DNA of 61,582 nt, counting the filler. It is 5 parts of 5 records of this genome, joined end to end, with 100 filler letters (N's around TTAATTAATTAA, not from the genome) between each part and the next. Parts side by side here need not be neighbours in the genome. Positions count along the whole stretch, not along the records: positions 33,863 to 50,480 come from SRR31156797_44924; 4 more parts are not named here. One strand, written 5' to 3'. Position 1 is the first letter of the stretch, and each line of letters starts with the position of its first letter. Of the stretch, positions 1 to 61,582 are shown piece by piece. The translations under genes were made by a program, and so were the position numbers. The notes beneath the pieces were generated by a model. That model saw nothing but the letters and a program-made list of their open reading frames with translations, made no database searches and had not been told where the DNA came from.

Positions 1-1
1 C

Positions 2-64
2 GCGCGCGCCGCCGTCCGCATCATCGGCGATGCCTGGGCCGAGGTTGCCACCGCGAACGCCTGA
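2..64 (+). CDS. 3' end of an unidentified gene running in from the window edge
   Basis: Frame 2 reads ARAAVRIIGDAWAEVATANA* with GC-rich third positions and converges on the MFS stop codon. Confidence 0.4.
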   Translation, partial: ARAAVRIIGDAWAEVATANA

Positions 65-89
65 CCGCGGCTCCGTTTGCGGCCGTTTC

Positions 90-1406
90 CTAAGGTTGGT
101 GTGGGTTCGGGCTGTCGAACAGGGGACGGCAGTGGGTTTCGCGCACGAACAGCGAGGCGATCACTCCGGCGATGCCGATAGCAATCACCGCCATGAAGGC
201 GGTGCGGAAGGACGAGGCCGAATAGATGCGGGCGCCGTCGATCAGGGTGCCGTCCCAGGTCAGATCCAGGAACCAACCGAGCAGCGGCTGGAAGACGGCG
301 CTGGCGCTGATGTTCAGCAGATTGACGAAACCCATGGCGGTTGCCGCCACGGCGGCCCGGTTGTGTTCGCGCGCGAAGGCGAAATTGACGACGCTGGCGC
401 CCGATGCGATGCCGCCGAAAAACAGCAATCCTTGCAAGGCGAGATAAGGCAGGCCGGGAACATAGATGACGATCGCCAAAAGCGCCGTGGTGGCCATCGT
501 TCCGACGATGATCGGCGGCTTGCGACGGCGGATACGGTCCGAAGTCCAGCCGAAGGAGGCGCTGCCGACGCCGTGGCCGATAAGGAACAGCGATGTCGTG
601 CCGGCCGCCGCCGGACGGCTGAGGTCATAGGCTTCCATCAGGAAAGGCACGCCCCACAAGCCGGCGAAGGCGAGCAGCGGCACGGTCATCGACGCCAGGA
701 TCAAAGCGAATGACCAATTGTGACCGGTACCGAAAACCGAGCCGACACCGCCAAGAACGCCGGCCAGGGTGCTGGCCGGTTGTGCCGGCGCCGGCCGGTA
801 GGGCGACCGGTCGCGGGCGATGGTCCAGATCATCGCGGCGATACCGACCCCGAAAACGGCAGCTGCCACCATCATCGAACGCCAGCCGAAATGAGCGATG
901 GCGGCGCCCAGCGGCGCCTGGCCGACGACAGCGCCGAGGACGCCGATGGTGGCGGTCAGGCCGGTGATAAGGGCAAAGCGTTCCGGCGGAAACCAGATGG
1001 TTCCCAGCTTGAAGGTGCCGATCAGCGCGAAGCCGGCGCCGGCGCCGATGAACAGCCGGCCCAGATAGGCGATGCCGATGTCCGGCGCCAGACCGAACAT
1101 CAGGCTGCCGGCGGCACACAGAAGGGCGGCCAGGGTCATCACCCGGCGCGGGCCGAAACGGTCGACGGCGACGCCGACCGGCACCTGCAGCCCGGCATAG
1201 GCGTAGAAATAGAAGGCCGAAAGATTGCCGAGGACGGCGCCGGTGACGCCGAAATCGCGCATGATGTCCGACACCATGACGCTGGCCGTGACGCGATGGA
1301 AAAACCCGTATGAGAAAAAGAGCGCTCCGACCCCCCAGATTACCCAAGGCAATGCGGCAGGCGCTCGGTCCGAAACCGGTTCCGCCCGGTTTTCGTTGCT
1401 GTTCAT
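90..1406 (-). CDS. Major facilitator superfamily transporter
   Basis: About 12 hydrophobic segments; MFS motif A (GVAVDRFGPRR) and its second-half copy (GWTSDRIRRRK); ATG at 1406 (MNSNENRAE) preceded by AAGGA. Confidence 0.9.
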   Translation of the reverse strand: MNSNENRAEPVSDRAPAALPWVIWGVGALFFSYGFFHRVTASVMVSDIMRDFGVTGAVLGNLSAFYFYAYAGLQVPVGVAVDRFGPRRVMTLAALLCAAGSLMFGLAPDIGIAYLGRLFIGAGAGFALIGTFKLGTIWFPPERFALITGLTATIGVLGAVVGQAPLGAAIAHFGWRSMMVAAAVFGVGIAAMIWTIARDRSPYRPAPAQPASTLAGVLGGVGSVFGTGHNWSFALILASMTVPLLAFAGLWGVPFLMEAYDLSRPAAAGTTSLFLIGHGVGSASFGWTSDRIRRRKPPIIVGTMATTALLAIVIYVPGLPYLALQGLLFFGGIASGASVVNFAFAREHNRAAVAATAMGFVNLLNISASAVFQPLLGWFLDLTWDGTLIDGARIYSASSFRTAFMAVIAIGIAGVIASLFVRETHCRPLFDSPNPHQP

Positions 1407-1591
1407 GACGGGACGTCCTTTCGGCCGGACCTTATCAGGTCCGATTCCACCTGTCACAGGGTATTGGCCGAAAGCGGTTCGACCGGCAAGACCGGGGAAT
1501 TCGGCGGGATTGTTGTTGACATTGCCGGGCCGGCACAAGACAAGGAAACAGGCGGGATGCAGGGGGTATCCCGACATATCCGAAGGGCGGC

Positions 1592-2290
1592 ATGGCAGGG
1601 AAAACGACAGGCGCAAGCGGGGGCGGCCGGCCGAAGCAATCGCGAACCGAAGCCGTCTATCGCGAGATCAAGCGGCGAATCCTCGAAAACGAATATTCGC
1701 CCGGCCACAACGCGCTTGAGCTCGATCTCGCCAATGAATTCGGGGTCAGCCGTACGCCTCTTCGCGAAGCCCTGGTCCGGCTTGAAAACGAGGAACTGGT
1801 GGAAATCGTGCCGCGTCACGGCATGCGGGTTCTGCCGATGTCGGCCGACGACATGCTCGAAATCTTTCAGATCATAACCAGCCTCGAGACCCTGGCCGTC
1901 GGCATCATCGCCGAGCGCGACTTGCTGCCCGGCGATCTCAAACCCCTGGAATCGGCGACCGAGGACATGGTCAAGGCGCTGGAGGCCGATGATCTCGATG
2001 CCTGGGCCGAGGCCGATGACCGTTTCCACCAGACCATGCTGGCTTTGACCAACAACCGGCGCCTGGTCAGCGCCATCAACGGCTTTTGGGATCAGACCCA
2101 CAGGGCGCAGCGCCTGACCCTGCGTCTGCGTTCAAAGCCGACGCGTTCGACCGACAATCACCGGCGGCTGATCGATGCCCTGCGCAAGGGCGACGCCGAA
2201 CTGGCCCGCGACATCCACAACACCCAGCGCCGCAAAAGCCACGAAGAACTGATCGACATCATCGAACGGTACGCCATCCGGCATCTGTAG
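1592..2290 (+). CDS. GntR-family (FadR/FCD) transcriptional regulator
   Basis: wHTH LANEFGVSRTPLREALVRLE; FCD motifs DDRFH and DNHRRLIDAL. Confidence 0.92.
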   Translation: MAGKTTGASGGGRPKQSRTEAVYREIKRRILENEYSPGHNALELDLANEFGVSRTPLREALVRLENEELVEIVPRHGMRVLPMSADDMLEIFQIITSLETLAVGIIAERDLLPGDLKPLESATEDMVKALEADDLDAWAEADDRFHQTMLALTNNRRLVSAINGFWDQTHRAQRLTLRLRSKPTRSTDNHRRLIDALRKGDAELARDIHNTQRRKSHEELIDIIERYAIRHL

Positions 2291-2313
2291 CGCTTGCGGT
2301 CCGGGCGGGGCGG

Positions 2314-3840
2314 CTAGGCGTTTTTGATCCCTCGGTTTTTGAAATTGCCAATCGTCCGGTCGCGCCAGCGCCGCACGGCGGGGATGGTCTGCACCAGAAT
2401 CACCACGGTCACGGCGAAGAAGATGAAGGCGATCGGGCGATTGACCAGCGCCAGCGGATTGCCTTCGGCCAGGTCGAGGGCGCGGCGGAAGCTGTGGTCG
2501 GTCAACAGGCCGAGCACGAAACCGAGCACCAGCGGCGCCGGATGGTATCCGAACTTTTCGAGGAAATAGCCGACCATGCCGGCAATCGCCACGACATAGA
2601 TATGGAACATGTCGTTGGCCACCGTATAGGAACCGCAGACGCAGAGAATGGCGATCAGCGGCGCCAGGATCTTCGGCGGCACGCGCAGGATCATGCTCAT
2701 CGGTTTTGCCGACAGGATGCCGATGACCAGCAGCATGATCGACGCCCAGAACAGCCATGCTCCCATATCGAACAGGAATGTCGGGTAATCGACGCCAAGC
2801 ATCGGCCCGGGGCGGATATTGTGGATCTGCAGCGCCCCCATCAGCACCGCCGTCGGCGGGCTGCCGGGAACGCCCAAAACCAGCAGCACCAGGACGGCGC
2901 CGGCAATGGCGGCGTTGTTGGCAACTTCCGGCGCCATGACGCCGGCGATGGCGCCCTTGCCGAATTCTTCGGGATGTTTCGACGATTGCTTGGCCATGCC
3001 ATAGGCCGCCCAGGCAGCGATATTTTCGCCGACGCCGGGCAGGGCCCCGATACCGACACCGGTGATGGCCCATTTGACGATGCCAAGCACATTGTCCTTC
3101 AGCGCCTTGACGATGTTGATGGAGCTTTTGGTGCTGACATTGTGACTCTTGCGAGCCGAATCGTTGATCATGTGTACGATCTGCGGCACGGCAAACAGCC
3201 CGATCATCATCGGCACCCATGGCAGGCCCGTAATCAGGTCCATGTTGCCGTAGGTGAAGCGCTCATAGGCGAGCAGGTCCTCGAGCCCGATGAACGACAG
3301 CATCATGCCGATCATGCCGGCGATCCAACCTTTGATGGGCAGGTCCGGCGCCGCCAGGGTGCCGCATACGAAGATGCCGAAAATGCACAGCCAGAAATAT
3401 TCCGGCGAGGTGAACTGGAGGGCGAAACTGGAAAGGAACGGCGCGAACAGAATGAACATCGCCACACCGAGCATGGAGCCGACGAATGACGCCAATCGCG
3501 CCGCAATAATGGCGTCGATGGCCTTGCCCTGTTTGGCCAGTGCGTGGCCGTCAAGGCATGTCGCCGCGGCCGATCCGGTGCCGGGAATATTGACCAAAAT
3601 GGCAGACAGCGACCCGGCATAGATGGCGCCGACATAAAGGCCCATGATCATGATGATCGCCGTCGTCGGGCCGAACGGATAGGTAATGCCGATCAGCAAG
3701 GCGACACCGAGGGTCGCGTTGAGGCCGGGCAGGGTGCCGAAAACGATGCCCAAGCACATGCTTCCGGCCATCAAACCCAGATACCAGGGTGTCGCGTAGG
3801 TGACGATGGAATTCAGAAATTCGAAAATGTCGGCGATCAT
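2314..3840 (-). CDS. tctA: Tripartite tricarboxylate transporter permease TctA
   Basis: GTLPGL, ILVNIPGT..AAATCLDG, GVMAPEVANNA, LGVPGS, PGP and PAPLVLGFVLG motifs; 508 aa, hydrophobic. Confidence 0.93.
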   Translation of the reverse strand: MIADIFEFLNSIVTYATPWYLGLMAGSMCLGIVFGTLPGLNATLGVALLIGITYPFGPTTAIIMIMGLYVGAIYAGSLSAILVNIPGTGSAAATCLDGHALAKQGKAIDAIIAARLASFVGSMLGVAMFILFAPFLSSFALQFTSPEYFWLCIFGIFVCGTLAAPDLPIKGWIAGMIGMMLSFIGLEDLLAYERFTYGNMDLITGLPWVPMMIGLFAVPQIVHMINDSARKSHNVSTKSSINIVKALKDNVLGIVKWAITGVGIGALPGVGENIAAWAAYGMAKQSSKHPEEFGKGAIAGVMAPEVANNAAIAGAVLVLLVLGVPGSPPTAVLMGALQIHNIRPGPMLGVDYPTFLFDMGAWLFWASIMLLVIGILSAKPMSMILRVPPKILAPLIAILCVCGSYTVANDMFHIYVVAIAGMVGYFLEKFGYHPAPLVLGFVLGLLTDHSFRRALDLAEGNPLALVNRPIAFIFFAVTVVILVQTIPAVRRWRDRTIGNFKNRGIKNA

Positions 3841-3858
3841 TGTTTTACGTCCGGTCGC

Positions 3859-4410
3859 TCAATTGAAAATGCCCATGGGGAACTGCGTCGCCGCCAACTC
3901 CGAGAAGCTGAAAATGACCACCAGGGAATAGACGCAGACGATGACGAGCACCCAGATCGGTTTGGCCGCCTTGAAAACCAGCATCATCGAAACGCCGAAC
4001 AGAATCGTCGCGGCGATGAAAGGGATGCTGCCGATGAGAACGAAGACGTAGATCGCAAACATCGCCATGACGATCAGAGAGGTCCAATTCTCGAACTTGG
4101 AGGCGATGGGGGCCAGGGCGCTCGGCTTGAGGAACGACAGGTCGACGCCTGCGCGTAGGGCGTTCAACAAGACCGAGACCGAGCAAATGACGATCAGGGA
4201 TGAAATGATGATCGGCAACAAGCCCGGCGAGGTCGGAATGGTCGCTTCGCCCGATTGCACGGTGGCGTAGGACATCATGAAGGAATCGATTGCGAACCAA
4301 AGCCCACCGACGATCATGATGGGACTGATGATCAGGTCGCCGCGGCGGATTGTTTTCGTTTTTTCGTCCAGTTGCCGGGCGGCGGCTGCCGGATCGGTTT
4401 CGTTGCTCAT
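3859..4410 (-). CDS. tctB: Tripartite tricarboxylate transporter small subunit TctB
   Basis: 4-5 TM segments, PGLLP motif, located between tctC and tctA. Confidence 0.85.
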   Translation of the reverse strand: MSNETDPAAAARQLDEKTKTIRRGDLIISPIMIVGGLWFAIDSFMMSYATVQSGEATIPTSPGLLPIIISSLIVICSVSVLLNALRAGVDLSFLKPSALAPIASKFENWTSLIVMAMFAIYVFVLIGSIPFIAATILFGVSMMLVFKAAKPIWVLVIVCVYSLVVIFSFSELAATQFPMGIFN

Positions 4411-4427
4411 TTTATGCTCCGAGCCTT

Positions 4428-4465
4428 AAAAAAACGGGCCGTCCGGAGCAAGCCCCGGACGACCC
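4428..4465 (-). terminator. Stem-loop with U-tract after tctC (terminator or mRNA-stabilising hairpin)
   Basis: Minus strand GGGTCGTCCGGGGC-TT-GCTCCGGACGGCCC followed by GTTTTTTT. Confidence 0.6.
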
Positions 4466-4481
4466 TAAGGTATCGCGGCGT

Positions 4482-5492
4482 TTAAGGCCTAGAAATACCA
4501 AGTTTCTCGGGGTTGACCTTGGCCAGGCCGAGATCCTGCATGAACCAGCTGAATCGCTGTTCCATTCCGGTGACCATTTCGTCGGCCTTGGTGCCGTAAA
4601 CGCCATAGATCTTGGCGCCGCGGCCGTCGGTGAATTTCTTGAATTCGGCCGAGGCGACGACCTTGTCGAAGACCGGACGATAGGCGTCGAGTACGTTCTG
4701 CGGTACATCGCGCGGGAACAGATAAGCCAGGAACTGGCCCATCGGCAGGTGCTTGGCGACACCCGGGAACGACTCGGTGATGGCCGGGATTTTGTCGCCG
4801 TTGGCAAAGGTGTAGCCTTCGGTTTCGGTGATCACCAACGCACGCATCTTGCCGCTTTCGACATAGGCGGCGATTTCGCCCGTGGAAGCCGTCACCGCGT
4901 CCACTTCGCCGGTCAGCAACGAGGTCATGGCCGGTTTGGAGCCGTTGAAACCGACATGCTTGAACTTAGCGCCGGTTTCCAGTTCGGTCATCATCACCTT
5001 CAGATGCCACAGTTTGCCGATGCCCGAATTGGCGACCTTGACCTTCTCGGGATTGGCCTTGGCGTCCGCGACGAAGTCCTCAAACGTCTTGTACTTGCTG
5101 TCGCCCTTGACCGCGATGACGCCCGGCGAACCGCCGAAAATGTGGTAGTGCCAGTCCTTGGTCGTGGTGATTGAGCCATTAACGCCGTAGGTCATGGTCG
5201 TTTCCGACATGCCGAGGACCGTGCAGCCGTCGTGCTTGCCCTGCCAAACCGAATTGCCGGCTTTGGTGCCCTTGGCGCCGGGCATATTGGTGACCACGAT
5301 CTTTTTGCCCAATTCCTTTTCCGCCAAGGCGGCGAAGGCGCGAGCATAACTGTCGGTGCCGCCGCCGGCCGACGAGCCGACAACAACGCGCATGGTCTTG
5401 CATGGATATTCGGCGGCAGCCGTGTCGATGGCCAGCGAAAACGCCAACGACAGTGCGGCACCTCCCATCAGAATGGTTTTCATTACCTTCAT
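4482..5492 (-). CDS. tctC: Tripartite tricarboxylate transporter substrate-binding protein (Bug/TctC)
   Basis: Signal peptide; AGGGTD..AR, VVTNMPGAKG, HVGFNGS and LLTGEVD motifs; GGAGG RBS. Confidence 0.92.
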   Translation of the reverse strand: MKVMKTILMGGAALSLAFSLAIDTAAAEYPCKTMRVVVGSSAGGGTDSYARAFAALAEKELGKKIVVTNMPGAKGTKAGNSVWQGKHDGCTVLGMSETTMTYGVNGSITTTKDWHYHIFGGSPGVIAVKGDSKYKTFEDFVADAKANPEKVKVANSGIGKLWHLKVMMTELETGAKFKHVGFNGSKPAMTSLLTGEVDAVTASTGEIAAYVESGKMRALVITETEGYTFANGDKIPAITESFPGVAKHLPMGQFLAYLFPRDVPQNVLDAYRPVFDKVVASAEFKKFTDGRGAKIYGVYGTKADEMVTGMEQRFSWFMQDLGLAKVNPEKLGISRP

Positions 5493-5577
5493 TTGAATTA
5501 GCCTCCTTTGCCAAACAGACTGGGTTATCGATTAAAAAGCAATTTTTTCCGGCACCTGTCCGGGCCGGTTTTCGTTG

Positions 5578-6567
5578 TCACAGGGATCCGGGTTCAGCCG
5601 GCGCCAGGCGCGCGGCCAGCAATTCGTAGATCTCGGGGGTCGTCGCGTCGGCGGTGACGAGTTCCCGCAGCCGGGTTTCGCCGATGCGCTCGATCAGGGC
5701 GATCATCGCGTCGATCATGCGGAAATTGGCGGCGTAGAAGCTTTTGGCATCGCCGAACTTGGCCATGATGTCGGCTCCGATCCAGCCGCGATAGCCGACG
5801 CGATCCATGGTCAGCAGCAATTCGATCCAGTGCCAGAAATGAACGGCGCCGCTGAGCATGTCCCAATCGCCGCCGTCACCGGTGTTGTCGCTGGCATGGA
5901 TGTAGAAAAGACGGTCCTTGGCAGCGAGCAACGCGGCCGCCTCGGCCGGCGCTTCCAGGGCCGCGAAGCTGTGGCCGATGTCCAGATTGGCGCCGATATT
6001 CGGCAGATCCACCTCGGCGCAGACATGCAGCATCTTGCCGACATTGCTTAGAAGAATGTGGGCGTGCGGTTCGTGCGGCTGGTATTCCAGGGCCAGGCGC
6101 ACGTCGCTGCGATGCTTGCAGACCCGGCCGACCGTCTCGGTGAAGTACCCCCAGGCGTCGGTGAAATCCAACTCGAACGGATAGTCGTAGCCGTCGGCTA
6201 GCGGGCAGGTCGAAACCAGGTCGGTGCCGAATTCGGCGGCCAGGTCCATCCCGGCGGTCAGAAGCTCGACCGCCTTGTCGCGGGCCGCCGGCGATTGTGC
6301 CGACAGCGCGCCGTGGCGGAAATAATTGCTGTCCTTGATGTCGACATTGACCGCGGATAGGCGCAGGCCCGTGTTTGCCAGGGCTTGGCGGATCACTCCG
6401 CGGTCCTGGAAATCGAACGGGTACTTCAGTTCGATGCCGTCGATCCCGGGGGTGGCGGCGATCCGCGCGAAGCGTTCCTCGACCGTGGTCGCCGGCTGAT
6501 ATTGGGTGAAGCGGTCGCGCCTGAGCCCGTAGAAGGATGCGTTCGCGGTGTAGTCCCAGCGTTTCAT
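5578..6567 (-). CDS. Xylose-isomerase-like TIM-barrel sugar isomerase/epimerase
   Basis: Start MKRWDYTANASF at 6567 (the track's ORF is over-extended); LEYQPHEPH, NLDIGH and HASDN..DWD metal-binding motifs. Confidence 0.85.
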   Translation of the reverse strand: MKRWDYTANASFYGLRRDRFTQYQPATTVEERFARIAATPGIDGIELKYPFDFQDRGVIRQALANTGLRLSAVNVDIKDSNYFRHGALSAQSPAARDKAVELLTAGMDLAAEFGTDLVSTCPLADGYDYPFELDFTDAWGYFTETVGRVCKHRSDVRLALEYQPHEPHAHILLSNVGKMLHVCAEVDLPNIGANLDIGHSFAALEAPAEAAALLAAKDRLFYIHASDNTGDGGDWDMLSGAVHFWHWIELLLTMDRVGYRGWIGADIMAKFGDAKSFYAANFRMIDAMIALIERIGETRLRELVTADATTPEIYELLAARLAPAEPGSL

Positions 6568-6584
6568 GTTCGACAATCCGACGT

Positions 6585-7541
6585 CTAGAGGAGGGAGTAG
6601 AGGTAGCGCTGGGTTTTGAGCGGGTTGCGCTCTTTCAGCATTTCTTCCATCGCCGCGACGTCGATGCGATCGGTGATCGCTTCCATTTTGCGGGTCATGG
6701 CGAAGGCGGTGTTGAAGTTCTCGATCGGGTCGAGTTCCTTCGGGATGACGTCGAAGGAATACCAGTCGTCGTCGTAGCCGAGCTTCCGCAGGTAGTAGTA
6801 GAATTCGACATTGTCCCAAAGCCGCATCGATCCCGGCAGCATGTCCCAGTCGAATCGGCCGTCGTTGTCGTTGACCTGAACGTAGAACAGGCGGTTGGCG
6901 CGGGCCGCCAGGGCGGCCGACTGCGAGGGGCGTTCGCCGGCACACAGCGCGTGGCCGAAATCGAGCGTGATGCCCAGATTGTCGGCGTTGACCATCTGGC
7001 AGAAGGCGACCGTTTCCCCGGCCAGCCCGAACAGGCACCGTGTCCGCGGTTCGTTTTCCTTGTATTCGATGCAGATGCGGATGGTGGGGTTGTAGGCGCA
7101 GATTTCGGCAAAGCACTCGGCCGCGTAATCGAAGGCGCGGATGTATTCCAGTTCGAACAGATAGTCGCTGCCGTCGTTCAAAGGGCAGTTGGTGACGCGG
7201 TCGACGCCCAGTTCGGCGGCGAAATCCAACAGCCGCTTGAAGTCGTCGATGGCGTCGGCCCGCTCCGAAGGACTCTCGGACGACCAGGCGCCGCGCATCC
7301 ATTGACCGGGACGCCGCGAGCGGAAATTCAGGGCCGGCACGCCGAGCCGGTATTTGTCGAGAAGATCGCGCAGCAGATTGATGTCGTCGAAATCTTCCGG
7401 ATAGCACAGCTCGACACCGTCGCATCCGTCGACGCGCGAGGCCATTTCCAGCCGTGTCTCGATCGGCCGCTGGTCCTGGTAGTGCATGAAACGGTTTCGC
7501 TGCTGGCCGAGAAAGCCGGTGATGATGGCGTATTTGTTCAT
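6585..7541 (-). CDS. Xylose-isomerase-like TIM-barrel sugar isomerase/epimerase (paralog)
   Basis: Start MNKYAIITGFLG; IEYKENEPR, TLDFGH and VNDNDGRFDWD motifs. Confidence 0.87.
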   Translation of the reverse strand: MNKYAIITGFLGQQRNRFMHYQDQRPIETRLEMASRVDGCDGVELCYPEDFDDINLLRDLLDKYRLGVPALNFRSRRPGQWMRGAWSSESPSERADAIDDFKRLLDFAAELGVDRVTNCPLNDGSDYLFELEYIRAFDYAAECFAEICAYNPTIRICIEYKENEPRTRCLFGLAGETVAFCQMVNADNLGITLDFGHALCAGERPSQSAALAARANRLFYVQVNDNDGRFDWDMLPGSMRLWDNVEFYYYLRKLGYDDDWYSFDVIPKELDPIENFNTAFAMTRKMEAITDRIDVAAMEEMLKERNPLKTQRYLYSLL

Positions 7542-7840
7542 TGTTTCCCCACGCTCGAAGCTCGTTTGCGGTGCCGATGTCCGGTTCGGCCGGCTACCTT
7601 GTCCCATACCCTAAAGTATACATTAAAATAGAGTCAATAGATTTTTTAAAGTCGACGTTATAGAATTCGACAGGGCGCGGGACAGGAGTCCGGGAATCCG
7701 TGGATTCCGTGCATTGGAGAGGAAATACGGGATGGCCGACGGTCGTTTCGAAGGGCCGTTGGGCCGGTCGCCGACGGCGGCTTCGGGTTTCCGGAAGCGG
7801 CCGACTCGGTGCCGCGCCCGAATGTCGGCGCGGTGGCCGG

Positions 7841-8533
7841 CTAGAGGTCGTTCAGGTGGAACCGCCCAAGGACTTCGACGATGGCCTTGCTGGCGCGGAT
7901 GCGTTGGCGTTCGTGGACCTTGCGGGCGAGTTTGCCGTCCCCTTTTCGCAGGGCCTCGACCAACTCCCGGTGTTCTTCGTTGGATTTTTCCGGCGGCGGC
8001 AACAGGCGCAGGGTCAGGACCCGGGCTCGATGAACGATGTCCCAAACCCCGAATGCCATGGCGGCGATGCGTGTATTTCCGCATTGTTCCAGTAGATAGC
8101 GGTGAAACCGCTCGTCGGCTTCGGCCCAGGCATCGAGGTCGTGTTTCTTCAACGCCGCTTCCATGTCGTCGACGGCCGTTTCCATGGGACGCAGGGCTTT
8201 GTCGCTGGGGGCGCGTTCGGCAAACATTTCGGCCGCCGCGGTTTCCAGGCAGGTCAGCGCTTCGTAAATTTCGCGCATGTCTTCCGGTGACAGCGGCAGC
8301 ACGCGCATGCCGTGGCGCGGCGTCAGTTCGATCAGGCCGTCTTTTTCCAGCCGAATCAGGGCCTCGCGAACCGGGGTTCGGCTCATGCCCAGGTCCGCCG
8401 CCAGTTCGTTTTCCAGGAATCGCCGATTCGGCGGATAGGCATTGTCCATGATGCGCCGTTTCAGTTCCGCATACGCGGTATCGACCCGCGATGTGCGGGG
8501 CCGTTCGTTTTTCGGTTTCGGTGCGGCAATCAT
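7841..8533 (-). CDS. GntR-family (FadR/FCD) transcriptional regulator, paralog of 1592-2290
   Basis: LAADLGMSRTPVREALIRLE, PRHGMRVLP, DLDAWAEADERFH. Confidence 0.92.
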   Translation of the reverse strand: MIAAPKPKNERPRTSRVDTAYAELKRRIMDNAYPPNRRFLENELAADLGMSRTPVREALIRLEKDGLIELTPRHGMRVLPLSPEDMREIYEALTCLETAAAEMFAERAPSDKALRPMETAVDDMEAALKKHDLDAWAEADERFHRYLLEQCGNTRIAAMAFGVWDIVHRARVLTLRLLPPPEKSNEEHRELVEALRKGDGKLARKVHERQRIRASKAIVEVLGRFHLNDL

Positions 8534-8573
8534 GGAATGGGTCTACCTCGCATTGTTTTTGAATGCCGATAAC

Positions 8574-8625
8574 GTATACCTTAAAGAAGTCATTGTGTAT
8601 ACCGTAAGATACGAATTTGTATAAC
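8574..8625. promoter_or_regulatory. Putative GntR/FadR operator cluster (repeated GTATAC)
   Basis: GTATAC at 8574 and 8597 and GTATAAC at 8619 in an AT-rich divergent intergenic region; a related TATAC-TTAAA motif at about 7606-7627. Confidence 0.4.
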
Positions 8626-8776
8626 TTCGCCCATTGTCCGGACCCGTTACGCCAAGTCGCGAAAAGGCGCAATCGGACGGCCGGATGACGAATTCGCCGC
8701 CGCCCCTGCTTTTTGACTACCCACCCGTTCGTCTAAGCGGGTATCAAGGAAAAAAACGGATGGAGAGGAAAATTCC

Positions 8777-10321
8777 GTGGATTGCGCCGAAAGCCTTTTT
8801 CGCACCGCCCTTAACTGCGGTATCGACGTTTGTTTCGCCAATGCCGGCACCTCCGAGATGCCGATGGTTTCGGCGCTGGATGGCGTACCCGATATGCGCG
8901 GCATCCTGTGCCTGTTCGAAGGCGGATGCACCGGTGCCGCCGACGGCTATGCCCGGATGGCTCGTAAACCGGCCCTGACCCTGTTGCACGCCGGCGCCGG
9001 TGTGGCGAATGCCAGCGCCAACCTGCACAATGCGCGGCGCGCCGCATCGCCGATGGTCAACCTGGTCGGCGACCAGCCGGTTTGGCATACGCCGTTCGAT
9101 CCGCTGCTGAATTCGGACCTGGAAAAAATCGCCGAATGGTCGTCGGCCTGGGTCCATCGCGCCAGACCGCCGGACCGCGTTTGCGCCGACATGGCGGCGG
9201 CGGCGGCCGCCGCCAACGAAGCGCCGGGAAAGATCGCAACCCTGATTCTGCCGTTGGATTCCCTGTGGCCGGAGGTCGACGGCCCAGCCAACGCCCTGGC
9301 CGCACCGAAGGCGGCGATGGTGCCCAACGAGACGATCGAGGCGCTGGCCGCGACGTTGCGTTCTGCCCGTACACCGGCCCTGCTGATTCGTGGGGCCGCC
9401 CTGTTGGCCGACGGCCTCAAGCAGGCCGCCCGCATCCAGGCGGTGACCGGATGCCGGCTTTATTGCGATACATTCGTGCCGCGTGTCGACCGCGGGCCCG
9501 GCCTGCCGATGGTGCAACGGGTGCCCTATTTCCCGGAAGACGGCGCCGCCGCATTGGCCGACGTTACCGATCTTGTCTTGGTCGGCGGCAAGGAACCGGT
9601 CGCCTTTTTCGGCTATCCCGGACAGCCCAGCCAATTTGCGCCCGATGCCTGCAACCGTCATGTCCTGGCCGAGCCGCACGAGGACGGCGTTGCGGCGCTT
9701 GCCGCCCTGGCCGATGTCCTGGATGCGCCGCAAAGCGCGCCGGCTCCCCAATACCCGGTCCTGCCGGACCTGCCGACGGGACCGTTGGACCCGGAAAAAA
9801 TCGCTGCCGCCGCCGCCAACGTCCTGCCCGAAGGCGCCATCGTCGCCGACGAGGCGATCACCTGCAGCACGCCGCTGTATGCGGCATGCGCCGGCGCGCC
9901 CGAACATTCTTATCTGATCGTTTCCGGCGGCGCCATCGGCTGGGGTTTCCCCGGCGCCACCGGTGCCGCGGTCGCCTGCCCCGACCGTCCGGTCATCGCC
10001 ATGCAGGCCGACGGCAGCGGCATGTACACCCTGCAATCCCTTTGGACCCAGGCCCGCGAAAACCTGAACGTTACAACCGTTGTTTACGCCAATAATACGT
10101 ACGAGATCATCATCGCCGAACTGGCCCGCGCCGGCATCGAATCGCCGGGGCCGAACGCCGCCAGGCTGGCCGATTTCAAGGACATGCCGCTGAACTGGGT
10201 GGCCCTGGCCGAAGGCCACGGCGTTCCTGGCGTTCGGGCCGAGACCGGCGAGGACCTGGTGCGCGAAATGCGCGCCGCCATTGCCGAGCCGGGCCCGCAC
10301 CTGATCGAGGCGGTGTTTTAG
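8777..10321 (+). CDS. ThDP-dependent enzyme, acetolactate synthase large subunit-like
   Basis: FANAGTSE, LFEGGCTGAADGYAR and the ThDP motif ADGSGMYT...N; GTG start with GAGG RBS. Confidence 0.9.
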   Translation: MDCAESLFRTALNCGIDVCFANAGTSEMPMVSALDGVPDMRGILCLFEGGCTGAADGYARMARKPALTLLHAGAGVANASANLHNARRAASPMVNLVGDQPVWHTPFDPLLNSDLEKIAEWSSAWVHRARPPDRVCADMAAAAAAANEAPGKIATLILPLDSLWPEVDGPANALAAPKAAMVPNETIEALAATLRSARTPALLIRGAALLADGLKQAARIQAVTGCRLYCDTFVPRVDRGPGLPMVQRVPYFPEDGAAALADVTDLVLVGGKEPVAFFGYPGQPSQFAPDACNRHVLAEPHEDGVAALAALADVLDAPQSAPAPQYPVLPDLPTGPLDPEKIAAAAANVLPEGAIVADEAITCSTPLYAACAGAPEHSYLIVSGGAIGWGFPGATGAAVACPDRPVIAMQADGSGMYTLQSLWTQARENLNVTTVVYANNTYEIIIAELARAGIESPGPNAARLADFKDMPLNWVALAEGHGVPGVRAETGEDLVREMRAAIAEPGPHLIEAVF

Positions 10322-10364
10322 GAAAACGTAAGGCGAGGCCCCATGCCGGCGGCCTTCAAGACGT

Positions 10365-11738
10365 TCAAGTCGCTTCGCAGGCGTCGAGATAGGCGTTCGA
10401 GAAGTCGGTGGTGAGCTCTATCCACATCGGCAGATGATCGCTCATCTTGTAGGTCCGCCATTCCTTGTATGATTTCCCTGCCAGCTGGGGTTCATACTTG
10501 GCACGCTCGTTCAGCCCGTAGACGTGATCATAGAAGTCGAAAACACCGGCGCCACGGACATCGATCCGCACATGGCCGCGCTGGCTCTCGGGCTTCCAGA
10601 AGGCGATCTGGTCGTAGGCCTTGGTCTGCGGGACATTCGACCCCGGAATCTTGCGGATATCCTTCGGCACCACGAATCCGTTGTCTTCGAGCGCCTTCAT
10701 CGTATTGTGCTCGGCGCTGATGATGTTGAAATCGCCCAGAACCGCGGAGACCATCGGGTTATCCGGATTATTCTCCATTTCTTTCGCCGCACGGTTGCCA
10801 AGCGCCTCGGTCAGCCGCCGGATTTCTCGTCGGCGCTGATCGAGGAGTTTCTCGTCTTCGTTGCTGCCGAAGTAGATGTGCACCGAGGCAAGGTTGATCT
10901 TCAGCCAGCCTGCCTGGAAGCTGACGATATAAGGCGTGCGTGCGAATTGCTTGAAGCTCTCGTCAAGTGCCCCGCCGGGAAAGCGCAGGCGGAAATTCTC
11001 TCCGGCGACGGTACCCTGCGGTACCTTGATGTTGACCCTGCCCCTGGTGTTCGGCGGCCGGGTTATTTCGGTACCTTTGGTCACCGCCAGGGTGCAGCTG
11101 TCGGGCAGGTCCAGATGGGTTCCGGCGGGGAGGGCGATTTCGACGTTCTCCTTGAGTTTGATCTTGCCGTTGCTTTTTTTTTGCGATCTCGCCTCGTAAA
11201 CGCCCGACAGGTCGACGCCATCGGGCAGTTTCAGTTCGATACCGTTTTCCAGCCGGATCCGCTCGCCGAAGCTGGCAAGAACCTTCTTGCCGTCTGGCAG
11301 TGTCAGTTCGCCGGCGATGTTGCGGAAGCGCACTCGGTTTCTGTTGAACAGGAAGACCATCCGCTCGCCATTGCCGGCTCCTCCGTCGGTTACGTCGGTG
11401 GCGAGATAATCCCAATCGGGCCCGAGTATTTTCCGCAACGCGAGGAATTCGTCCATGTCGTCGCGCACTTCCTGAATGGCGGCGATATCGAAATTGGAGA
11501 TGATTTCCGCCATGTAGTAGAGCGGTTCGTAGGTGTCCCGCCCGCCGTATTTGGTGCCGCCGAACTCGCGTATGTTCCAGGTGCCGATGCGGACCGTGGC
11601 CATGCGGTCGGTGTTTCTGGGGAAATGCGCGGCAAGCCCTTTGCGAAGGGCGCGGAGCCCGGCAATCGTGCGTTTACGCAGCTCCTCCTCGTCGGGCTTG
11701 TCGGGAACGCTCTTGCGAAGGTGGCTGTAAAACGGCAT
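10365..11738 (-). CDS. Endonuclease/exonuclease/phosphatase (DNase I-like) family protein with a large internal insertion
   Basis: TWNIREF, AIQEV, FARTP, VH, GDFN, YDQI and SDHLP catalytic motifs; ATG at 11738 with GAGG RBS. Confidence 0.9.
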   Translation of the reverse strand: MPFYSHLRKSVPDKPDEEELRKRTIAGLRALRKGLAAHFPRNTDRMATVRIGTWNIREFGGTKYGGRDTYEPLYYMAEIISNFDIAAIQEVRDDMDEFLALRKILGPDWDYLATDVTDGGAGNGERMVFLFNRNRVRFRNIAGELTLPDGKKVLASFGERIRLENGIELKLPDGVDLSGVYEARSQKKSNGKIKLKENVEIALPAGTHLDLPDSCTLAVTKGTEITRPPNTRGRVNIKVPQGTVAGENFRLRFPGGALDESFKQFARTPYIVSFQAGWLKINLASVHIYFGSNEDEKLLDQRRREIRRLTEALGNRAAKEMENNPDNPMVSAVLGDFNIISAEHNTMKALEDNGFVVPKDIRKIPGSNVPQTKAYDQIAFWKPESQRGHVRIDVRGAGVFDFYDHVYGLNERAKYEPQLAGKSYKEWRTYKMSDHLPMWIELTTDFSNAYLDACEAT

Positions 11739-11902
11739 GGGGTCCCCCTCCTCATTCCGGATCGCAGCGAGCACGATTTCACAACTGGAATTATTCTACG
11801 ATCGGAGTGGCGGCATTGCAACGCTAGATAGCCAATAGCGCGATTAGTTCATCTTCTTGCGTTGTCATTCGCGCCACCCGGGCAGCCGGGCGGCAAGGCG
11901 CC

Positions 11903-12769
11903 CTAACCGCCGTTGGTCTTGGCCCGGGCGTAATCGCAGATGGCGCCGATCAGCGTCGACAGGTTGGTGCGCAGGCTATCGAAGCTGTCGGCCTTCACCT
12001 TGGTCATGTCGTCGAGGATCAGATCGCGGTTGATTTCGATCTGCAGGCTGTGCCGGTTTTCCGCCGGCGTGCCGGTCATGCGGACCAGTTCGACACCCTT
12101 GAACGGGTTGTTGAGCACCGTCTTGTAGCCCATACCACGCAGTTGCGTGGCGACGAAATCGGTGAATTCGGCATTACACGTGGTGCCGTCGCGATCGCCC
12201 AGGCAGAAATCGGCGCGCTGGATGCCCGGGCCTTCCGGCGAACGGTCGTCGCTTAGTCCCGGCATCGAATGGCAGTTGATGTGCCAGACGGCGCCGAACT
12301 TGCGGTGGGTTTCGTCAACCGCATCCATCAGCTTTTTCTGATAGGGCTGATGATAGGTGTCGATGCGGGACTGGACCTCGGCCACCGACAGCGTGCGGCC
12401 GTATACCGGATGTCCCGGCTTTGCCATGCGCCAGATCAGGCCGATGCCCGATTCGGTCTTGATGCTGGGCGTCACCGGGCCGGGCCAGGGTTCGGAAAGC
12501 AATTCCTGGTCGATGTCGGTGATGGTGCGGTTCGGGTCGATATAGGTGCGCGGGAAATGCGCTTCGAGCAGCGGCGCGCCGTATTTTGGGGCGTCGGCGT
12601 ACAACTCGTCGATATAGGTGTCCTCGCCCATGCGCAGAACCGCTTCTGCCACCGAATACTTGAAATCGTCGGGATAGACGGTGCCGCTGTGCGGCGAATC
12701 GAAAACGACGGGTGCGGCTTTGGTCTCGGGTTCGAAATAGGACAGCACGCCCGGGATCTTTTGGTTCAC
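11903..12769 (-). CDS. N-formylglutamate amidohydrolase family protein
   Basis: DSPHSG, EDTYID, RTYIDPNR, CHSMP, NNPFKG and LQIEINR motifs. Confidence 0.92.
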   Translation of the reverse strand: MNQKIPGVLSYFEPETKAAPVVFDSPHSGTVYPDDFKYSVAEAVLRMGEDTYIDELYADAPKYGAPLLEAHFPRTYIDPNRTITDIDQELLSEPWPGPVTPSIKTESGIGLIWRMAKPGHPVYGRTLSVAEVQSRIDTYHQPYQKKLMDAVDETHRKFGAVWHINCHSMPGLSDDRSPEGPGIQRADFCLGDRDGTTCNAEFTDFVATQLRGMGYKTVLNNPFKGVELVRMTGTPAENRHSLQIEINRDLILDDMTKVKADSFDSLRTNLSTLIGAICDYARAKTNGG

Positions 12770-12814
12770 TTTCTTTTCTCCTGTCTTGATTCAGGTTTGT
12801 TTTTTTCCGCCGGC

Positions 12815-13648
12815 TCAGCCGTCGTTCAAATGACAGGCCGACAGACGCCCCGGCGCGATTTCACGCAAGGCGGGATTTTCCTGCTTGCAGCGTTCGGTCG
12901 CGTGTTGGCAGCGCGGATGGAAATAACAGCCCGACGGCGGGTCGATGGGCGACGGAATTTCACCGACCACCGGTTTGAACTGGTGGTGGCGGTCTTCCAG
13001 GCGTGGGACTTCGCGCAGCAGAACCTGCGTATAGGGATGGTTCGGCTTGTCGAAAATTTCCTCGGTTTCGCCGGCCTCGACGATACGGCCCAGATACATG
13101 ATGACGATGCGGTCCGAGATATGTTCGACGACGCCGATGTCGTGGCTGATGAACAGATAGGTGAGGTTCAGGTCCTCGCGCAGTTTCATGAACAGGTTCA
13201 GGATCTGCGCCTGGATGGAAACGTCGAGCGCGGCGACGGATTCGTCGCAAACGATGAATTCGGGTTTTACCGCGAGCGCCCGCGCGATGCCGATGCGCTG
13301 GCGCTGCCCGCCGGAAAACTGATGCGGATAGCGCCGCTTGAATTCCGGATCGAGGCCGCACAGGTCCATCACTTCGTCCAGGTAGCCGTCGGCTTCCGAC
13401 TTCGAGACGACCCCGTGCAGCAACGGCGCTTCGCCGATGATGTCCTGCATGCGCATGCGCGGGTTCAGCGAGGCAAAGGGATCCTGAAAGATCATCTGCG
13501 TTTTCAGGGCCGTTTGCCGGGCCTCGGCGCCTTCCATTTTGTAGACGTCGGTCCCGCGATAGTGGATGACACCTTCGGTCGGCCGCATGATGCCGGCGAC
13601 CATGCGCCCCAGGGTCGACTTGCCGCAGCCGGATTCTCCGACCAGGCC
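12815..13648 (-). CDS. Oligopeptide/dipeptide ABC transporter ATP-binding subunit (OppF/DppF-like), 5'-truncated by contig end
   Basis: Walker A GESGCGKST, QMIFQDP, FSGGQRQR, CDE, HPYT and GCYFHPRC. Confidence 0.92.
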   Translation of the reverse strand, partial: GLVGESGCGKSTLGRMVAGIMRPTEGVIHYRGTDVYKMEGAEARQTALKTQMIFQDPFASLNPRMRMQDIIGEAPLLHGVVSKSEADGYLDEVMDLCGLDPEFKRRYPHQFSGGQRQRIGIARALAVKPEFIVCDESVAALDVSIQAQILNLFMKLREDLNLTYLFISHDIGVVEHISDRIVIMYLGRIVEAGETEEIFDKPNHPYTQVLLREVPRLEDRHHQFKPVVGEIPSPIDPPSGCYFHPRCQHATERCKQENPALREIAPGRLSACHLNDG

Positions 13649-13649
13649 G

Positions 13650-13749
13650 NNNNNNNNNNNNNNNNNNNNNNNNNNNNNNNNNNNNNNNNNNNNTTAATTA
13701 ATTAANNNNNNNNNNNNNNNNNNNNNNNNNNNNNNNNNNNNNNNNNNNN
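13650..13749. other. Artificial contig linker
   Basis: N-run + TTAATTAATTAA (stops in all six frames) + N-run; base composition changes across it. Confidence 0.98.
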
Positions 13750-13769
13750 TAAGGCGCCTAATCGCGATT

Positions 13770-14078
13770 TCATAAACTGCTTTCCAACACCCTGTAGTGT
13801 TTGACTTCCAGATCCGGCTCTATCTCGTATTTATAATCTTCCGGGTATAGCCTGGCCTCGGAAATGTTTTCCCCGGCGAACTTTTTGACGTCTTCCAGGG
13901 AATTCCAATAGGTCACAAGGACGATTTCAACCATGTCGCCGGTATCTCTTTCCAATATTTGAAATCCTTGAAATCCTTCCAATGATGAAGTCTCACTGAC
14001 GCCGGTTTGGTCCAGGTATTCAAGGAATCCGTCCCTATGCCGATTAGGACATCTGCATTTCCATTCGCGTGCGATCAT
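13770..14078 (-). CDS. Antibiotic biosynthesis monooxygenase (ABM)-like small protein
   Basis: MIAREW, GFQG, VTYWNSLEDVKKFAG and YPED pattern; AGGAG RBS. Confidence 0.8.
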   Translation of the reverse strand: MIAREWKCRCPNRHRDGFLEYLDQTGVSETSSLEGFQGFQILERDTGDMVEIVLVTYWNSLEDVKKFAGENISEARLYPEDYKYEIEPDLEVKHYRVLESSL

Positions 14079-14366
14079 TGCTCCGCTCCTTATGTTTATT
14101 ACTAATAACAACCTGTTGAACAGGCGCCGGGCCCGCGGTTGCATTTTATAAACCGGCGCGGTCCCATTAATTTATTCGTAATACGATTGTTATGGTAAAG
14201 GCAATCTTAAAGGTATATAAAAGGACGGTTTTTTAGGCTGTTGCCGCCCCGGTCGGGCGGGGTGTAAAATGGTTGTGAGGCCCGGTTGTTTTCCGAGCCT
14301 TTTTGAAATATATCTAGCGGTCAGCGGATGCGGCCGATTTTTGGTTATTTACTGGAGGTTTTCGAC

Positions 14367-17342
14367 ATGCTTATGGAAATAGACCGGATGAAGGAAGAGT
14401 TCGACGCCCGTTTTAAGGTGTTCCATGAGCTGATGAAGAAAAAGATACGGGAAGTTCTTCTAATATCTTCTCCTTACGACGCCTGGATAATGGAGGAGGA
14501 CGCGAGGCTTTCCGAAAGGATCATTACCGAGTACAGGGGATTGAACCTCAGCCATCCACCGCGTCTTCACTGGGTTTCAACGGTCGAAGACGCCCTTGAG
14601 GAACTGGCCCGTGAAGAACGTAAATACGACATGGTTATCAACATGTCCCGGAGCGCGGATATCAGCGCCTTTAATATCGGCGCGGCCATTAAGGACAAAA
14701 ATCCCGATTTGCCCGTAATGCTTCTGAGTCATCAGAGCCTGCCCCTGGCGGATTGCCTGTTGGAGCCGTCTTCGCCAACGGATGTGGACGGAGTTTTTGT
14801 CTGGTCGGGCAACACGGATATTCTGCTGGCATTGATCAAGAGCGCCGAAGACAGGATGAACGCGGCCAATGACAGCCAGGTCGCGGGAATCAGGGTGATT
14901 ATCTTTGTCGAGGATTCGCCGGCCTATGCTTCTTCCATTCTGCCCATTCTGTACAAGGAACTGGTTAGCCAAACCCAGGCGGTCATGGAAGAAGGACTTA
15001 ACGAGGAGCACCGCCTGCTGGCCATGCGCGCCCGGCCCAAAATACTTATTGCCCAGACCTATGAGGAGGCCGTGGATCTTTTTGAACGCTTCGAACCTTA
15101 CGTTCTGGGGGTAATTTCGGATGTCAGGTATCCCCGGGGCTGTGATATGGATGATTTTGCCGGCCCGGATCTCCTTAAAAAAATTAAAAAGGAACGCTTT
15201 GACGTGCCTTTGCTGTTGACCAGTTCAGACCCGAATAACGCGGAAAAGGCGGCTGAAATACCGGCGGCCTTTGTGGATAAGAATTCACCGGCGCTGCATT
15301 CTGAAGTAAGCGAATTTTTACTGAACAATCTCGGGTTCGGAGATTTTGTTTTCAGAATGCCCGACAGGAAAGAAGTCGGCCGCGCCCAGAATTTGCGATC
15401 CCTGGAAAAAGTGCTTATGACCGTCCCGGAGGAGTCCTTTCATTATCATGCCAGGCGGAATGATTTTTCGAGGTGGTTGTTCGCCAGGGCGGAAATCGAA
15501 CTGGCGTCAAAGGTGCGTCCGATTCGGGATGAGCATTTCGCGGATTTTCAAAACCACCGGGAATACCTGGTCGACCTGATTCATGCCCGCAGAATGGAAC
15601 GTCAAAAGGGTATTGTAGTAAATTTCGATGCCGGCGACTTTGATCAGGACACGGAATTTTTCAAGATCGGGACGGGATCCTTGGGAGGCAAGGGCAGGGG
15701 GCTGGCCTTTATGTCTTCCTTCCTGAAAAGGCACAGACATATAAGTGAAAAATACAACGGCATCAATATATTCATCCCTCAGACCCTGGTGATAACCACG
15801 GAATGCTTTGTGTCGTTTGTGGAAAAAAACGATCTGCTGCAATATTCCAAGGGGGACTGGGCGGATGGTGAAATTGCAAACAGGTTTCTTGAGGCTGAAT
15901 TTCCGGAATCCATGAGAAGCGACTTACGGTCGTTTTTATCTCAGATAAAACGCCCCCTGGCCATTCGCTCATCCAGTCTGCTGGAAGACGCCCAGTTCAG
16001 GGCGTACGCCGGATTGTATAAAACCTACATGCTTCCCAACAACGAGTCTGATTTGGAATTGCGCGTGGAAAGGCTGATCGAAGCGGTCAAACTGGTTTTT
16101 GCATCAACCTATTTTGAAGGCCCAAAAGCCTTTTCCCGGCGCGTGGGGCAGCGCACCGAAGAAGAAAAAATGGCGGTCATAATTCAGCGGGTTGTCGGTT
16201 CGGCCGTGGGCGATTATGTATACCCGGACATATCCGGCGTGGCTCAATCATACAATTACTATCCGTTTTCCAAGATGAAGCCCGAGGAAGGAATTGCCAC
16301 CATAGCCCTTGGCTTGGGTAAAACGGTTATGGAAGGGGGCAAGGCCCTTAGGTTTTCACCAAAATATCCTCAGATTTTGCCTCAGCGTTCAAAAGTGGAA
16401 GATGTTTTGGATAATGCCCAGACGTATTTTTATGCGCTTAAAATGGACGGCGATTCAACCGGATTGACCATCGGGGATACAACGACTTTGGAAAAACGCG
16501 ATGTGATCGACGCCGCGGATGAGCCTTCAATTCAACGCCTGGCCGGCACGTACATACCCGAGGAGCACAGGATCCGGGACACAACCATGATCCCGGGGCA
16601 TAGAATTCTTACTTTTGCTCCTGTATTAAAATACGGCGCCTTTCCACTCGCCGAGATATTAACCGATGTGCTTGCCGTGGGCGAGGAAGGCATGGGCGCC
16701 CAGGTGGAGCTTGAATTTTCCGTTAATCTGGACAAGGGAAATTCCGCCAGGCCCGAGTTCGCCGTACTGCAATTAAGACCCATGACCGCCAGGGAGGACC
16801 TTTTCGATGTTGATATAACAACCGATGATGTTGACCGGGCTTTTTGCTATTCAACCCAGGCCCTGGGCAACGGTATCAAGGACAATATCAGGGATATATT
16901 GTTCGTGAAGCCAGAGTCGTTTGACCCAGGCCGTACGCCGGAAATCGCGGTCGAAATCGGCGAGCTTAACGCGGGTTTGCTTAAGGAAGACCGAAAGTAT
17001 CTTCTTATCGGTCCGGGGCGGTGGGGATCTTCGGACCGCTGGTTAGGCATACCTGTATCCTGGCCGGAAATATGCGGCGTGGGAGCAATGGTTGAAGCCG
17101 CCCACAGTCAGCTTAAGGCCGAACCATCCCAGGGATCTCATTTTTTCCATAACATCACCACGCTGGGGATCGGCTATGCAACCGTGTCGGAAGAAAAGGG
17201 CGACTTTATAGACTGGGCCTGGCTGTCTTCCCTGCCGAAGCACGGCGAGAAAAAATACACGGCCCATGTTCGACTGGACAAGTCGCTGAAGATGAAAATT
17301 GACGGCCGGGCGTCCAAAAGCACTATAACGGCCGGCCGTTAA
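14367..17342 (+). CDS. Receiver-like domains fused to a PEP-synthase/PPDK nucleotide-binding (PPDK_N) domain
   Basis: IIFVED and GVISDVRYP receiver-like segments; GSLGGKGRGL, LAIRSSSLLED, MAVIIQ, GLGKTV and LQLRP; GGAGG RBS before ATG 14367. Confidence 0.85.
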   Translation: MLMEIDRMKEEFDARFKVFHELMKKKIREVLLISSPYDAWIMEEDARLSERIITEYRGLNLSHPPRLHWVSTVEDALEELAREERKYDMVINMSRSADISAFNIGAAIKDKNPDLPVMLLSHQSLPLADCLLEPSSPTDVDGVFVWSGNTDILLALIKSAEDRMNAANDSQVAGIRVIIFVEDSPAYASSILPILYKELVSQTQAVMEEGLNEEHRLLAMRARPKILIAQTYEEAVDLFERFEPYVLGVISDVRYPRGCDMDDFAGPDLLKKIKKERFDVPLLLTSSDPNNAEKAAEIPAAFVDKNSPALHSEVSEFLLNNLGFGDFVFRMPDRKEVGRAQNLRSLEKVLMTVPEESFHYHARRNDFSRWLFARAEIELASKVRPIRDEHFADFQNHREYLVDLIHARRMERQKGIVVNFDAGDFDQDTEFFKIGTGSLGGKGRGLAFMSSFLKRHRHISEKYNGINIFIPQTLVITTECFVSFVEKNDLLQYSKGDWADGEIANRFLEAEFPESMRSDLRSFLSQIKRPLAIRSSSLLEDAQFRAYAGLYKTYMLPNNESDLELRVERLIEAVKLVFASTYFEGPKAFSRRVGQRTEEEKMAVIIQRVVGSAVGDYVYPDISGVAQSYNYYPFSKMKPEEGIATIALGLGKTVMEGGKALRFSPKYPQILPQRSKVEDVLDNAQTYFYALKMDGDSTGLTIGDTTTLEKRDVIDAADEPSIQRLAGTYIPEEHRIRDTTMIPGHRILTFAPVLKYGAFPLAEILTDVLAVGEEGMGAQVELEFSVNLDKGNSARPEFAVLQLRPMTAREDLFDVDITTDDVDRAFCYSTQALGNGIKDNIRDILFVKPESFDPGRTPEIAVEIGELNAGLLKEDRKYLLIGPGRWGSSDRWLGIPVSWPEICGVGAMVEAAHSQLKAEPSQGSHFFHNITTLGIGYATVSEEKGDFIDWAWLSSLPKHGEKKYTAHVRLDKSLKMKIDGRASKSTITAGR

Positions 17343-17556
17343 CACCGGTTTCGTCAATATGAAATTAAAATAAATATTTTTCCGGCCATAAAAAGGCCAT
17401 AAAAAAACGGTAATAATCATTTGACAATGACGGCTGTTTTGCCTTTATTTATTATTGAATTTGCGGATTGAACCTTCCGATGGAGGTTTCTTTCCCTGAA
17501 GCTTGCCGCGGGGCGGTTCAAGTAAGTATATATTATCGAAGGTTTTCGAGGAGAGC

Positions 17557-17937
17557 ATGGCAAACAAGAAAAAAACGGATAGCGGAAACCTGGACAGAAT
17601 TCTCGCCGAAACAATAAAAAGCCGTGAACAAAGGGAAAAGGGGTACCGGGAACGGGCTCTCAAACTTTTTCCCCATGTGTGCGCCAATTGCGGACGAGAA
17701 TTCAGCGGGAAAAAGCTTCGCGAATTGACCGTTCACCACAAGGACCATAACCACGACAATAATCCTCCGGACGGCAGCAACTGGGAGCTTTTGTGCATTT
17801 ACTGCCATGACAACGAGCACCAGCGGGATCAGGTGGCTGATGCATATGCCGAAGAAACGCCCCGGGAGTCCGACAAAACCTCCACCACTTTCCAACCTTT
17901 TGCCGGTCTGGCGGATTTGCTTAAGGATAAGAAATAG
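17557..17937 (+). CDS. yajD: YajD-family HNH nuclease
   Basis: YRERALKLFPHVCANC and LTVHHKDHNHDNNPPDGSNWELLCIYCHDNEH. Confidence 0.9.
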   Translation: MANKKKTDSGNLDRILAETIKSREQREKGYRERALKLFPHVCANCGREFSGKKLRELTVHHKDHNHDNNPPDGSNWELLCIYCHDNEHQRDQVADAYAEETPRESDKTSTTFQPFAGLADLLKDKK

Positions 17938-17955
17938 AATTCCGTTTTCAAAGGA

Positions 17956-18924
17956 ATGCCGGCTGTGAAGTTAATCGGGAAATATTGGTTTTTTATCGGC
18001 ATTGCCGCCATGGTGGCGGCCGCATTCGCGGCGCCTTCCGCGGGGGATTTTTTCCACGAACATAACGTCTTGAATATAGGAATTTTTCTTGCCTTTCTGG
18101 CCACCGGTCTTACCCTGGAAACATCCAGCCTGGCGGCTCAGTTGAAACAATTTAAAGTCCTTGCCGCCGCCTTGACCTCGTCCCTGGTTTTGATCCCGAT
18201 CATTGCCTATTATGGTGCGCTGCAATTGTTTCCGGACTGGCCCGAATTCGCCGTCGGCGCCCTGATAATAGGAACCGCGCCGGTCACGGTCGCTTCGGGA
18301 ACTGTTATGACCGCCATTGCCGGCGGTAACGTGCCCCTGAGTTTGTTTATTTGCGTTCTCTGTAATTTTGCCTCCATCATAACCATTCCCATAATGCTGA
18401 AACTCATTTTGCATTTTGGTGAAGGGGGCGTAAAGCTGCCGGTGGTGAAGATGTTCCTCAGCCTGACCCTAAAGGTTGTTCTTCCAATTGTTATCGGGCA
18501 GGTGCTGCGAATATGGGTCAAGGATTTGATCAAGAAGCTGGGGAAGCCGTTTTCAATTTTCAATCAATGCATCGTTTTGTTGATTATCTTTAACGCGGTT
18601 TCCAGTTCGACCGGAAAAATAATTCAAGCGGGGTCGGTGCTGGTTTATGTTTTCGGCTTCATGATTTTTCTGCATATATTGATTCTCATGATGAACCTGG
18701 GTATTTCCAGGATGCTGAGGCTGGATCTTCCTTCCACGGCCGCGTTCACCATTCATACATCTCAAAAAACCCTGACCATTTCATACCTGGTCTGGGCCGG
18801 CTTTTTTGCAACAACCTTCCCCATGGCGCTCATACCCGGAATCGCCTATCATCTGACCCAGATGATCATGGACAGTTTTGTCGCCCAGATATTCTGGCAC
18901 AAAATTTCCCGGGCAAAAGCCTGA
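17956..18924 (+). CDS. Bile acid:sodium symporter (SBF-like) family transporter
   Basis: FLATGLTL, PVTVASG..MT..AGGN and SQKTL motifs; about 10 TM segments. Confidence 0.88.
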   Translation: MPAVKLIGKYWFFIGIAAMVAAAFAAPSAGDFFHEHNVLNIGIFLAFLATGLTLETSSLAAQLKQFKVLAAALTSSLVLIPIIAYYGALQLFPDWPEFAVGALIIGTAPVTVASGTVMTAIAGGNVPLSLFICVLCNFASIITIPIMLKLILHFGEGGVKLPVVKMFLSLTLKVVLPIVIGQVLRIWVKDLIKKLGKPFSIFNQCIVLLIIFNAVSSSTGKIIQAGSVLVYVFGFMIFLHILILMMNLGISRMLRLDLPSTAAFTIHTSQKTLTISYLVWAGFFATTFPMALIPGIAYHLTQMIMDSFVAQIFWHKISRAKA

Positions 18925-18971
18925 CCGGGCCGGCTTTGACATAAATTCGCTTCCAGGTGAAATTGGCGGGC

Positions 18972-21900
18972 TTAATCCATGCCCAGTTTTTTCATGCGGG
19001 AATGAAGGGTGGTTCTTTTTAATCCCAATAAAGCCGCGGCGCCTTTTTCTCCGCCGACCAGGCCGCCGGTTTTTTGAAGCACGTAACTTATATAACGACG
19101 CTGCAATTCATCCATGTCGGGCAAATCTTCAAACGGATGGAGGCTGTCTTTTTGTTCTTCCACTGCAACGTTCAATTCGAGTCGTTCTTCCGGAGACATC
19201 AGAACGGCCCTTTCCATAACATTCTGCAACTCACGAACATTGCCCGGCCAACCGTATCTTTTCAACATGTCTTCGTCTTCCGGAGAAAGAGCGAGCGCGG
19301 GCCGGTTGTGCTTTCTGGTATAGATTCCGAGAAAATGGCGGGCCAACAGGATAATGTCTTCGGGCCTTTCGCGAAGCGGGGGCAGAGTCAACTCCAGAAC
19401 GTTAAGACGATAGTAAAGATCTTCACGAAAACGGCCGGCCGATACTTCATTTGCCAGGTCCCTGTTTGTGGCTGTAAGCAACCGAAAATCGGAATACAGG
19501 TTTTTATGGCCGCCTATGCGGACAAAGGATTTTTCCTGGATAACCCGTAGAAATTTGGCCTGCAGATGATGTGGGATTTCGCCGACTTCGTCGATAAAAA
19601 GCGTGCCGCCGTCGGCCATTTCCAGCCGTCCGGGCTTGCGCCTGTCCGCTCCCGTGAAAGCCCCTTTTTCATGCCCGAACAGTTCGCTTTCCACCAGGTT
19701 TTCCGGAATGGTCGTGGGGTCCACAACCACGAAAGGCCCCTGGTTGCGGTGGCTTCTTTGGTGGATCCAACGGGCCAGCAGTTCCTTGCCCACGCCTGTT
19801 TCTCCGGATATAAGCACGGAAGCGCCTGATTTGGCCGTCCGGTCGGACTGGGCCAGAACCCTGGCCATGGCCCGGCTGGTGCTGATGATTTCCCGGCCGT
19901 TTGATGCTTCCTGTCTTCCCGGTTTGTCAATGGCCGCTTTTTTGGCATCTTCGAGCATGCGTCCGTATTCCCAGATCCGTTCAACATAGGAAGTCAGATG
20001 TTGGGTCAGAAGATTTAATAAAGGGCCTTGGGCAAAATCAAAACAGTTGTCCAGGTACGAGTTGTCGAAATAAAGCACGCCCCGGACTTTGCCGTTAATC
20101 TTTAAAGGGAGGCAGAGAATTGCCCTGACTTTTCCGCCGGATATGCGATCCGGCGCCTGAGGTATCGAGGTCAGCGGCCGGTTTTCCCGGAATGATTTGA
20201 ACACCAGGGCGAGATTGGGCCGAAATGCTTCGGACCAGACTTCGCTTTGGGCCAGGTTTCGGGTCGCCCTTAATTCCGGTTTTCCGCTTTCGCCGCTAAA
20301 CCAGAACAGGCCGCCCCTTTCGGACATGAAAAACCTGTTCATGGCCGATACCAGTTGCTGCAATACTTCATCCCTGGTCGGTTTGGGTATAAGGTCTTCG
20401 CTTATTTCCATGAAACGTCTCAGGATTTCTTCAGGAGAATCGCCGTTGCGTTTATCCGGCTGCCTGCTTTCCAGCAGAAATCTGAGGCCGTCCGGGAATA
20501 GTTCCTCCCAGTACCCGGACAACCCCTGCCTGGCCTGCTGGGCCAGGTCCCGGCTTTCTTCCGTCTGGCCTTCATCCAGCTTCAAAAGGGCAAGCTCCAG
20601 CCTGGTTTTGGCCAATTGAACAGGATCGCCGGCCCGCAGCAGATAATCCTGGCTTAACAAAAGATCTTTTAAGGCTGCTTCACGATCTTCTCCCCGGTCC
20701 AGGGCGCCCTTGGCCCTGAGTCTCAGGGCCACGCCGCGTATATGTATATTGGGCTCAATCATGGCCCGTTCGAAATAGTCTTCAAAAGAATGATCGGGGA
20801 AGACGATGAATCCGTTTTTTTCCAGTTCAAAAATCATCTCCAGCACCCATGGAGATGAATACTGCCGCACGATTCCGGAATCAACCGTCCTGACCAGGCT
20901 TTCAGTTAATAGATCGTATGTTCTTTTTATGTTTCCTTCCAGAAAATAGTAATAGGCCAAACCGCCGTTGGCCAAATACAATGCCAGAGGATTTTGAGCG
21001 GATTCCGCCTCACGGCGAGCTGATTTTAGATGGTGCAGGGCTTCCTGGTTTCTCTTTATCAATAGCAGCACCGTGCCCAATACGGCCCTGGTTACCGCGG
21101 CAGCTCCCTGCTGTCCCCTGCGGCGGGCCAGATGCCAGAAAAAATCCAAGCGGCCCACAGCCCGGTGAAACTGACCTAAATAGGCCTCGCACAGACCGAA
21201 CATTATGGCGCTCAAAGGATGAAATATATCGTTGGATTTAAAATCTGCAACTTTTATCGCCCCTTCAAAAAAACGGGCTGCATCCGGGAATAGTCCGTGC
21301 ATCAGGTAATACAATCCCAGGAACTCGGCCGCCTGGTCAATGATATCGGCATCCCCCAACTCTTCGACTTTTTCCTTGCCGACCGCCAGAAGATTCAGTG
21401 CTTCAACACGACGGTCGCCCACGTAATACAATCGTCCGAGATGCAGGTTGGCCATGGCCCAACTACGTTGGTCGCCCAGGCGCCCGGCCGCGTCCCTGGC
21501 TGCAATCAAAAAGGCGGCGGATTGAATCAAGCCCTGGCCCGAGGCAAAACACCGGTCGGAAAGCTGCAAAATGGCCGGCGCCAGTCGTCCGCCTTCTTCG
21601 TGGTTTTTAACCAGGGCCGGGAGCCTTTTCTCCGCTTTATTCAAACAGGCAAGGCCCGCATCAAAATCATTATGCTTAATAGCCTCTATTATCAGTTCTA
21701 TCTCGATTTCAAGGGCTTCAATGTCATGCCCGGCCTCGGCATATATATGAGCCAGCATGGTCCGTCCGATCCGGTCGCCCAGGTCCAGTCGCCTGAACTG
21801 ATCCAGCATCAGGGACAACCGCTCGGCGGTGTTAATCTTCTTGAATTTTTCCAATGCATAAAGCGGTAGGCCGGAGGCGAGTTCAAACCGGTCTCCTTCC

Positions 21901-22073
21901 AACCTCTTCAGCCAACCTAATTCTTCGGACCTGCGCAAAAGATCGAATAACGGTCCCGGAGTCAAGGGCGCCAGGGCCCCGAGCACTTCTATGGAGACCG
22001 GTTGGTCAAAGAGGTGAAGCGCGGCTAAAAACTGCCACTGGCCTGAAGAAAAATCCGGCGGATTCTCGGTCAT
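18972..22073 (-). CDS. Sigma-54-dependent transcriptional activator with long helical/TPR-like N-terminus, GAF, AAA+ and HTH domains
   Basis: GETGVGKE, ELFGHEKGAFTGA, LFIDEV, FREDLYYRL, WPGNVREL; C-terminal HTH; GAF-like ILCLPL..GVLYFDN. Confidence 0.92.
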   Translation of the reverse strand: MTENPPDFSSGQWQFLAALHLFDQPVSIEVLGALAPLTPGPLFDLLRRSEELGWLKRLEGDRFELASGLPLYALEKFKKINTAERLSLMLDQFRRLDLGDRIGRTMLAHIYAEAGHDIEALEIEIELIIEAIKHNDFDAGLACLNKAEKRLPALVKNHEEGGRLAPAILQLSDRCFASGQGLIQSAAFLIAARDAAGRLGDQRSWAMANLHLGRLYYVGDRRVEALNLLAVGKEKVEELGDADIIDQAAEFLGLYYLMHGLFPDAARFFEGAIKVADFKSNDIFHPLSAIMFGLCEAYLGQFHRAVGRLDFFWHLARRRGQQGAAAVTRAVLGTVLLLIKRNQEALHHLKSARREAESAQNPLALYLANGGLAYYYFLEGNIKRTYDLLTESLVRTVDSGIVRQYSSPWVLEMIFELEKNGFIVFPDHSFEDYFERAMIEPNIHIRGVALRLRAKGALDRGEDREAALKDLLLSQDYLLRAGDPVQLAKTRLELALLKLDEGQTEESRDLAQQARQGLSGYWEELFPDGLRFLLESRQPDKRNGDSPEEILRRFMEISEDLIPKPTRDEVLQQLVSAMNRFFMSERGGLFWFSGESGKPELRATRNLAQSEVWSEAFRPNLALVFKSFRENRPLTSIPQAPDRISGGKVRAILCLPLKINGKVRGVLYFDNSYLDNCFDFAQGPLLNLLTQHLTSYVERIWEYGRMLEDAKKAAIDKPGRQEASNGREIISTSRAMARVLAQSDRTAKSGASVLISGETGVGKELLARWIHQRSHRNQGPFVVVDPTTIPENLVESELFGHEKGAFTGADRRKPGRLEMADGGTLFIDEVGEIPHHLQAKFLRVIQEKSFVRIGGHKNLYSDFRLLTATNRDLANEVSAGRFREDLYYRLNVLELTLPPLRERPEDIILLARHFLGIYTRKHNRPALALSPEDEDMLKRYGWPGNVRELQNVMERAVLMSPEERLELNVAVEEQKDSLHPFEDLPDMDELQRRYISYVLQKTGGLVGGEKGAAALLGLKRTTLHSRMKKLGMD

Positions 22074-22253
22074 GAGCTGCCTCTATTTGTGGAAAAAGGA
22101 TGAGACCAGTTTTTCATATCATAAGAAAACTGTCAAGCCCGGGTGACTAAATATCGTCATAAAGGAGACTGAATATCGTAAGAAGGCTCTGGATAGAAAA
22201 ATCATAAATTGAATAATTAATTGATTTAAGACTGTTAACTCTACAAGGGAAGT

Positions 22254-22268
22254 TGGCCCGAATGTTGC
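22254..22268 (+). promoter_or_regulatory. Sigma-54 (-24/-12) promoter
   Basis: TGGCCCGAATGTTGC matches TGGCACG-N4-TTGC with exact GG/GC spacing; divergent from the sigma-54 activator gene, with an AT-rich tract upstream. Confidence 0.75.
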
Positions 22269-22527
22269 CTGTTATTATCCTATCTCAAAAGTCATAAATC
22301 GATGGAACGGCCGGGCGTTTACTGTTCAATCCGGCTGAACCCGCCCTGTTAGTCAAAATAGCGTCGGCTTTTAAGCCGGTGGCAACCATATCCGTTCAAA
22401 AAAAGGAGGTGACTAAAAATTATCGTTGAGGACGCCCGCGGGTCGTTTCAGTAAAACGACAGCGGGATCAGGAAACATGGTTGAAAACTTGTTAGGCGAA
22501 ATTCCCGAAAACGGTGCAAGGTGAAAA

Positions 22528-22709
22528 CCAGCCCGGATTATTAATGAAGTTTTGTTACGAGGGCGAGAAAGCATCAGCGAAACACGAAGTTGGACCGATT
22601 TTTCATCGCAGGCATACTTGACAGTCTGTTGAGATGAAAAATCGGGAAACGAGTGTTGCAGCAATGATTTCTCGTCCGCAGTAGAAAGTTCATTAATAAT
22701 CCGGGCTAG
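22528..22709. mobile_element. MITE-like long imperfect palindrome
   Basis: 19-bp perfect terminal inverted repeats (22530-22548 / 22689-22707), an inner 13-bp inverted repeat (22595-22607 / 22633-22645), ends CCAG / CTAG. Confidence 0.6.
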
Positions 22710-22757
22710 GCGCCGCAACTATTTCAAAAACAAATTCCGGGACAAGAAGGGGGAATT

Positions 22758-25088
22758 ATGGGCTTAAGAGAACTGAACGTCGATTTGACCAAGGAACATG
22801 TTGCGTTATGGGACGCGACCAAGAAGTTTATGACCGACGTCTGGCGTCCCGCTGCCATTGAATTGGACAAGAAAGCGGATCCGGCGGATGTGATTGCAGA
22901 AGATTCGATTTTATGGAATGTGCTTCGCCAGAGTTATGAACTGGGTTATCATGCAACCATGTTTCCCGAAGAATTCGGGGGCACGGACCTGGACATCCTG
23001 AGCACGGCCCTTGTTTCCGAATTATGGGGCTGGGCCGCTCCCGACCTGGCCGTCAGTCTCGGGGTATGCACAACGCCTTATTTTTGGGCCGCCTTGTCCC
23101 CTCATCCGGACATGCAGGCCTTGACCCGCGCCTTTACCGAGGATACCGAAGCAAAATACACCGGCTGCTGGGCCATCACCGAGCCGGATCATGGATCGGA
23201 CTGGATCCTTTTCGACAATGAAGAATTCGGCGGGGACGCCAAAATCGCCCCACAGGTGCGGGCCGTCCTTGATGGCGACAGTTACGTAATCAACGGGCAA
23301 AAAGCAGCCTGGGTCTCCAACGGCAGTTTTGCAAAATACGCCGCCCTGTGGGTTTCCCTTGATCCTTCCAAAGGCATGGGCGGGGGCGGCGTGGCCGTGC
23401 TTCCGCTGGATTTACCCGGTATAAGCCGAGGCAAGCCCCTGGACAAGCTGGGCCAGCGCGCCCTGAACCAGGGAGAAATTTTCTTCGATAACGTGCGCAT
23501 ACCCAAGCACATGATGGTGGCTGAAGATCCCGTCACCTTCAAACTGATTTCCAACGGGCAGCTCGGCCTGGCCAACGGCTGGATGGGCCTGACTTTTGCC
23601 GGATGCGGCCTGGCGGCCCTGGAAGAAGCATTGACCTACGCCCAGGAAAGGGTGCAGGGCGGCCGCCCCATTTACAACCACCAGAACGTGAAGCTCAAAC
23701 TGTTTGACATGTTCGCTTCAGTGGAAGCGGCCCGTTCCCTGGCGCGGAGAACGGCTGTATATAACAAGGCCCTGTTCGACCAGATGCAGCCCACGGCCGT
23801 ACACTATGCCATGGCTTCAAAAATCATGTCCACGGAGACGGCTTTCAGGGTGGCCAGCCAGGCCATACAGATCCACGGCGGTTACGGGCTTTCCAAGGAA
23901 TACCTTATTGAGAAAATATTCCGGGACGCCAGGGCCGCCCTGATCGAAGACGGGGCCAACGAAACCCTGGCCATAGACGGCGCCGATCGACTCAGGGCCG
24001 GAAGATCCAGATGGGTGGTCCAGGAAGGGTCCGCGGCCGGCGTCGCACCCCCGGCCGGAGCCGAAGCCGTCACCTGGGAAGATATTGAGCCCATGGTCCG
24101 CCCCGAACAGGGAACCGTCCACATGGGCGTGATGAAAGTTGATGCGGACGCGTGCACAAGCTGTGGTCAGTGCATTCTCAACTGCCCGTTCCGGGCCTGG
24201 GAAATGGGCGATGACGACGTCCCGCAGTTAAAGGAAAACTACGCCTGCTTCAGTTGCTACAACTGCATGGTCGTCTGCCCGGTCGAAGCCATTTCCATTG
24301 AACAGCCGTACAGGGTGGACAGCGGTTTCTTCCAAAGCGACCCCTGCCCCGTTCCGGCCGTCCCACCCAGGGAGGCTTATAATGCAGAAGGCGAAAAGGA
24401 TCAATGGACAGAAATCGAAAGGCTCATTTTCGAACGCCGCAGCGTCCGTAACTTCAAGCCCGATCCGGTCCCGGAAACCCTTATTAACAGGGTTATAGAA
24501 GCGGGCCGTTTCGCCCCCAGCAGCGGCAACTGTCAGCCCTGGAAATTTATCGTGGTCACGGACAAGGCCCTGATCGCGGAAATTAACGAAACATGCTTCA
24601 ACATATGCAGCATGATGTATTCCACATACAACAACGACGCCCTGGTCAAGGGCCTGACCCAGGTCTATCAACAGGCCCCGCAGCCGGGCATTTTCGATCC
24701 GCGCATCGTGCTTGGAGGCATGGGCAGCATTGCCGCTCAAAACGCCCCCACACTCCTGGATGCGCCCGTGGTCATACTGATGGCCTGCGACGACAGGTCT
24801 ATCGGCGGCCCCCAGATTCAGGCCGGCATTGCCGGGCAGAACATGAATCTGGCCGCCATGTCCTTGGGACTCGGATTCTGTTGGGTCGGCTTCACCCAGC
24901 TTGTAGAAATGAACCCCATGTTAAAGGAAAAACTGGGTCTTCAGGATCCCTGGAAAATTAACACGTCACTGGTTCTCGGATACCCGGCCTTCAAACAGGA
25001 AGGCGTCGTTCCACGGGAATTCCGGCCTATAACCTGGTTCCGCGAAGGCGGAAGCGGACCGGAAATTGAGGAGGCTCCTGAAAACTAA
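22758..25088 (+). CDS. Acyl-CoA dehydrogenase / 2x[4Fe-4S] ferredoxin / nitroreductase fusion protein
   Basis: ACAD motifs WAITEPDHGSD, INGQKAWVSNG, QIHGGYG; CTSCGQCILNCP and CFSCYNCMVVCP; nitroreductase motifs RRSVRNF and APSSGNCQPW. Confidence 0.88.
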   Translation: MGLRELNVDLTKEHVALWDATKKFMTDVWRPAAIELDKKADPADVIAEDSILWNVLRQSYELGYHATMFPEEFGGTDLDILSTALVSELWGWAAPDLAVSLGVCTTPYFWAALSPHPDMQALTRAFTEDTEAKYTGCWAITEPDHGSDWILFDNEEFGGDAKIAPQVRAVLDGDSYVINGQKAAWVSNGSFAKYAALWVSLDPSKGMGGGGVAVLPLDLPGISRGKPLDKLGQRALNQGEIFFDNVRIPKHMMVAEDPVTFKLISNGQLGLANGWMGLTFAGCGLAALEEALTYAQERVQGGRPIYNHQNVKLKLFDMFASVEAARSLARRTAVYNKALFDQMQPTAVHYAMASKIMSTETAFRVASQAIQIHGGYGLSKEYLIEKIFRDARAALIEDGANETLAIDGADRLRAGRSRWVVQEGSAAGVAPPAGAEAVTWEDIEPMVRPEQGTVHMGVMKVDADACTSCGQCILNCPFRAWEMGDDDVPQLKENYACFSCYNCMVVCPVEAISIEQPYRVDSGFFQSDPCPVPAVPPREAYNAEGEKDQWTEIERLIFERRSVRNFKPDPVPETLINRVIEAGRFAPSSGNCQPWKFIVVTDKALIAEINETCFNICSMMYSTYNNDALVKGLTQVYQQAPQPGIFDPRIVLGGMGSIAAQNAPTLLDAPVVILMACDDRSIGGPQIQAGIAGQNMNLAAMSLGLGFCWVGFTQLVEMNPMLKEKLGLQDPWKINTSLVLGYPAFKQEGVVPREFRPITWFREGGSGPEIEEAPEN

Positions 25089-25098
25089 AAAAGCATAA

Positions 25099-25139
25099 CC
25101 GATCCGGCGCGGCCGGCAATAATCGCCGCGCCGGATCGG
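25099..25139 (+). other. Intercistronic 15-bp perfect hairpin
   Basis: CCGATCCGGCGCGGC / GCCGCGCCGGATCGG arms with no U-tract. Confidence 0.6.
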
Positions 25140-25170
25140 GAGTTCTGCATTTGAAAAATAAGGAGTTGAC

Positions 25171-26778
25171 ATGGCGGAAAGTAAAATACCCGGGGTCTTC
25201 GCCTTTGACATGGCGGCCAAGGCCGAAGACCAACCCGATTTTGAAGTAATCACATTTGAAAACGATCCGTACCCGGATGAAGTTCTCACGTATGGCAATC
25301 TGGTAAATAAAGGGAACAAGCTCGTTCAGGCCTTGAAAAACATAGGCATCGGAAAAGGCGATTCCTTTTCCCTGGTTATGCGCAATCATCCGGAGCTGGT
25401 CGCGGCCATGTACGCGGCTTCCGCCCTGGGCGCGATAGTTGTGCCCATCGATCCCCGTTCCAAGGGGGACAAGCTCAGCTACCAGATAAAGGACTCGGGA
25501 TCAAAGGGCGTTATTTTCGCGGCCGAATTCATGGATACGATGAAAGAAGCTCTATCCTTATTGCCGGATGTAAAAACCGCGGGCGTTTTGTATCGGGACG
25601 GCTTCAGTCCGCAGGCATCTTCGGAATATCCCGACCTGGATGAAATACTGTCAGGCCCGGAAGCTCCCGGACTGGAAATTGACGGGCAGCAGCCCGACGA
25701 CCATCTCATGATTATATACACTTCCGGCACCACCGGAAATCCCAAGGGGGTGAAAGTCAGGGGCGACCGGACCCAGGCCTTCGCCCTGCTGGCCCAGCTT
25801 GTCTGGCAATTCACGCCCGAAGACCGTCTTTACACGGGGTTGTCATTAACTCACGGCAACGCCCACGCCGTCACCCTTACTCCCTCCCTGAGCCTGGGCA
25901 TCCCTTCCGTGATATCCCGAAAATTCACCAAGAGCCGAATCTGGGATATCTGCCGTAAATATGGCTGCACTTCCTTTTCCCTCTTGGGCGGCATGATGAT
26001 GGGCATTTATTCGGAACCGGCCCGCCCTGAAGACGCTGACAATCCGGTTCGAAAGGTCATCAGCGCCGGAACTCCTTTGGCTATATGGGAAGCATTTGAA
26101 AAGCGCTTCAATACCCAAATCCACGAATGGTATGGAGCCGTGGAAGGCGGTTTTGCCCACAAGCCTCCGGGGGAAGGCCCTATCGGCTCGTTCGGCAAAC
26201 CGCTGGACGGGCTCATGGAAATGAAAGTGGTGCGCGAGGACGACGGCGAATGTGAACCCGGCGAGATTGGAGAGCTCATTTCCAAAATGACCATGTCCCC
26301 GACTGAAGTTGAATACCACGGTAATCAGGAAGCGTCGGAAGCCAAGACCAGAGGCGGCTGGCTTCGGTCCGGCGACATGTGCCACCGGGATGAGGACGGC
26401 TGGTTCTTCTTTGATTTTCGTAAGGGCGGGGGGCTTAGAAGGCAAGGCGATTTTATCATGCCCGAGTACGTGGAAAAGATAATCGCGGAAAGGCAGGACG
26501 TCGGCGAGGTCTGCGTTTACGGCATCCCGGCCGCTTCCGGGTCGCCGGGGGAAAGCGACCTGGTGGCCGCGGTCGTACCTTACCCGGGAAGCGAACTCGA
26601 TATAAAAGCTGTCTTTGAAGCTTGCCTGACCGGGTTGGATGCCAACAGCACCCCGTCGTACATCCAGGTGGTGGATAAAATACCCAAGACGATTTCGGAA
26701 AAATATCTGGACCGCCTGTTGCGGGAACAGTTCAGCCCGGACAGCGATAACGTTTATAAACTGGAAGATTTTAAATAG
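25171..26778 (+). CDS. AMP-dependent acyl-CoA synthetase (CaiC-like)
   Basis: YTSGTTGNPKG, WYGAVEG and GWLRSGD; AAGGAG RBS. Confidence 0.92.
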   Translation: MAESKIPGVFAFDMAAKAEDQPDFEVITFENDPYPDEVLTYGNLVNKGNKLVQALKNIGIGKGDSFSLVMRNHPELVAAMYAASALGAIVVPIDPRSKGDKLSYQIKDSGSKGVIFAAEFMDTMKEALSLLPDVKTAGVLYRDGFSPQASSEYPDLDEILSGPEAPGLEIDGQQPDDHLMIIYTSGTTGNPKGVKVRGDRTQAFALLAQLVWQFTPEDRLYTGLSLTHGNAHAVTLTPSLSLGIPSVISRKFTKSRIWDICRKYGCTSFSLLGGMMMGIYSEPARPEDADNPVRKVISAGTPLAIWEAFEKRFNTQIHEWYGAVEGGFAHKPPGEGPIGSFGKPLDGLMEMKVVREDDGECEPGEIGELISKMTMSPTEVEYHGNQEASEAKTRGGWLRSGDMCHRDEDGWFFFDFRKGGGLRRQGDFIMPEYVEKIIAERQDVGEVCVYGIPAASGSPGESDLVAAVVPYPGSELDIKAVFEACLTGLDANSTPSYIQVVDKIPKTISEKYLDRLLREQFSPDSDNVYKLEDFK

Positions 26779-26795
26779 AGGAAAGGGAACGGACA

Positions 26796-28043
26796 ATGCG
26801 AAAAGTCAAAGTCATCGGCGGCGCCGTAACCAGGTTCGGAAAACACATGGACCGGAACATGAAATCCCTGGTCGCCGAAGCAGTCAATGGCGCCCTTAAC
26901 AATGCGGGCGTCACAAAGGAACAGCTTCAGGGCGCCTGGGTGGGCAATGCGGCCCAAGGCATTCTCCAGGGCCAGGAATCCGTCCGAGGACAGGTTGTGC
27001 TTAGGGATATGGGCATCGGTCGGATTCCGGTGATTAATGTGGAAAACGCGTGCGCATCATCGGCCACGGCCTTGAACGGCGCATGGGCCATGACCGCCCT
27101 GGGTGAAATAGATGTGGCCCTGGTAGTGGGCATGGAAAAAATGTATTTCGAGGAAAAGGGCAAGGTGCTGGGCGCTTTTACCGGGGCCATGGATGTTGAA
27201 ATTCTGCCCCAGCTTCTCGAAGCCTTTAAAAAACAGGAAGAGAAAGTAAAACAGGAGCAGCAGGCCAGGGGCGAAACGGAAAAGAAAAAATCCGGACAGC
27301 GCACCGTGTTTATGGATGTGTACGCCTGGGCGGCCAGGAATCATATGGATAAATATGGGACCACCCAGAGGCAGCTTGCCGCCATATCATCCAAAAACCA
27401 TTTTCATTCGTCCATGAATCCTTTGGCTCAATACCAGACCAAATTTACTATTGAAGAAGTATTGGAAGCCCCGGAAGTGGCCTGGCCCTTGACCCGCCCC
27501 ATGTGTTCGCCCATCGGCGACGGCGCTGCGGCCGCGATTATCTGTTCGGAAGATTTTGCCAAAAAGATCGGCGCGAGCCGGGGCGCGGAAATAGCCGCCT
27601 GCATGCTGGCCAGCGGTGAAGATCCCGTGGAAGGCGAAGAAAGAAGGACCCTGGCCAGGTTGGCCCAAATGGCTTATGAAAAAGCCGGCATCGGACCTGA
27701 AGACATCGACCTGGCGGAAGTCCACGACGCCACAGCCTTTGGCGAACTATACGTGACGGAAGAACTCGGCCTTTGCCCTGTGGGGGAAGGCGGCCGTTTT
27801 GCCGAGGAAGGCCATACAACCTTGGGCGGCAAGGTTCCGGTCAATGTTTCCGGCGGCCTGGAATCCATGGGGCATCCCGTCGGGGCCACCGGCATCCGCC
27901 AGGCGGTGGAAATTTTCTGGCACCTTTCAGGACAGGCCGGAGAGCGCCAGGTGCAAGGGGCAAAGGTCGGCTTGGCCCAGAACGCCGGAGGCACGGTCGG
28001 CTTCTCCGAAGCAGCCCTTTCCCTGACCATATTAAAAGCATAG
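26796..28043 (+). CDS. Thiolase family protein (SCP-x/lipid-transfer type)
   Basis: VENACASS, CSPIGDGAAA, AEVHDA, NVSGGL..GHPVGATG. Confidence 0.92.
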   Translation: MRKVKVIGGAVTRFGKHMDRNMKSLVAEAVNGALNNAGVTKEQLQGAWVGNAAQGILQGQESVRGQVVLRDMGIGRIPVINVENACASSATALNGAWAMTALGEIDVALVVGMEKMYFEEKGKVLGAFTGAMDVEILPQLLEAFKKQEEKVKQEQQARGETEKKKSGQRTVFMDVYAWAARNHMDKYGTTQRQLAAISSKNHFHSSMNPLAQYQTKFTIEEVLEAPEVAWPLTRPMCSPIGDGAAAAIICSEDFAKKIGASRGAEIAACMLASGEDPVEGEERRTLARLAQMAYEKAGIGPEDIDLAEVHDATAFGELYVTEELGLCPVGEGGRFAEEGHTTLGGKVPVNVSGGLESMGHPVGATGIRQAVEIFWHLSGQAGERQVQGAKVGLAQNAGGTVGFSEAALSLTILKA

Positions 28044-28053
28044 ACGACCAAGG

Positions 28054-28153
28054 NNNNNNNNNNNNNNNNNNNNNNNNNNNNNNNNNNNNNNNNNNNNTTA
28101 ATTAATTAANNNNNNNNNNNNNNNNNNNNNNNNNNNNNNNNNNNNNNNNNNNN
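28054..28153. other. Artificial contig linker
   Basis: N-run + TTAATTAATTAA + N-run. Confidence 0.98.
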
Positions 28154-28192
28154 CAGGACTCGAAGCCTAAGGCACTAAAAAAAGAAAAGCAT

Positions 28193-28234
28193 GAAAAACG
28201 GCTCACGAGAAAATCGCGGGCCGTTTTTCTTTTT
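28193..28234. terminator. Probable bidirectional intrinsic terminator
   Basis: GAAAAACGGC...GCCGTTTTTC stem flanked by A- and T-rich tracts, just past the USP stop codon. Confidence 0.6.
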
Positions 28235-28251
28235 AATAACAGGCGGGATAT

Positions 28252-28698
28252 TTATGAGATTTTACGAGAGTGCTTGACCAAAAGAACCGGAACCGAACAG
28301 CGATACAACACGTAATTTGTAACGCTGCCCATATACCAATCCTGAAACTCGGTCATGCCGCTTTCAGCAATAACCAACATGTCTACATTTTCACTCTGAG
28401 CCGTGTAACAGATAAGAGCGCCGGGATCGCCGCTGGTTATAATTTTTTTATGCTCAATACCGGCTTTTTTAAGAATATCCGCGGCGTCGGCCAGGGCCTT
28501 TTCCGCGTGTTTTCTTTTAGTTTCCAAAATAGTCTCTTTTAAACCCGGGTCGATTCCATGTCCGTCTAGCTCTTTTGTATTAAGCACGTTAAGAAGCACG
28601 GCTTTAAGAGGCATTTTTTCATTAAGCGTCACCGTATATTCTTCTGCATCTCTGGAATTACGGGTGCTGTCCACCGGGATCAATACTGTTGCCGACAT
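28252..28698 (-). CDS. Universal stress protein (UspA family)
   Basis: VLIPVDST, GDPG..I, DMLVI, GSVTNYVL...VPVLLVK. Confidence 0.92.
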   Translation of the reverse strand: MSATVLIPVDSTRNSRDAEEYTVTLNEKMPLKAVLLNVLNTKELDGHGIDPGLKETILETKRKHAEKALADAADILKKAGIEHKKIITSGDPGALICYTAQSENVDMLVIAESGMTEFQDWYMGSVTNYVLYRCSVPVLLVKHSRKIS

Positions 28699-28807
28699 GC
28701 GCCACCTCTCATAATTATTTGGAATAAATAAAGACTATCATCGGCGGGCCCGAAAATCAAGAAACAAGACTTGGGGCTCGCCGATAATCGTTTCCGGATT
28801 AATACAG

Positions 28808-30121
28808 TTATCTCGGGTCTCTACCTCCGTTATCCATCAATGCCGTAACCGGTTCAAGCCCATACGGCGTTCCCTCTTCTATGGCTTTCAAAACCGTGCC
28901 GCCTCCGGTGAAGAAATAATACTGTGCACTGTCCATTGCAGCCAGGTACAAACCGGGGCTGAGGTTTTTAAACTCCTGAAGCGTGTCTCCGCCTCCATAT
29001 AGTTTTTGGGCTTCATGGTTGTTGTCGATTGTTCGGTCAAGCTTTTCAGAGCCTTCGAAAAAATGAGGCGTAAATCCCATAACAGCGTTAACAAAAATCG
29101 TTTTTGCATCGGATATAGCCTCGGCCACGCCCGGAGCTTCAAAAGATTCCGGCGCAACATCAAGAAAATATCCGTATTCATCCCCGGATTTAAAATCGGC
29201 TATATTAACCTTTCGGTATTTGCCTTCAATCCGTCCTTCAATGGAATCCGATTCAACAACAATAGGAAGTTCCGTTACTTTGCCCGCATCCTTGTCCTGA
29301 TCAACCAGCGCCTTGGCCGCCTCGATATCGGATTCACTCACGCCGGCCACCCGTATTCCATACTTGGCGCATAAATAAGTATTGTAGATAACTCCGCCCA
29401 AAATAAGATGGTCGACTTTTTTATATATTTCGTTAAGAGGCCCGATCTTGGTATCATATTTCGAACCGGCGACAACTGCCACGACCGGCCTCTCCGGCTC
29501 CAGAATGTGACGCAGATTTATAAGCTCTTTTTGCATTAAAAATCCGGCATAGCTGGGCAGATGTTTGGTCACGTCAAAAGTCGAGGCGTGAGGCTGCCAG
29601 GAGCCGAAAGCATCGTTAACGTAAACATCGGCCAAGCCGGCCAATTGACGGGAAAACCGGTCCCTTTGCTCGCCTTTTGTTTCTTCCCCCTCAAACCAAC
29701 GGGTGTTGGGAAGGTAAATGCCTCCTATACGATGAGCTCTCAGGTCCCTGATGTGCCAGTTGATGGAAGTGTCTATTTCGCGCACGCCCCTTTCCGGGTC
29801 AACGGGAAATTGAGGAATTGCGAACTTTGTATGAAGTTTGCGCTCGAGATATTCGACTATTGGTTCGACAGACGTATCCGGACCTGGAGTAATATGCCCG
29901 GTTTTCTTATCCTTGGGCCGGCCGACATGGGTCATTATTATGGGCCGCCCTCCCCTTTCAACTATGTTGTATAGGGTGCCCAAGGTGGCGTCTATTCTGT
30001 ATGGGTCCCGAATTTCCCCTTTTTTAACAACGTTATGGTCGACGCGGACCAAAACCACTTTGTCCACCAGGTCGGCGTCCTGAATTAAAGGCAGCCTGCT
30101 GTCTATTTCCATGCTGGTCAT
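28808..30121 (-). CDS. pgk: Phosphoglycerate kinase (divergent type)
   Basis: VLVRVDHNV, RI, THVGRP, YVNDAFG, GGGDT, TGGG. Confidence 0.85.
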   Translation of the reverse strand: MTSMEIDSRLPLIQDADLVDKVVLVRVDHNVVKKGEIRDPYRIDATLGTLYNIVERGGRPIIMTHVGRPKDKKTGHITPGPDTSVEPIVEYLERKLHTKFAIPQFPVDPERGVREIDTSINWHIRDLRAHRIGGIYLPNTRWFEGEETKGEQRDRFSRQLAGLADVYVNDAFGSWQPHASTFDVTKHLPSYAGFLMQKELINLRHILEPERPVVAVVAGSKYDTKIGPLNEIYKKVDHLILGGVIYNTYLCAKYGIRVAGVSESDIEAAKALVDQDKDAGKVTELPIVVESDSIEGRIEGKYRKVNIADFKSGDEYGYFLDVAPESFEAPGVAEAISDAKTIFVNAVMGFTPHFFEGSEKLDRTIDNNHEAQKLYGGGDTLQEFKNLSPGLYLAAMDSAQYYFFTGGGTVLKAIEEGTPYGLEPVTALMDNGGRDPR

Positions 30122-30343
30122 GATGACTCCTTATGATTCAAATTATGTTGGTAATAATAATGTAAGCTTTATATTGTCAGCGGGCTTAATTCCCGCATGG
30201 TTTTATCCGCCCCGTAACCGGCTGCTAACTAATCTCCAAAAACAATGCGGCCCTGATCGGAGCATAGAAAATTACAGATGGTCAATAATTTGATTATACT
30301 TTTATAAATGGTTTGAATTCAAGTTTTCTCAACACAGGATGTT

Positions 30344-30934
30344 TCAACTGCTGATTCTGGCAGGGCAGTCTTTACGCGTGCATCCTGCGCAGCCGCCCAA
30401 AGAGACGGCTTGTTCCGCTGTCGGATAAACAAAGGCTATGCTCGATCCGTCAATAATTTCATATTCGGGAGACAATACCGGCTTTGAAATACTATCTCCA
30501 AAATAGTCAATGATGATATTATTGGCCTCCAGGGGCAGTTCCAAACATCCTGGAACCAACCGCCTTCCGGATTTCAGCCCGGCGGCCTTTAAATATTGTC
30601 TTATTTTATACTCTACAAAATCCAGGCCGTCCTGAAGAATCAATCTTTTTAATGATCCGACCGGGCTTTTTTCTATTTCATCGCCCGGTAAACCGCTTTC
30701 ATCCGAATAAGCCAGTTGACAGAGCCCGATAATCACCGGGTTTCCCCATTTATTAGAGTCAGGAGTTATAGGCTCGAAAATCGAATCCGGAGAAACTTCA
30801 TCAAAAACAGCGCTGATTTTCAGTAACGGAGCAACAGACCCGATCAATTCCCCGGCGGCGTCGAGGCTCAGGCCCGCCGCCTCGCGCAATCGGCGCGGAT
30901 CCGGATCAAATGGAATGTTATCAAGGCTAATCAT
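30344..30934 (-). CDS. Hypothetical protein resembling stand-alone methionine synthase B12-activation-domain-like proteins
   Basis: RLVPG...PLE segment and C-terminal CAGCTRKDCPAR Cys cluster; the family resemblance is an inference. Confidence 0.5.
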   Translation of the reverse strand: MISLDNIPFDPDPRRLREAAGLSLDAAGELIGSVAPLLKISAVFDEVSPDSIFEPITPDSNKWGNPVIIGLCQLAYSDESGLPGDEIEKSPVGSLKRLILQDGLDFVEYKIRQYLKAAGLKSGRRLVPGCLELPLEANNIIIDYFGDSISKPVLSPEYEIIDGSSIAFVYPTAEQAVSLGGCAGCTRKDCPARISS

Positions 30935-30994
30935 TTCAAGCTGCTGTACGACCAGGTAAAGGGCGAACCCCTGGAATTATGGATCCCTCGATCC

Positions 30995-31225
30995 TTAATC
31001 CTTGAACTCGGCGCCGCACCAGGGGCAATATTTAAAATCCTTGTTCGAAAGCGCTTCCTGGCAAGCGCTGCATTGCAAATGCAGCTCTTCCGAGCAATAT
31101 GGGCAATAAACAAATTCCTTGATAAATTTGCCAAATTCACCCGGCAGGCTGTTCCAGGCTTCCGTACATTCATTATCTAAACAAATCTTTTGCACGCTGG
31201 CTGCGGCGGCGTTGTTTTCTGTCAT
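30995..31225 (-). CDS. Small double zinc-ribbon protein
   Basis: CLDNEC, CPYC, CSAC and CPWC pairs; AAGGA RBS. Confidence 0.75.
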   Translation of the reverse strand: MTENNAAAASVQKICLDNECTEAWNSLPGEFGKFIKEFVYCPYCSEELHLQCSACQEALSNKDFKYCPWCGAEFKD

Positions 31226-31691
31226 AAACCTTTACATCCTTTTTTCCCTCTAACGAGGGTTAATTTCAGGAAACTACATTCGTAGTTAAAATAAATAATA
31301 ACATTAATCGCTTGCTGCTTCCTTCGCTCGCGACATATTTTTAATTTCAATAAAATTTACCATTAAAAAAACCGTCAAACCACTTTGTTCCGGACGGTTG
31401 GAATAATGGCGCCGCCCTGAGGCGAACACACGACGGCCAAACTCAGACGCGGAGATTAACTGCAGGAAAATATATCAGAGAGTCACACTTAAGACAAGAC
31501 CTCCTGTTCGGATCGGCCCCATATTTATTTGTAATCATTGATATGTTACCTGCATATCATATAAATGCACCCCAAATGACATCCCTTGGCATCACTAATT
31601 AATCCAAAACTTAACTTAACGGCAACATGAATCCTGCATCATATTACACCAAATAATGCAGTTGCATTCCAAGGAGGGAGTGATCAAAAAC

Positions 31692-33761
31692 ATGTCGACA
31701 ATTACGTTACGAAGGCGGCATTCAAATTCCAGGATATCCGAATCCCAAATATTAGAGAAGCTGGGAGCGGATTTTTCCACCCCGGAGCGCCTGGCGCTCA
31801 GCCTTCCGTTTGCAATCGGCGACGCAACCAGCGGTGTGGAAAATGAGTTGCAGGTTGTAGTTAAAGGAAGTCGAAAACAGGTTGATCTTCCCATAACTAT
31901 TGAACAATCCAACTATTTTAAAAATATCATCAAAAGACACGGTCAGGGTGAACTTCCCCGCAGGTTCATTAGCGAACTTGAACATTGGCTGGACAGCAAC
32001 AAGAGGGAAATTTGGGAAAACAGCTGGGTCAGACTAAAACTCGGCCGCTTGACACCTTTGGCCAATATGATCCTGGAAAAGGATTTTCTGGCGGACAAGG
32101 CCCGGCCCGATTCCGGCCGTCGTCAGGATGCCGACCGGTTTCTACTTGTGGAAGGCGGTGAAAACATACTCCGTGTTCCGGTAAGCTATATGCTCAAGCT
32201 GGCCCTGGTCGACGCGGCGGGCCGTCGGGAGGACGGCGAGTCTCTCATGAATGAAGAAGGTCTGAGGCTGGCCGATCATTTCCTCAGCGACAATACTTCT
32301 CCGGAAACATACTCCTTTTACGTCACTCCCCTCGCCTCCAGAGAAAACATGGGTAAAGACGCGGCCGCCGAAACAGCGATTCGTTATCTTTTGACACAGC
32401 TCCTGGTGCAATACGCTGAAAAATTCCTGGGCCTGGAAGAATCCGGACAAGACGTTAAAGTTTATTTTTCGCCGCATCCTCCGGTTCGTCAGAAAGAGCT
32501 TAATGAATGCATCAGCGATTCCTTTTATCGCGAACTATTCATGAATCCATGTTTGTCCGGCTGGAATCGGGGCGAGGCCAAGCATAGATACATGCATCTA
32601 TGCCATGAAGTATTGTCAAGAGCACAGATCAACGCTTTGAGCCGGCTTAAGGAAGCCGGCATAATCACCTCAAACCTGGTTGTTCTGCCCAGAACTTCAA
32701 ATATCAGCCTGGCCAACAACGGGACGCATCTGAGTCTGGGCAGCCGGATTATCAGCAACGCCCGAAAAGCATCGGTAATTTCCCCGGAAAATGAAAAATA
32801 TCTTGGCGACCTTATAATCAAATGCGTTGAACACTTCCTGCCCTTATTTGTGGGCGCCTATAGCGCAGCGCCCTATAGAATTGATTTTAAGGACTTTCAT
32901 CCGGAAAAAGTATTAAGCTTTCTGCCCTACCAGCTCGATTACACTCAGTTAAGAATGATCTGGAGGCGCTGGAAGAAAAAAGCCCATTTAAAAGTTCGCC
33001 CCTTGGGCTTCCGTCTGACGCCTTTCGGTCCTCCCATGCTGGACTGGATAATAGGCAAGGTCGCCGGATTAAAAGGGGATTATCTTCCCGACTACCGCCT
33101 TCTCGATTACTTGGTCAGCGTCATGAGCACAGAACAATGCCCGGGTTTGGACGGCTGTCCGGGCAATGAAGAACGGCTCAAAAAAGACTTGGCGGAGCTA
33201 GGCGTTTTTGATCCGCAAATGCCCATATACATGCTCTACAGGCAAAGAATTTTCCACCAAAACGGGTTTTCCGGCTTTGAAGGACGTCATTACAGCGTTT
33301 TTGAAAGTCTTAACCGAGATCTAGCCCGGGCGGCGGAACTCCAGTGCCTGGTAACGGCCCTGGCCTGCCGGTTGATAGCATCGGGAGAATTGGTTCACGA
33401 ACACATCCCGGATCGACCCGATATTGAGAGCGAGCGCAGGCAGATTTTTTTCGGGGCAGCCATTGGGTTGCCCACGTTTTTCGTCCGTCAGGATAGTGGG
33501 AACCTGTTCTTGAAAGAAATCCTGAAAAAGGTGCAGGGCATCAGGGTCAGTCGCAGGTATCCGGGATATTTACGCGTCAGGCTCAAGGACTATTGCCCCG
33601 CCCTGATCGAGTTTCTAAGGGAAAAAGGCGCACCGCAGATCGAGGCCTTCGGGCTTGAAGAAACCATTCGCGATCTCAAGTTAAGACAGGAAAATAGTAA
33701 AGATTATTCCGCACACGATCGGCTGACCTCCGGAATATTGGATAAATTGGGTAAAAAATCT
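31692..33761 (+). CDS. Large hypothetical protein with carboxylate-amine (glutamate-cysteine ligase-like) motifs, 3'-truncated
   Basis: Uninterrupted 690-codon ORF with AAGGAGG upstream; TSGVENELQV, NNGTHLSLG and GFEGRHY motifs. Confidence 0.75.
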
Positions 33762-33762
33762 C

Positions 33763-33862
33763 NNNNNNNNNNNNNNNNNNNNNNNNNNNNNNNNNNNNNN
33801 NNNNNNTTAATTAATTAANNNNNNNNNNNNNNNNNNNNNNNNNNNNNNNNNNNNNNNNNNNN
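33763..33862. other. Artificial contig linker
   Basis: N-run + TTAATTAATTAA + N-run. Confidence 0.98.
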
Positions 33863-35032
33863 AACGTCACCGCCGCCGATGATGACCACGTGACCGGAAA
33901 GTGTATCGAACCCTCCCAGGGCCACCTCTTTCAGGAGTTGCACCCCTGGAATCACCCCTTCCAGCGCCTCGCCGGGAATGCCCAGGGCCATGCCCCTGTG
34001 GCAGCCGATGGCAAGATAGACGGCCCCGTATCCTTCAGCCTCCAGGGAGTCCAGGGTGAAATCCGTGCCCAGGGCCGTGTTGTAGCGTATCTCGACCCCG
34101 AGAGCGCCGGTGATATGGGCCACCTCTTTTTCAAGGACGGCCGGGGGCAGCCGGTAATCCGGGATCCCCACCTTGAGCATGCCCCCCGCCCCAGGAAGGG
34201 CCTCGAAAACAGTGACCCCGACCCCGGCCCTGGCCAGAAAGGCCGCGGCGGTAAGCCCTGCGGGACCGGCTCCCACAATGGCCACCCGTTCCTCCCTCGG
34301 GGTGATTTCCGGGGCCTCAAGATCGTTCATATCCACCTGATCCGCAATGAAACGCTTCAGGGCGCAGATGGAGACCGGAGATTCCACAAGTTCCCTTCTG
34401 CAGGCCGTTTCGCAGGGATGGGGACAGATCCGGCCGATGCTGCCGGGCAACGGCAGGTTACGGAGGATCACCTCCAGGGCCTGCCGGTACTTTTTCTCTC
34501 CGGCAAGGGCCACATAGGCGTGGGCGTTCACACTGTTGGGACAGGCGTTGGTACAGGGGGAACGATCCTTTTTGGTGATGGCAAACGCCCCGGGCACGGC
34601 CTGGGCATAGGGCTTATACGTGGCGTGTCTGTCGCCAAGGCCCTGCTCGAAGGCACTTGGCAGGGAGACCGGACAGGCCTCGGCACACTCTCCGCAGCCG
34701 GTGCATTTCGCCGGATCAATGAATCGCGGGCTCTTTTCCAGGGTAATTTCAAACTTTCCCGCCTCCCCGGATATTTTGCGGATATGCGAAAGGGTGTGCA
34801 GTTCTATGTTCACATGCCGGCCAACCTCCACAAGCTTGGGCGACATGATGCACATGGAACAATCGTTGGTGGGGAAAGTCTTATCCAGTTGGGACATGGC
34901 TCCGCCGATGGAGGGGCTTTTCTCCACAAGGTGAACATAATACCCCGAATCCGCAAGATCCAGCGCCGCCTGGATGCCGGCGATGCCGCCGCCCGCCACC
35001 AGAACGGAGCCAATGGTGTTGTTGTCAGCCAT
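33863..35032 (-). CDS. hdrA: Heterodisulfide reductase subunit A-like flavoprotein with inserted GltD-like domain (HdrL type), 3'-truncated
   Basis: GGGIAG, QLDKTFPTNDCSMC, CTGCGECAEACP, then PCTNACP, GRICPHPCETACRR, GAGPAG and GIPDYRLP. Confidence 0.88.
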
Positions 35033-35595
35033 TTATTCCTTCTCCTTTGACATAAAAACCTCCCCATGCCGAATTGAAAGAATCACTTCAACCCGCACGC
35101 AGGGAGGCGCAAGGGAATACGGCCGACCAATTATCAGTTCATCAGCATACCGCTATTCCCCGGCTGGTTTGCGCCTGCCGTACACGGGCAGGACGAATCA
35201 TACATTGTCAGTATCTTCCGGGGAAAAACGGCATTTAAAAGCTCCGTAGATTTTGATAACAGTATTGCAAATACCCGAACCGTTCAGGGATGATCCTTGA
35301 TATCAATAATGGAACAGGGGTTCAAATCGTTATTATCTATTTTGCCATCACTTGACATTGAATACATGAATGAAAGGTCAGGACAAAACAGACCCCCGGC
35401 AAAGCGCCGGAGGCCAAAATCAAGCGGTTTGACATGGGACATAAATCAGAGTCCGGATCTTTTTATGTTTGACAAAGACACAGGGGATATCATTTAATGG
35501 ACCGAATTCAAGCCCCGGACGTTTACAAAGAAAAAAATCCGAAAGAACCCTGTGAACCGGCCCCCCCCCGGTCTTCCACAGTAAAGGAGCGCCAT

Positions 35596-36045
35596 ATGAA
35601 AGAATGGCTACTCGAGGCCCTTGTGTGCCCGGACTGTCTGCCCGGGGAACATCCCCTGAAGCTGGAAGAGCGGGGGGAATGCCATGGAGACGACATTCTG
35701 GAAGCGAAACTGGCCTGTCCCGAATGCGGCCAAAGCCACCCCATTTCCGAAGGCGTCGCCCGGGTGCTTCCCCGTGCTTCCCGCCCAATTCCCATGACGT
35801 CCGGCGGATACGATTCCCTGGAGATGCTATCCTCCTACCTGTGGAGCCATTTCTGCGATCTGATGGGAGATTCCCTGGCCACGGATGCCTACCGGATCTG
35901 GTCCTCCCATTTCAGGCCTTCGGCCGGGGCGGCCCTGGACATCGGGCGCTCGGTGGGACGGATCTCCCTGGAACTTACCCGGACCCACGGGCGGGTGGTG
36001 GGCGTGGACACATCCCGGACCTTCATCCAGGCGGCCCGGACCCGG
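35596..36045 (+). pseudogene. Truncated Trm112-like zinc-ribbon / SAM-dependent methyltransferase
   Basis: AAGGAG RBS; LVCPDC..LACPEC..PISEGV, then ALDIGRSVGR and VVGVDTS; homology ends abruptly at about 36045. Confidence 0.7.
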
Positions 36046-36750
36046 AAGCCCCGGCCGGGCGGGTGCTCTGTCCCATGGCCCAAAGCGTCAAGGAGATCGT
36101 GTATGCGGAAACCCGCCTGAAACAGCCCCTGAAACGAACGGGTCCCAAGGGCACCTTTGAATTCGAGCCCATCTCCTGGGACCGGGCCCTGAATCTCATG
36201 GCCCACAGGCTGAACGCCCTGAAGGAGGCCCACGGCCCTGAAACCGTGGGATTCTACGCGGGCACCGGCACCTATGAGCGGTCCTTCAAGGACATGTATC
36301 AGGTCAAGGGATCGGAGATCTACCTGGCCTCATACATTCTCTTCCCCTTCGGCGTCGGCGCCCCCTGCTACACCTCCCTGGGCGTGCTGGCCCCCAAGCT
36401 GACCATGGGATGCCTGCACATCGACATGTTCTCCGATGTGGACAACGCCGAACTCATTCTGGTGTGGGGCACGTCCCAATGCCGACATCCTGGCCGGACT
36501 TGCCCAACGGCTGGGCTACGGTCACCTTTATCCCCAAAGCCAGGAGGAGCGAGTCAACCGGGTCTTGGCGGCATCGGGAATCAGCCGGGAGGAACTCATG
36601 GCGGCGGACCGCCAACGTCAACCGGGTCACCGATTTCGGTCAGTTCGACCCCATCTCGGGATTTCCCACCTACAAGACCCTCATGTGCCAGGTAAAAAAG
36701 AAACGAAAAAAAAGAAGAGGCATTGCGGTTCAGGACCCCCGCCCCGGATG
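36036..36750 (+). pseudogene. Molybdopterin oxidoreductase remnant in three fragments and frames
   Basis: LCPM..RLKQPLKRTGPKG..ISWD and AELILVWG in one frame; ARPNADILAGLAQRLG in a second; NVNRVTD..FDPISGFPTYK (C-terminal motif) in a third. Confidence 0.75.
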
Positions 36751-36870
36751 CCGCCTGAATGCCCCCCCCAGAACAAGAAATCCGACCATGGTAAACGATG
36801 ATGCCGCACCCAATGCAGCCCCGAAAATTCCGCTTGCAAATGAAACCAATACACCCGTAATACTCAACAT
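36730..36870 (-). pseudogene. N-terminal fragment of a membrane protein
   Basis: AAGGAGG RBS plus ATG; MLSITGVLVSFASGIFGAALGAASSFTMVGFLVLGG, then immediately runs into the opposing remnant. Confidence 0.5.
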
Positions 36871-37065
36871 ACGCCTCCTTGTTAGTTTGAATAAAAAAGA
36901 ATCGCAACCAGACTGTTGCTGAAACGAATTATTTTCGAGGCTTATACTTGCATGATCCGGGCATGTCAACCGGCAGCGACGACAGCACGCAACCATCCGG
37001 ATTGCAATAGTTGATGAAGCCGTTCTACTACCATTTTTCAATTGAGAATGTCCATATTTTAAATT

Positions 37066-38076
37066 TCAAAACCGTCCCGGTATCTGGGTGCCGCATTGGG
37101 GGCACCGGCCGTGTTCGATCCTGTTTTCAACGATACTGAAAACAAACCGTTCGATCAGCAGCGTCCGGCAGTTGTGGCAGTAGGTGTTCTCCAGCTTATG
37201 GCCGGGAACATTGCCAAGGTAGACATAGAGCAGCCCTTGATCCTTACCGATCTGCCAGGCCTCCTCAAGAAGGGAGACGGATGTTCCAGGGAGATGGCTG
37301 AGTTTGTGATGGGGATAAAACCGTGTCACATGCCACGGGGTTTCAGGTCCGAGACATTCTTTGATCCAGGATGCGATCCCGTGAAGCTCTTCCCTGCCGT
37401 CATTGAATCCCGGAATGATATTGGTCACCACCTCCACATGAATGCCGCAGTTCCTTGCCTTTTCAGAAGTCTCTAAGATTCCTTCGACCCCTTCCACATG
37501 GCCGATCCGCCGGTATGTTTCAGGGATGAACCCCTTGATATCCACCCTGTAGAGATCGAGAAAAGGCGATATCATATTGAACGCTTCCATGGAGATATAC
37601 CCGTTGGTCACATAATTGGTATAAAGTCCCCGGTCCTTTGCGAGCTTTGCGGTATCCAGGGTATATTCGAACCAGACGGCGGGCTCATTGAATGTCCAGG
37701 AGATGCCGGTGCAGCCGGCTGCCTTTGCCCTGGAGACAAGGTCTTCCGGGGACACGTATTCCCCATGCATATCGCCCTCCTTCCAGTGGGCGATATCCCA
37801 ATTCTGGCATCCCGGGCAGCGGAAGTTGCAGCCGAGACTGCCGGCGGAGTACCACAGGGAACCGGGGAAAAAGTGATATACGGGTTTTTTCTCGGCGGGA
37901 TTCACCGATACGGACGACACCCGCCCATAGATGAGGCTGAAAAGTTTTCCGCCTTTATTGATCCGGGTGCAGCACCAACCCTTCTCCCCCTCCGGGATGA
38001 CGCATCTTCTCCGGCAGGTCAGGCAGATCACCTTTTCCCGGTCAACGGTTTCGTACAGGTATGACTCTTTTTCCAT
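37066..38076 (-). CDS. amrS: AmmeMemoRadiSam-system radical SAM enzyme
   Basis: CLTCRRRC..G.C..R, NPAEKKPVYHFFPG, GCNFRCPGCQNWDI, TFNEP, PWHVTRFYP, YVYLGNVPG, C-terminal CxxC pairs. Confidence 0.9.
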   Translation of the reverse strand: MEKESYLYETVDREKVICLTCRRRCVIPEGEKGWCCTRINKGGKLFSLIYGRVSSVSVNPAEKKPVYHFFPGSLWYSAGSLGCNFRCPGCQNWDIAHWKEGDMHGEYVSPEDLVSRAKAAGCTGISWTFNEPAVWFEYTLDTAKLAKDRGLYTNYVTNGYISMEAFNMISPFLDLYRVDIKGFIPETYRRIGHVEGVEGILETSEKARNCGIHVEVVTNIIPGFNDGREELHGIASWIKECLGPETPWHVTRFYPHHKLSHLPGTSVSLLEEAWQIGKDQGLLYVYLGNVPGHKLENTYCHNCRTLLIERFVFSIVENRIEHGRCPQCGTQIPGRF

Positions 38077-38781
38077 CTACACCTTACCCGCGCCGTACTC
38101 ACCCCTCAAAGAGACATAGAGAACCTGGCAGATCACCTCCCTTTTGATCTGCTTCCCTCTTTTTTCAAGCAAAACAAGGTTCTGGACGCCGCTTTCAACA
38201 ACGGGCGCGATCAGCCTTCCCCCGGGAGCGAGCTGGTCGATCAGCGGTTGCGGTATCCAGGCGCAGGCCGCTGTCACACTGATTCTGTCATAGGGCGAAA
38301 GTTCAGGGTAACCATCCCCTCCGTCTCCCAGAACAAGGACAATATCATCGTACCCTGCCACTTGGAGATTCTCCCTTGCGAACGCAAAGGTGACAGGATC
38401 GATATCCATGGAGACCACCCGCCCCCCGGAGCCGACGACCTCCCTGGCAATGGCGGCGCCATAGCCCGAACCGAGACCGACCTCCAGGAACCGGTGGCCC
38501 TCGTCAAGCCCCAGGGGTTCATAAAAAAGGGGATAACTGTGGGGGCATGAGATGGTTGCCATTTTTCCGGGAAGGGGCAGGGGCACCTCTTTGTAGGCAT
38601 AGTCCCTGAAAAGACTGGGAATGAAGTTTTCCCTTGGGACCTTCTCCATGGCCTGCCTGATACGTTCAGAGACAAGATATCCCCTATCGGTAAGTTCCCT
38701 CAGCTTCTTCGCCCGCTCTTTCATGAATTGATCCCTGAGTTTCACCGGCGACCTGGGGGGTGGTATGATCCAGCCTTGCAT
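38077..38781 (-). CDS. pcm: Protein-L-isoaspartate O-methyltransferase
   Basis: VPRENF, AY, TISCPH, LEVGLGSGY, GDG..G, PYDRI.VTAA, QLAPGGRLIAPV; start could alternatively be 38724. Confidence 0.88.
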   Translation of the reverse strand: MQGWIIPPPRSPVKLRDQFMKERAKKLRELTDRGYLVSERIRQAMEKVPRENFIPSLFRDYAYKEVPLPLPGKMATISCPHSYPLFYEPLGLDEGHRFLEVGLGSGYGAAIAREVVGSGGRVVSMDIDPVTFAFARENLQVAGYDDIVLVLGDGGDGYPELSPYDRISVTAACAWIPQPLIDQLAPGGRLIAPVVESGVQNLVLLEKRGKQIKREVICQVLYVSLRGEYGAGKV

Positions 38782-38921
38782 TTTTACGACCTTTCCGGAT
38801 TTTCTTTATCGAAAGGTGGTGATCCAAGCTCCGGCAGGGAGCGGGGACCCTTATTTCCCTATGATATCAAATTCTTTCTCAATGTGCTACACTCTTAAAA
38901 CAGCAAAGGGATGTATATGCC

Positions 38922-39662
38922 ATGAACAGAAAGAAATATGATCCCGTCACGAAAGCCATGGAAGTGGAAAGAATCGTCTGCAGGGGAGACGAGAGAAAGT
39001 ACTATCGCTTCCGGTCTGCCCGGTTTTACGGCGGTATCGCCACCGCCGACTGTGTGGGGTGTTGTCTTCGCTGCCGCTTCTGCTGGTCCTTCAGGGAAGT
39101 GTGCGCCCCCGGACAGACCGGCCAGTATTATTCCCCCGGGCAGGTGGCTGACAAACTCACCGGCATCGCCCTGAAAAAGGGGTATCGCCGGGTGAGAATC
39201 AGTGGAAACGAACCCACCATCGGAAGCGACCACCTGATCAAAGTGATTGGGGGGATCCCGCAAAACATGCTCTTTATCCTTGAAACCAACGGCATTCTGA
39301 TCGGCCATGACCCCACCCTGGCAAATGAGCTGGGCCGGTTTGAAAATCTCCATGTCCGGGTGGGGCTCAAGGGGTGCGACGGGGATGAGTTTTCCCGGCT
39401 CACCGGCGCCCTGCCCCGGGGGTTCGACCTGCAGATTCAAGGGCTGGAAAACCTTCTATCCGCGGGTGTCAGTTTCCATCCCGCTGTCATGCTCAGCTTT
39501 TCGACCCTGGAAGCGTTCCGCGGGCTTCAGAAAAAACTGACCGCCATCAGCCGTCAGTTCAAAGAGATCGAGCCGGAGGAAGTGGCCCTGTACCGTGACG
39601 TGGAAAAGCGCATAAAGAATTTGCCCATTTCTTCCTGGGAGTGGGTCAATGGAGAGTTTTAA
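38922..39662 (+). CDS. Radical SAM protein (uncharacterised)
   Basis: RFYGGIATAD, CCLRCRFC (CxxxCxxC), RISGNEP and LETNG. Confidence 0.88.
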   Translation: MNRKKYDPVTKAMEVERIVCRGDERKYYRFRSARFYGGIATADCVGCCLRCRFCWSFREVCAPGQTGQYYSPGQVADKLTGIALKKGYRRVRISGNEPTIGSDHLIKVIGGIPQNMLFILETNGILIGHDPTLANELGRFENLHVRVGLKGCDGDEFSRLTGALPRGFDLQIQGLENLLSAGVSFHPAVMLSFSTLEAFRGLQKKLTAISRQFKEIEPEEVALYRDVEKRIKNLPISSWEWVNGEF

Positions 39663-39969
39663 CGTTACCTCCGAGGGGTCGCAAAACATCCCGGCCCATC
39701 AAAGACAGAATCTTTTTGTATTGACGTGAAAAGCCGGATATATTATCTCTATTAAATATTCCGACTTTAAAACAGGGCAACCGAACAGCGCCCGGACCGC
39801 GTCACGTATTATTGAAACGCACCATACTATTTTTGGACTGATACGTACCGTTAATATGGCAGCCAGCCCGGCGGCACCTTGTAGATTATGGCATGTATCA
39901 CTTCCGAGCTCCTAACCTGTTACCTGAACCAGCGTGTCAGGTACACCCACGGATAAAGTCGACGACAGC

Positions 39970-42900
39970 ATGGAAAAATACTATACAGGATTTGATATCG
40001 GTACGGATTGTGTGCATGCGGTTGTGATGAACAGCGCATGTGAAATTATCTCTTCACCCAACTCCCTGATGCACTTCGGGAACCCGGCGGATGCGCTGAA
40101 GGAGGTTTACGATGACATCATCGAACAATACGGGTTCGAAAATATCATCACCACCGCCTTCACCGGAAGCGGCGGCGAATACTTCGCAAACATTCTGGGC
40201 GTTCCCTTTTTCCATGACACCATCACCATTCCCGCGGGTATCGGCATCATCGCTCCGGACGCCGACTATATCTTCCATATCGGGGCCAGGGATCCATACT
40301 TTTTCGAACGGGAACAATTCGTAAGGCAGGGAGAGGCCAAATCATTCGTATCGGACCATGCCACGGGCACCAAGTGCGGGGGCGGCAGCGGCATCCTGAT
40401 CACCCGGCAATGCCGGCGCTTCTTTGAAAGTGATTTCCCCGTCAAACTGGGCTCAAACAAACAAACCAACCGTGCCCTCCTTCAGGAACAGCTCCGGAAG
40501 ATCTTCCAAAAAACAGGGGATACGATCAGCGCATCCACCAGGGAAATCGATGTTGGCGGCCGGTGCGGGGTGGTGATCCAGTCGGACATGATTCATCTCC
40601 AGAACCGGGGAGAGGAGATCAGCAACATATTATGCGGGCTCTTTGAAAGAATCATCAAAAATTACGCATCGGACGTCCTCAGGACCCGGCGTTTCGATGA
40701 CAGGAAAAAGGCGGTTGTATCAGGGGGAGTGTTTGAGAACGCCCATCTGGTAAAAATGCTTGAAAAGAAACTGGCAATGGAGATTACGGTCCCCAGGGAT
40801 TTCAAAAAGTCCGGGGCCGTAGGTGCCGTTGTCAAGGCCCGGAATCAAACCGGAAAATTCAACAGCGAAGATCTGCTCTCCATTGCCCGGGCGGAAAAAG
40901 CCACCATCAAAACCACCTCCCCCCTGAACCTGGGACTGGAACATGTCCGCATCTACCATGAGCCAAAGCCCGTTGCCAGGCACGGGGACCTGATCCTCTA
41001 CAACATGGATGACCGGGAGAAGAGAGCGGTTATCCTGGGCATTGACGGGGGCTCGACCACCACAAAAGCCATTGTTGCGGATGCTTCCAGCCTGGACATG
41101 ATCGCTGAGATCTGCCTTTATACCAACGGAAAACCCCTTCAGACGGTCCTTGATATCTTCCGCCAGCTCCGGGAGTGCACAGGCGGCCGCCTCACCATCA
41201 GGGCGGTGGCATATACGGGATCATCCGGCGCCTTCTATCACAAGCTCTTCACCGATGCGTCTCGAAACCCGGAGACCAGAGCCATAGACCTTGTGAAAGA
41301 CGAGATCACCTGCCATGCATTGGGAGTCAAGCATTTCAACCACAAGGTGGATACGATTTTCGAGCTTGGCGGCCAGGATGCCAAGTTTACCCTGTTCAAC
41401 GGGGACGGCACCGTCAAGAAGTCGAAAATGAACCTGAGCTGCATGGCGGGAACAGGCCAGACCATGCAGAACATGATCGAGATGATCGGACTGGATATCG
41501 GCACGTCATTTCATGAGTATGCCCTCAAGGCAAAAAAGACCCCCCTGGTGGACGACACCTGCGGCGTCTTTACGGAAGCGGGGATCGCCCGGCTCATCGC
41601 CCTGGGCTTTCCCAAGGAGGAGATCGCCGCCGCCATTGCCTACGGATTCATGGGGGGATACGTGAACAAGTTTATCGGCAACGAGACCTTCGGAGCGTTT
41701 GCATCCGCCCAGGGCGGCCCCTTCAACGGCAAGGCCTGCCTTGCGGCCCTGGCCCTGCACACGGGCATGGAGGTGCATGCCTTCCCCCACAGGCAGCTCT
41801 TCGGCGCCCAGGGCGCCGTTCTTGCCGCCTTCAATGAAATCAGGGAATGCGAAAAACAGGGTATCCCCTTTGAATCCAAGTTCCGGGGACTGGATCTTGC
41901 CGATGCACGGTTCACCAAAACCGAAAGAAGCTGCAGCACCGTCATCCCGGACTCCTGCACCCTGAAAGACTGCAAACTTGAAGTGTACAAAATCGATGAA
42001 GACTATATCTATTCGGGGGGCGCCTGCCCCAAGGGCAATACGGACACCTGCACCCGAAAGGCCCCTGATTACGTCTCCCGGTACAAAAAAAGGTTGAAGA
42101 AACACCTGGACAGATATACCGTCGACCTGGACAACGAACCCCATAACCAACGGGTCCTGATCCCCAGGAGCCTGACATTCCTCAATGAAAAGGGGGTGTT
42201 TTATACCGCCCTGTATCACTATCTTGGGTTTGATGTGGCTGTCTCCCCGGAATCCGATGACGCCATCGTTGATCTTGGCGTTCACTATTCACACTCTGAG
42301 ACCTGCTTTCCCGTCAAGCTTGCCCACGGCCACGCCGCATTCCTGAAAAAGTATCTGCGGCCGGGCCGGGACAAGATACTGCTGGTGAACGCCATCGGGT
42401 CCGGCTCGAGACAAAAGCGGTTCTGCCCCTATGTCGCGGGGGGCGGGTTCCTTGCCAAGGGTGCCGTTGGGATTGAGAACCGGGACGCCCTGCTTCCGGT
42501 CTTCTATTTCGACGATCCGGCCCACTGCTTTGAAAAAGCCATTTTAAGCGACCTGACACGGGCTTACGGCAGCCGGTTCACCCTTAATGATGTAAACCGC
42601 GCCGTAAAAAAGGCCCAGAAAGCCCAGGAAACCTTCCTGGCCGAGATTTACCAGCTGGGAGATAAAATAGTACGGGGCCTGACGAAAAAGGGAGAACAAA
42701 TTTTCATCGGCATCGGAAGGGGGTACACCCTCCTGGATAACAAGGCCAGCTCTTCCATTCACGACCTGTTTGCGTCATACGGTCTCCACTTTATTCCTTC
42801 GTTTTTTATCCGGCCGCCCGACCACGACATCAACGATATTGCGGAAAACATGTACTGGGTCCAGGGAGAGAGGATCATTCGCGACACCCTTGAATCCGCC

Positions 42901-44412
42901 CTGAGATTCAACTGCTTCCCGGTCAGGGCGACCAACTTCAACTGCGGCACGGATTCCATCCTCCTCTACCATGAGGAGTATATTATGAATACCGCGGAAA
43001 AACCCCACCTGGTGCTGCAGACCGACGGGCACTCGAGCAATGCCCAGTTCGGAACACGGACCCTTGCCAATTATGAGGTCGTCAAAAAACACAAACCCAG
43101 GATGCTGCGCATTGACGCGTTCAGAAAGCCACGCCCGCAACTGATCCTGAAAGATAAACTCATCGGCATCCCCTATATGGGAGACAACGCCCATATCCTC
43201 TCGGCCACTTTCAAAGCCATCGGGCTCAAATCCGAGGTGATGCCCACAAGAACAAAAGCCGCCCGGGAGATCGCCAGGAAAATCGTGGGAACAAACACCT
43301 GCGTCCCCTTTTCCTACCAGGTGGGCGACAGCATTGCCTGGCTGCACTCCCTCGAGGAGAGAGGCTTCGACCCCAAAAAGGATGCGGTGATTTTTCAGCC
43401 CATGGCCCAGGGCCCCTGCCGGTTCGGCCAGTACCATGTTCTTTTGAAACAGATTTACAGGGAAAACGGCCTGGGATCGGTGGATCTCTTCAGTCCCGAC
43501 GCCGACCGGGACTACACGAACGTTCCCATAACCGACACTGAAATCGTGCTACAGGCCATGGCCCTTTTCAAGGGCATCTGCTGCCAGGATATCCTGGGAA
43601 ACGCCCTTTTAAGGACCCGCCCCTATGAGAAAGAGAAGGGGGCCGCCCAGGAAATGTACGAACGTCTCACCGCCAGGCTCTATGAAATGATCGGAAGAAA
43701 CGCCAGGACAAAAGAGATCGTTCCGTTCATGACCGAGGCAAAGGATAAATTCGAGGCCCTCCTCGATCCCGGAATCAAACGAAAACCCATTGTGGTCGTA
43801 AACGGTGAAATTTTTGTGCGCCTCCATGAAAAAGCCAACCAGCACTCCATTCTTCTCCTGGAGAAATACGGCCTTGAAACCAAGCTGGCCCCCATTGGCC
43901 AGTGGATAGAGTATACAAACAAAACCGCCATCCGGGAGTTCAAACGCAGCGGTGACTGGAAAAAATATTTCTTTGCCCGCCTGAAAAAAAACTACATGCG
44001 GAACCGAGGAGAAAAACTCTACGCCCCCTTCCGGCAATACCTGGAAGGACGGAAGTGCCACGAGTCGGACCATATCATCAGCTACATCCAGAACGCCCTT
44101 GTCTATGACAAACATATCCAGGGGGAATCCCCCATATCCATTGGTGAAGCCTACATGTTCACCAAGGGAGAGATGCCGGAAGTCAGCGGCATTTACCATG
44201 TGGGACCCTTCGGCTGCATGCAGGAAACCGCCGCCACCTCCCAGATCCAGTCCATCACCCAGCAGCACAGGGAGAGCGCCGTCACCATCCATGACCGGAT
44301 CATTCCCTTCATGGATGCTGTTTTCGGAGACTCGGAACTGCCCAACCTGGAAGCGGAAATCGCCGTATTTGCGGAAAAATGCTACCTGAAACAGGAACTC
44401 AACAATAAATAA
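39970..44412 (+). CDS. Multidomain CoA-substrate enzyme activase (two BadF/BcrAD-type ASKHA ATPase domains plus DUF2229-like C-terminal region)
   Basis: GFDIG, FTGSG, TKCGGGSG; GIDGGSTTTK, ELGGQDAK, SCMAGTG, CGVFT; ETCFPVKLAHGH, NFNCGTD, GPCRFGQY, PFGCM. Confidence 0.88.
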   Translation: MEKYYTGFDIGTDCVHAVVMNSACEIISSPNSLMHFGNPADALKEVYDDIIEQYGFENIITTAFTGSGGEYFANILGVPFFHDTITIPAGIGIIAPDADYIFHIGARDPYFFEREQFVRQGEAKSFVSDHATGTKCGGGSGILITRQCRRFFESDFPVKLGSNKQTNRALLQEQLRKIFQKTGDTISASTREIDVGGRCGVVIQSDMIHLQNRGEEISNILCGLFERIIKNYASDVLRTRRFDDRKKAVVSGGVFENAHLVKMLEKKLAMEITVPRDFKKSGAVGAVVKARNQTGKFNSEDLLSIARAEKATIKTTSPLNLGLEHVRIYHEPKPVARHGDLILYNMDDREKRAVILGIDGGSTTTKAIVADASSLDMIAEICLYTNGKPLQTVLDIFRQLRECTGGRLTIRAVAYTGSSGAFYHKLFTDASRNPETRAIDLVKDEITCHALGVKHFNHKVDTIFELGGQDAKFTLFNGDGTVKKSKMNLSCMAGTGQTMQNMIEMIGLDIGTSFHEYALKAKKTPLVDDTCGVFTEAGIARLIALGFPKEEIAAAIAYGFMGGYVNKFIGNETFGAFASAQGGPFNGKACLAALALHTGMEVHAFPHRQLFGAQGAVLAAFNEIRECEKQGIPFESKFRGLDLADARFTKTERSCSTVIPDSCTLKDCKLEVYKIDEDYIYSGGACPKGNTDTCTRKAPDYVSRYKKRLKKHLDRYTVDLDNEPHNQRVLIPRSLTFLNEKGVFYTALYHYLGFDVAVSPESDDAIVDLGVHYSHSETCFPVKLAHGHAAFLKKYLRPGRDKILLVNAIGSGSRQKRFCPYVAGGGFLAKGAVGIENRDALLPVFYFDDPAHCFEKAILSDLTRAYGSRFTLNDVNRAVKKAQKAQETFLAEIYQLGDKIVRGLTKKGEQIFIGIGRGYTLLDNKASSSIHDLFASYGLHFIPSFFIRPPDHDINDIAENMYWVQGERIIRDTLESALRFNCFPVRATNFNCGTDSILLYHEEYIMNTAEKPHLVLQTDGHSSNAQFGTRTLANYEVVKKHKPRMLRIDAFRKPRPQLILKDKLIGIPYMGDNAHILSATFKAIGLKSEVMPTRTKAAREIARKIVGTNTCVPFSYQVGDSIAWLHSLEERGFDPKKDAVIFQPMAQGPCRFGQYHVLLKQIYRENGLGSVDLFSPDADRDYTNVPITDTEIVLQAMALFKGICCQDILGNALLRTRPYEKEKGAAQEMYERLTARLYEMIGRNARTKEIVPFMTEAKDKFEALLDPGIKRKPIVVVNGEIFVRLHEKANQHSILLLEKYGLETKLAPIGQWIEYTNKTAIREFKRSGDWKKYFFARLKKNYMRNRGEKLYAPFRQYLEGRKCHESDHIISYIQNALVYDKHIQGESPISIGEAYMFTKGEMPEVSGIYHVGPFGCMQETAATSQIQSITQQHRESAVTIHDRIIPFMDAVFGDSELPNLEAEIAVFAEKCYLKQELNNK

Positions 44413-44506
44413 GGTTCATGTCGCCTCCCTGTTTTTGGATTTTCAGGACGTATCAGGATGACCGCATCACGCCGGGCGCCCCTGGTCCCTTCTGCGAGCT
44501 TTTAAA

Positions 44507-45256
44507 TCACAGATAGAGCAACCCGTGATCCATAGCCTTGGCAACGGCTTGCTGCGAATTGACCGCATCAAGTTTGCAAAGGATATTCCGGGTGTGGAAC
44601 TCAACGGTTCGGTTGCTGATTTTCAAGATAATTGAAATATCCCAGGCCGATTTACCCTTTGTAATCCATGACAACACCTCAATTTCCCTGGGCGTCAGCC
44701 TGGGGCAGGGTTCATTTTCTGTAAAGTGAATTCGCCGAATGGCTTGGCAGAGATGAGGCAACATATGATTGAGCATTTTTTCTGACCGAGAGGAATATTT
44801 CATTGTTTTACCGGCGATTGAAATTACCGCACACTCGGAGGTTCTTTTACCCCGGCTGGTAAAAATCCAGCCGCCATTCAAACCAAATGTCGACGCTTCA
44901 TCCAAAACGATTCGCGATGCATCACTTCCGTATTTTTTCTCTGCATCTTTCCAGTTGGAAAGGCCGTCGTTGTAGAACCCGTAAAGGGCCACACTATCAT
45001 TCAGGACATATCCTTTTGAATTATATCGTTCTTCCCATTCTTCGGGAAAAGAAACGATCATCTTCACCGCTTCCATTTTCTGGGAAAACATAAGAGATTT
45101 ATCCAGATAGGCACATCGCACATGATCATAACCGACCAAGGCGTTCAACTGGCTGAGAAGTGTGAGATAATCCTCTTTTTTTTGACAGCACAAGGCATCA
45201 TGTATCAAGTCCAGTGCACCATTCGCATCACGCTTTGACAATTCTCTCCTATCCAT
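44507..45256 (-). CDS. LuxR-family regulator with autoinducer-binding domain (no adjacent luxI seen)
   Basis: FPEEW..RY....Y...D, NW, FGL..G and HTH LTPREIEVLSWITKGKSAWDIS; ATG 45256 has a GGAG RBS (alternative TTG at 45268). Confidence 0.9.
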   Translation of the reverse strand: MDRRELSKRDANGALDLIHDALCCQKKEDYLTLLSQLNALVGYDHVRCAYLDKSLMFSQKMEAVKMIVSFPEEWEERYNSKGYVLNDSVALYGFYNDGLSNWKDAEKKYGSDASRIVLDEASTFGLNGGWIFTSRGKRTSECAVISIAGKTMKYSSRSEKMLNHMLPHLCQAIRRIHFTENEPCPRLTPREIEVLSWITKGKSAWDISIILKISNRTVEFHTRNILCKLDAVNSQQAVAKAMDHGLLYL

Positions 45257-45490
45257 CAACAGCTCCAATCAGCCGAACAAAATGTGAGTTAAGAGATCCA
45301 GAACCACTTGAGACTTAATGAAACGACAGCTATCAACACATGAATGCAACTTACATAAAACTAAAAAAACAAAAGTTCAAGTGTTTTTTCCGTCCAAGGA
45401 TGGCATTTAACCAGCACATTTCACACCCCCCATGCATGCCGCTAAGGTTCAATATAATTACAGACTTTTACAGACAAAAATAAAGCTCCT

Positions 45491-45537
45491 ACCTAGTGAA
45501 TTCACCAGTTTTCAAAAATTATCATATCAATTATAAA
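45491..45537 (+). promoter_or_regulatory. lux-box-like operator and putative -10 element
   Basis: 20-bp ACCTAGTGAATTCACCAGTT: 8 of 10 palindromic pairs, fits NNCT-N12-AGNN; TATAAA at 45532-45537 at class II activator spacing. Confidence 0.55.
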
Positions 45538-45958
45538 CAGTTCTTGTTGAGAAAAACGCGATGATAGGGTTCTTTGATCGCATATTCAAGCGCCACCCAT
45601 CGTGACTGAATCGCCTATGCATATGCAGCATGTTGTTTATAAACCACCAATGGCCGGCTGGAACCGGTCGAAGATTCAGTCCTGCGTTTTACCCTGATAG
45701 GAAGAATGGATATGCGCCGGGCAAACCAGGTCCATCTCTGAACGGTCATTTTTTTGTCTTTCATGCAGCCCTGGATGGTCACCGCTTTTTTCTCCCTTGT
45801 GAACCGCCGGCAGATTTTTCATCTGCTTTCCCTTGCTGCGGAAGTACGGAAAGGATGCGCCGATACGGTCTATTGGGGCGGCGGAACTGATCAAAATTGT
45901 TTATAAGCCATGAAAGGACCAAACAAATTTTTATTTTTAACATAACACAGGGTGAACA

Positions 45959-47464
45959 ATGACAGACCTGCCCCTATGGAAAAATCGGTCGGGCGCCTGG
46001 GTTCAGGATGATGAAAAAAAACGATTTTTCATGCAGGCTTACAATGGGGGCCGGCCGGTCTCTGACGGATCAGGATCAGAGGTCCTCCTGGGCGCCAAAT
46101 GGCACCGGACCAGCAATCAGACAGTCAAATGCGGAGGATTGTTTCCGCCGGACTTCAGATTCTGCCCCTTTTGCGGGGAAAAATTATCGGGGCTGGAAAA
46201 CAGGAAAGACAAATGGTGCCCGCCGTTTGGCGGAACAAATGGCCTCCGCTTATTGTCCTCCCCAGTTGACGCCGGCGCCCTGGGGAAAATCCAACGGGAC
46301 GGGTCCGCCATTGCACAGGAAAAAAACAGTCTTTCAATGCCCCGCCCGGGAGACCATGAGTTCATTGTTGCAAATTCGGGAAACAACCGGTCAATATTGA
46401 TCGCCTTTGATAAAAACAAAGGCCTGGTAGACTACTTCAGCCCGGCAGCCCGCAGGTGGATCCCACTGCCCCTGAAAAAAGGGGAGAAACCGGTTGCCTC
46501 CAGCCGGCTCCCCGCATGGAGCTGGGCCGCCGCATTTGCTGAGGAAAAAAGGGTCTCAGGGTTCGGCGTCCCCACCGATAAAGGGCCTGTGTGGGTTGCC
46601 ATTGACTGGGAGAAACAGAATGTCAGGCAGGTGTCCGGCCCGGACCGAGCCATCGGCGGGGCCGCCGGATTCAGCAACCGGATTTTTATTCCCGTATTAG
46701 CCGACAAGGGCGTCTCCATCACCGAATTCAACCCAGCCGGTATGACCTGGCAAGAAGCCGCCCATGTATCCGTTCCCCCGGAAGCAGGCATTTTCTCCGT
46801 TCCCGTGGTAGATGAGGACCGGCAAACCGTTTACTGGATCAGTGGGCACGGCATGCTCATCTTTGAGGCGGCGGGCGGCACATGCCGATGGCGGCCCTGG
46901 AAAAAGGACTCCGATGACTGCAGGGCCGTACCGGAATTTGGTCCGCCATTCAGGGACTCCCTGGGGGATTTCTGGCAAATCTGCTATGATGAACCGGAAG
47001 ACGCCTTCAGGTATTTCAAGCTGAACGGGGACGAGGCCGATTATGAATATGCCGACGGCGGCCGGTTTACATCGGGCATCTCCTGTTTCAGCAAACCCTA
47101 TGACCATTGGGACAAGCCTTGGACAACGGTGGATGAAATGCTGGAGGAGCGGGCAGGCGCCATCCGGTTCCCCCTGCTATGTCTTGATGAGGCCGAAAAA
47201 CTGACCCTGATTGCCAGCTTTGGATCTACCGCCAGCCCCCCGCTTCTGAAACTCATCCGGGATACCCATACCCCTTTTACTGTGGACTTTTTCATTGAAG
47301 GCCCGGATCAGCTTCCCATCCCCCTGGAAACCCGGGAATCCCTCAACATTTATTCGCCCTGGGAACTCAGGGTGTTTGTCTACGATAATTACTTATACCT
47401 GTATTTAAACGAAAGCGCTCAATGCTGCAGATGGAGGTTACGTCATGACCCTTCGAGGTCCTAA
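45959..47464 (+). CDS. Hypothetical protein, N-terminal zinc-ribbon-like motif and beta-rich body
   Basis: 501-aa ORF; KC...FCPFCG; many W/F/Y-rich short strands; overlaps the next gene. Confidence 0.75.
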   Translation: MTDLPLWKNRSGAWVQDDEKKRFFMQAYNGGRPVSDGSGSEVLLGAKWHRTSNQTVKCGGLFPPDFRFCPFCGEKLSGLENRKDKWCPPFGGTNGLRLLSSPVDAGALGKIQRDGSAIAQEKNSLSMPRPGDHEFIVANSGNNRSILIAFDKNKGLVDYFSPAARRWIPLPLKKGEKPVASSRLPAWSWAAAFAEEKRVSGFGVPTDKGPVWVAIDWEKQNVRQVSGPDRAIGGAAGFSNRIFIPVLADKGVSITEFNPAGMTWQEAAHVSVPPEAGIFSVPVVDEDRQTVYWISGHGMLIFEAAGGTCRWRPWKKDSDDCRAVPEFGPPFRDSLGDFWQICYDEPEDAFRYFKLNGDEADYEYADGGRFTSGISCFSKPYDHWDKPWTTVDEMLEERAGAIRFPLLCLDEAEKLTLIASFGSTASPPLLKLIRDTHTPFTVDFFIEGPDQLPIPLETRESLNIYSPWELRVFVYDNYLYLYLNESAQCCRWRLRHDPSRS

Positions 47465-48947
47465 CCCCGGGCGGACGATCATGAACCTGGCTTTCGGGTT
47501 GGCATTGATTTTCTCTCCTTCAGCCGCCTTTGCCGCCCCCCAGCCGATTCTCAATGTCTATCTGGTACAGAACTCCGGATGGATGGAACCCTTTTACACG
47601 GACAAAAACGCCAAGTTCAAACCATTGATCGCCGGAGTCGTTGAACGGACCAGTCCCCCAAACGGCGAGGTTGTCTTGGCAGCCTTCAACCAGCGCATCA
47701 AGGACAACCCCTCCCCTGCCCTGGCCTACCGTGGAAAGGACAGGGCCTTGATGCTGGCTGCCCTTGAAACGATTGTCCCTGCCAAAAAACCGGGCAGTAC
47801 GGCATTTGCCGATACGGACTTCAAAGAAGCGGTCACCAGCTCCATCAACCAGTACTCCCCTGGCCGTCCCTGTATTCTCTGGATATTTACCAACAACAAA
47901 AACAGCCCGGACAATGATCCCAAAACCGCAGCCAAGAACAAGGAATTTTACAGCTGGCTCAGGAATGAAGAAAACATTCGGCGAATCATGGCCTATCCCT
48001 TGTCCATGCCCGTAAAAGGCAGGCATTACCAGGCGAACGGCTTGATGATCTATGCCATGGCCCATGGGGAACCGGCCGACCGGGTGCTGTATAAAATCGC
48101 CGAAGCCCGTCTTCCGTTTGGGGAACGGGCGGCCAGATTAAAGCCCCTGGATTCAGAAGCCGTGACATTCATTCCCACTGCCGCCGGCGGCCAGGATAAT
48201 GTGACAGCCGCCATGGGAAAAGACGGGAACACCTTGGTTCTTCAATTTAAATCCTCTGGAAAACCGGAAATCGCCACCATCAATGGCCACTTTATCAACG
48301 ATTTTTTTCCCTATGATATCCGAACGGCAAAGGTCTCCCTTACCGTCAAATTCAAAGGAGGCGACCACGGAATCCGATCCCTGCTCAGCCCGGACACCAT
48401 TGAATCCGTTGCACCGGGCAACCAGACCCGACCCGTGACCGTAAAAATAGGAATCCCCCCCCTGCCCAGCATATGGAAGAATCCGGGAATCATTTTCAAA
48501 AGCGGATACCAGGAGCCGGCCGTCATGGAATTTGCCCTTGCCCGCCAGGAACTCCACCTTTCGGCCGATTTTCTGAACAAGCTGAATGCCCTGTTCCCCG
48601 ATGACCCCCTGCCGGCTATCTTTCTTCCCGACCGCTCCGCTAACCGGTCCTTGACCCTGAAACCCCTGTTGATCGATGTTGCATATCCGGCATGGCCCCT
48701 GATACTGCTCGGAGGGCCTGCCCTGGCCTTCCTGGTGGGCGGCCTCTGGCTGCTCGCTGCAACAACCCGTAAGAAAAAATTCACCATTTCCGTGGACGGA
48801 ACCCAGAAAACCTATCATCTCAAGGCCTTTGGCCAAGCCACCCTGTATTCGGAAACAGGGGAGTCCATGGGCAGTATCAGGCGGGGCCTTGGAAAACCCG
48901 CACTGCATCTGGATGAAAACCGGGACGAACAGGTCCGTCTTTTGTAA
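47445..48947 (+). CDS. Exported, membrane-anchored vWA-like protein with degenerate MIDAS
   Basis: Signal peptide (..SAAFA); YLVQNSGWM, DTDF and LWIFTNN at MIDAS-equivalent positions; C-terminal TM followed by RKKK; GGAGGT RBS. Confidence 0.7.
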   Translation: MTLRGPNPGRTIMNLAFGLALIFSPSAAFAAPQPILNVYLVQNSGWMEPFYTDKNAKFKPLIAGVVERTSPPNGEVVLAAFNQRIKDNPSPALAYRGKDRALMLAALETIVPAKKPGSTAFADTDFKEAVTSSINQYSPGRPCILWIFTNNKNSPDNDPKTAAKNKEFYSWLRNEENIRRIMAYPLSMPVKGRHYQANGLMIYAMAHGEPADRVLYKIAEARLPFGERAARLKPLDSEAVTFIPTAAGGQDNVTAAMGKDGNTLVLQFKSSGKPEIATINGHFINDFFPYDIRTAKVSLTVKFKGGDHGIRSLLSPDTIESVAPGNQTRPVTVKIGIPPLPSIWKNPGIIFKSGYQEPAVMEFALARQELHLSADFLNKLNALFPDDPLPAIFLPDRSANRSLTLKPLLIDVAYPAWPLILLGGPALAFLVGGLWLLAATTRKKKFTISVDGTQKTYHLKAFGQATLYSETGESMGSIRRGLGKPALHLDENRDEQVRLL

Positions 48948-48975
48948 CCCTATTTTCCATTATAAGGAGGCATGA

Positions 48976-49371
48976 ATGTCCGACCAGAACCAGGAACTGA
49001 CCGAGATTGAGAAAATCTTTGGCACCGCCACCACGGTTATTCCAAAAGAATCTGCCCTTCCGACCGCTCCCGACCTGAAACCCAAAGAAATGGCCATGGC
49101 CGGCGGGACCCTGCTGGTGGCTGCCATTCTCTTTGCGGTCATCAAAAACTTTATGTCAAAAATGCTGGTGGCCAAATGCAAAACATCTCCCCGGGCCGCA
49201 GACATGGCCGGCTGGGCCCTGTTTTTCCTGATGCTGCTGTCGGCCTTTGCCACGGCCCTGGGAATTCTGGATTCAACCAAGCTGTTTGCCCTTCCCTACC
49301 TCGTGCCCATCTGCATTGCCATGATGGGCGCCATGCTCATGCTGATGATGGCCCTTTTGTCCAAACAATAG
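48976..49371 (+). CDS. Small 3-TM membrane protein
   Basis: Three hydrophobic segments; TAAGGAGG RBS. Confidence 0.75.
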   Translation: MSDQNQELTEIEKIFGTATTVIPKESALPTAPDLKPKEMAMAGGTLLVAAILFAVIKNFMSKMLVAKCKTSPRAADMAGWALFFLMLLSAFATALGILDSTKLFALPYLVPICIAMMGAMLMLMMALLSKQ

Positions 49372-49399
49372 TCCACAAACAGCTTAGGAGAAAAAGATC

Positions 49400-50479
49400 A
49401 TGCCGGACCCCATAGACACCCTGGAAAACGATCCCACCAACGACACCCTTCAAAAGATATGGCCAACCCTGTTCATTGCTGTCGGCGGCACAGGCATGGA
49501 AATCGCCCTCCGGGTAAGGCGCCGCCTGCTCAACTATGTCTGGGGCAGCACCGACCACCCCGTGCGCATCGGCAGCCTCAATGAATTCCCCCTGGCCCAG
49601 TTTATCCACTTTGACCTGGACGCAGGCACCAATGCCGAGGACGGCCAGGCTGCCGCCACGGACCTGCTCAGCGAGGAAGTCAAGTTCAGCGATGACGAAC
49701 GACTGATTTTCCCCCTGGATCTTTTCAAATACAGTAAAACCGACGGGGAGCTGAACCGGTATCCCCTGATCGCGGACTGGTTTCCCCTGACCAAAAAGAA
49801 ACTGGACGAACTCAAAATCGACCCCTCAAAGGGCGCCGGCCAAATCCGTTCATTGTCCCGGCTCTATTTTTTCGATAAAGCCAATGATTTGAAAACCATG
49901 GTTGAGGGCAAAATCAAAGCCCTGCTGGCCGGCATCCCCCAGCAGGACCGAACCCGGCGCCTGGGCCTGGATCTCCAACCGGCCAGCCTCAGAATAGTGG
50001 TCATTGCCTCCACCGCCGGGGGTACCGGGGCAGGTTCATTTCTGGACATGGGCTATCTGACAAAGTGGCTGGCCCGGCAGCAGCTCACCGGGGCAAAGGT
50101 GGACCTGGCCCTCATGCTTCCCTCGGGCTATTCCGGAAGGGGGAAATCCCGTACCGAAGCCAACACCTATGCCGCCCTGATGGAACTGGAAGCCTGTACC
50201 GGCCACGGCCTGAAGTTTATCAGAACCTGGGCGGACAATATGGATCCGGAGCTCCAGAATAAGCCCTATGACGAGGTATTCCTCTTTGATACCGGCAACC
50301 TGGCCCTGAGGAAAACCACCCAGGCCCCCCATGTGTTTGACATGGTGGCCGATATCCTGTTTGAAGATTTTACCTCGGCCGAATTCGCAAACCGGAAACG
50401 GTCCATTGCCGTCAACCAGAGCCAGTATAAAATCGACGCCTTTTCCCTTCCCATGGACCGAACAAAATACGGATCCATG
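49400..50479 (+). CDS. Tubulin/FtsZ-like GTPase domain protein (Tubulin_2-type), 3'-truncated
   Basis: FIAVGGTG (T1), KGAGQIR (T3), STAGGTGAG (T4 signature), ANTYAALMEL. Confidence 0.85.
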
Positions 50480-50480
50480 A

Positions 50481-50580
50481 NNNNNNNNNNNNNNNNNNNN
50501 NNNNNNNNNNNNNNNNNNNNNNNNTTAATTAATTAANNNNNNNNNNNNNNNNNNNNNNNNNNNNNNNNNNNNNNNNNNNN
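50481..50580. other. Artificial contig linker
   Basis: N-run + TTAATTAATTAA + N-run. Confidence 0.98.
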
Positions 50581-50581
50581 G

Positions 50582-50839
50582 GATGTGATATATGATGCCC
50601 TTGATTTTATCCGCATTTTCCTCAAACCACAGGGCGGACCTGCTGATCTGGAAGAACCACTCATAGTACAAAAAGGAGTTACAGTTGGAGATATCTGTGA
50701 CAACCTGCACCGTGATTTCAGAAGAAAGTTCAGGTATTCACAGATATGGGGAGCTTCTGCAAAACACCCCGGCCAGAGAGCAGGACTTGACCACGTACTT
50801 GCGGATGGGGATCTACTGACTCTCATCATTGCGAAATGA
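50582..50839 (+). CDS. C-terminal TGS domain of an archaeal DRG/Rbg GTPase, 5'-truncated
   Basis: [47 protein letters not shown]. Confidence 0.88.
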
Positions 50840-50904
50840 TGACAAAGATACTTTTTCTGCATAACAAATAAGTATTATTATGCATTTATTCTGCTAGTCA
50901 CTGT

Positions 50905-50980
50905 AGTCCCGTAGGGTAGTGGTCAATCCTTCCGGCCTTTGGAGCCGAAGACGCTGGTTCGAATCCGGCCGGGACTACCA
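50905..50980 (+). tRNA. tRNA-Gln: tRNA-Gln (TTG), archaeal type
   Basis: Acceptor stem AGTCCCG/CGGGACT with A1-U72, anticodon loop CT-TTG-GA, TTCGAAT T-loop, encoded CCA. Confidence 0.93.
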
Positions 50981-51872
50981 TTTTCTTTATTGTTTTCCCG
51001 ATGAAATTTCTGGTATCAATATCTTAACAATTGCTAGCAAGGATATCATGCAATTCCCTCAATTATAATGCTATTATAATTGATAATGTCATTATAACCG
51101 ATAACGTGAGTTGAAAATACATTCGGAATTCTATATAACCGATAAAAGAGAAGAGAAGAAAGGGGAAAAGCACACGTGAGACTGGCTTTACAAGTATCAT
51201 CCTTCTAATAAAATAGTAGTGGTACGATTATTAAAAGGTTGATACTCTTACTACATTTTCAGTGTGTATGTCTCCTGCAGATGAACTTGTCTGATAGTTG
51301 TCATCAACCACTATATGCATATCAACCAACAAGCAAAATGGCTCTATAAGGCACCCTTTTCTAATTGTGACATGGACTTTTTTATACGACAAAAGGAAAA
51401 TATTGACATCTGCTAACCTATATGAAATTGACAACTCCTTCTCGAGAACTTTGAAAATCATTATTGACCAAAAAAAGATGGTTGTGTATGTACCGGGAAG
51501 TGTGTTGTGGAAAGTGTGGCCAATAATGGTACAGTTGAATGAGACAATAGTGATGCTCGTTATTTAATTCGGTAAAATACTGTATAGGTGAGTAACAAAC
51601 AATGCATTCAACTGCACTGACACATCATAATTACTATAGCATAAAGAAATTGCGATATTACTCTTAAACATAATCTAATTTACTAATAATTGTTTTTATT
51701 GCTGAGAAACAGGGATCGAAGGTATATTCCAAGGTCACAAAACAAAGCTATCTGAATTGCCACATAATAGTTTTTGTAGAATTTCCTAAGCCTTAAATAC
51801 TGCAAACACTATCTTCGTTGTCCTAAGAATTAATTCCGGGTAGGGGTCAATCTGAAACACGAAAGATATGAT

Positions 51873-53225
51873 ATGCTTGCAAATGAGAACATCAAAAAGC
51901 TCATCTTTAAGCTCTCAACACCTGCAATTGTGGGCTTACTCGTGCAAGCATTCTACAATCTTGTAGACACTATCTTTGTGGGGAGAGGACTGGGAGCAGA
52001 CAGTGCCCTTGGTATTGCCGGAATATCCGTAGCATTTCCCATACAGATGCTCATGATGGCACTTGCCATGGGAATAGGTATTGGAGGGGCATCCATCATC
52101 TCCAGGGCGCTGGGTATGGACGACCTCGACAAAGCTAAGAAGACACTGGCAAATATGGTCACGCTTACTATCGTTACGAGCCTTATCTTTACAGTTCTAG
52201 GACTAATATTCATTGATCCCGTGCTAAGAATATTCGGGGCTTCGGACAATATACTTCCATTTGCCAGGGAATATACCTGGTATATACTCTTAGGCACCGT
52301 ATTCTTTGCATTCTCAGCAGCAATGAGCAACGCAATAAGAGCAGAGGGGCATGCAAAGTTTGCAATGGCAATCATGCTATTCTCAAGTATTGTAAACATA
52401 ATACTGGACCCCATATTCATCTTTGAATTAAATATGGGAATCATGGGTGCTGCGGTTGCAACGGTCATATCCCAAGTTATCGGCTCTATGATGGTGATTT
52501 ACTACTACTCAGGCAACATGTGCATAGTCCCTTTCCGGTTCATATATATGACACCCGACTTTGCACTTTCGTGGGAAATCGCAAGTATAGGAGCCTCTGA
52601 GTTTATTTTTAATTCAGTAGAGAGCCTTGTCTTTATTCTGCTAAACCAGAGCCTGCTTGCATATGGAGGAGACATGGCAATCGCCGTGTTCGGTATAATC
52701 ATCAAAGTATTCATGCTAACTTTCATGCCTGTCCTGGGTATAAAGCATGGAATACAGCCTATATTCGGGTTTAACTACGGAGCCGGAAACTATGAGAGAG
52801 TCAGGGAAACAGTCTCGATCTCTAATTACATCGCATTTGGCATGTGCATGGCCAGCGTCATAGTCGTCTTTTTGGTCCCGGAGCAGATATTCATGATATT
52901 CAGCAGTGATAGCGACCTTATAGGGATGGGAGTCCCTGCTATAAAGATAAGTTTTCTCATGATGCCATTTATAGGGAGCCAGATAGTTGCAACTGCCCTG
53001 CTTCAGTCACTGGGAAAATCAAAAGAATCCCTGATGATCACGCTCTCAAGACAGATATTTTTCCTGCCACCCCTTGTTTTCTTACTTCCACTATCTATGG
53101 GTCTTACTGGAATATGGATATCTTTCCCTGTATCCGATTTTCTCGGGTTTGTTGTTGCGGTGTTTTTAATGAAAAGGGAAGTAAACAAGCTTGGTGTGAC
53201 AAAAAAGATGAATATCGATGCATAA
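51873..53225 (+). CDS. MATE-family efflux transporter
   Basis: PAIVGLLVQAFYNLVDTIFVG, IRAEG, NIILDPIFI, MGIMGAAVAT, QPIFGFNYGA. Confidence 0.93.
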   Translation: MLANENIKKLIFKLSTPAIVGLLVQAFYNLVDTIFVGRGLGADSALGIAGISVAFPIQMLMMALAMGIGIGGASIISRALGMDDLDKAKKTLANMVTLTIVTSLIFTVLGLIFIDPVLRIFGASDNILPFAREYTWYILLGTVFFAFSAAMSNAIRAEGHAKFAMAIMLFSSIVNIILDPIFIFELNMGIMGAAVATVISQVIGSMMVIYYYSGNMCIVPFRFIYMTPDFALSWEIASIGASEFIFNSVESLVFILLNQSLLAYGGDMAIAVFGIIIKVFMLTFMPVLGIKHGIQPIFGFNYGAGNYERVRETVSISNYIAFGMCMASVIVVFLVPEQIFMIFSSDSDLIGMGVPAIKISFLMMPFIGSQIVATALLQSLGKSKESLMITLSRQIFFLPPLVFLLPLSMGLTGIWISFPVSDFLGFVVAVFLMKREVNKLGVTKKMNIDA

Positions 53226-53834
53226 CTGCCCAAAGTCAAGAATGATCTTAAAAATAATAAGAAACGATGCGCAGACATGGCAGATCCTGGGAGATATGTT
53301 AGGGAATTCTGCGCATCATGAAGGGAATAAACAACGTTATCCTCTCAACACACCTATTAACCATACAATTAATATATATAATTAACTGGATATACATGTC
53401 TTAATAATAGTAAGGGCGTCAAAGTCCCTGTATGACGCCCAATTCGTACACCAATGCGTTTTTCAAAAGCGATTTTTTGGGGGTTATTCTGGGAAGTTTT
53501 ACCCGGCACATACTAGTGTTGTATCGTATTTATTTTTGAGCAATGGGATCTATATAGACATTTGAACCGGGCCTTGCTTTCCTTTTAGTATATACACTAT
53601 GGTCCCTTGCATTGCTTAAATTCTCCATGTTGCATGCACGCTATGGCAAACGGAAGGTCATAAAACATTTATATAATGTGCTCCAAGCGTTAAACTGGTA
53701 CATATGAATAAAACTGCCAATTCCAACACAATGACAATAATACTTATGCTTCTGGTATATGCAGCAATGGTAGTATTTATAGGCCTGACGGCAGGACTTG
53801 TAGGCCTGAAATAAAAAAGAGGGAGAATATTTCA

Positions 53835-55792
53835 CTATCCCCTCCTGATTCTTCGAATGGTAAAAAACAAACCCATAGTGAATACTAGCATCACAGCACT
53901 GAATCCGGGAGACTCTGCTTCTTCTTCCTCAACAGGTGCGGATGTGATTTCATATTCCTCGTCCTCAACTTCTACATCTTCCGTTTCCACTACGTCGTCC
54001 ACTGACAAATAATCCCTGGCATACCATTCCAGATCTTCGCCTGATTCATTTAATCTATCTGTAGATTCATTTTCCAGTAATTCTGTCTGGGGAATCTCAA
54101 CAAAGAAAGAAGTGTATGGCGTCACAAACCCATATTCAAGGGAGATATTTGTTATTTCTGCCACAGCAGCTTCACTGGAGCCTTCCACTTTCATTGTATC
54201 GAATTTATCCATTATTGTGTTGTAAGCCCACAGACGTGGAATGAAATTGTAGGAGCTGTCTGCCTTCACTGTGAAATCATCACTAAATGCGTAAACACCG
54301 GTTTTCGTATTACCAACAACGTCTGAGACGATTGAAACAGTACCGGTTTCATATTTTCCAAGTACTATTGATTCGGAACCTGCAAACAGGTGATCTTTTC
54401 CTGTATAGACAACATCATACGTCCCGTCATAGGAATACTCAAGATTGGAAACCAATGGGGTGGAGATAGTATCATAGAAACCAGCTATACTTTCAGCTGC
54501 TTCGGAATCAGCTTCAAAGTAAATCGCAGTTCCCCTGTTTTCAAGGCTCATAGCCTGCAGGAAAACAAAGTCATAGTCATCCTCCTCACCAAAGGCAATG
54601 GAGAACATAGAAGCACCCACATCATTTGCATTCAGTACATTTCTTCTTATGCGGGCAGTGGATTCTATGCCCATGGTGGGCCTTCCGTCTGTCAGGAATA
54701 CAATTATAGGAACATTATTAGTTCCATTTGTAAACATTCCAAGCGAAGTAACAAGTGCAGAATTAATATTTGTAGACTTATCTGCCTCTTCACTCTGTAC
54801 AAGTGCAACAGCGCTTTGCTTGTTAGATGCACTTGCAGGAAGAAGCTCTTTACTGAATGTGTCGATATCAGAATCGAAGAATACGACATTGAAATTATCA
54901 TCCTCAGGAAGATCTGCAATTATGTCTGAAAAAGCAACCCTCATCTGCTCCATTTTCAGACCTTCCATAGAACCTGACCTGTCAATCACAAAGATTATGT
55001 CCTTGTCCAGTGGTTCTGTGCCAATATCATCATCTGTAGGGGAAAAAATATGCATGAAATATCCTTCGCCATTGAACTCATAGAACAGCATCTCACCACT
55101 TAGAACAGTGTTGTCTGTGCTGAAGACTACCCTCATATCAGAATCAGGAAGTCCAACAGATGAATAAGAGACTTTGGCTTTGTTGATATCAGGATGAGTG
55201 ATATCTGCATCAAAGCCTGGAGTATCCACACCTATAATCCCAGTGGATGAACTTATATTCATGGCAACATTGAGTTTCCTGACATTGCGATTGCTTTTCA
55301 GGTACTGCAGATATTCATACTCATTGAGCTCACGTGTCAATGCCTGTTCATAGGTGAGTTTTACAACAATACTCTGCTGTGGCTTAAAATTCAGTGAATA
55401 AGAAAAGAGTTCAGTTCCCCTTGTTTCCAGAAGACCGGCTGTGGAACCACTTTTCTTGCAGACTCGAATTTCTCCTGAGCTAGTTGTTTTTCAAGAATGT
55501 CTGCCTTGTATTCCACGCCATCAATTACCAGTGAGAAGCCCGACATGAAAGCATCCTCTGGCATCAGGAACTGGACATTGTCGGTTATCGCAGTATCATA
55601 ATTATTGTCAATCTTTTCCTCTATGGTGGTTACAGCATACCCATCTTTGATGTCAACGTCTATATTCATGTAGCTAGCTGTTGCAACACCTGATTCTTCA
55701 AGTTCTGCCTGAGAAGGCGCTATCAGCAATACACATGCCACCAAGACCAGCATTAAAACAATAACTTTTGAAGAGTTCTTTCCAAAAAACAT
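53835..55792 (-). pseudogene. ITIH-like VIT + vWA surface protein with PGF-CTERM, split by a 1-nt frameshift at about 55452-55456
   Basis: ORFs 55391-55792 and 53835-55340 align end to end with the intact paralog; DRSGSM, LTDG, RLWAY, FVTPYTS, ESPGF-TM-RR tail. Confidence 0.82.
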
Positions 55793-55971
55793 TGTTATTA
55801 CAAACTCCTTATGAAAATATACTTTATAGATTAATGCATTATTAATTAAAAATATTATGGCTATTTATCAAACTATAAAGTAGAGTTGAAGAAACAAAGA
55901 TAATACAAAAAAGTAATAAAAATGCTAAATGGAAACCATATTGGCCCCCAACACTTCATATTTTAAGTACC

Positions 55972-57888
55972 TTAATACTTCCTGTTCCTAAAAGCAAGCA
56001 TAGCAAAGCCAATCATTGAAAGTCCCAGCATCAGGCTGAATCCGGGAGACTCTGCTTCTGCTTCCTCTTGCTCATATAGTTCTTCCTCTGGCTCTTCCAT
56101 AGGCATTTCCTCGTCCATAACCATTGCCTCATCAACAGCCACTTCCATACCTTCATACTCTGCAGAATCATACTCTTCTTCCGGTTCTTCAGACTGCGGA
56201 ATCTCCACGAAGAACGAGGTATACGGAGTAACAAAACCGTATTCAAGTGAGAGAGAGGTCACTTCAGAGACCAGCTCATCAGTCTCTCCTTCCACTTTCA
56301 TCATGTCGAGTTTGTCCTTTATGGTATTGTAAGCCCACAGACGCGGGATGAAATTATTAGCGTCTGAGGTCTGAACTGAGAACACATTCTCTGAATCATA
56401 AACTCCGTCCCTTACGCTACCCTTTGCCATTACACCGATAGTTGACGTATCCTTTTCATATTTACCAAGGATTATTTTGTCAGAACCTACAAAGAGATGA
56501 TCTTTACCTGTGACAACCAAATTTGTGCCTCCATCGTAGACAAACATAAGGTCCGTTACAAGTGGTGTTGAAATCGTATCGTAGAAATCACTTATGCCCT
56601 CTGAGGCTTTTAAATCAAACTCGAAGTAAACAGCGGTGCCTTTATTCTCAAGACTTAGAGCCTGCAGGAAATCGTAATCATAGTCATACTCACTACCAAA
56701 TGCAATTGAAAATATGGCCGCATCTACATCATTTGCTTCGAGCACATTTTCCCGGATAACAGCCGTGGAAGTAACACCTTCTGTAGCTTCACCATCAGTA
56801 AGAAAAACAATTATCGGAACATTTCCACTTTCTGCACTAAACATTTCAAGTGAAGCTACTAATGCCTCATTTATGTTCGTACCGCCGTCTGAACTTGTGT
56901 TGGTCACAGTTGCAATTGCCAGACCTTTATTAAGGTCACTTGCCAGCAGTATTTCATCACTGTTTGGCTTGACGTAAGAATCAAAGAATACAACATTGAA
57001 GCGATCTTCTTCTGGAAGGTCATCTATGATAGATGAAAAAGCATCTTTTACCTGTTCGATCTTAAGTCCTGACATTGAACCGGATTTATCAATCACAAAT
57101 ATGATATCCTTGTTAAGAGGCATGATTCCCAATTTATCAGCCGTAGGTGAAAATATATGCATGAAATATCCTGTACCATCAACCTCATAGAACAGCATCT
57201 CGCCGTCCATGTCTGTATTCTCCGTTTTGAACATAACAGTCATATCCGAGCCGGGCATGCCTTCTGAGGTGTATTCAATCTTTGCACTGTTGGTAGACGG
57301 ATAGGATATATCAGTATCAAGTCCCGGTGTTTCAACGCTCAGCACATCTGTGGATGAACTGATATCCACGGTGACGCTAAGGTCTTCCACGACATGTTTG
57401 CTCCTGAGATATTGTAAGTACTCGTACTCATCCATGGTCCTTGAAAGGGCCTGCTCATACGTAAGCTTCACAATGATGCTCTGATTGGCCTCGAAGTTCA
57501 GAGAATAGGAGAACAATTCAGTATCCCTTGTTTCCAGCAAACCTGCCGTTCTACCGCTTGATACCGCCTCTGCGAATCTCTGCTCTGCCTCCTCTGTCTC
57601 GAGAATGTCGGCCTGATACTCCTCTCCATCTATCGTAATGGAAAACGCTGACATGAAAGCACCTTCCGGAATCAGAAACTGGAACTTGTCCGTTACAGAT
57701 GAATTACCCGTGTTGTCAAGTTTTTCCTCAACGGTGGTTATGGCGTAACCATCGTGTATACTGACATCTATATTCATATAATCGGATTCGATATTTGATT
57801 GCGCCATTGCGGGCACCATCAACGATACACATGCTAAGGAAAAAAGCAATAGAACCATAGCCCTTGCAGGGCTCTTTTTAAGATTCAT
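55972..57888 (-). CDS. ITIH-like VIT + vWA surface protein with PGF-CTERM sorting signal
   Basis: Signal peptide; VIT motifs (IPEGAFMS, GRTAGL); MIDAS DKSGSM/GTNI/LTDG; RLWAY, FVTPYTS; acidic linker; ESPGF-TM-RNRK. Confidence 0.9.
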   Translation of the reverse strand: MNLKKSPARAMVLLLFSLACVSLMVPAMAQSNIESDYMNIDVSIHDGYAITTVEEKLDNTGNSSVTDKFQFLIPEGAFMSAFSITIDGEEYQADILETEEAEQRFAEAVSSGRTAGLLETRDTELFSYSLNFEANQSIIVKLTYEQALSRTMDEYEYLQYLRSKHVVEDLSVTVDISSSTDVLSVETPGLDTDISYPSTNSAKIEYTSEGMPGSDMTVMFKTENTDMDGEMLFYEVDGTGYFMHIFSPTADKLGIMPLNKDIIFVIDKSGSMSGLKIEQVKDAFSSIIDDLPEEDRFNVVFFDSYVKPNSDEILLASDLNKGLAIATVTNTSSDGGTNINEALVASLEMFSAESGNVPIIVFLTDGEATEGVTSTAVIRENVLEANDVDAAIFSIAFGSEYDYDYDFLQALSLENKGTAVYFEFDLKASEGISDFYDTISTPLVTDLMFVYDGGTNLVVTGKDHLFVGSDKIILGKYEKDTSTIGVMAKGSVRDGVYDSENVFSVQTSDANNFIPRLWAYNTIKDKLDMMKVEGETDELVSEVTSLSLEYGFVTPYTSFFVEIPQSEEPEEEYDSAEYEGMEVAVDEAMVMDEEMPMEEPEEELYEQEEAEAESPGFSLMLGLSMIGFAMLAFRNRKY

Positions 57889-58112
57889 GATAAACACATA
57901 TCCCAAAGTAAATTCTCAGTACTTTGTAATGTTATACTTTGACTTTAAAAAGTGTTTTGGCCAGATACTACACTATGCGGATAAAATTATATCAAACAAG
58001 CACACCTCAACTTCCCATACTTTGTTGCTATACCCTAGGCACATAGCTGATGAATCCTGCACAGCACATTTAAACTAAAAAAGAATAGAATACTATCATA
58101 AGAGGAGTAGCT

Positions 58113-58943
58113 ATGGCAATGAAATGCGCTTTATCCGAGGAACTGCCGGTGGATGAATATCTGATAACAGAAGAACCTTATTATGTACCGGTTGGCAACG
58201 AAGTTGAGATATTTACAGCCGCTTACAGGAACATGCTTCCGGTGAACCTCAAAGGACCAACAGGTTGCGGGAAAACACGTTTCATGGAGTACATGGCCTG
58301 GAAATTACAGCGCCCTCTGATAACCATTGCCTGTCATGAGGACCTTACGGCAACCGACCTCGTGGGACGTTTCCTGATAAAAGGAGATAATGTTGAATGG
58401 AGTGACGGACCCCTTACAAAAGCCGTTAAAGCCGGAGCAATCTGTTACCTTGATGAAGTGGTTGAAGCAAGGAAGGATACAATTGTTGTCATTCATCCGC
58501 TAACAGATGACAGGCGTATTATTCCCATCGACAAGCTTGGTATAGTCATAAAGGCACCGGAAGAGTTCATGCTCTCGGTATCATACAATCCCGGATACCA
58601 GAGCATTGTCAAGGACATGAAACAGAGCACTAGACAGAGGTTCGTTGCCATTGATTTCGATTATCCCCCTGCTGAACTGGAAAGAAAGATCGTCTCACAC
58701 GAGAGCCAGGTAGATGATACCTTGGCAGGCCAGCTTGTGGAGATAGGCCAGAGCATCAGGAACTTCAAGCACCACGGACTCGAGGAAGGAGTGAGCACAC
58801 GCCTGCTGATCTATGCCGGTAAACTCATCCGCGAAGGCATTGAAGCAAAGGAAGCCTGCCGCATATCCATGGCAAAACCGATAACCGATAATCCTGACCT
58901 TCAGAAAAGTATTGATGAAATCATCGCAGCCATTGTGGAGTGA
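58113..58943 (+). CDS. CbbQ/NirQ/NorQ-family (MoxR) AAA+ ATPase
   Basis: [52 protein letters not shown]. Confidence 0.92.
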
Positions 58944-61582
58944 ACAGATACGTGGCGGAAGATATCGGAGAACTGATAGCAGAGCATTTCCCAAAACTTG
59001 ACAGTTCCGAAATATCAGGATTAACGGCAGGCTTTGAGAATCTGGATAATGAAGAGCTTGAAGCAGTCCTCCATGCAGGGCAGGGAGCACTTAGACGTGG
59101 ATTAAGAGTGCTCATAGCCTACCTTGGGGCTGCGCCCTGTGTTCTCAGGAAAGTAGGAAAAGATGATTTTGAGAACTGGCTGGGTCTTGCAAGAGAAATA
59201 TCAAAACTGAGCGTTTCCTGTTGTGAAGGATTCTTTGACTCCTCCCTTGCGATCATCGAAAAAGGCGGCCTGCAACTTCTGAGAAACTGGACAGATACAG
59301 GCATAGCCTTGTCCGAACTGAACAAATGGATGGCCATAGCCTACTTCAAATATACAGGAAAGGTGATCATATCCACCGGACCGGAAAGATTCAGTGAACT
59401 GGTCAAAAACGGAGAGAATATTGGAAAGATCAACGTAAAGGTTGCTGAAGCCTATTTTGAACACCTGTATCAGCTTCAGACCCTGCTTACCATAGAGAAC
59501 TTTGATTCTTTCTGCCATATCACAAAGCATGTCATCAGGATCCACTGGCTAACCTCCATAGAATTCATAGACATAGCAGTAAAGGTACTACCCGATGTAC
59601 CACCATCCAGAAGACAGGAGCTGCTCACTGCAATTGACAACATCATGGAATTCGGTGAAGCGCCCGCAACATCACTGTTAAAGAATGCAGGATCCATTCT
59701 GGAAAGCGCGGATGAGCAAAAGATAGATGATCTCATCGCGATCACAAGGAATATTGCCACTGTAGATAGTGAAACTGCGAAGTTATTCATTGATATTATC
59801 CCCCAGTACCTCGACATATTGGAACTGGAGGAGGTAAATGAATGGACAGACAGAGGAATATCCGCGTTCCGGAATAACAGACATGCACTCCGGTCTTTCA
59901 TCCCATCAACCCTTGCACTGGGTGCCCAGTACAATGACACGAACAGAGATAGCCGTTCCATACTGATAGACCGGGGAATCATATCTGCAGATATCCAACC
60001 TGAATGCAGCAGGGGATATTTTGAGAATGCTTTCCAGGCATACAGTATCCTGAATAGTGATATGTTCGAAGAATGGGCCGGCACAGGAGATGGCATAGCC
60101 ATACAGGACCCTGAACTTGGTACTGATTATTACAGGGATTCCATTATAGTCTTTAACAAGATAGACCCACAGCAGCATGAGGAGATATTCGGAATAGCAA
60201 ATGTACTTCTTAAAAAGGAAGGAGCGCTCACTGGTGCTTTTTTTAAATACCTCATTCCTTTTGTCGACAGGACAGAAGCTGAGAATGCAGCAAAGTGGGC
60301 TGATATCGGACTTAAAGTATATTCAAAGGACAGGAAACTCGCACTGGACTATTTCTATCACTCTCCTTCACTTCTTGAGAAGCTCAGTATCGATGAACTT
60401 GAAGGATGGACCCTGAAAGGACTTGATGTTGCTGAGGCGAAGGAGCCTGCCGGAAAGGCATATTTCTCGCTGGAGTCGAAGGGTTCCAGAGAATTGGTGG
60501 AGGAACTCACAGGTGCAGTGGCTCTCAAAAAAGTGGTTAACGTATTGAGATTTTATGCCCTTGGACTATCCGGCAGCAAATTCGTGATACGCTCAATGGC
60601 ATCACTCCCGCATCAGTTTGAAACAGAGGGAATGAACCCTGTCATAGCAGGCAATACCATCTACCTCGCACCGAAGATGGGAATATACCAGAACCCTGAA
60701 GACAATTTCAATATCTACAAACTCAGTGTCATGCATGAAGTGGGACACGTACGTTTCACCACACCGACTGTAGCACAGGAAGAGGTTGACTCGCTCGAAG
60801 AGAAGATCCTTGAAAAGTACCCTGTCCCGGAAGAAGGAAGATCACTCCTGTATGACAAAAACGGCGAGGACAGCGGATCCATCGATCTGCTCTCACTTTT
60901 CCCGAATCAGATACTTGCTGCAACCATTTTCGGCTTATTGGAAGATGCACGTGTCGAGTACATGATAATGAACAGCTACAGGGGAGTGCGCATCGACCTT
61001 GAGGATGTAAGACACAGGATGCTCCCCATGAGACCTGTACCTGAGGACGAGCTTGAGAAGTTCATGGAAGCATTATTATGGACATCTATAGAACAAGTGC
61101 CTGAATTCGAACTGGAAAATGCTTTCAAAACAGTCCTTGACAAAAGCCGGAAAGAACTCGAAGACAGGATATTCAGCGTGGGTTCAAGCACATTCTCAGC
61201 ACTTGAACTTGCCTTTGAGATATACTCCATGCTTGATAATGTTTCGGGGCCGCTTGAACAGATCGAGTACAGGATGATCAGGAACATCGGCTATCGTGGC
61301 ATGGATGTCGGTGCCACCGGACCGACCGACCTGACGATGTCAAGGACAGTTGAGAATGTAATCAGGAACTTTATCCCTGAGACAGAGACTGACCTTTCGT
61401 CAGAAGAGGAAAGGCAAAAGGAGCGGGCCACGGACATGCCCACACAGGCCATGAAAAATAACTGGAGACTCCTTGGCAGGTACAAATACGACGAATGGGA
61501 CAGTACGATCAACGACTACAGGTCTGAGTGGAGCACCATTAATGAGATAGAACCCATCGGCGGGACCACAGCCTACTACGAA
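58940..61582 (+). CDS. Large NorD/CbbO-like vWA adaptor protein, 3'-truncated by window end (missing from the ORF track)
   Basis: GTG overlapping the CbbQ stop (GTGA); begins [11 protein letters not shown] and stays in frame to the window end; includes IYLAP, HEVGH, LEDARV and YKYDEWD..NDY..W. Confidence 0.85.

Follow-up and report, generated by a model that had tools for sequence, protein, structure and literature searches.

A conserved FtsZl1-vWA-type gene cassette that may encode an envelope-spanning complex

Introduction

What kind of system is encoded where genes for a beta-propeller protein, a vWA-fold membrane protein, a small membrane protein and a tubulin-like protein stand in a row, and does the LuxR-family regulator that diverges from them belong to it? 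The window in which this question arises, i.e. the whole analysed stretch of 61,582 nucleotides, is built from five contigs with N...TTAATTAATTAA...N linkers between them, and the contig carrying the genes occupies positions 33863-50480. The relevant features are as follows.

44507-45268, minus strand: LuxR-family regulator, 253 aa; divergent neighbour outside the conserved cassette
45269-45958, no strand: divergent intergenic region, 690 nt, AT-rich
45959-47464, plus strand: gene A, 501 aa; cytoplasmic (predicted), zinc knuckle and beta-propeller
47445-48947, plus strand: gene B, 500 aa; type I membrane protein, vWA fold
48976-49371, plus strand: gene C, 131 aa; three membrane helices (predicted)
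49400-50480, plus strand: gene D, 360 codons, then Ns; FtsZl1 (Pfam Tubulin_2)

The four co-directional genes of the original prediction are real, all being open on the plus strand and closely packed: the reading frames of A and B share 20 nt, and 28 nt separate B from C and again C from D. The contig does end inside the GTPase-like gene, cutting D at residue 360, and the remainder of D was not found elsewhere in the window. A conserved cassette of the FtsZl1-vWA kind begins with these four genes, A-D.

Proteins encoded by the cassette

The product of gene A belongs to no Pfam or NCBIfam family, and its Pfam match to a double zinc ribbon is weak (E 0.03). A His/Cys3 zinc knuckle (H49, C58, C69, C72) lies towards its N-terminus and is followed by a beta-propeller; the AlphaFold model is all beta (pLDDT 84.9, pTM 0.86), with Foldseek matches to generic propellers (BamB, WD40, Kelch), in keeping with the Zn-ribbon, beta-rich protein first proposed. 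A W-x-P-P-F-G motif (residues 86-91) is invariant or nearly so, and in the alignment the gamma- and betaproteobacterial relatives are missing zinc-knuckle cysteines. No hydrophobic segment is present in A, which is predicted to be cytoplasmic. In one 989-aa protein (P0154) an A-like half is joined to a B-like half, which speaks for a link between A and B; this fusion, a single sequence, could be a frameshift or gene-calling artefact.

Gene B encodes, in order, a signal peptide, a predicted periplasmic vWA-fold domain (residues ~31-230), two Ig-like beta-sandwiches (~230-415), a membrane helix (417-441) and a 55-aa tail that forms a conserved, predicted cytoplasmic beta domain. Hydropathy places hydrophobic segments at 12-30 and 416-434, matching the exported, C-terminally anchored vWA-like protein that had been proposed, and an alternative start, the ATG at 47481, would yield a classical signal peptide. 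The Pfam VWA match stays below threshold (E 0.07), so the fold assignment comes from the model (pLDDT 87.0): nearly all of the 50 VIA-align matches listed, over residues ~31-230, are of vWA type (Z 7.7-9.8; alignments of ~140 residues at an rmsd of 3-4 A), and Foldseek additionally returns the Ig-like MSP and PapD folds. The metal site (MIDAS) of this vWA domain is altered, with an invariant Q-N-S-G-W / T / N surface in its place (Q42 N43 S44 G45 W46, D123 T124 and T149 N150 N151 are invariant), and B may therefore not bind ligands through a metal ion as vWA domains usually do.

The product of gene C, the three-TM protein of the original prediction, has hydrophobic segments at residues 37-55, 74-92 and 102-120, a predicted cytoplasmic N-terminus and no Pfam match. 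The tubulin/FtsZ signature reported for D holds up as a strong sequence match to Pfam Tubulin_2 (PF13809; E 4e-45; 155 bits, the cut-off being 27; positions 1-317 of the 356-position profile), i.e. the FtsZl1 family, and its T1 GGTG and T4 AGGTGAG motifs are invariant or nearly so across 24 aligned relatives. Full-length relatives of D comprise 1212-1281 aa, and between the predicted GTP-binding head and the GYF_2 domain with which most of them end lie ~800 residues that match no Pfam family; one relative (locus L045) ends in a double zinc ribbon rather than GYF_2. The GYF_2 tail of the relatives matches the solved GYF domain of PDB 7z3c, ‘Adventurous gliding motility protein X’ (E 1.5e-6).

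Conservation and downstream partners

Do these four genes travel together? Related loci were collected from genomes via D (44) and from metagenomes via B (80), 124 altogether. Among the genome loci, A is found in 42/44 and B in 43/44, with order and strand kept; among the metagenome loci, of which many without a match to A or D are short or end near the match, A lies upstream in 71/80 and D is present in 69/80. Wherever the A, B and D ORFs all occur they are colinear and adjacent (69/69), and a C-family ORF intervenes between B and D at 81/124 loci, which answers in the affirmative the question of whether the operon genes co-occur in other genomes.

In most Beta- and Gammaproteobacteria two more genes, E and then F, follow D, and in the majority of relatives the cassette comprises six genes. 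E or E2 is the first ORF after D in 54 of the 75 loci having any downstream ORF, and F is among the first three in 49 of these 75. Protein E combines a zinc ribbon with a proline-rich linker, a single membrane helix and a periplasmic helical domain; the lipoprotein F has a signal sequence of the lipoprotein type together with a glycine zipper. Neither is seen in the window, and in its closest clade (L045-L053) E and F are replaced or rearranged, which means that part of the model developed below leans on remoter relatives. No GTPase or kinase partner occurs in this subtype, and an OmpA-domain gene was detected by homology at just 2/124 loci.

The B family numbers 269 clusters at 50% identity among 1.84 billion proteins, its only named near relatives being a Desulfobacterales MAG (45% identity), a Chlorobiaceae MAG and Chlorobaculum parvum. 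In the genus of a locus titled Janthinobacterium (L013), B is found in 54/58 species genomes, as a single copy in each, and flanking gene families recur among the Janthinobacterium-titled loci; this fits a maintained cellular function. The distribution is patchy in the genus of a locus titled Acinetobacter (L006), with B in 5/151 genomes.

A possible envelope-spanning complex and its alternatives

The reading that we tentatively favour, at a little short of an even chance, is that the cassette products form an envelope-spanning complex in which a periplasmic receptor is coupled to membrane-tethered assembly of the tubulin-like D. The trans-envelope module originally proposed agrees with the predicted topologies, with B reaching from a vWA domain in the periplasm through a membrane helix to a tail in the cytoplasm, C in the membrane, and A and D in the cytoplasm. 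From the order and conservation of the genes, the folds of their domains and the topology predicted for their products, as described above, we infer the contacts, GTP use, D assembly, ligand and output of the complex as follows. B would display its vWA-fold and two Ig-like domains in the periplasm, span the inner membrane by its one helix and present its small conserved beta domain to the cytoplasm, where the A propeller and D would gather on this tail, with C alongside in the membrane. The giant D would contribute its GTP-binding head, to which the relatives add ~800 residues and the C-terminal GYF adaptor; the latter may bind a proline-rich cytoplasmic stretch, for which the E linker or the W-x-P-P-F-G motif of A are candidates, much as the bacterial GYF domain of GltJ binds a proline-rich sequence of AglZ (PMC11135422). 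Through E and the lipoprotein F the complex would reach further out, in the direction of the outer membrane. When B binds a ligand in the periplasm or envelope, D would be switched to assemble locally while tethered to the membrane, and the result might be remodelling of the envelope or membrane, or a response to envelope stress.

Could the operon instead be a quorum-sensing target, turned on at high cell density by the autoinducer-bound divergent LuxR? The neighbour is indeed an autoinducer-binding LuxR protein, as first proposed: it has both an Autoind_bind domain (PF03472, E 4e-17) and a GerE helix-turn-helix domain (PF00196, E 2e-18), an architecture common to CviR, RhlR and LasR, and the ligand-pocket Trp/Tyr/Asp align with those of CviR, its closest solved relative (E 6.6e-25). 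It diverges from A across the AT-rich intergenic region, which holds a 16-nt near-palindrome, CTAGTGAATTCACCAG (45493-45508; 7/8 pairs match, a single mismatch short of CTG-N10-CAG), another such near-palindrome, GTTGTTTATAAACCAC (45632-45647), and a 14-nt motif, TTGTTTATAAnCCA, in two direct copies (45633-45646 and 45897-45910), the downstream one 48 nt 5' of the A start codon. The intergenic motif search gave five matches in the window versus 1.2 expected, and 0/100 shuffles reached five; from their sequence, these near-palindromes and repeats are candidate operator sites. No Rfam match was obtained in 45269-45958, nor any Pfam match for the small ORFs inside it. Yet two such palindromes also arise in 3.8% of 500 mononucleotide shuffles, and the exact CTG-N10-CAG is absent from 45269-45958, making the lux-box-like site the weakest element of the original observation: the near-palindrome is there, the canonical box is not. 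No luxI or other autoinducer synthase was found in the nine Pfam-scanned ORFs (of 20 listed, at least 100 aa, on the contig upstream of 39934). A LuxR homologue adjoins the cassette at 0/44 and 0/80 related loci within the flanks covered, also in the closest clade, for which these flanks extend 1.9-8.5 kb upstream of A, and adjacency in one genome is weak evidence. The proposed co-occurrence of LuxR with the operon, and with it the idea that quorum sensing belongs to the system, is not supported, and this reading is unlikely. The neighbour differs from LuxR quorum-sensing receptors in that the contig yielded no cognate synthase, that a canonical lux box is missing and that its linkage to the cassette is not conserved; the quorum-sensing link is at most local, and the regulator may control the operon in its host organism without being part of the system.

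An anti-phage or conflict system, in which the vWA receptor would sense an invader or damage signal and the tubulin-like NTPase would multimerise as a threshold switch or effector, is likewise improbable. In its favour, the GTPase-centred GAP1-N2 conflict systems of Firmicutes and Actinobacteria include tubulin-domain and vWA proteins, and for tubulin-vWA-GTPase systems such a switch or effector role through multimerisation has been proposed (Kaur, Burroughs, Iyer, Aravind 2020, eLife 9:e52696, PMC7159879). A caspase-family gene flanks the cassette at 3/124 loci (L045, L046, L051; at L045, the only one mapped, it lies upstream together with a TPR gene), Ter genes (TerD, TerC, TerY, PP2C) do so at 5/124, and the patchiness of B in the Acinetobacter-titled genus points the same way. 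However, such neighbours are rare; PADLOC (5027 models, E up to 0.1) returned no match for A-D; Pfam revealed no nuclease, protease, pore former or NADase effector in A-D of the window or in the relatives' A-F scanned; the six core proteins include neither a GAP1-type GTPase nor an FNIII-repeat protein; and the presence of B as a single copy in 54/58 genomes of one genus, with recurring flanks in the Janthinobacterium-titled loci, is unlike a fast-turnover defence island. Less probable still is a surface-adhesion or motility machine resembling the Agl-Glt focal adhesion of Myxococcus, with zinc-ribbon, GYF and proline-rich modules linking a filament-type protein outward. The 7z3c match of the D-relative tails would suit it, as would vWA and Ig-like ectodomains, which are typical of adhesion, and the make-up of E and F; GltJ unites a GYF domain with a zinc finger and a membrane anchor, and its GYF binds proline-rich AglZ (Attia et al. 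2024, Sci Adv, PMC11135422). Against this, the likeness is limited to small adaptor domains, no Agl/Glt motor or other Glt component was seen in the scanned flanks, and the predicted location of the vWA domain in diderm hosts is the periplasm, not the cell surface. To our knowledge, moreover, the carriers include organisms not known for gliding.

Relation to previously described systems

How, then, does the putative envelope-spanning complex relate to what has been described? The operon does not map entirely onto a characterised system, its kind being known from predictions alone, and our literature search turned up no experimental work on FtsZl1. Predicted systems do bring Tubulin_2 proteins together with vWA and membrane proteins, as the original prediction stated; this is documented by Makarova and Koonin (2010, Biol Direct 5:33, PMC2875224), who predicted FtsZl1, vWA and membrane proteins to form a membrane-remodelling machine, and by Kaur et al. 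2020. Common to the FtsZl1 systems of the former and the present cassette are a D protein that matches PF13809 strongly and has nucleotide-binding motifs T1 and T4, relatives of D that are ~1200 aa long and lack FtsZ_C and Tubulin_C, and an operonic setting beside a vWA-fold membrane protein and further membrane proteins. In contrast to the majority of FtsZl1-partner vWA proteins in that paper, whose MIDAS is intact, the vWA protein here belongs to a separate small family, below the Pfam VWA threshold and with the MIDAS replaced. The partners also differ, being A, C, E and F here (the paper's uncharacterised families B1-B9 lie outside this comparison), and the GTPase and kinase partners of the paper are absent. 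The beta-propeller partner, the invariant MIDAS-less vWA, E/F, the lack of a GTPase or kinase partner and the rarity of OmpA set apart a subtype of FtsZl1-vWA operons of which we found no description in the literature.

The GAP1-N2 systems share with the cassette a tubulin-superfamily protein with a long C-terminal extension and a neighbouring gene for a membrane protein with an outward-facing vWA domain. They differ in their GAP1 GTPase and FNIII-repeat protein, in showing no effector domains in common with the cassette, and in lineage, the carriers here being Proteobacteria, Chlorobi and Desulfobacterales-like. With GltJ-AglZ, whose modules connect a cytoplasmic scaffold protein with an envelope-spanning complex, GYF, zinc-finger/ribbon, proline-rich and membrane-anchor modules are held in common. 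They are distributed differently here (D carries the GYF domain, E the zinc ribbon and the proline-rich linker, and A the zinc knuckle), with no MglA, MglB or Agl motor context, and the resemblance is one of adaptor logic only.

The subtype itself was already present in the 2010 data, its partners unrecognised: Additional file 5 of Makarova and Koonin gives the FtsZl1 protein Cpar_0939 of Chlorobaculum parvum without neighbours, and Cpar_0941 is a homologue of B (44% identity).

Organisation of the cassette

Linkers of the form N44-TTAATTAATTAA-N44 divide the window into five contigs, and ORF calls on the one at 33863-50480 recovered the four co-directional genes of the original prediction (A to D), with a LuxR-type gene running divergently from them. 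The features are placed as follows:

13650-13749, 28054-28153, 33763-33862 and 50481-50580: linkers
44507-45268, minus strand: LuxR-type gene
45959-47464, plus strand: gene A, 501 aa
47445-48947, plus strand: gene B, 500 aa
48976-49371, plus strand: gene C, 131 aa
from 49400, plus strand: gene D, 360 codons, then linker

The reading frames of A and B share 20 nt; when B is read from its second ATG (47481), a gap of 16 nt separates the two and the product has a classical signal peptide at its N-terminus. The spacing between B and C is 28 nt, likewise that between C and D. The frame of D is open for all 360 codons up to the linker and enters it, so that the contig does end within this gene, as had been proposed. 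The remainder of D, and the genes for E and F, two further cassette proteins known from relatives, were found on none of the four remaining contigs.

The tubulin-like protein D

Among the tubulin/FtsZ superfamily, the FtsZl1 proteins form one of the most diverged branches; they are long (about 900-1300 aa), with a C-terminal extension that is of neither FtsZ nor tubulin type. The T1 loop reads G-G-x-G and the T4 signature (A/S/G)GGTG(S/A/T)G, and both are present in D, as VGGTGME and TAGGTGAGS, respectively. In an alignment of 24 sequences, G29, G30, T31 and G32 of T1 as well as G207, G208, G210 and G212 of T4 are invariant, and A206 and T209 are kept in at least 90%. Residues 24-347 align to positions 1-317 of the 356-position Pfam profile PF13809 (Tubulin_2) with an E-value of 4.2e-45 and 155 bits, well above the cut-off of 27, which upholds the description of D as a protein with a tubulin/FtsZ signature. 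The family that Makarova and Koonin called FtsZl1 is listed in Pfam as Tubulin_2, as stated in the available part of PMC9871819.

Full-length relatives of D have 1212-1281 residues, and those with 66-73% identity (1229-1281 aa) end in a C-terminal GYF_2 domain or a double zinc ribbon. The relatives that were scanned all carry Tubulin_2 at the N-terminus, followed in four of five by GYF_2 at the C-terminus and in the relative from locus L045 by the double zinc ribbon. With the full-length relative from locus L001 as phmmer query, no solved structure was found by sequence for the head domain; the search matched only the GYF tail, including PDB 7z3c ('Adventurous gliding motility protein X', E 1.5e-6), a chain that we take to be GltJ, plus weak FAK matches.

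The vWA-fold membrane protein B

The Pfam VWA profile (PF00092) matches B only below threshold (E 0.073, 13.7 bits versus a cut-off of 23.8), and a precomputed match to it exists in two of the 120 homologue clusters among those listed. The assignment of the fold comes from the AlphaFold model (pLDDT 87.0, pTM 0.74; built on 38 homologues): in a VIA search of 48,161 chains, which is independent of Foldseek, nearly all of the 50 listed matches are vWA-type domains, aligning ~140 residues within residues ~31-230 at 3-4 A with Z-scores of 7.7-9.8. A Foldseek search with the whole model is swamped by Ig-like domains and does not show the vWA fold that VIA shows; its matches to residues ~230-415 are of Ig-like, MSP and PapD type. 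B is predicted to have a signal peptide and a membrane helix (417-441), the latter followed by a conserved, beta-rich tail of 55 residues that is predicted to be cytoplasmic, and the original view of B as an exported vWA-like protein is thus borne out by the model and these predictions.

What has become of the metal site (MIDAS) of the vWA domain? At the position of DxSxS, B has Q42-N43-S44-G45-W46, and at the equivalent of TDG it has T149-N150-N151, both invariant across 38 sequences, the mapping being made by motif position and by the secondary structure of the model, not by superposition. Since these residues are invariant but not those of a MIDAS, the metal site appears, as judged from the sequences, to have been replaced by a different, strictly conserved pocket. 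The B family is small and well set apart from ordinary vWA proteins: in 1.84 billion proteins, its profile picks up 269 clusters (50% identity), of which 99 score E <1e-30.

A single 989-aa sequence (P0154), encoded on a 19.9-kb contig, resembles A in its first half (E 1e-20) and B in its second (E 9e-50 with phmmer, 6e-88 with the profile). The sequence may represent a genuine fusion of the two genes, or else be an artefact of a frameshift or of gene calling. Among longer forms of B, this was the single A-B fusion and there was no B-D fusion, a weak negative for this type of search.

Proteins A and C

Protein A has no hydrophobic segments by hydropathy, and its AlphaFold model (pLDDT 84.9, pTM 0.86) consists entirely of beta structure; in Foldseek, it resembles beta-propellers of a generic kind (BamB, WD40, Kelch) with TM-scores of at most 0.55. 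In its N-terminal region, H49, C58, C69 and C72 plausibly form a zinc knuckle; the Pfam DZR match is weak, and in the alignment these ligands are kept only in the clade of the window and are gone in gamma- and betaproteobacterial relatives. The motif W-x-P-P-F-G (residues 86-91) is invariant or nearly so throughout the aligned family. A search of the ESM Atlas gave unnamed or weak leads for A (best score 0.88), under the level of evidence.

Residues 53-78 of A (window 46115-46192) match the N-terminal zinc ribbon of the E protein of a relative (L013:13653-14840), with 42% identity over 26 residues and an E-value of 0.003 in a small search. Going by this resemblance, A and E may share a docking module.

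Protein C has three hydrophobic segments by hydropathy and matches no family in Pfam, NCBIfam or PADLOC; NCBIfam returned nothing for any of A to D.

Conservation and distribution

Related loci were collected via D from species genomes (n=44, 47-56% identity; titled Methylococcaceae, Thiodictyon, Acinetobacter and Janthinobacterium) and via B from metagenomes (n=80). In the first set, A lies upstream in 42/44 loci and B in 43/44, the order being unchanged, and the misses concern a degraded locus (L009) and a contig of only 3.9 kb (L018). In the second, A was found in 71/80 and D in 69/80, many of the loci without a match being short or ending near the match. Across all 124 loci, ORF calling and clustering placed A, B and D colinear and adjacent in each of the 69 loci that have all three ORFs, and a C-family ORF between B and D in 81, so that the genes of the predicted operon do co-occur elsewhere; because opposite-strand shadow ORFs were called in some GC-rich loci, the colinearity and C counts are lower bounds.

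The closest clade to the window is 49-61% identical in B and 47-73% in D. Within the genus of locus L013 (titled Janthinobacterium), B occurs in 54/58 species genomes, as a single copy in each, and three of the four genomes without a match measure 2.7-4.1 Mb and may be incomplete. Within the genus of locus L006 (titled Acinetobacter), 5/151 sampled genomes have it.

Downstream partners and flanking genes

At least one ORF follows D in 75 loci; the first is of the E type in 54 of them, and an F-type gene is among the first three in 49. In E, a proline-rich linker joins a zinc ribbon to a single membrane helix, beyond which lies a helical, TPR-like part predicted to be periplasmic; F combines a lipoprotein-type signal sequence with a glycine zipper and a beta-rich domain. 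In the closest clade, this downstream part is variable: D is followed in L047 by a PEGA-TPR protein and F, and in L053 by a protein of no recognised kind and then TerC. A second, diverged Tubulin_2 paralogue is present in L045, L049, L063 and L068 (the last two look alike), and at the following positions it stands directly after D:

L045:15713-18235: second Tubulin_2 paralogue
L049:9129-11432: second Tubulin_2 paralogue

Such a tandem paralogue could explain the assembly break within D in the window. By comparison with relatives, D is predicted to continue for about 870 codons past 50480 and to finish in GYF_2 or a zinc ribbon, with an E/F pair expected next or, as among the closest relatives L045, L047 and L049, a second Tubulin_2 paralogue.

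Upstream of the cassette, the genes vary between lineages. In some loci of the closest clade, TPR, caspase (Peptidase_C14), Xre-type HTH and CHAP genes precede A:

L045:3372-7575: upstream gene group including caspase

As a general feature, a caspase link was rejected, caspase being present in 3/124 loci. At L001:13673-19766 (titled Methylococcaceae MAG), a Ter-type cluster directly follows the cassette and comprises three genes for TerD, three for TerY-like vWA proteins, of which one has TerY_C, and one for a PP2C phosphatase. TerD or TerC also lies beside the cassette in L004, L005, L044 and L053; a general link to the Ter system was likewise rejected, with Ter genes at 5/124 loci, three of these titled Thiodictyon.

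The LuxR-type neighbour and the spacer

The LuxR-type protein has both PF03472 and PF00196 by Pfam, and its gene is divergent from A across an AT-rich spacer of 690 nt, in agreement with the autoinducer-binding regulator that had been described. Its best solved relative is CviR (E 6.6e-25), with which the Trp, Tyr and Asp of the pocket align. Lux boxes are palindromes of the CTG-N10-CAG type, and their sequences vary between LuxR proteins. No exact CTG-N10-CAG occurs in 45269-45958; there are two 16-nt near-palindromes, one at 45493-45508 with lux-box-like ends and one mismatch from CTG-N10-CAG, and a second candidate at 45632-45647. Two such near-palindromes arise in 3.8% of shuffles.

LuxR homologues were found in 0/44 and 0/80 of the related loci (tblastn, E 1e-3), the closest of which span 1.9-8.5 kb upstream of A. 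For the contig upstream of 39934, 20 ORFs of 100 aa or longer were listed; nine of them were scanned with Pfam and showed redox, radical-SAM and methyltransferase families but no autoinducer synthase. Of the original interpretation, the architecture is supported, and the quorum-sensing link as a property of the system is not. Given the pocket and the near-palindromes on the one hand and the 124 loci devoid of LuxR on the other, it is possible that LuxR regulates the cassette in this organism, and the quorum-sensing link would be local at best.

The spacer also holds two direct copies of TTGTTTATAAnCCA in 45633-45910, 264 nt apart, the second ending 48 nt before the start codon of A; with at most two mismatches, TTGTTTATAAnCCA has five matches in the window versus 1.2 expected. 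The copies flank a segment of ~250 nt that, by eye, seems richer in G+C than the remaining spacer, and the arrangement could reflect a pair of operators or a remnant left by a small insertion. Rfam gave no match on 44400-46100 at E up to 1, and two small ORFs in the spacer (86 and 72 aa) have no match in Pfam.

Relation to known systems

The FtsZl1 family was defined by Makarova and Koonin (2010; PMC2875224), in whose survey, as far as its available text goes, most of the genes share an operon with a vWA protein, in many cases a secreted or membrane-bound one. Frequent further partners there are a diverged GTPase, kinases, OmpA-like proteins and lineage-specific membrane proteins, of which the GTPase, kinase and OmpA partners were not universal in that survey either. 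A membrane-remodelling machine was proposed for these operons, T6-H7 of FtsZl1 was reported as not identifiable, and filament formation was considered uncertain (PMC2875224). With its vWA-fold B two genes upstream of the FtsZl1 protein D, the window is of this general kind. It differs in that most of the 2010 vWA partners described in the available text have an intact DxSxS MIDAS, whereas B has none, and in that P-loop GTPase, Ser-Thr kinase and OmpA partners of the 2010 type are absent by Pfam among A to D and the scanned E and F genes; homology searches showed a gene with an OmpA domain in 2/124 loci. Additional file 5 of the 2010 paper (PMC2875224) gives Cpar_0939 of Chlorobaculum parvum as FtsZl1 without neighbours; Cpar_0941, which by its locus tag lies two genes further on, encodes a B homologue with 44% identity, which indicates that the subtype was already in the 2010 data, its MIDAS-less vWA partner going unrecognised in that file.

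The tubulin-vWA neighbourhoods of Firmicutes and Actinobacteria are treated by Kaur et al. 2020 (PMC7159879), in the available part of that study, as conflict systems centred on a GAP1-N2 GTPase. Those systems include a TRAFAC GTPase of the GAP1 type and a component with FNIII repeats, neither of which is among the six core proteins of the cassette, and no P-loop or FNIII families were reported by Pfam in the flanks scanned. Furthermore, actinobacterial and firmicute versions of FtsZl1 have many extra components, whereas the window subtype is compact and strictly colinear. The suggested kinship with conflict or defence systems found no counterpart in PADLOC-DB 2.0, where A, B, C and D match 0 families at E up to 0.1 and only the helix-turn-helix of LuxR matches, to CARF-associated models. 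The kind of system is known from prediction in the literature, and the cassette in the window is a distinct subtype of the FtsZl1-vWA kind. Within a limited literature collection, no experimental study of FtsZl1, Tubulin_2 or PF13809 was found since the 2010 prediction.

Proposed mechanism and alternatives

An envelope-spanning complex is the best fit to the modelled folds, the topologies and the strict colinearity, and we put it forward tentatively, as a reading that falls a little short of probable. B would be a periplasmic receptor; its cytoplasmic tail, the propeller A and the membrane-embedded C would jointly position or nucleate the tubulin-like D at the inner membrane, and E and F, where present, would provide the link to the periplasm and the outer membrane. 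The two halves of P0154 lend weak support to a contact between A and B, if this sequence is not an artefact. The GYF tail of D might dock on the proline-rich linker of E or on the PPFG motif of A, a proposal modelled on the binding of a proline-rich sequence of AglZ by the bacterial GYF domain of GltJ, as described in the available part of Attia et al. 2024 (PMC11135422).

It is conceivable, though unlikely with all its parts taken jointly, that the six proteins of the cassette make up a hitherto undescribed signalling machine across the envelope, comparable in bacteria to the coupling of integrins to the cytoskeleton. Here, a metal-independent periplasmic vWA receptor would determine the place and time at which a giant tubulin-like protein assembles at the inner membrane, a specific envelope ligand would be bound in the receptor's invariant Q-N-S-G-W pocket, and a dedicated beta-propeller and GYF/proline-rich adaptors would serve as couplers; the machine would be near-core in some genera and would have gained a LuxR-type cell-density switch in this anaerobe.

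How does the envelope-spanning complex compare with other roles? Defence or conflict would be suggested by analogy with the literature, by the rare caspase and Ter neighbours and by the patchy occurrence of B in one genus (5/151), but A to D have no PADLOC match, Pfam shows no effector domain in the cassette proteins scanned, and B is a near-universal, single-copy gene in another genus (54/58), so we consider such a role rather unlikely. Quorum-sensing control in this organism, for which the LuxR pocket and the near-palindromes speak and against which the loci without LuxR speak, is compatible with either functional reading and seems doubtful to us. A focal-adhesion-like role, finally, strikes us as quite improbable.

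For the window itself, the practical outcome corrects the original prediction: any link to quorum sensing is at most a local one, and this kind of system had been published previously. Specialists aware of the 2010 paper will not be surprised; yet a clean, minimal version in a culturable host would make the long-open question of FtsZl1 function directly testable. The window subtype is found in culturable soil bacteria (by title, Janthinobacterium and Acinetobacter isolates), and its compactness, colinearity and culturable carriers make it a convenient entry point to FtsZl1, namely to its GTP binding, its assembly and its cross-talk with an outward-facing vWA receptor. The invariant non-MIDAS pocket of B and its conserved cytoplasmic tail offer concrete targets for mutagenesis.

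Other features of the window

Fused proteins of the CoA-enzyme-activase type are typical of anaerobes. One of 1492 aa, with BcrAD_BadFG ATPase and DUF2229 domains by Pfam, is encoded at 39934-44412 on the plus strand, directly upstream of the LuxR gene; in none of the 124 related loci is such a gene linked to the cassette. The G+C content falls from ~0.55 to 0.35-0.46 beyond 50581, which suggests that the last contig and the contig that carries the cassette may stem from different replicons or organisms.
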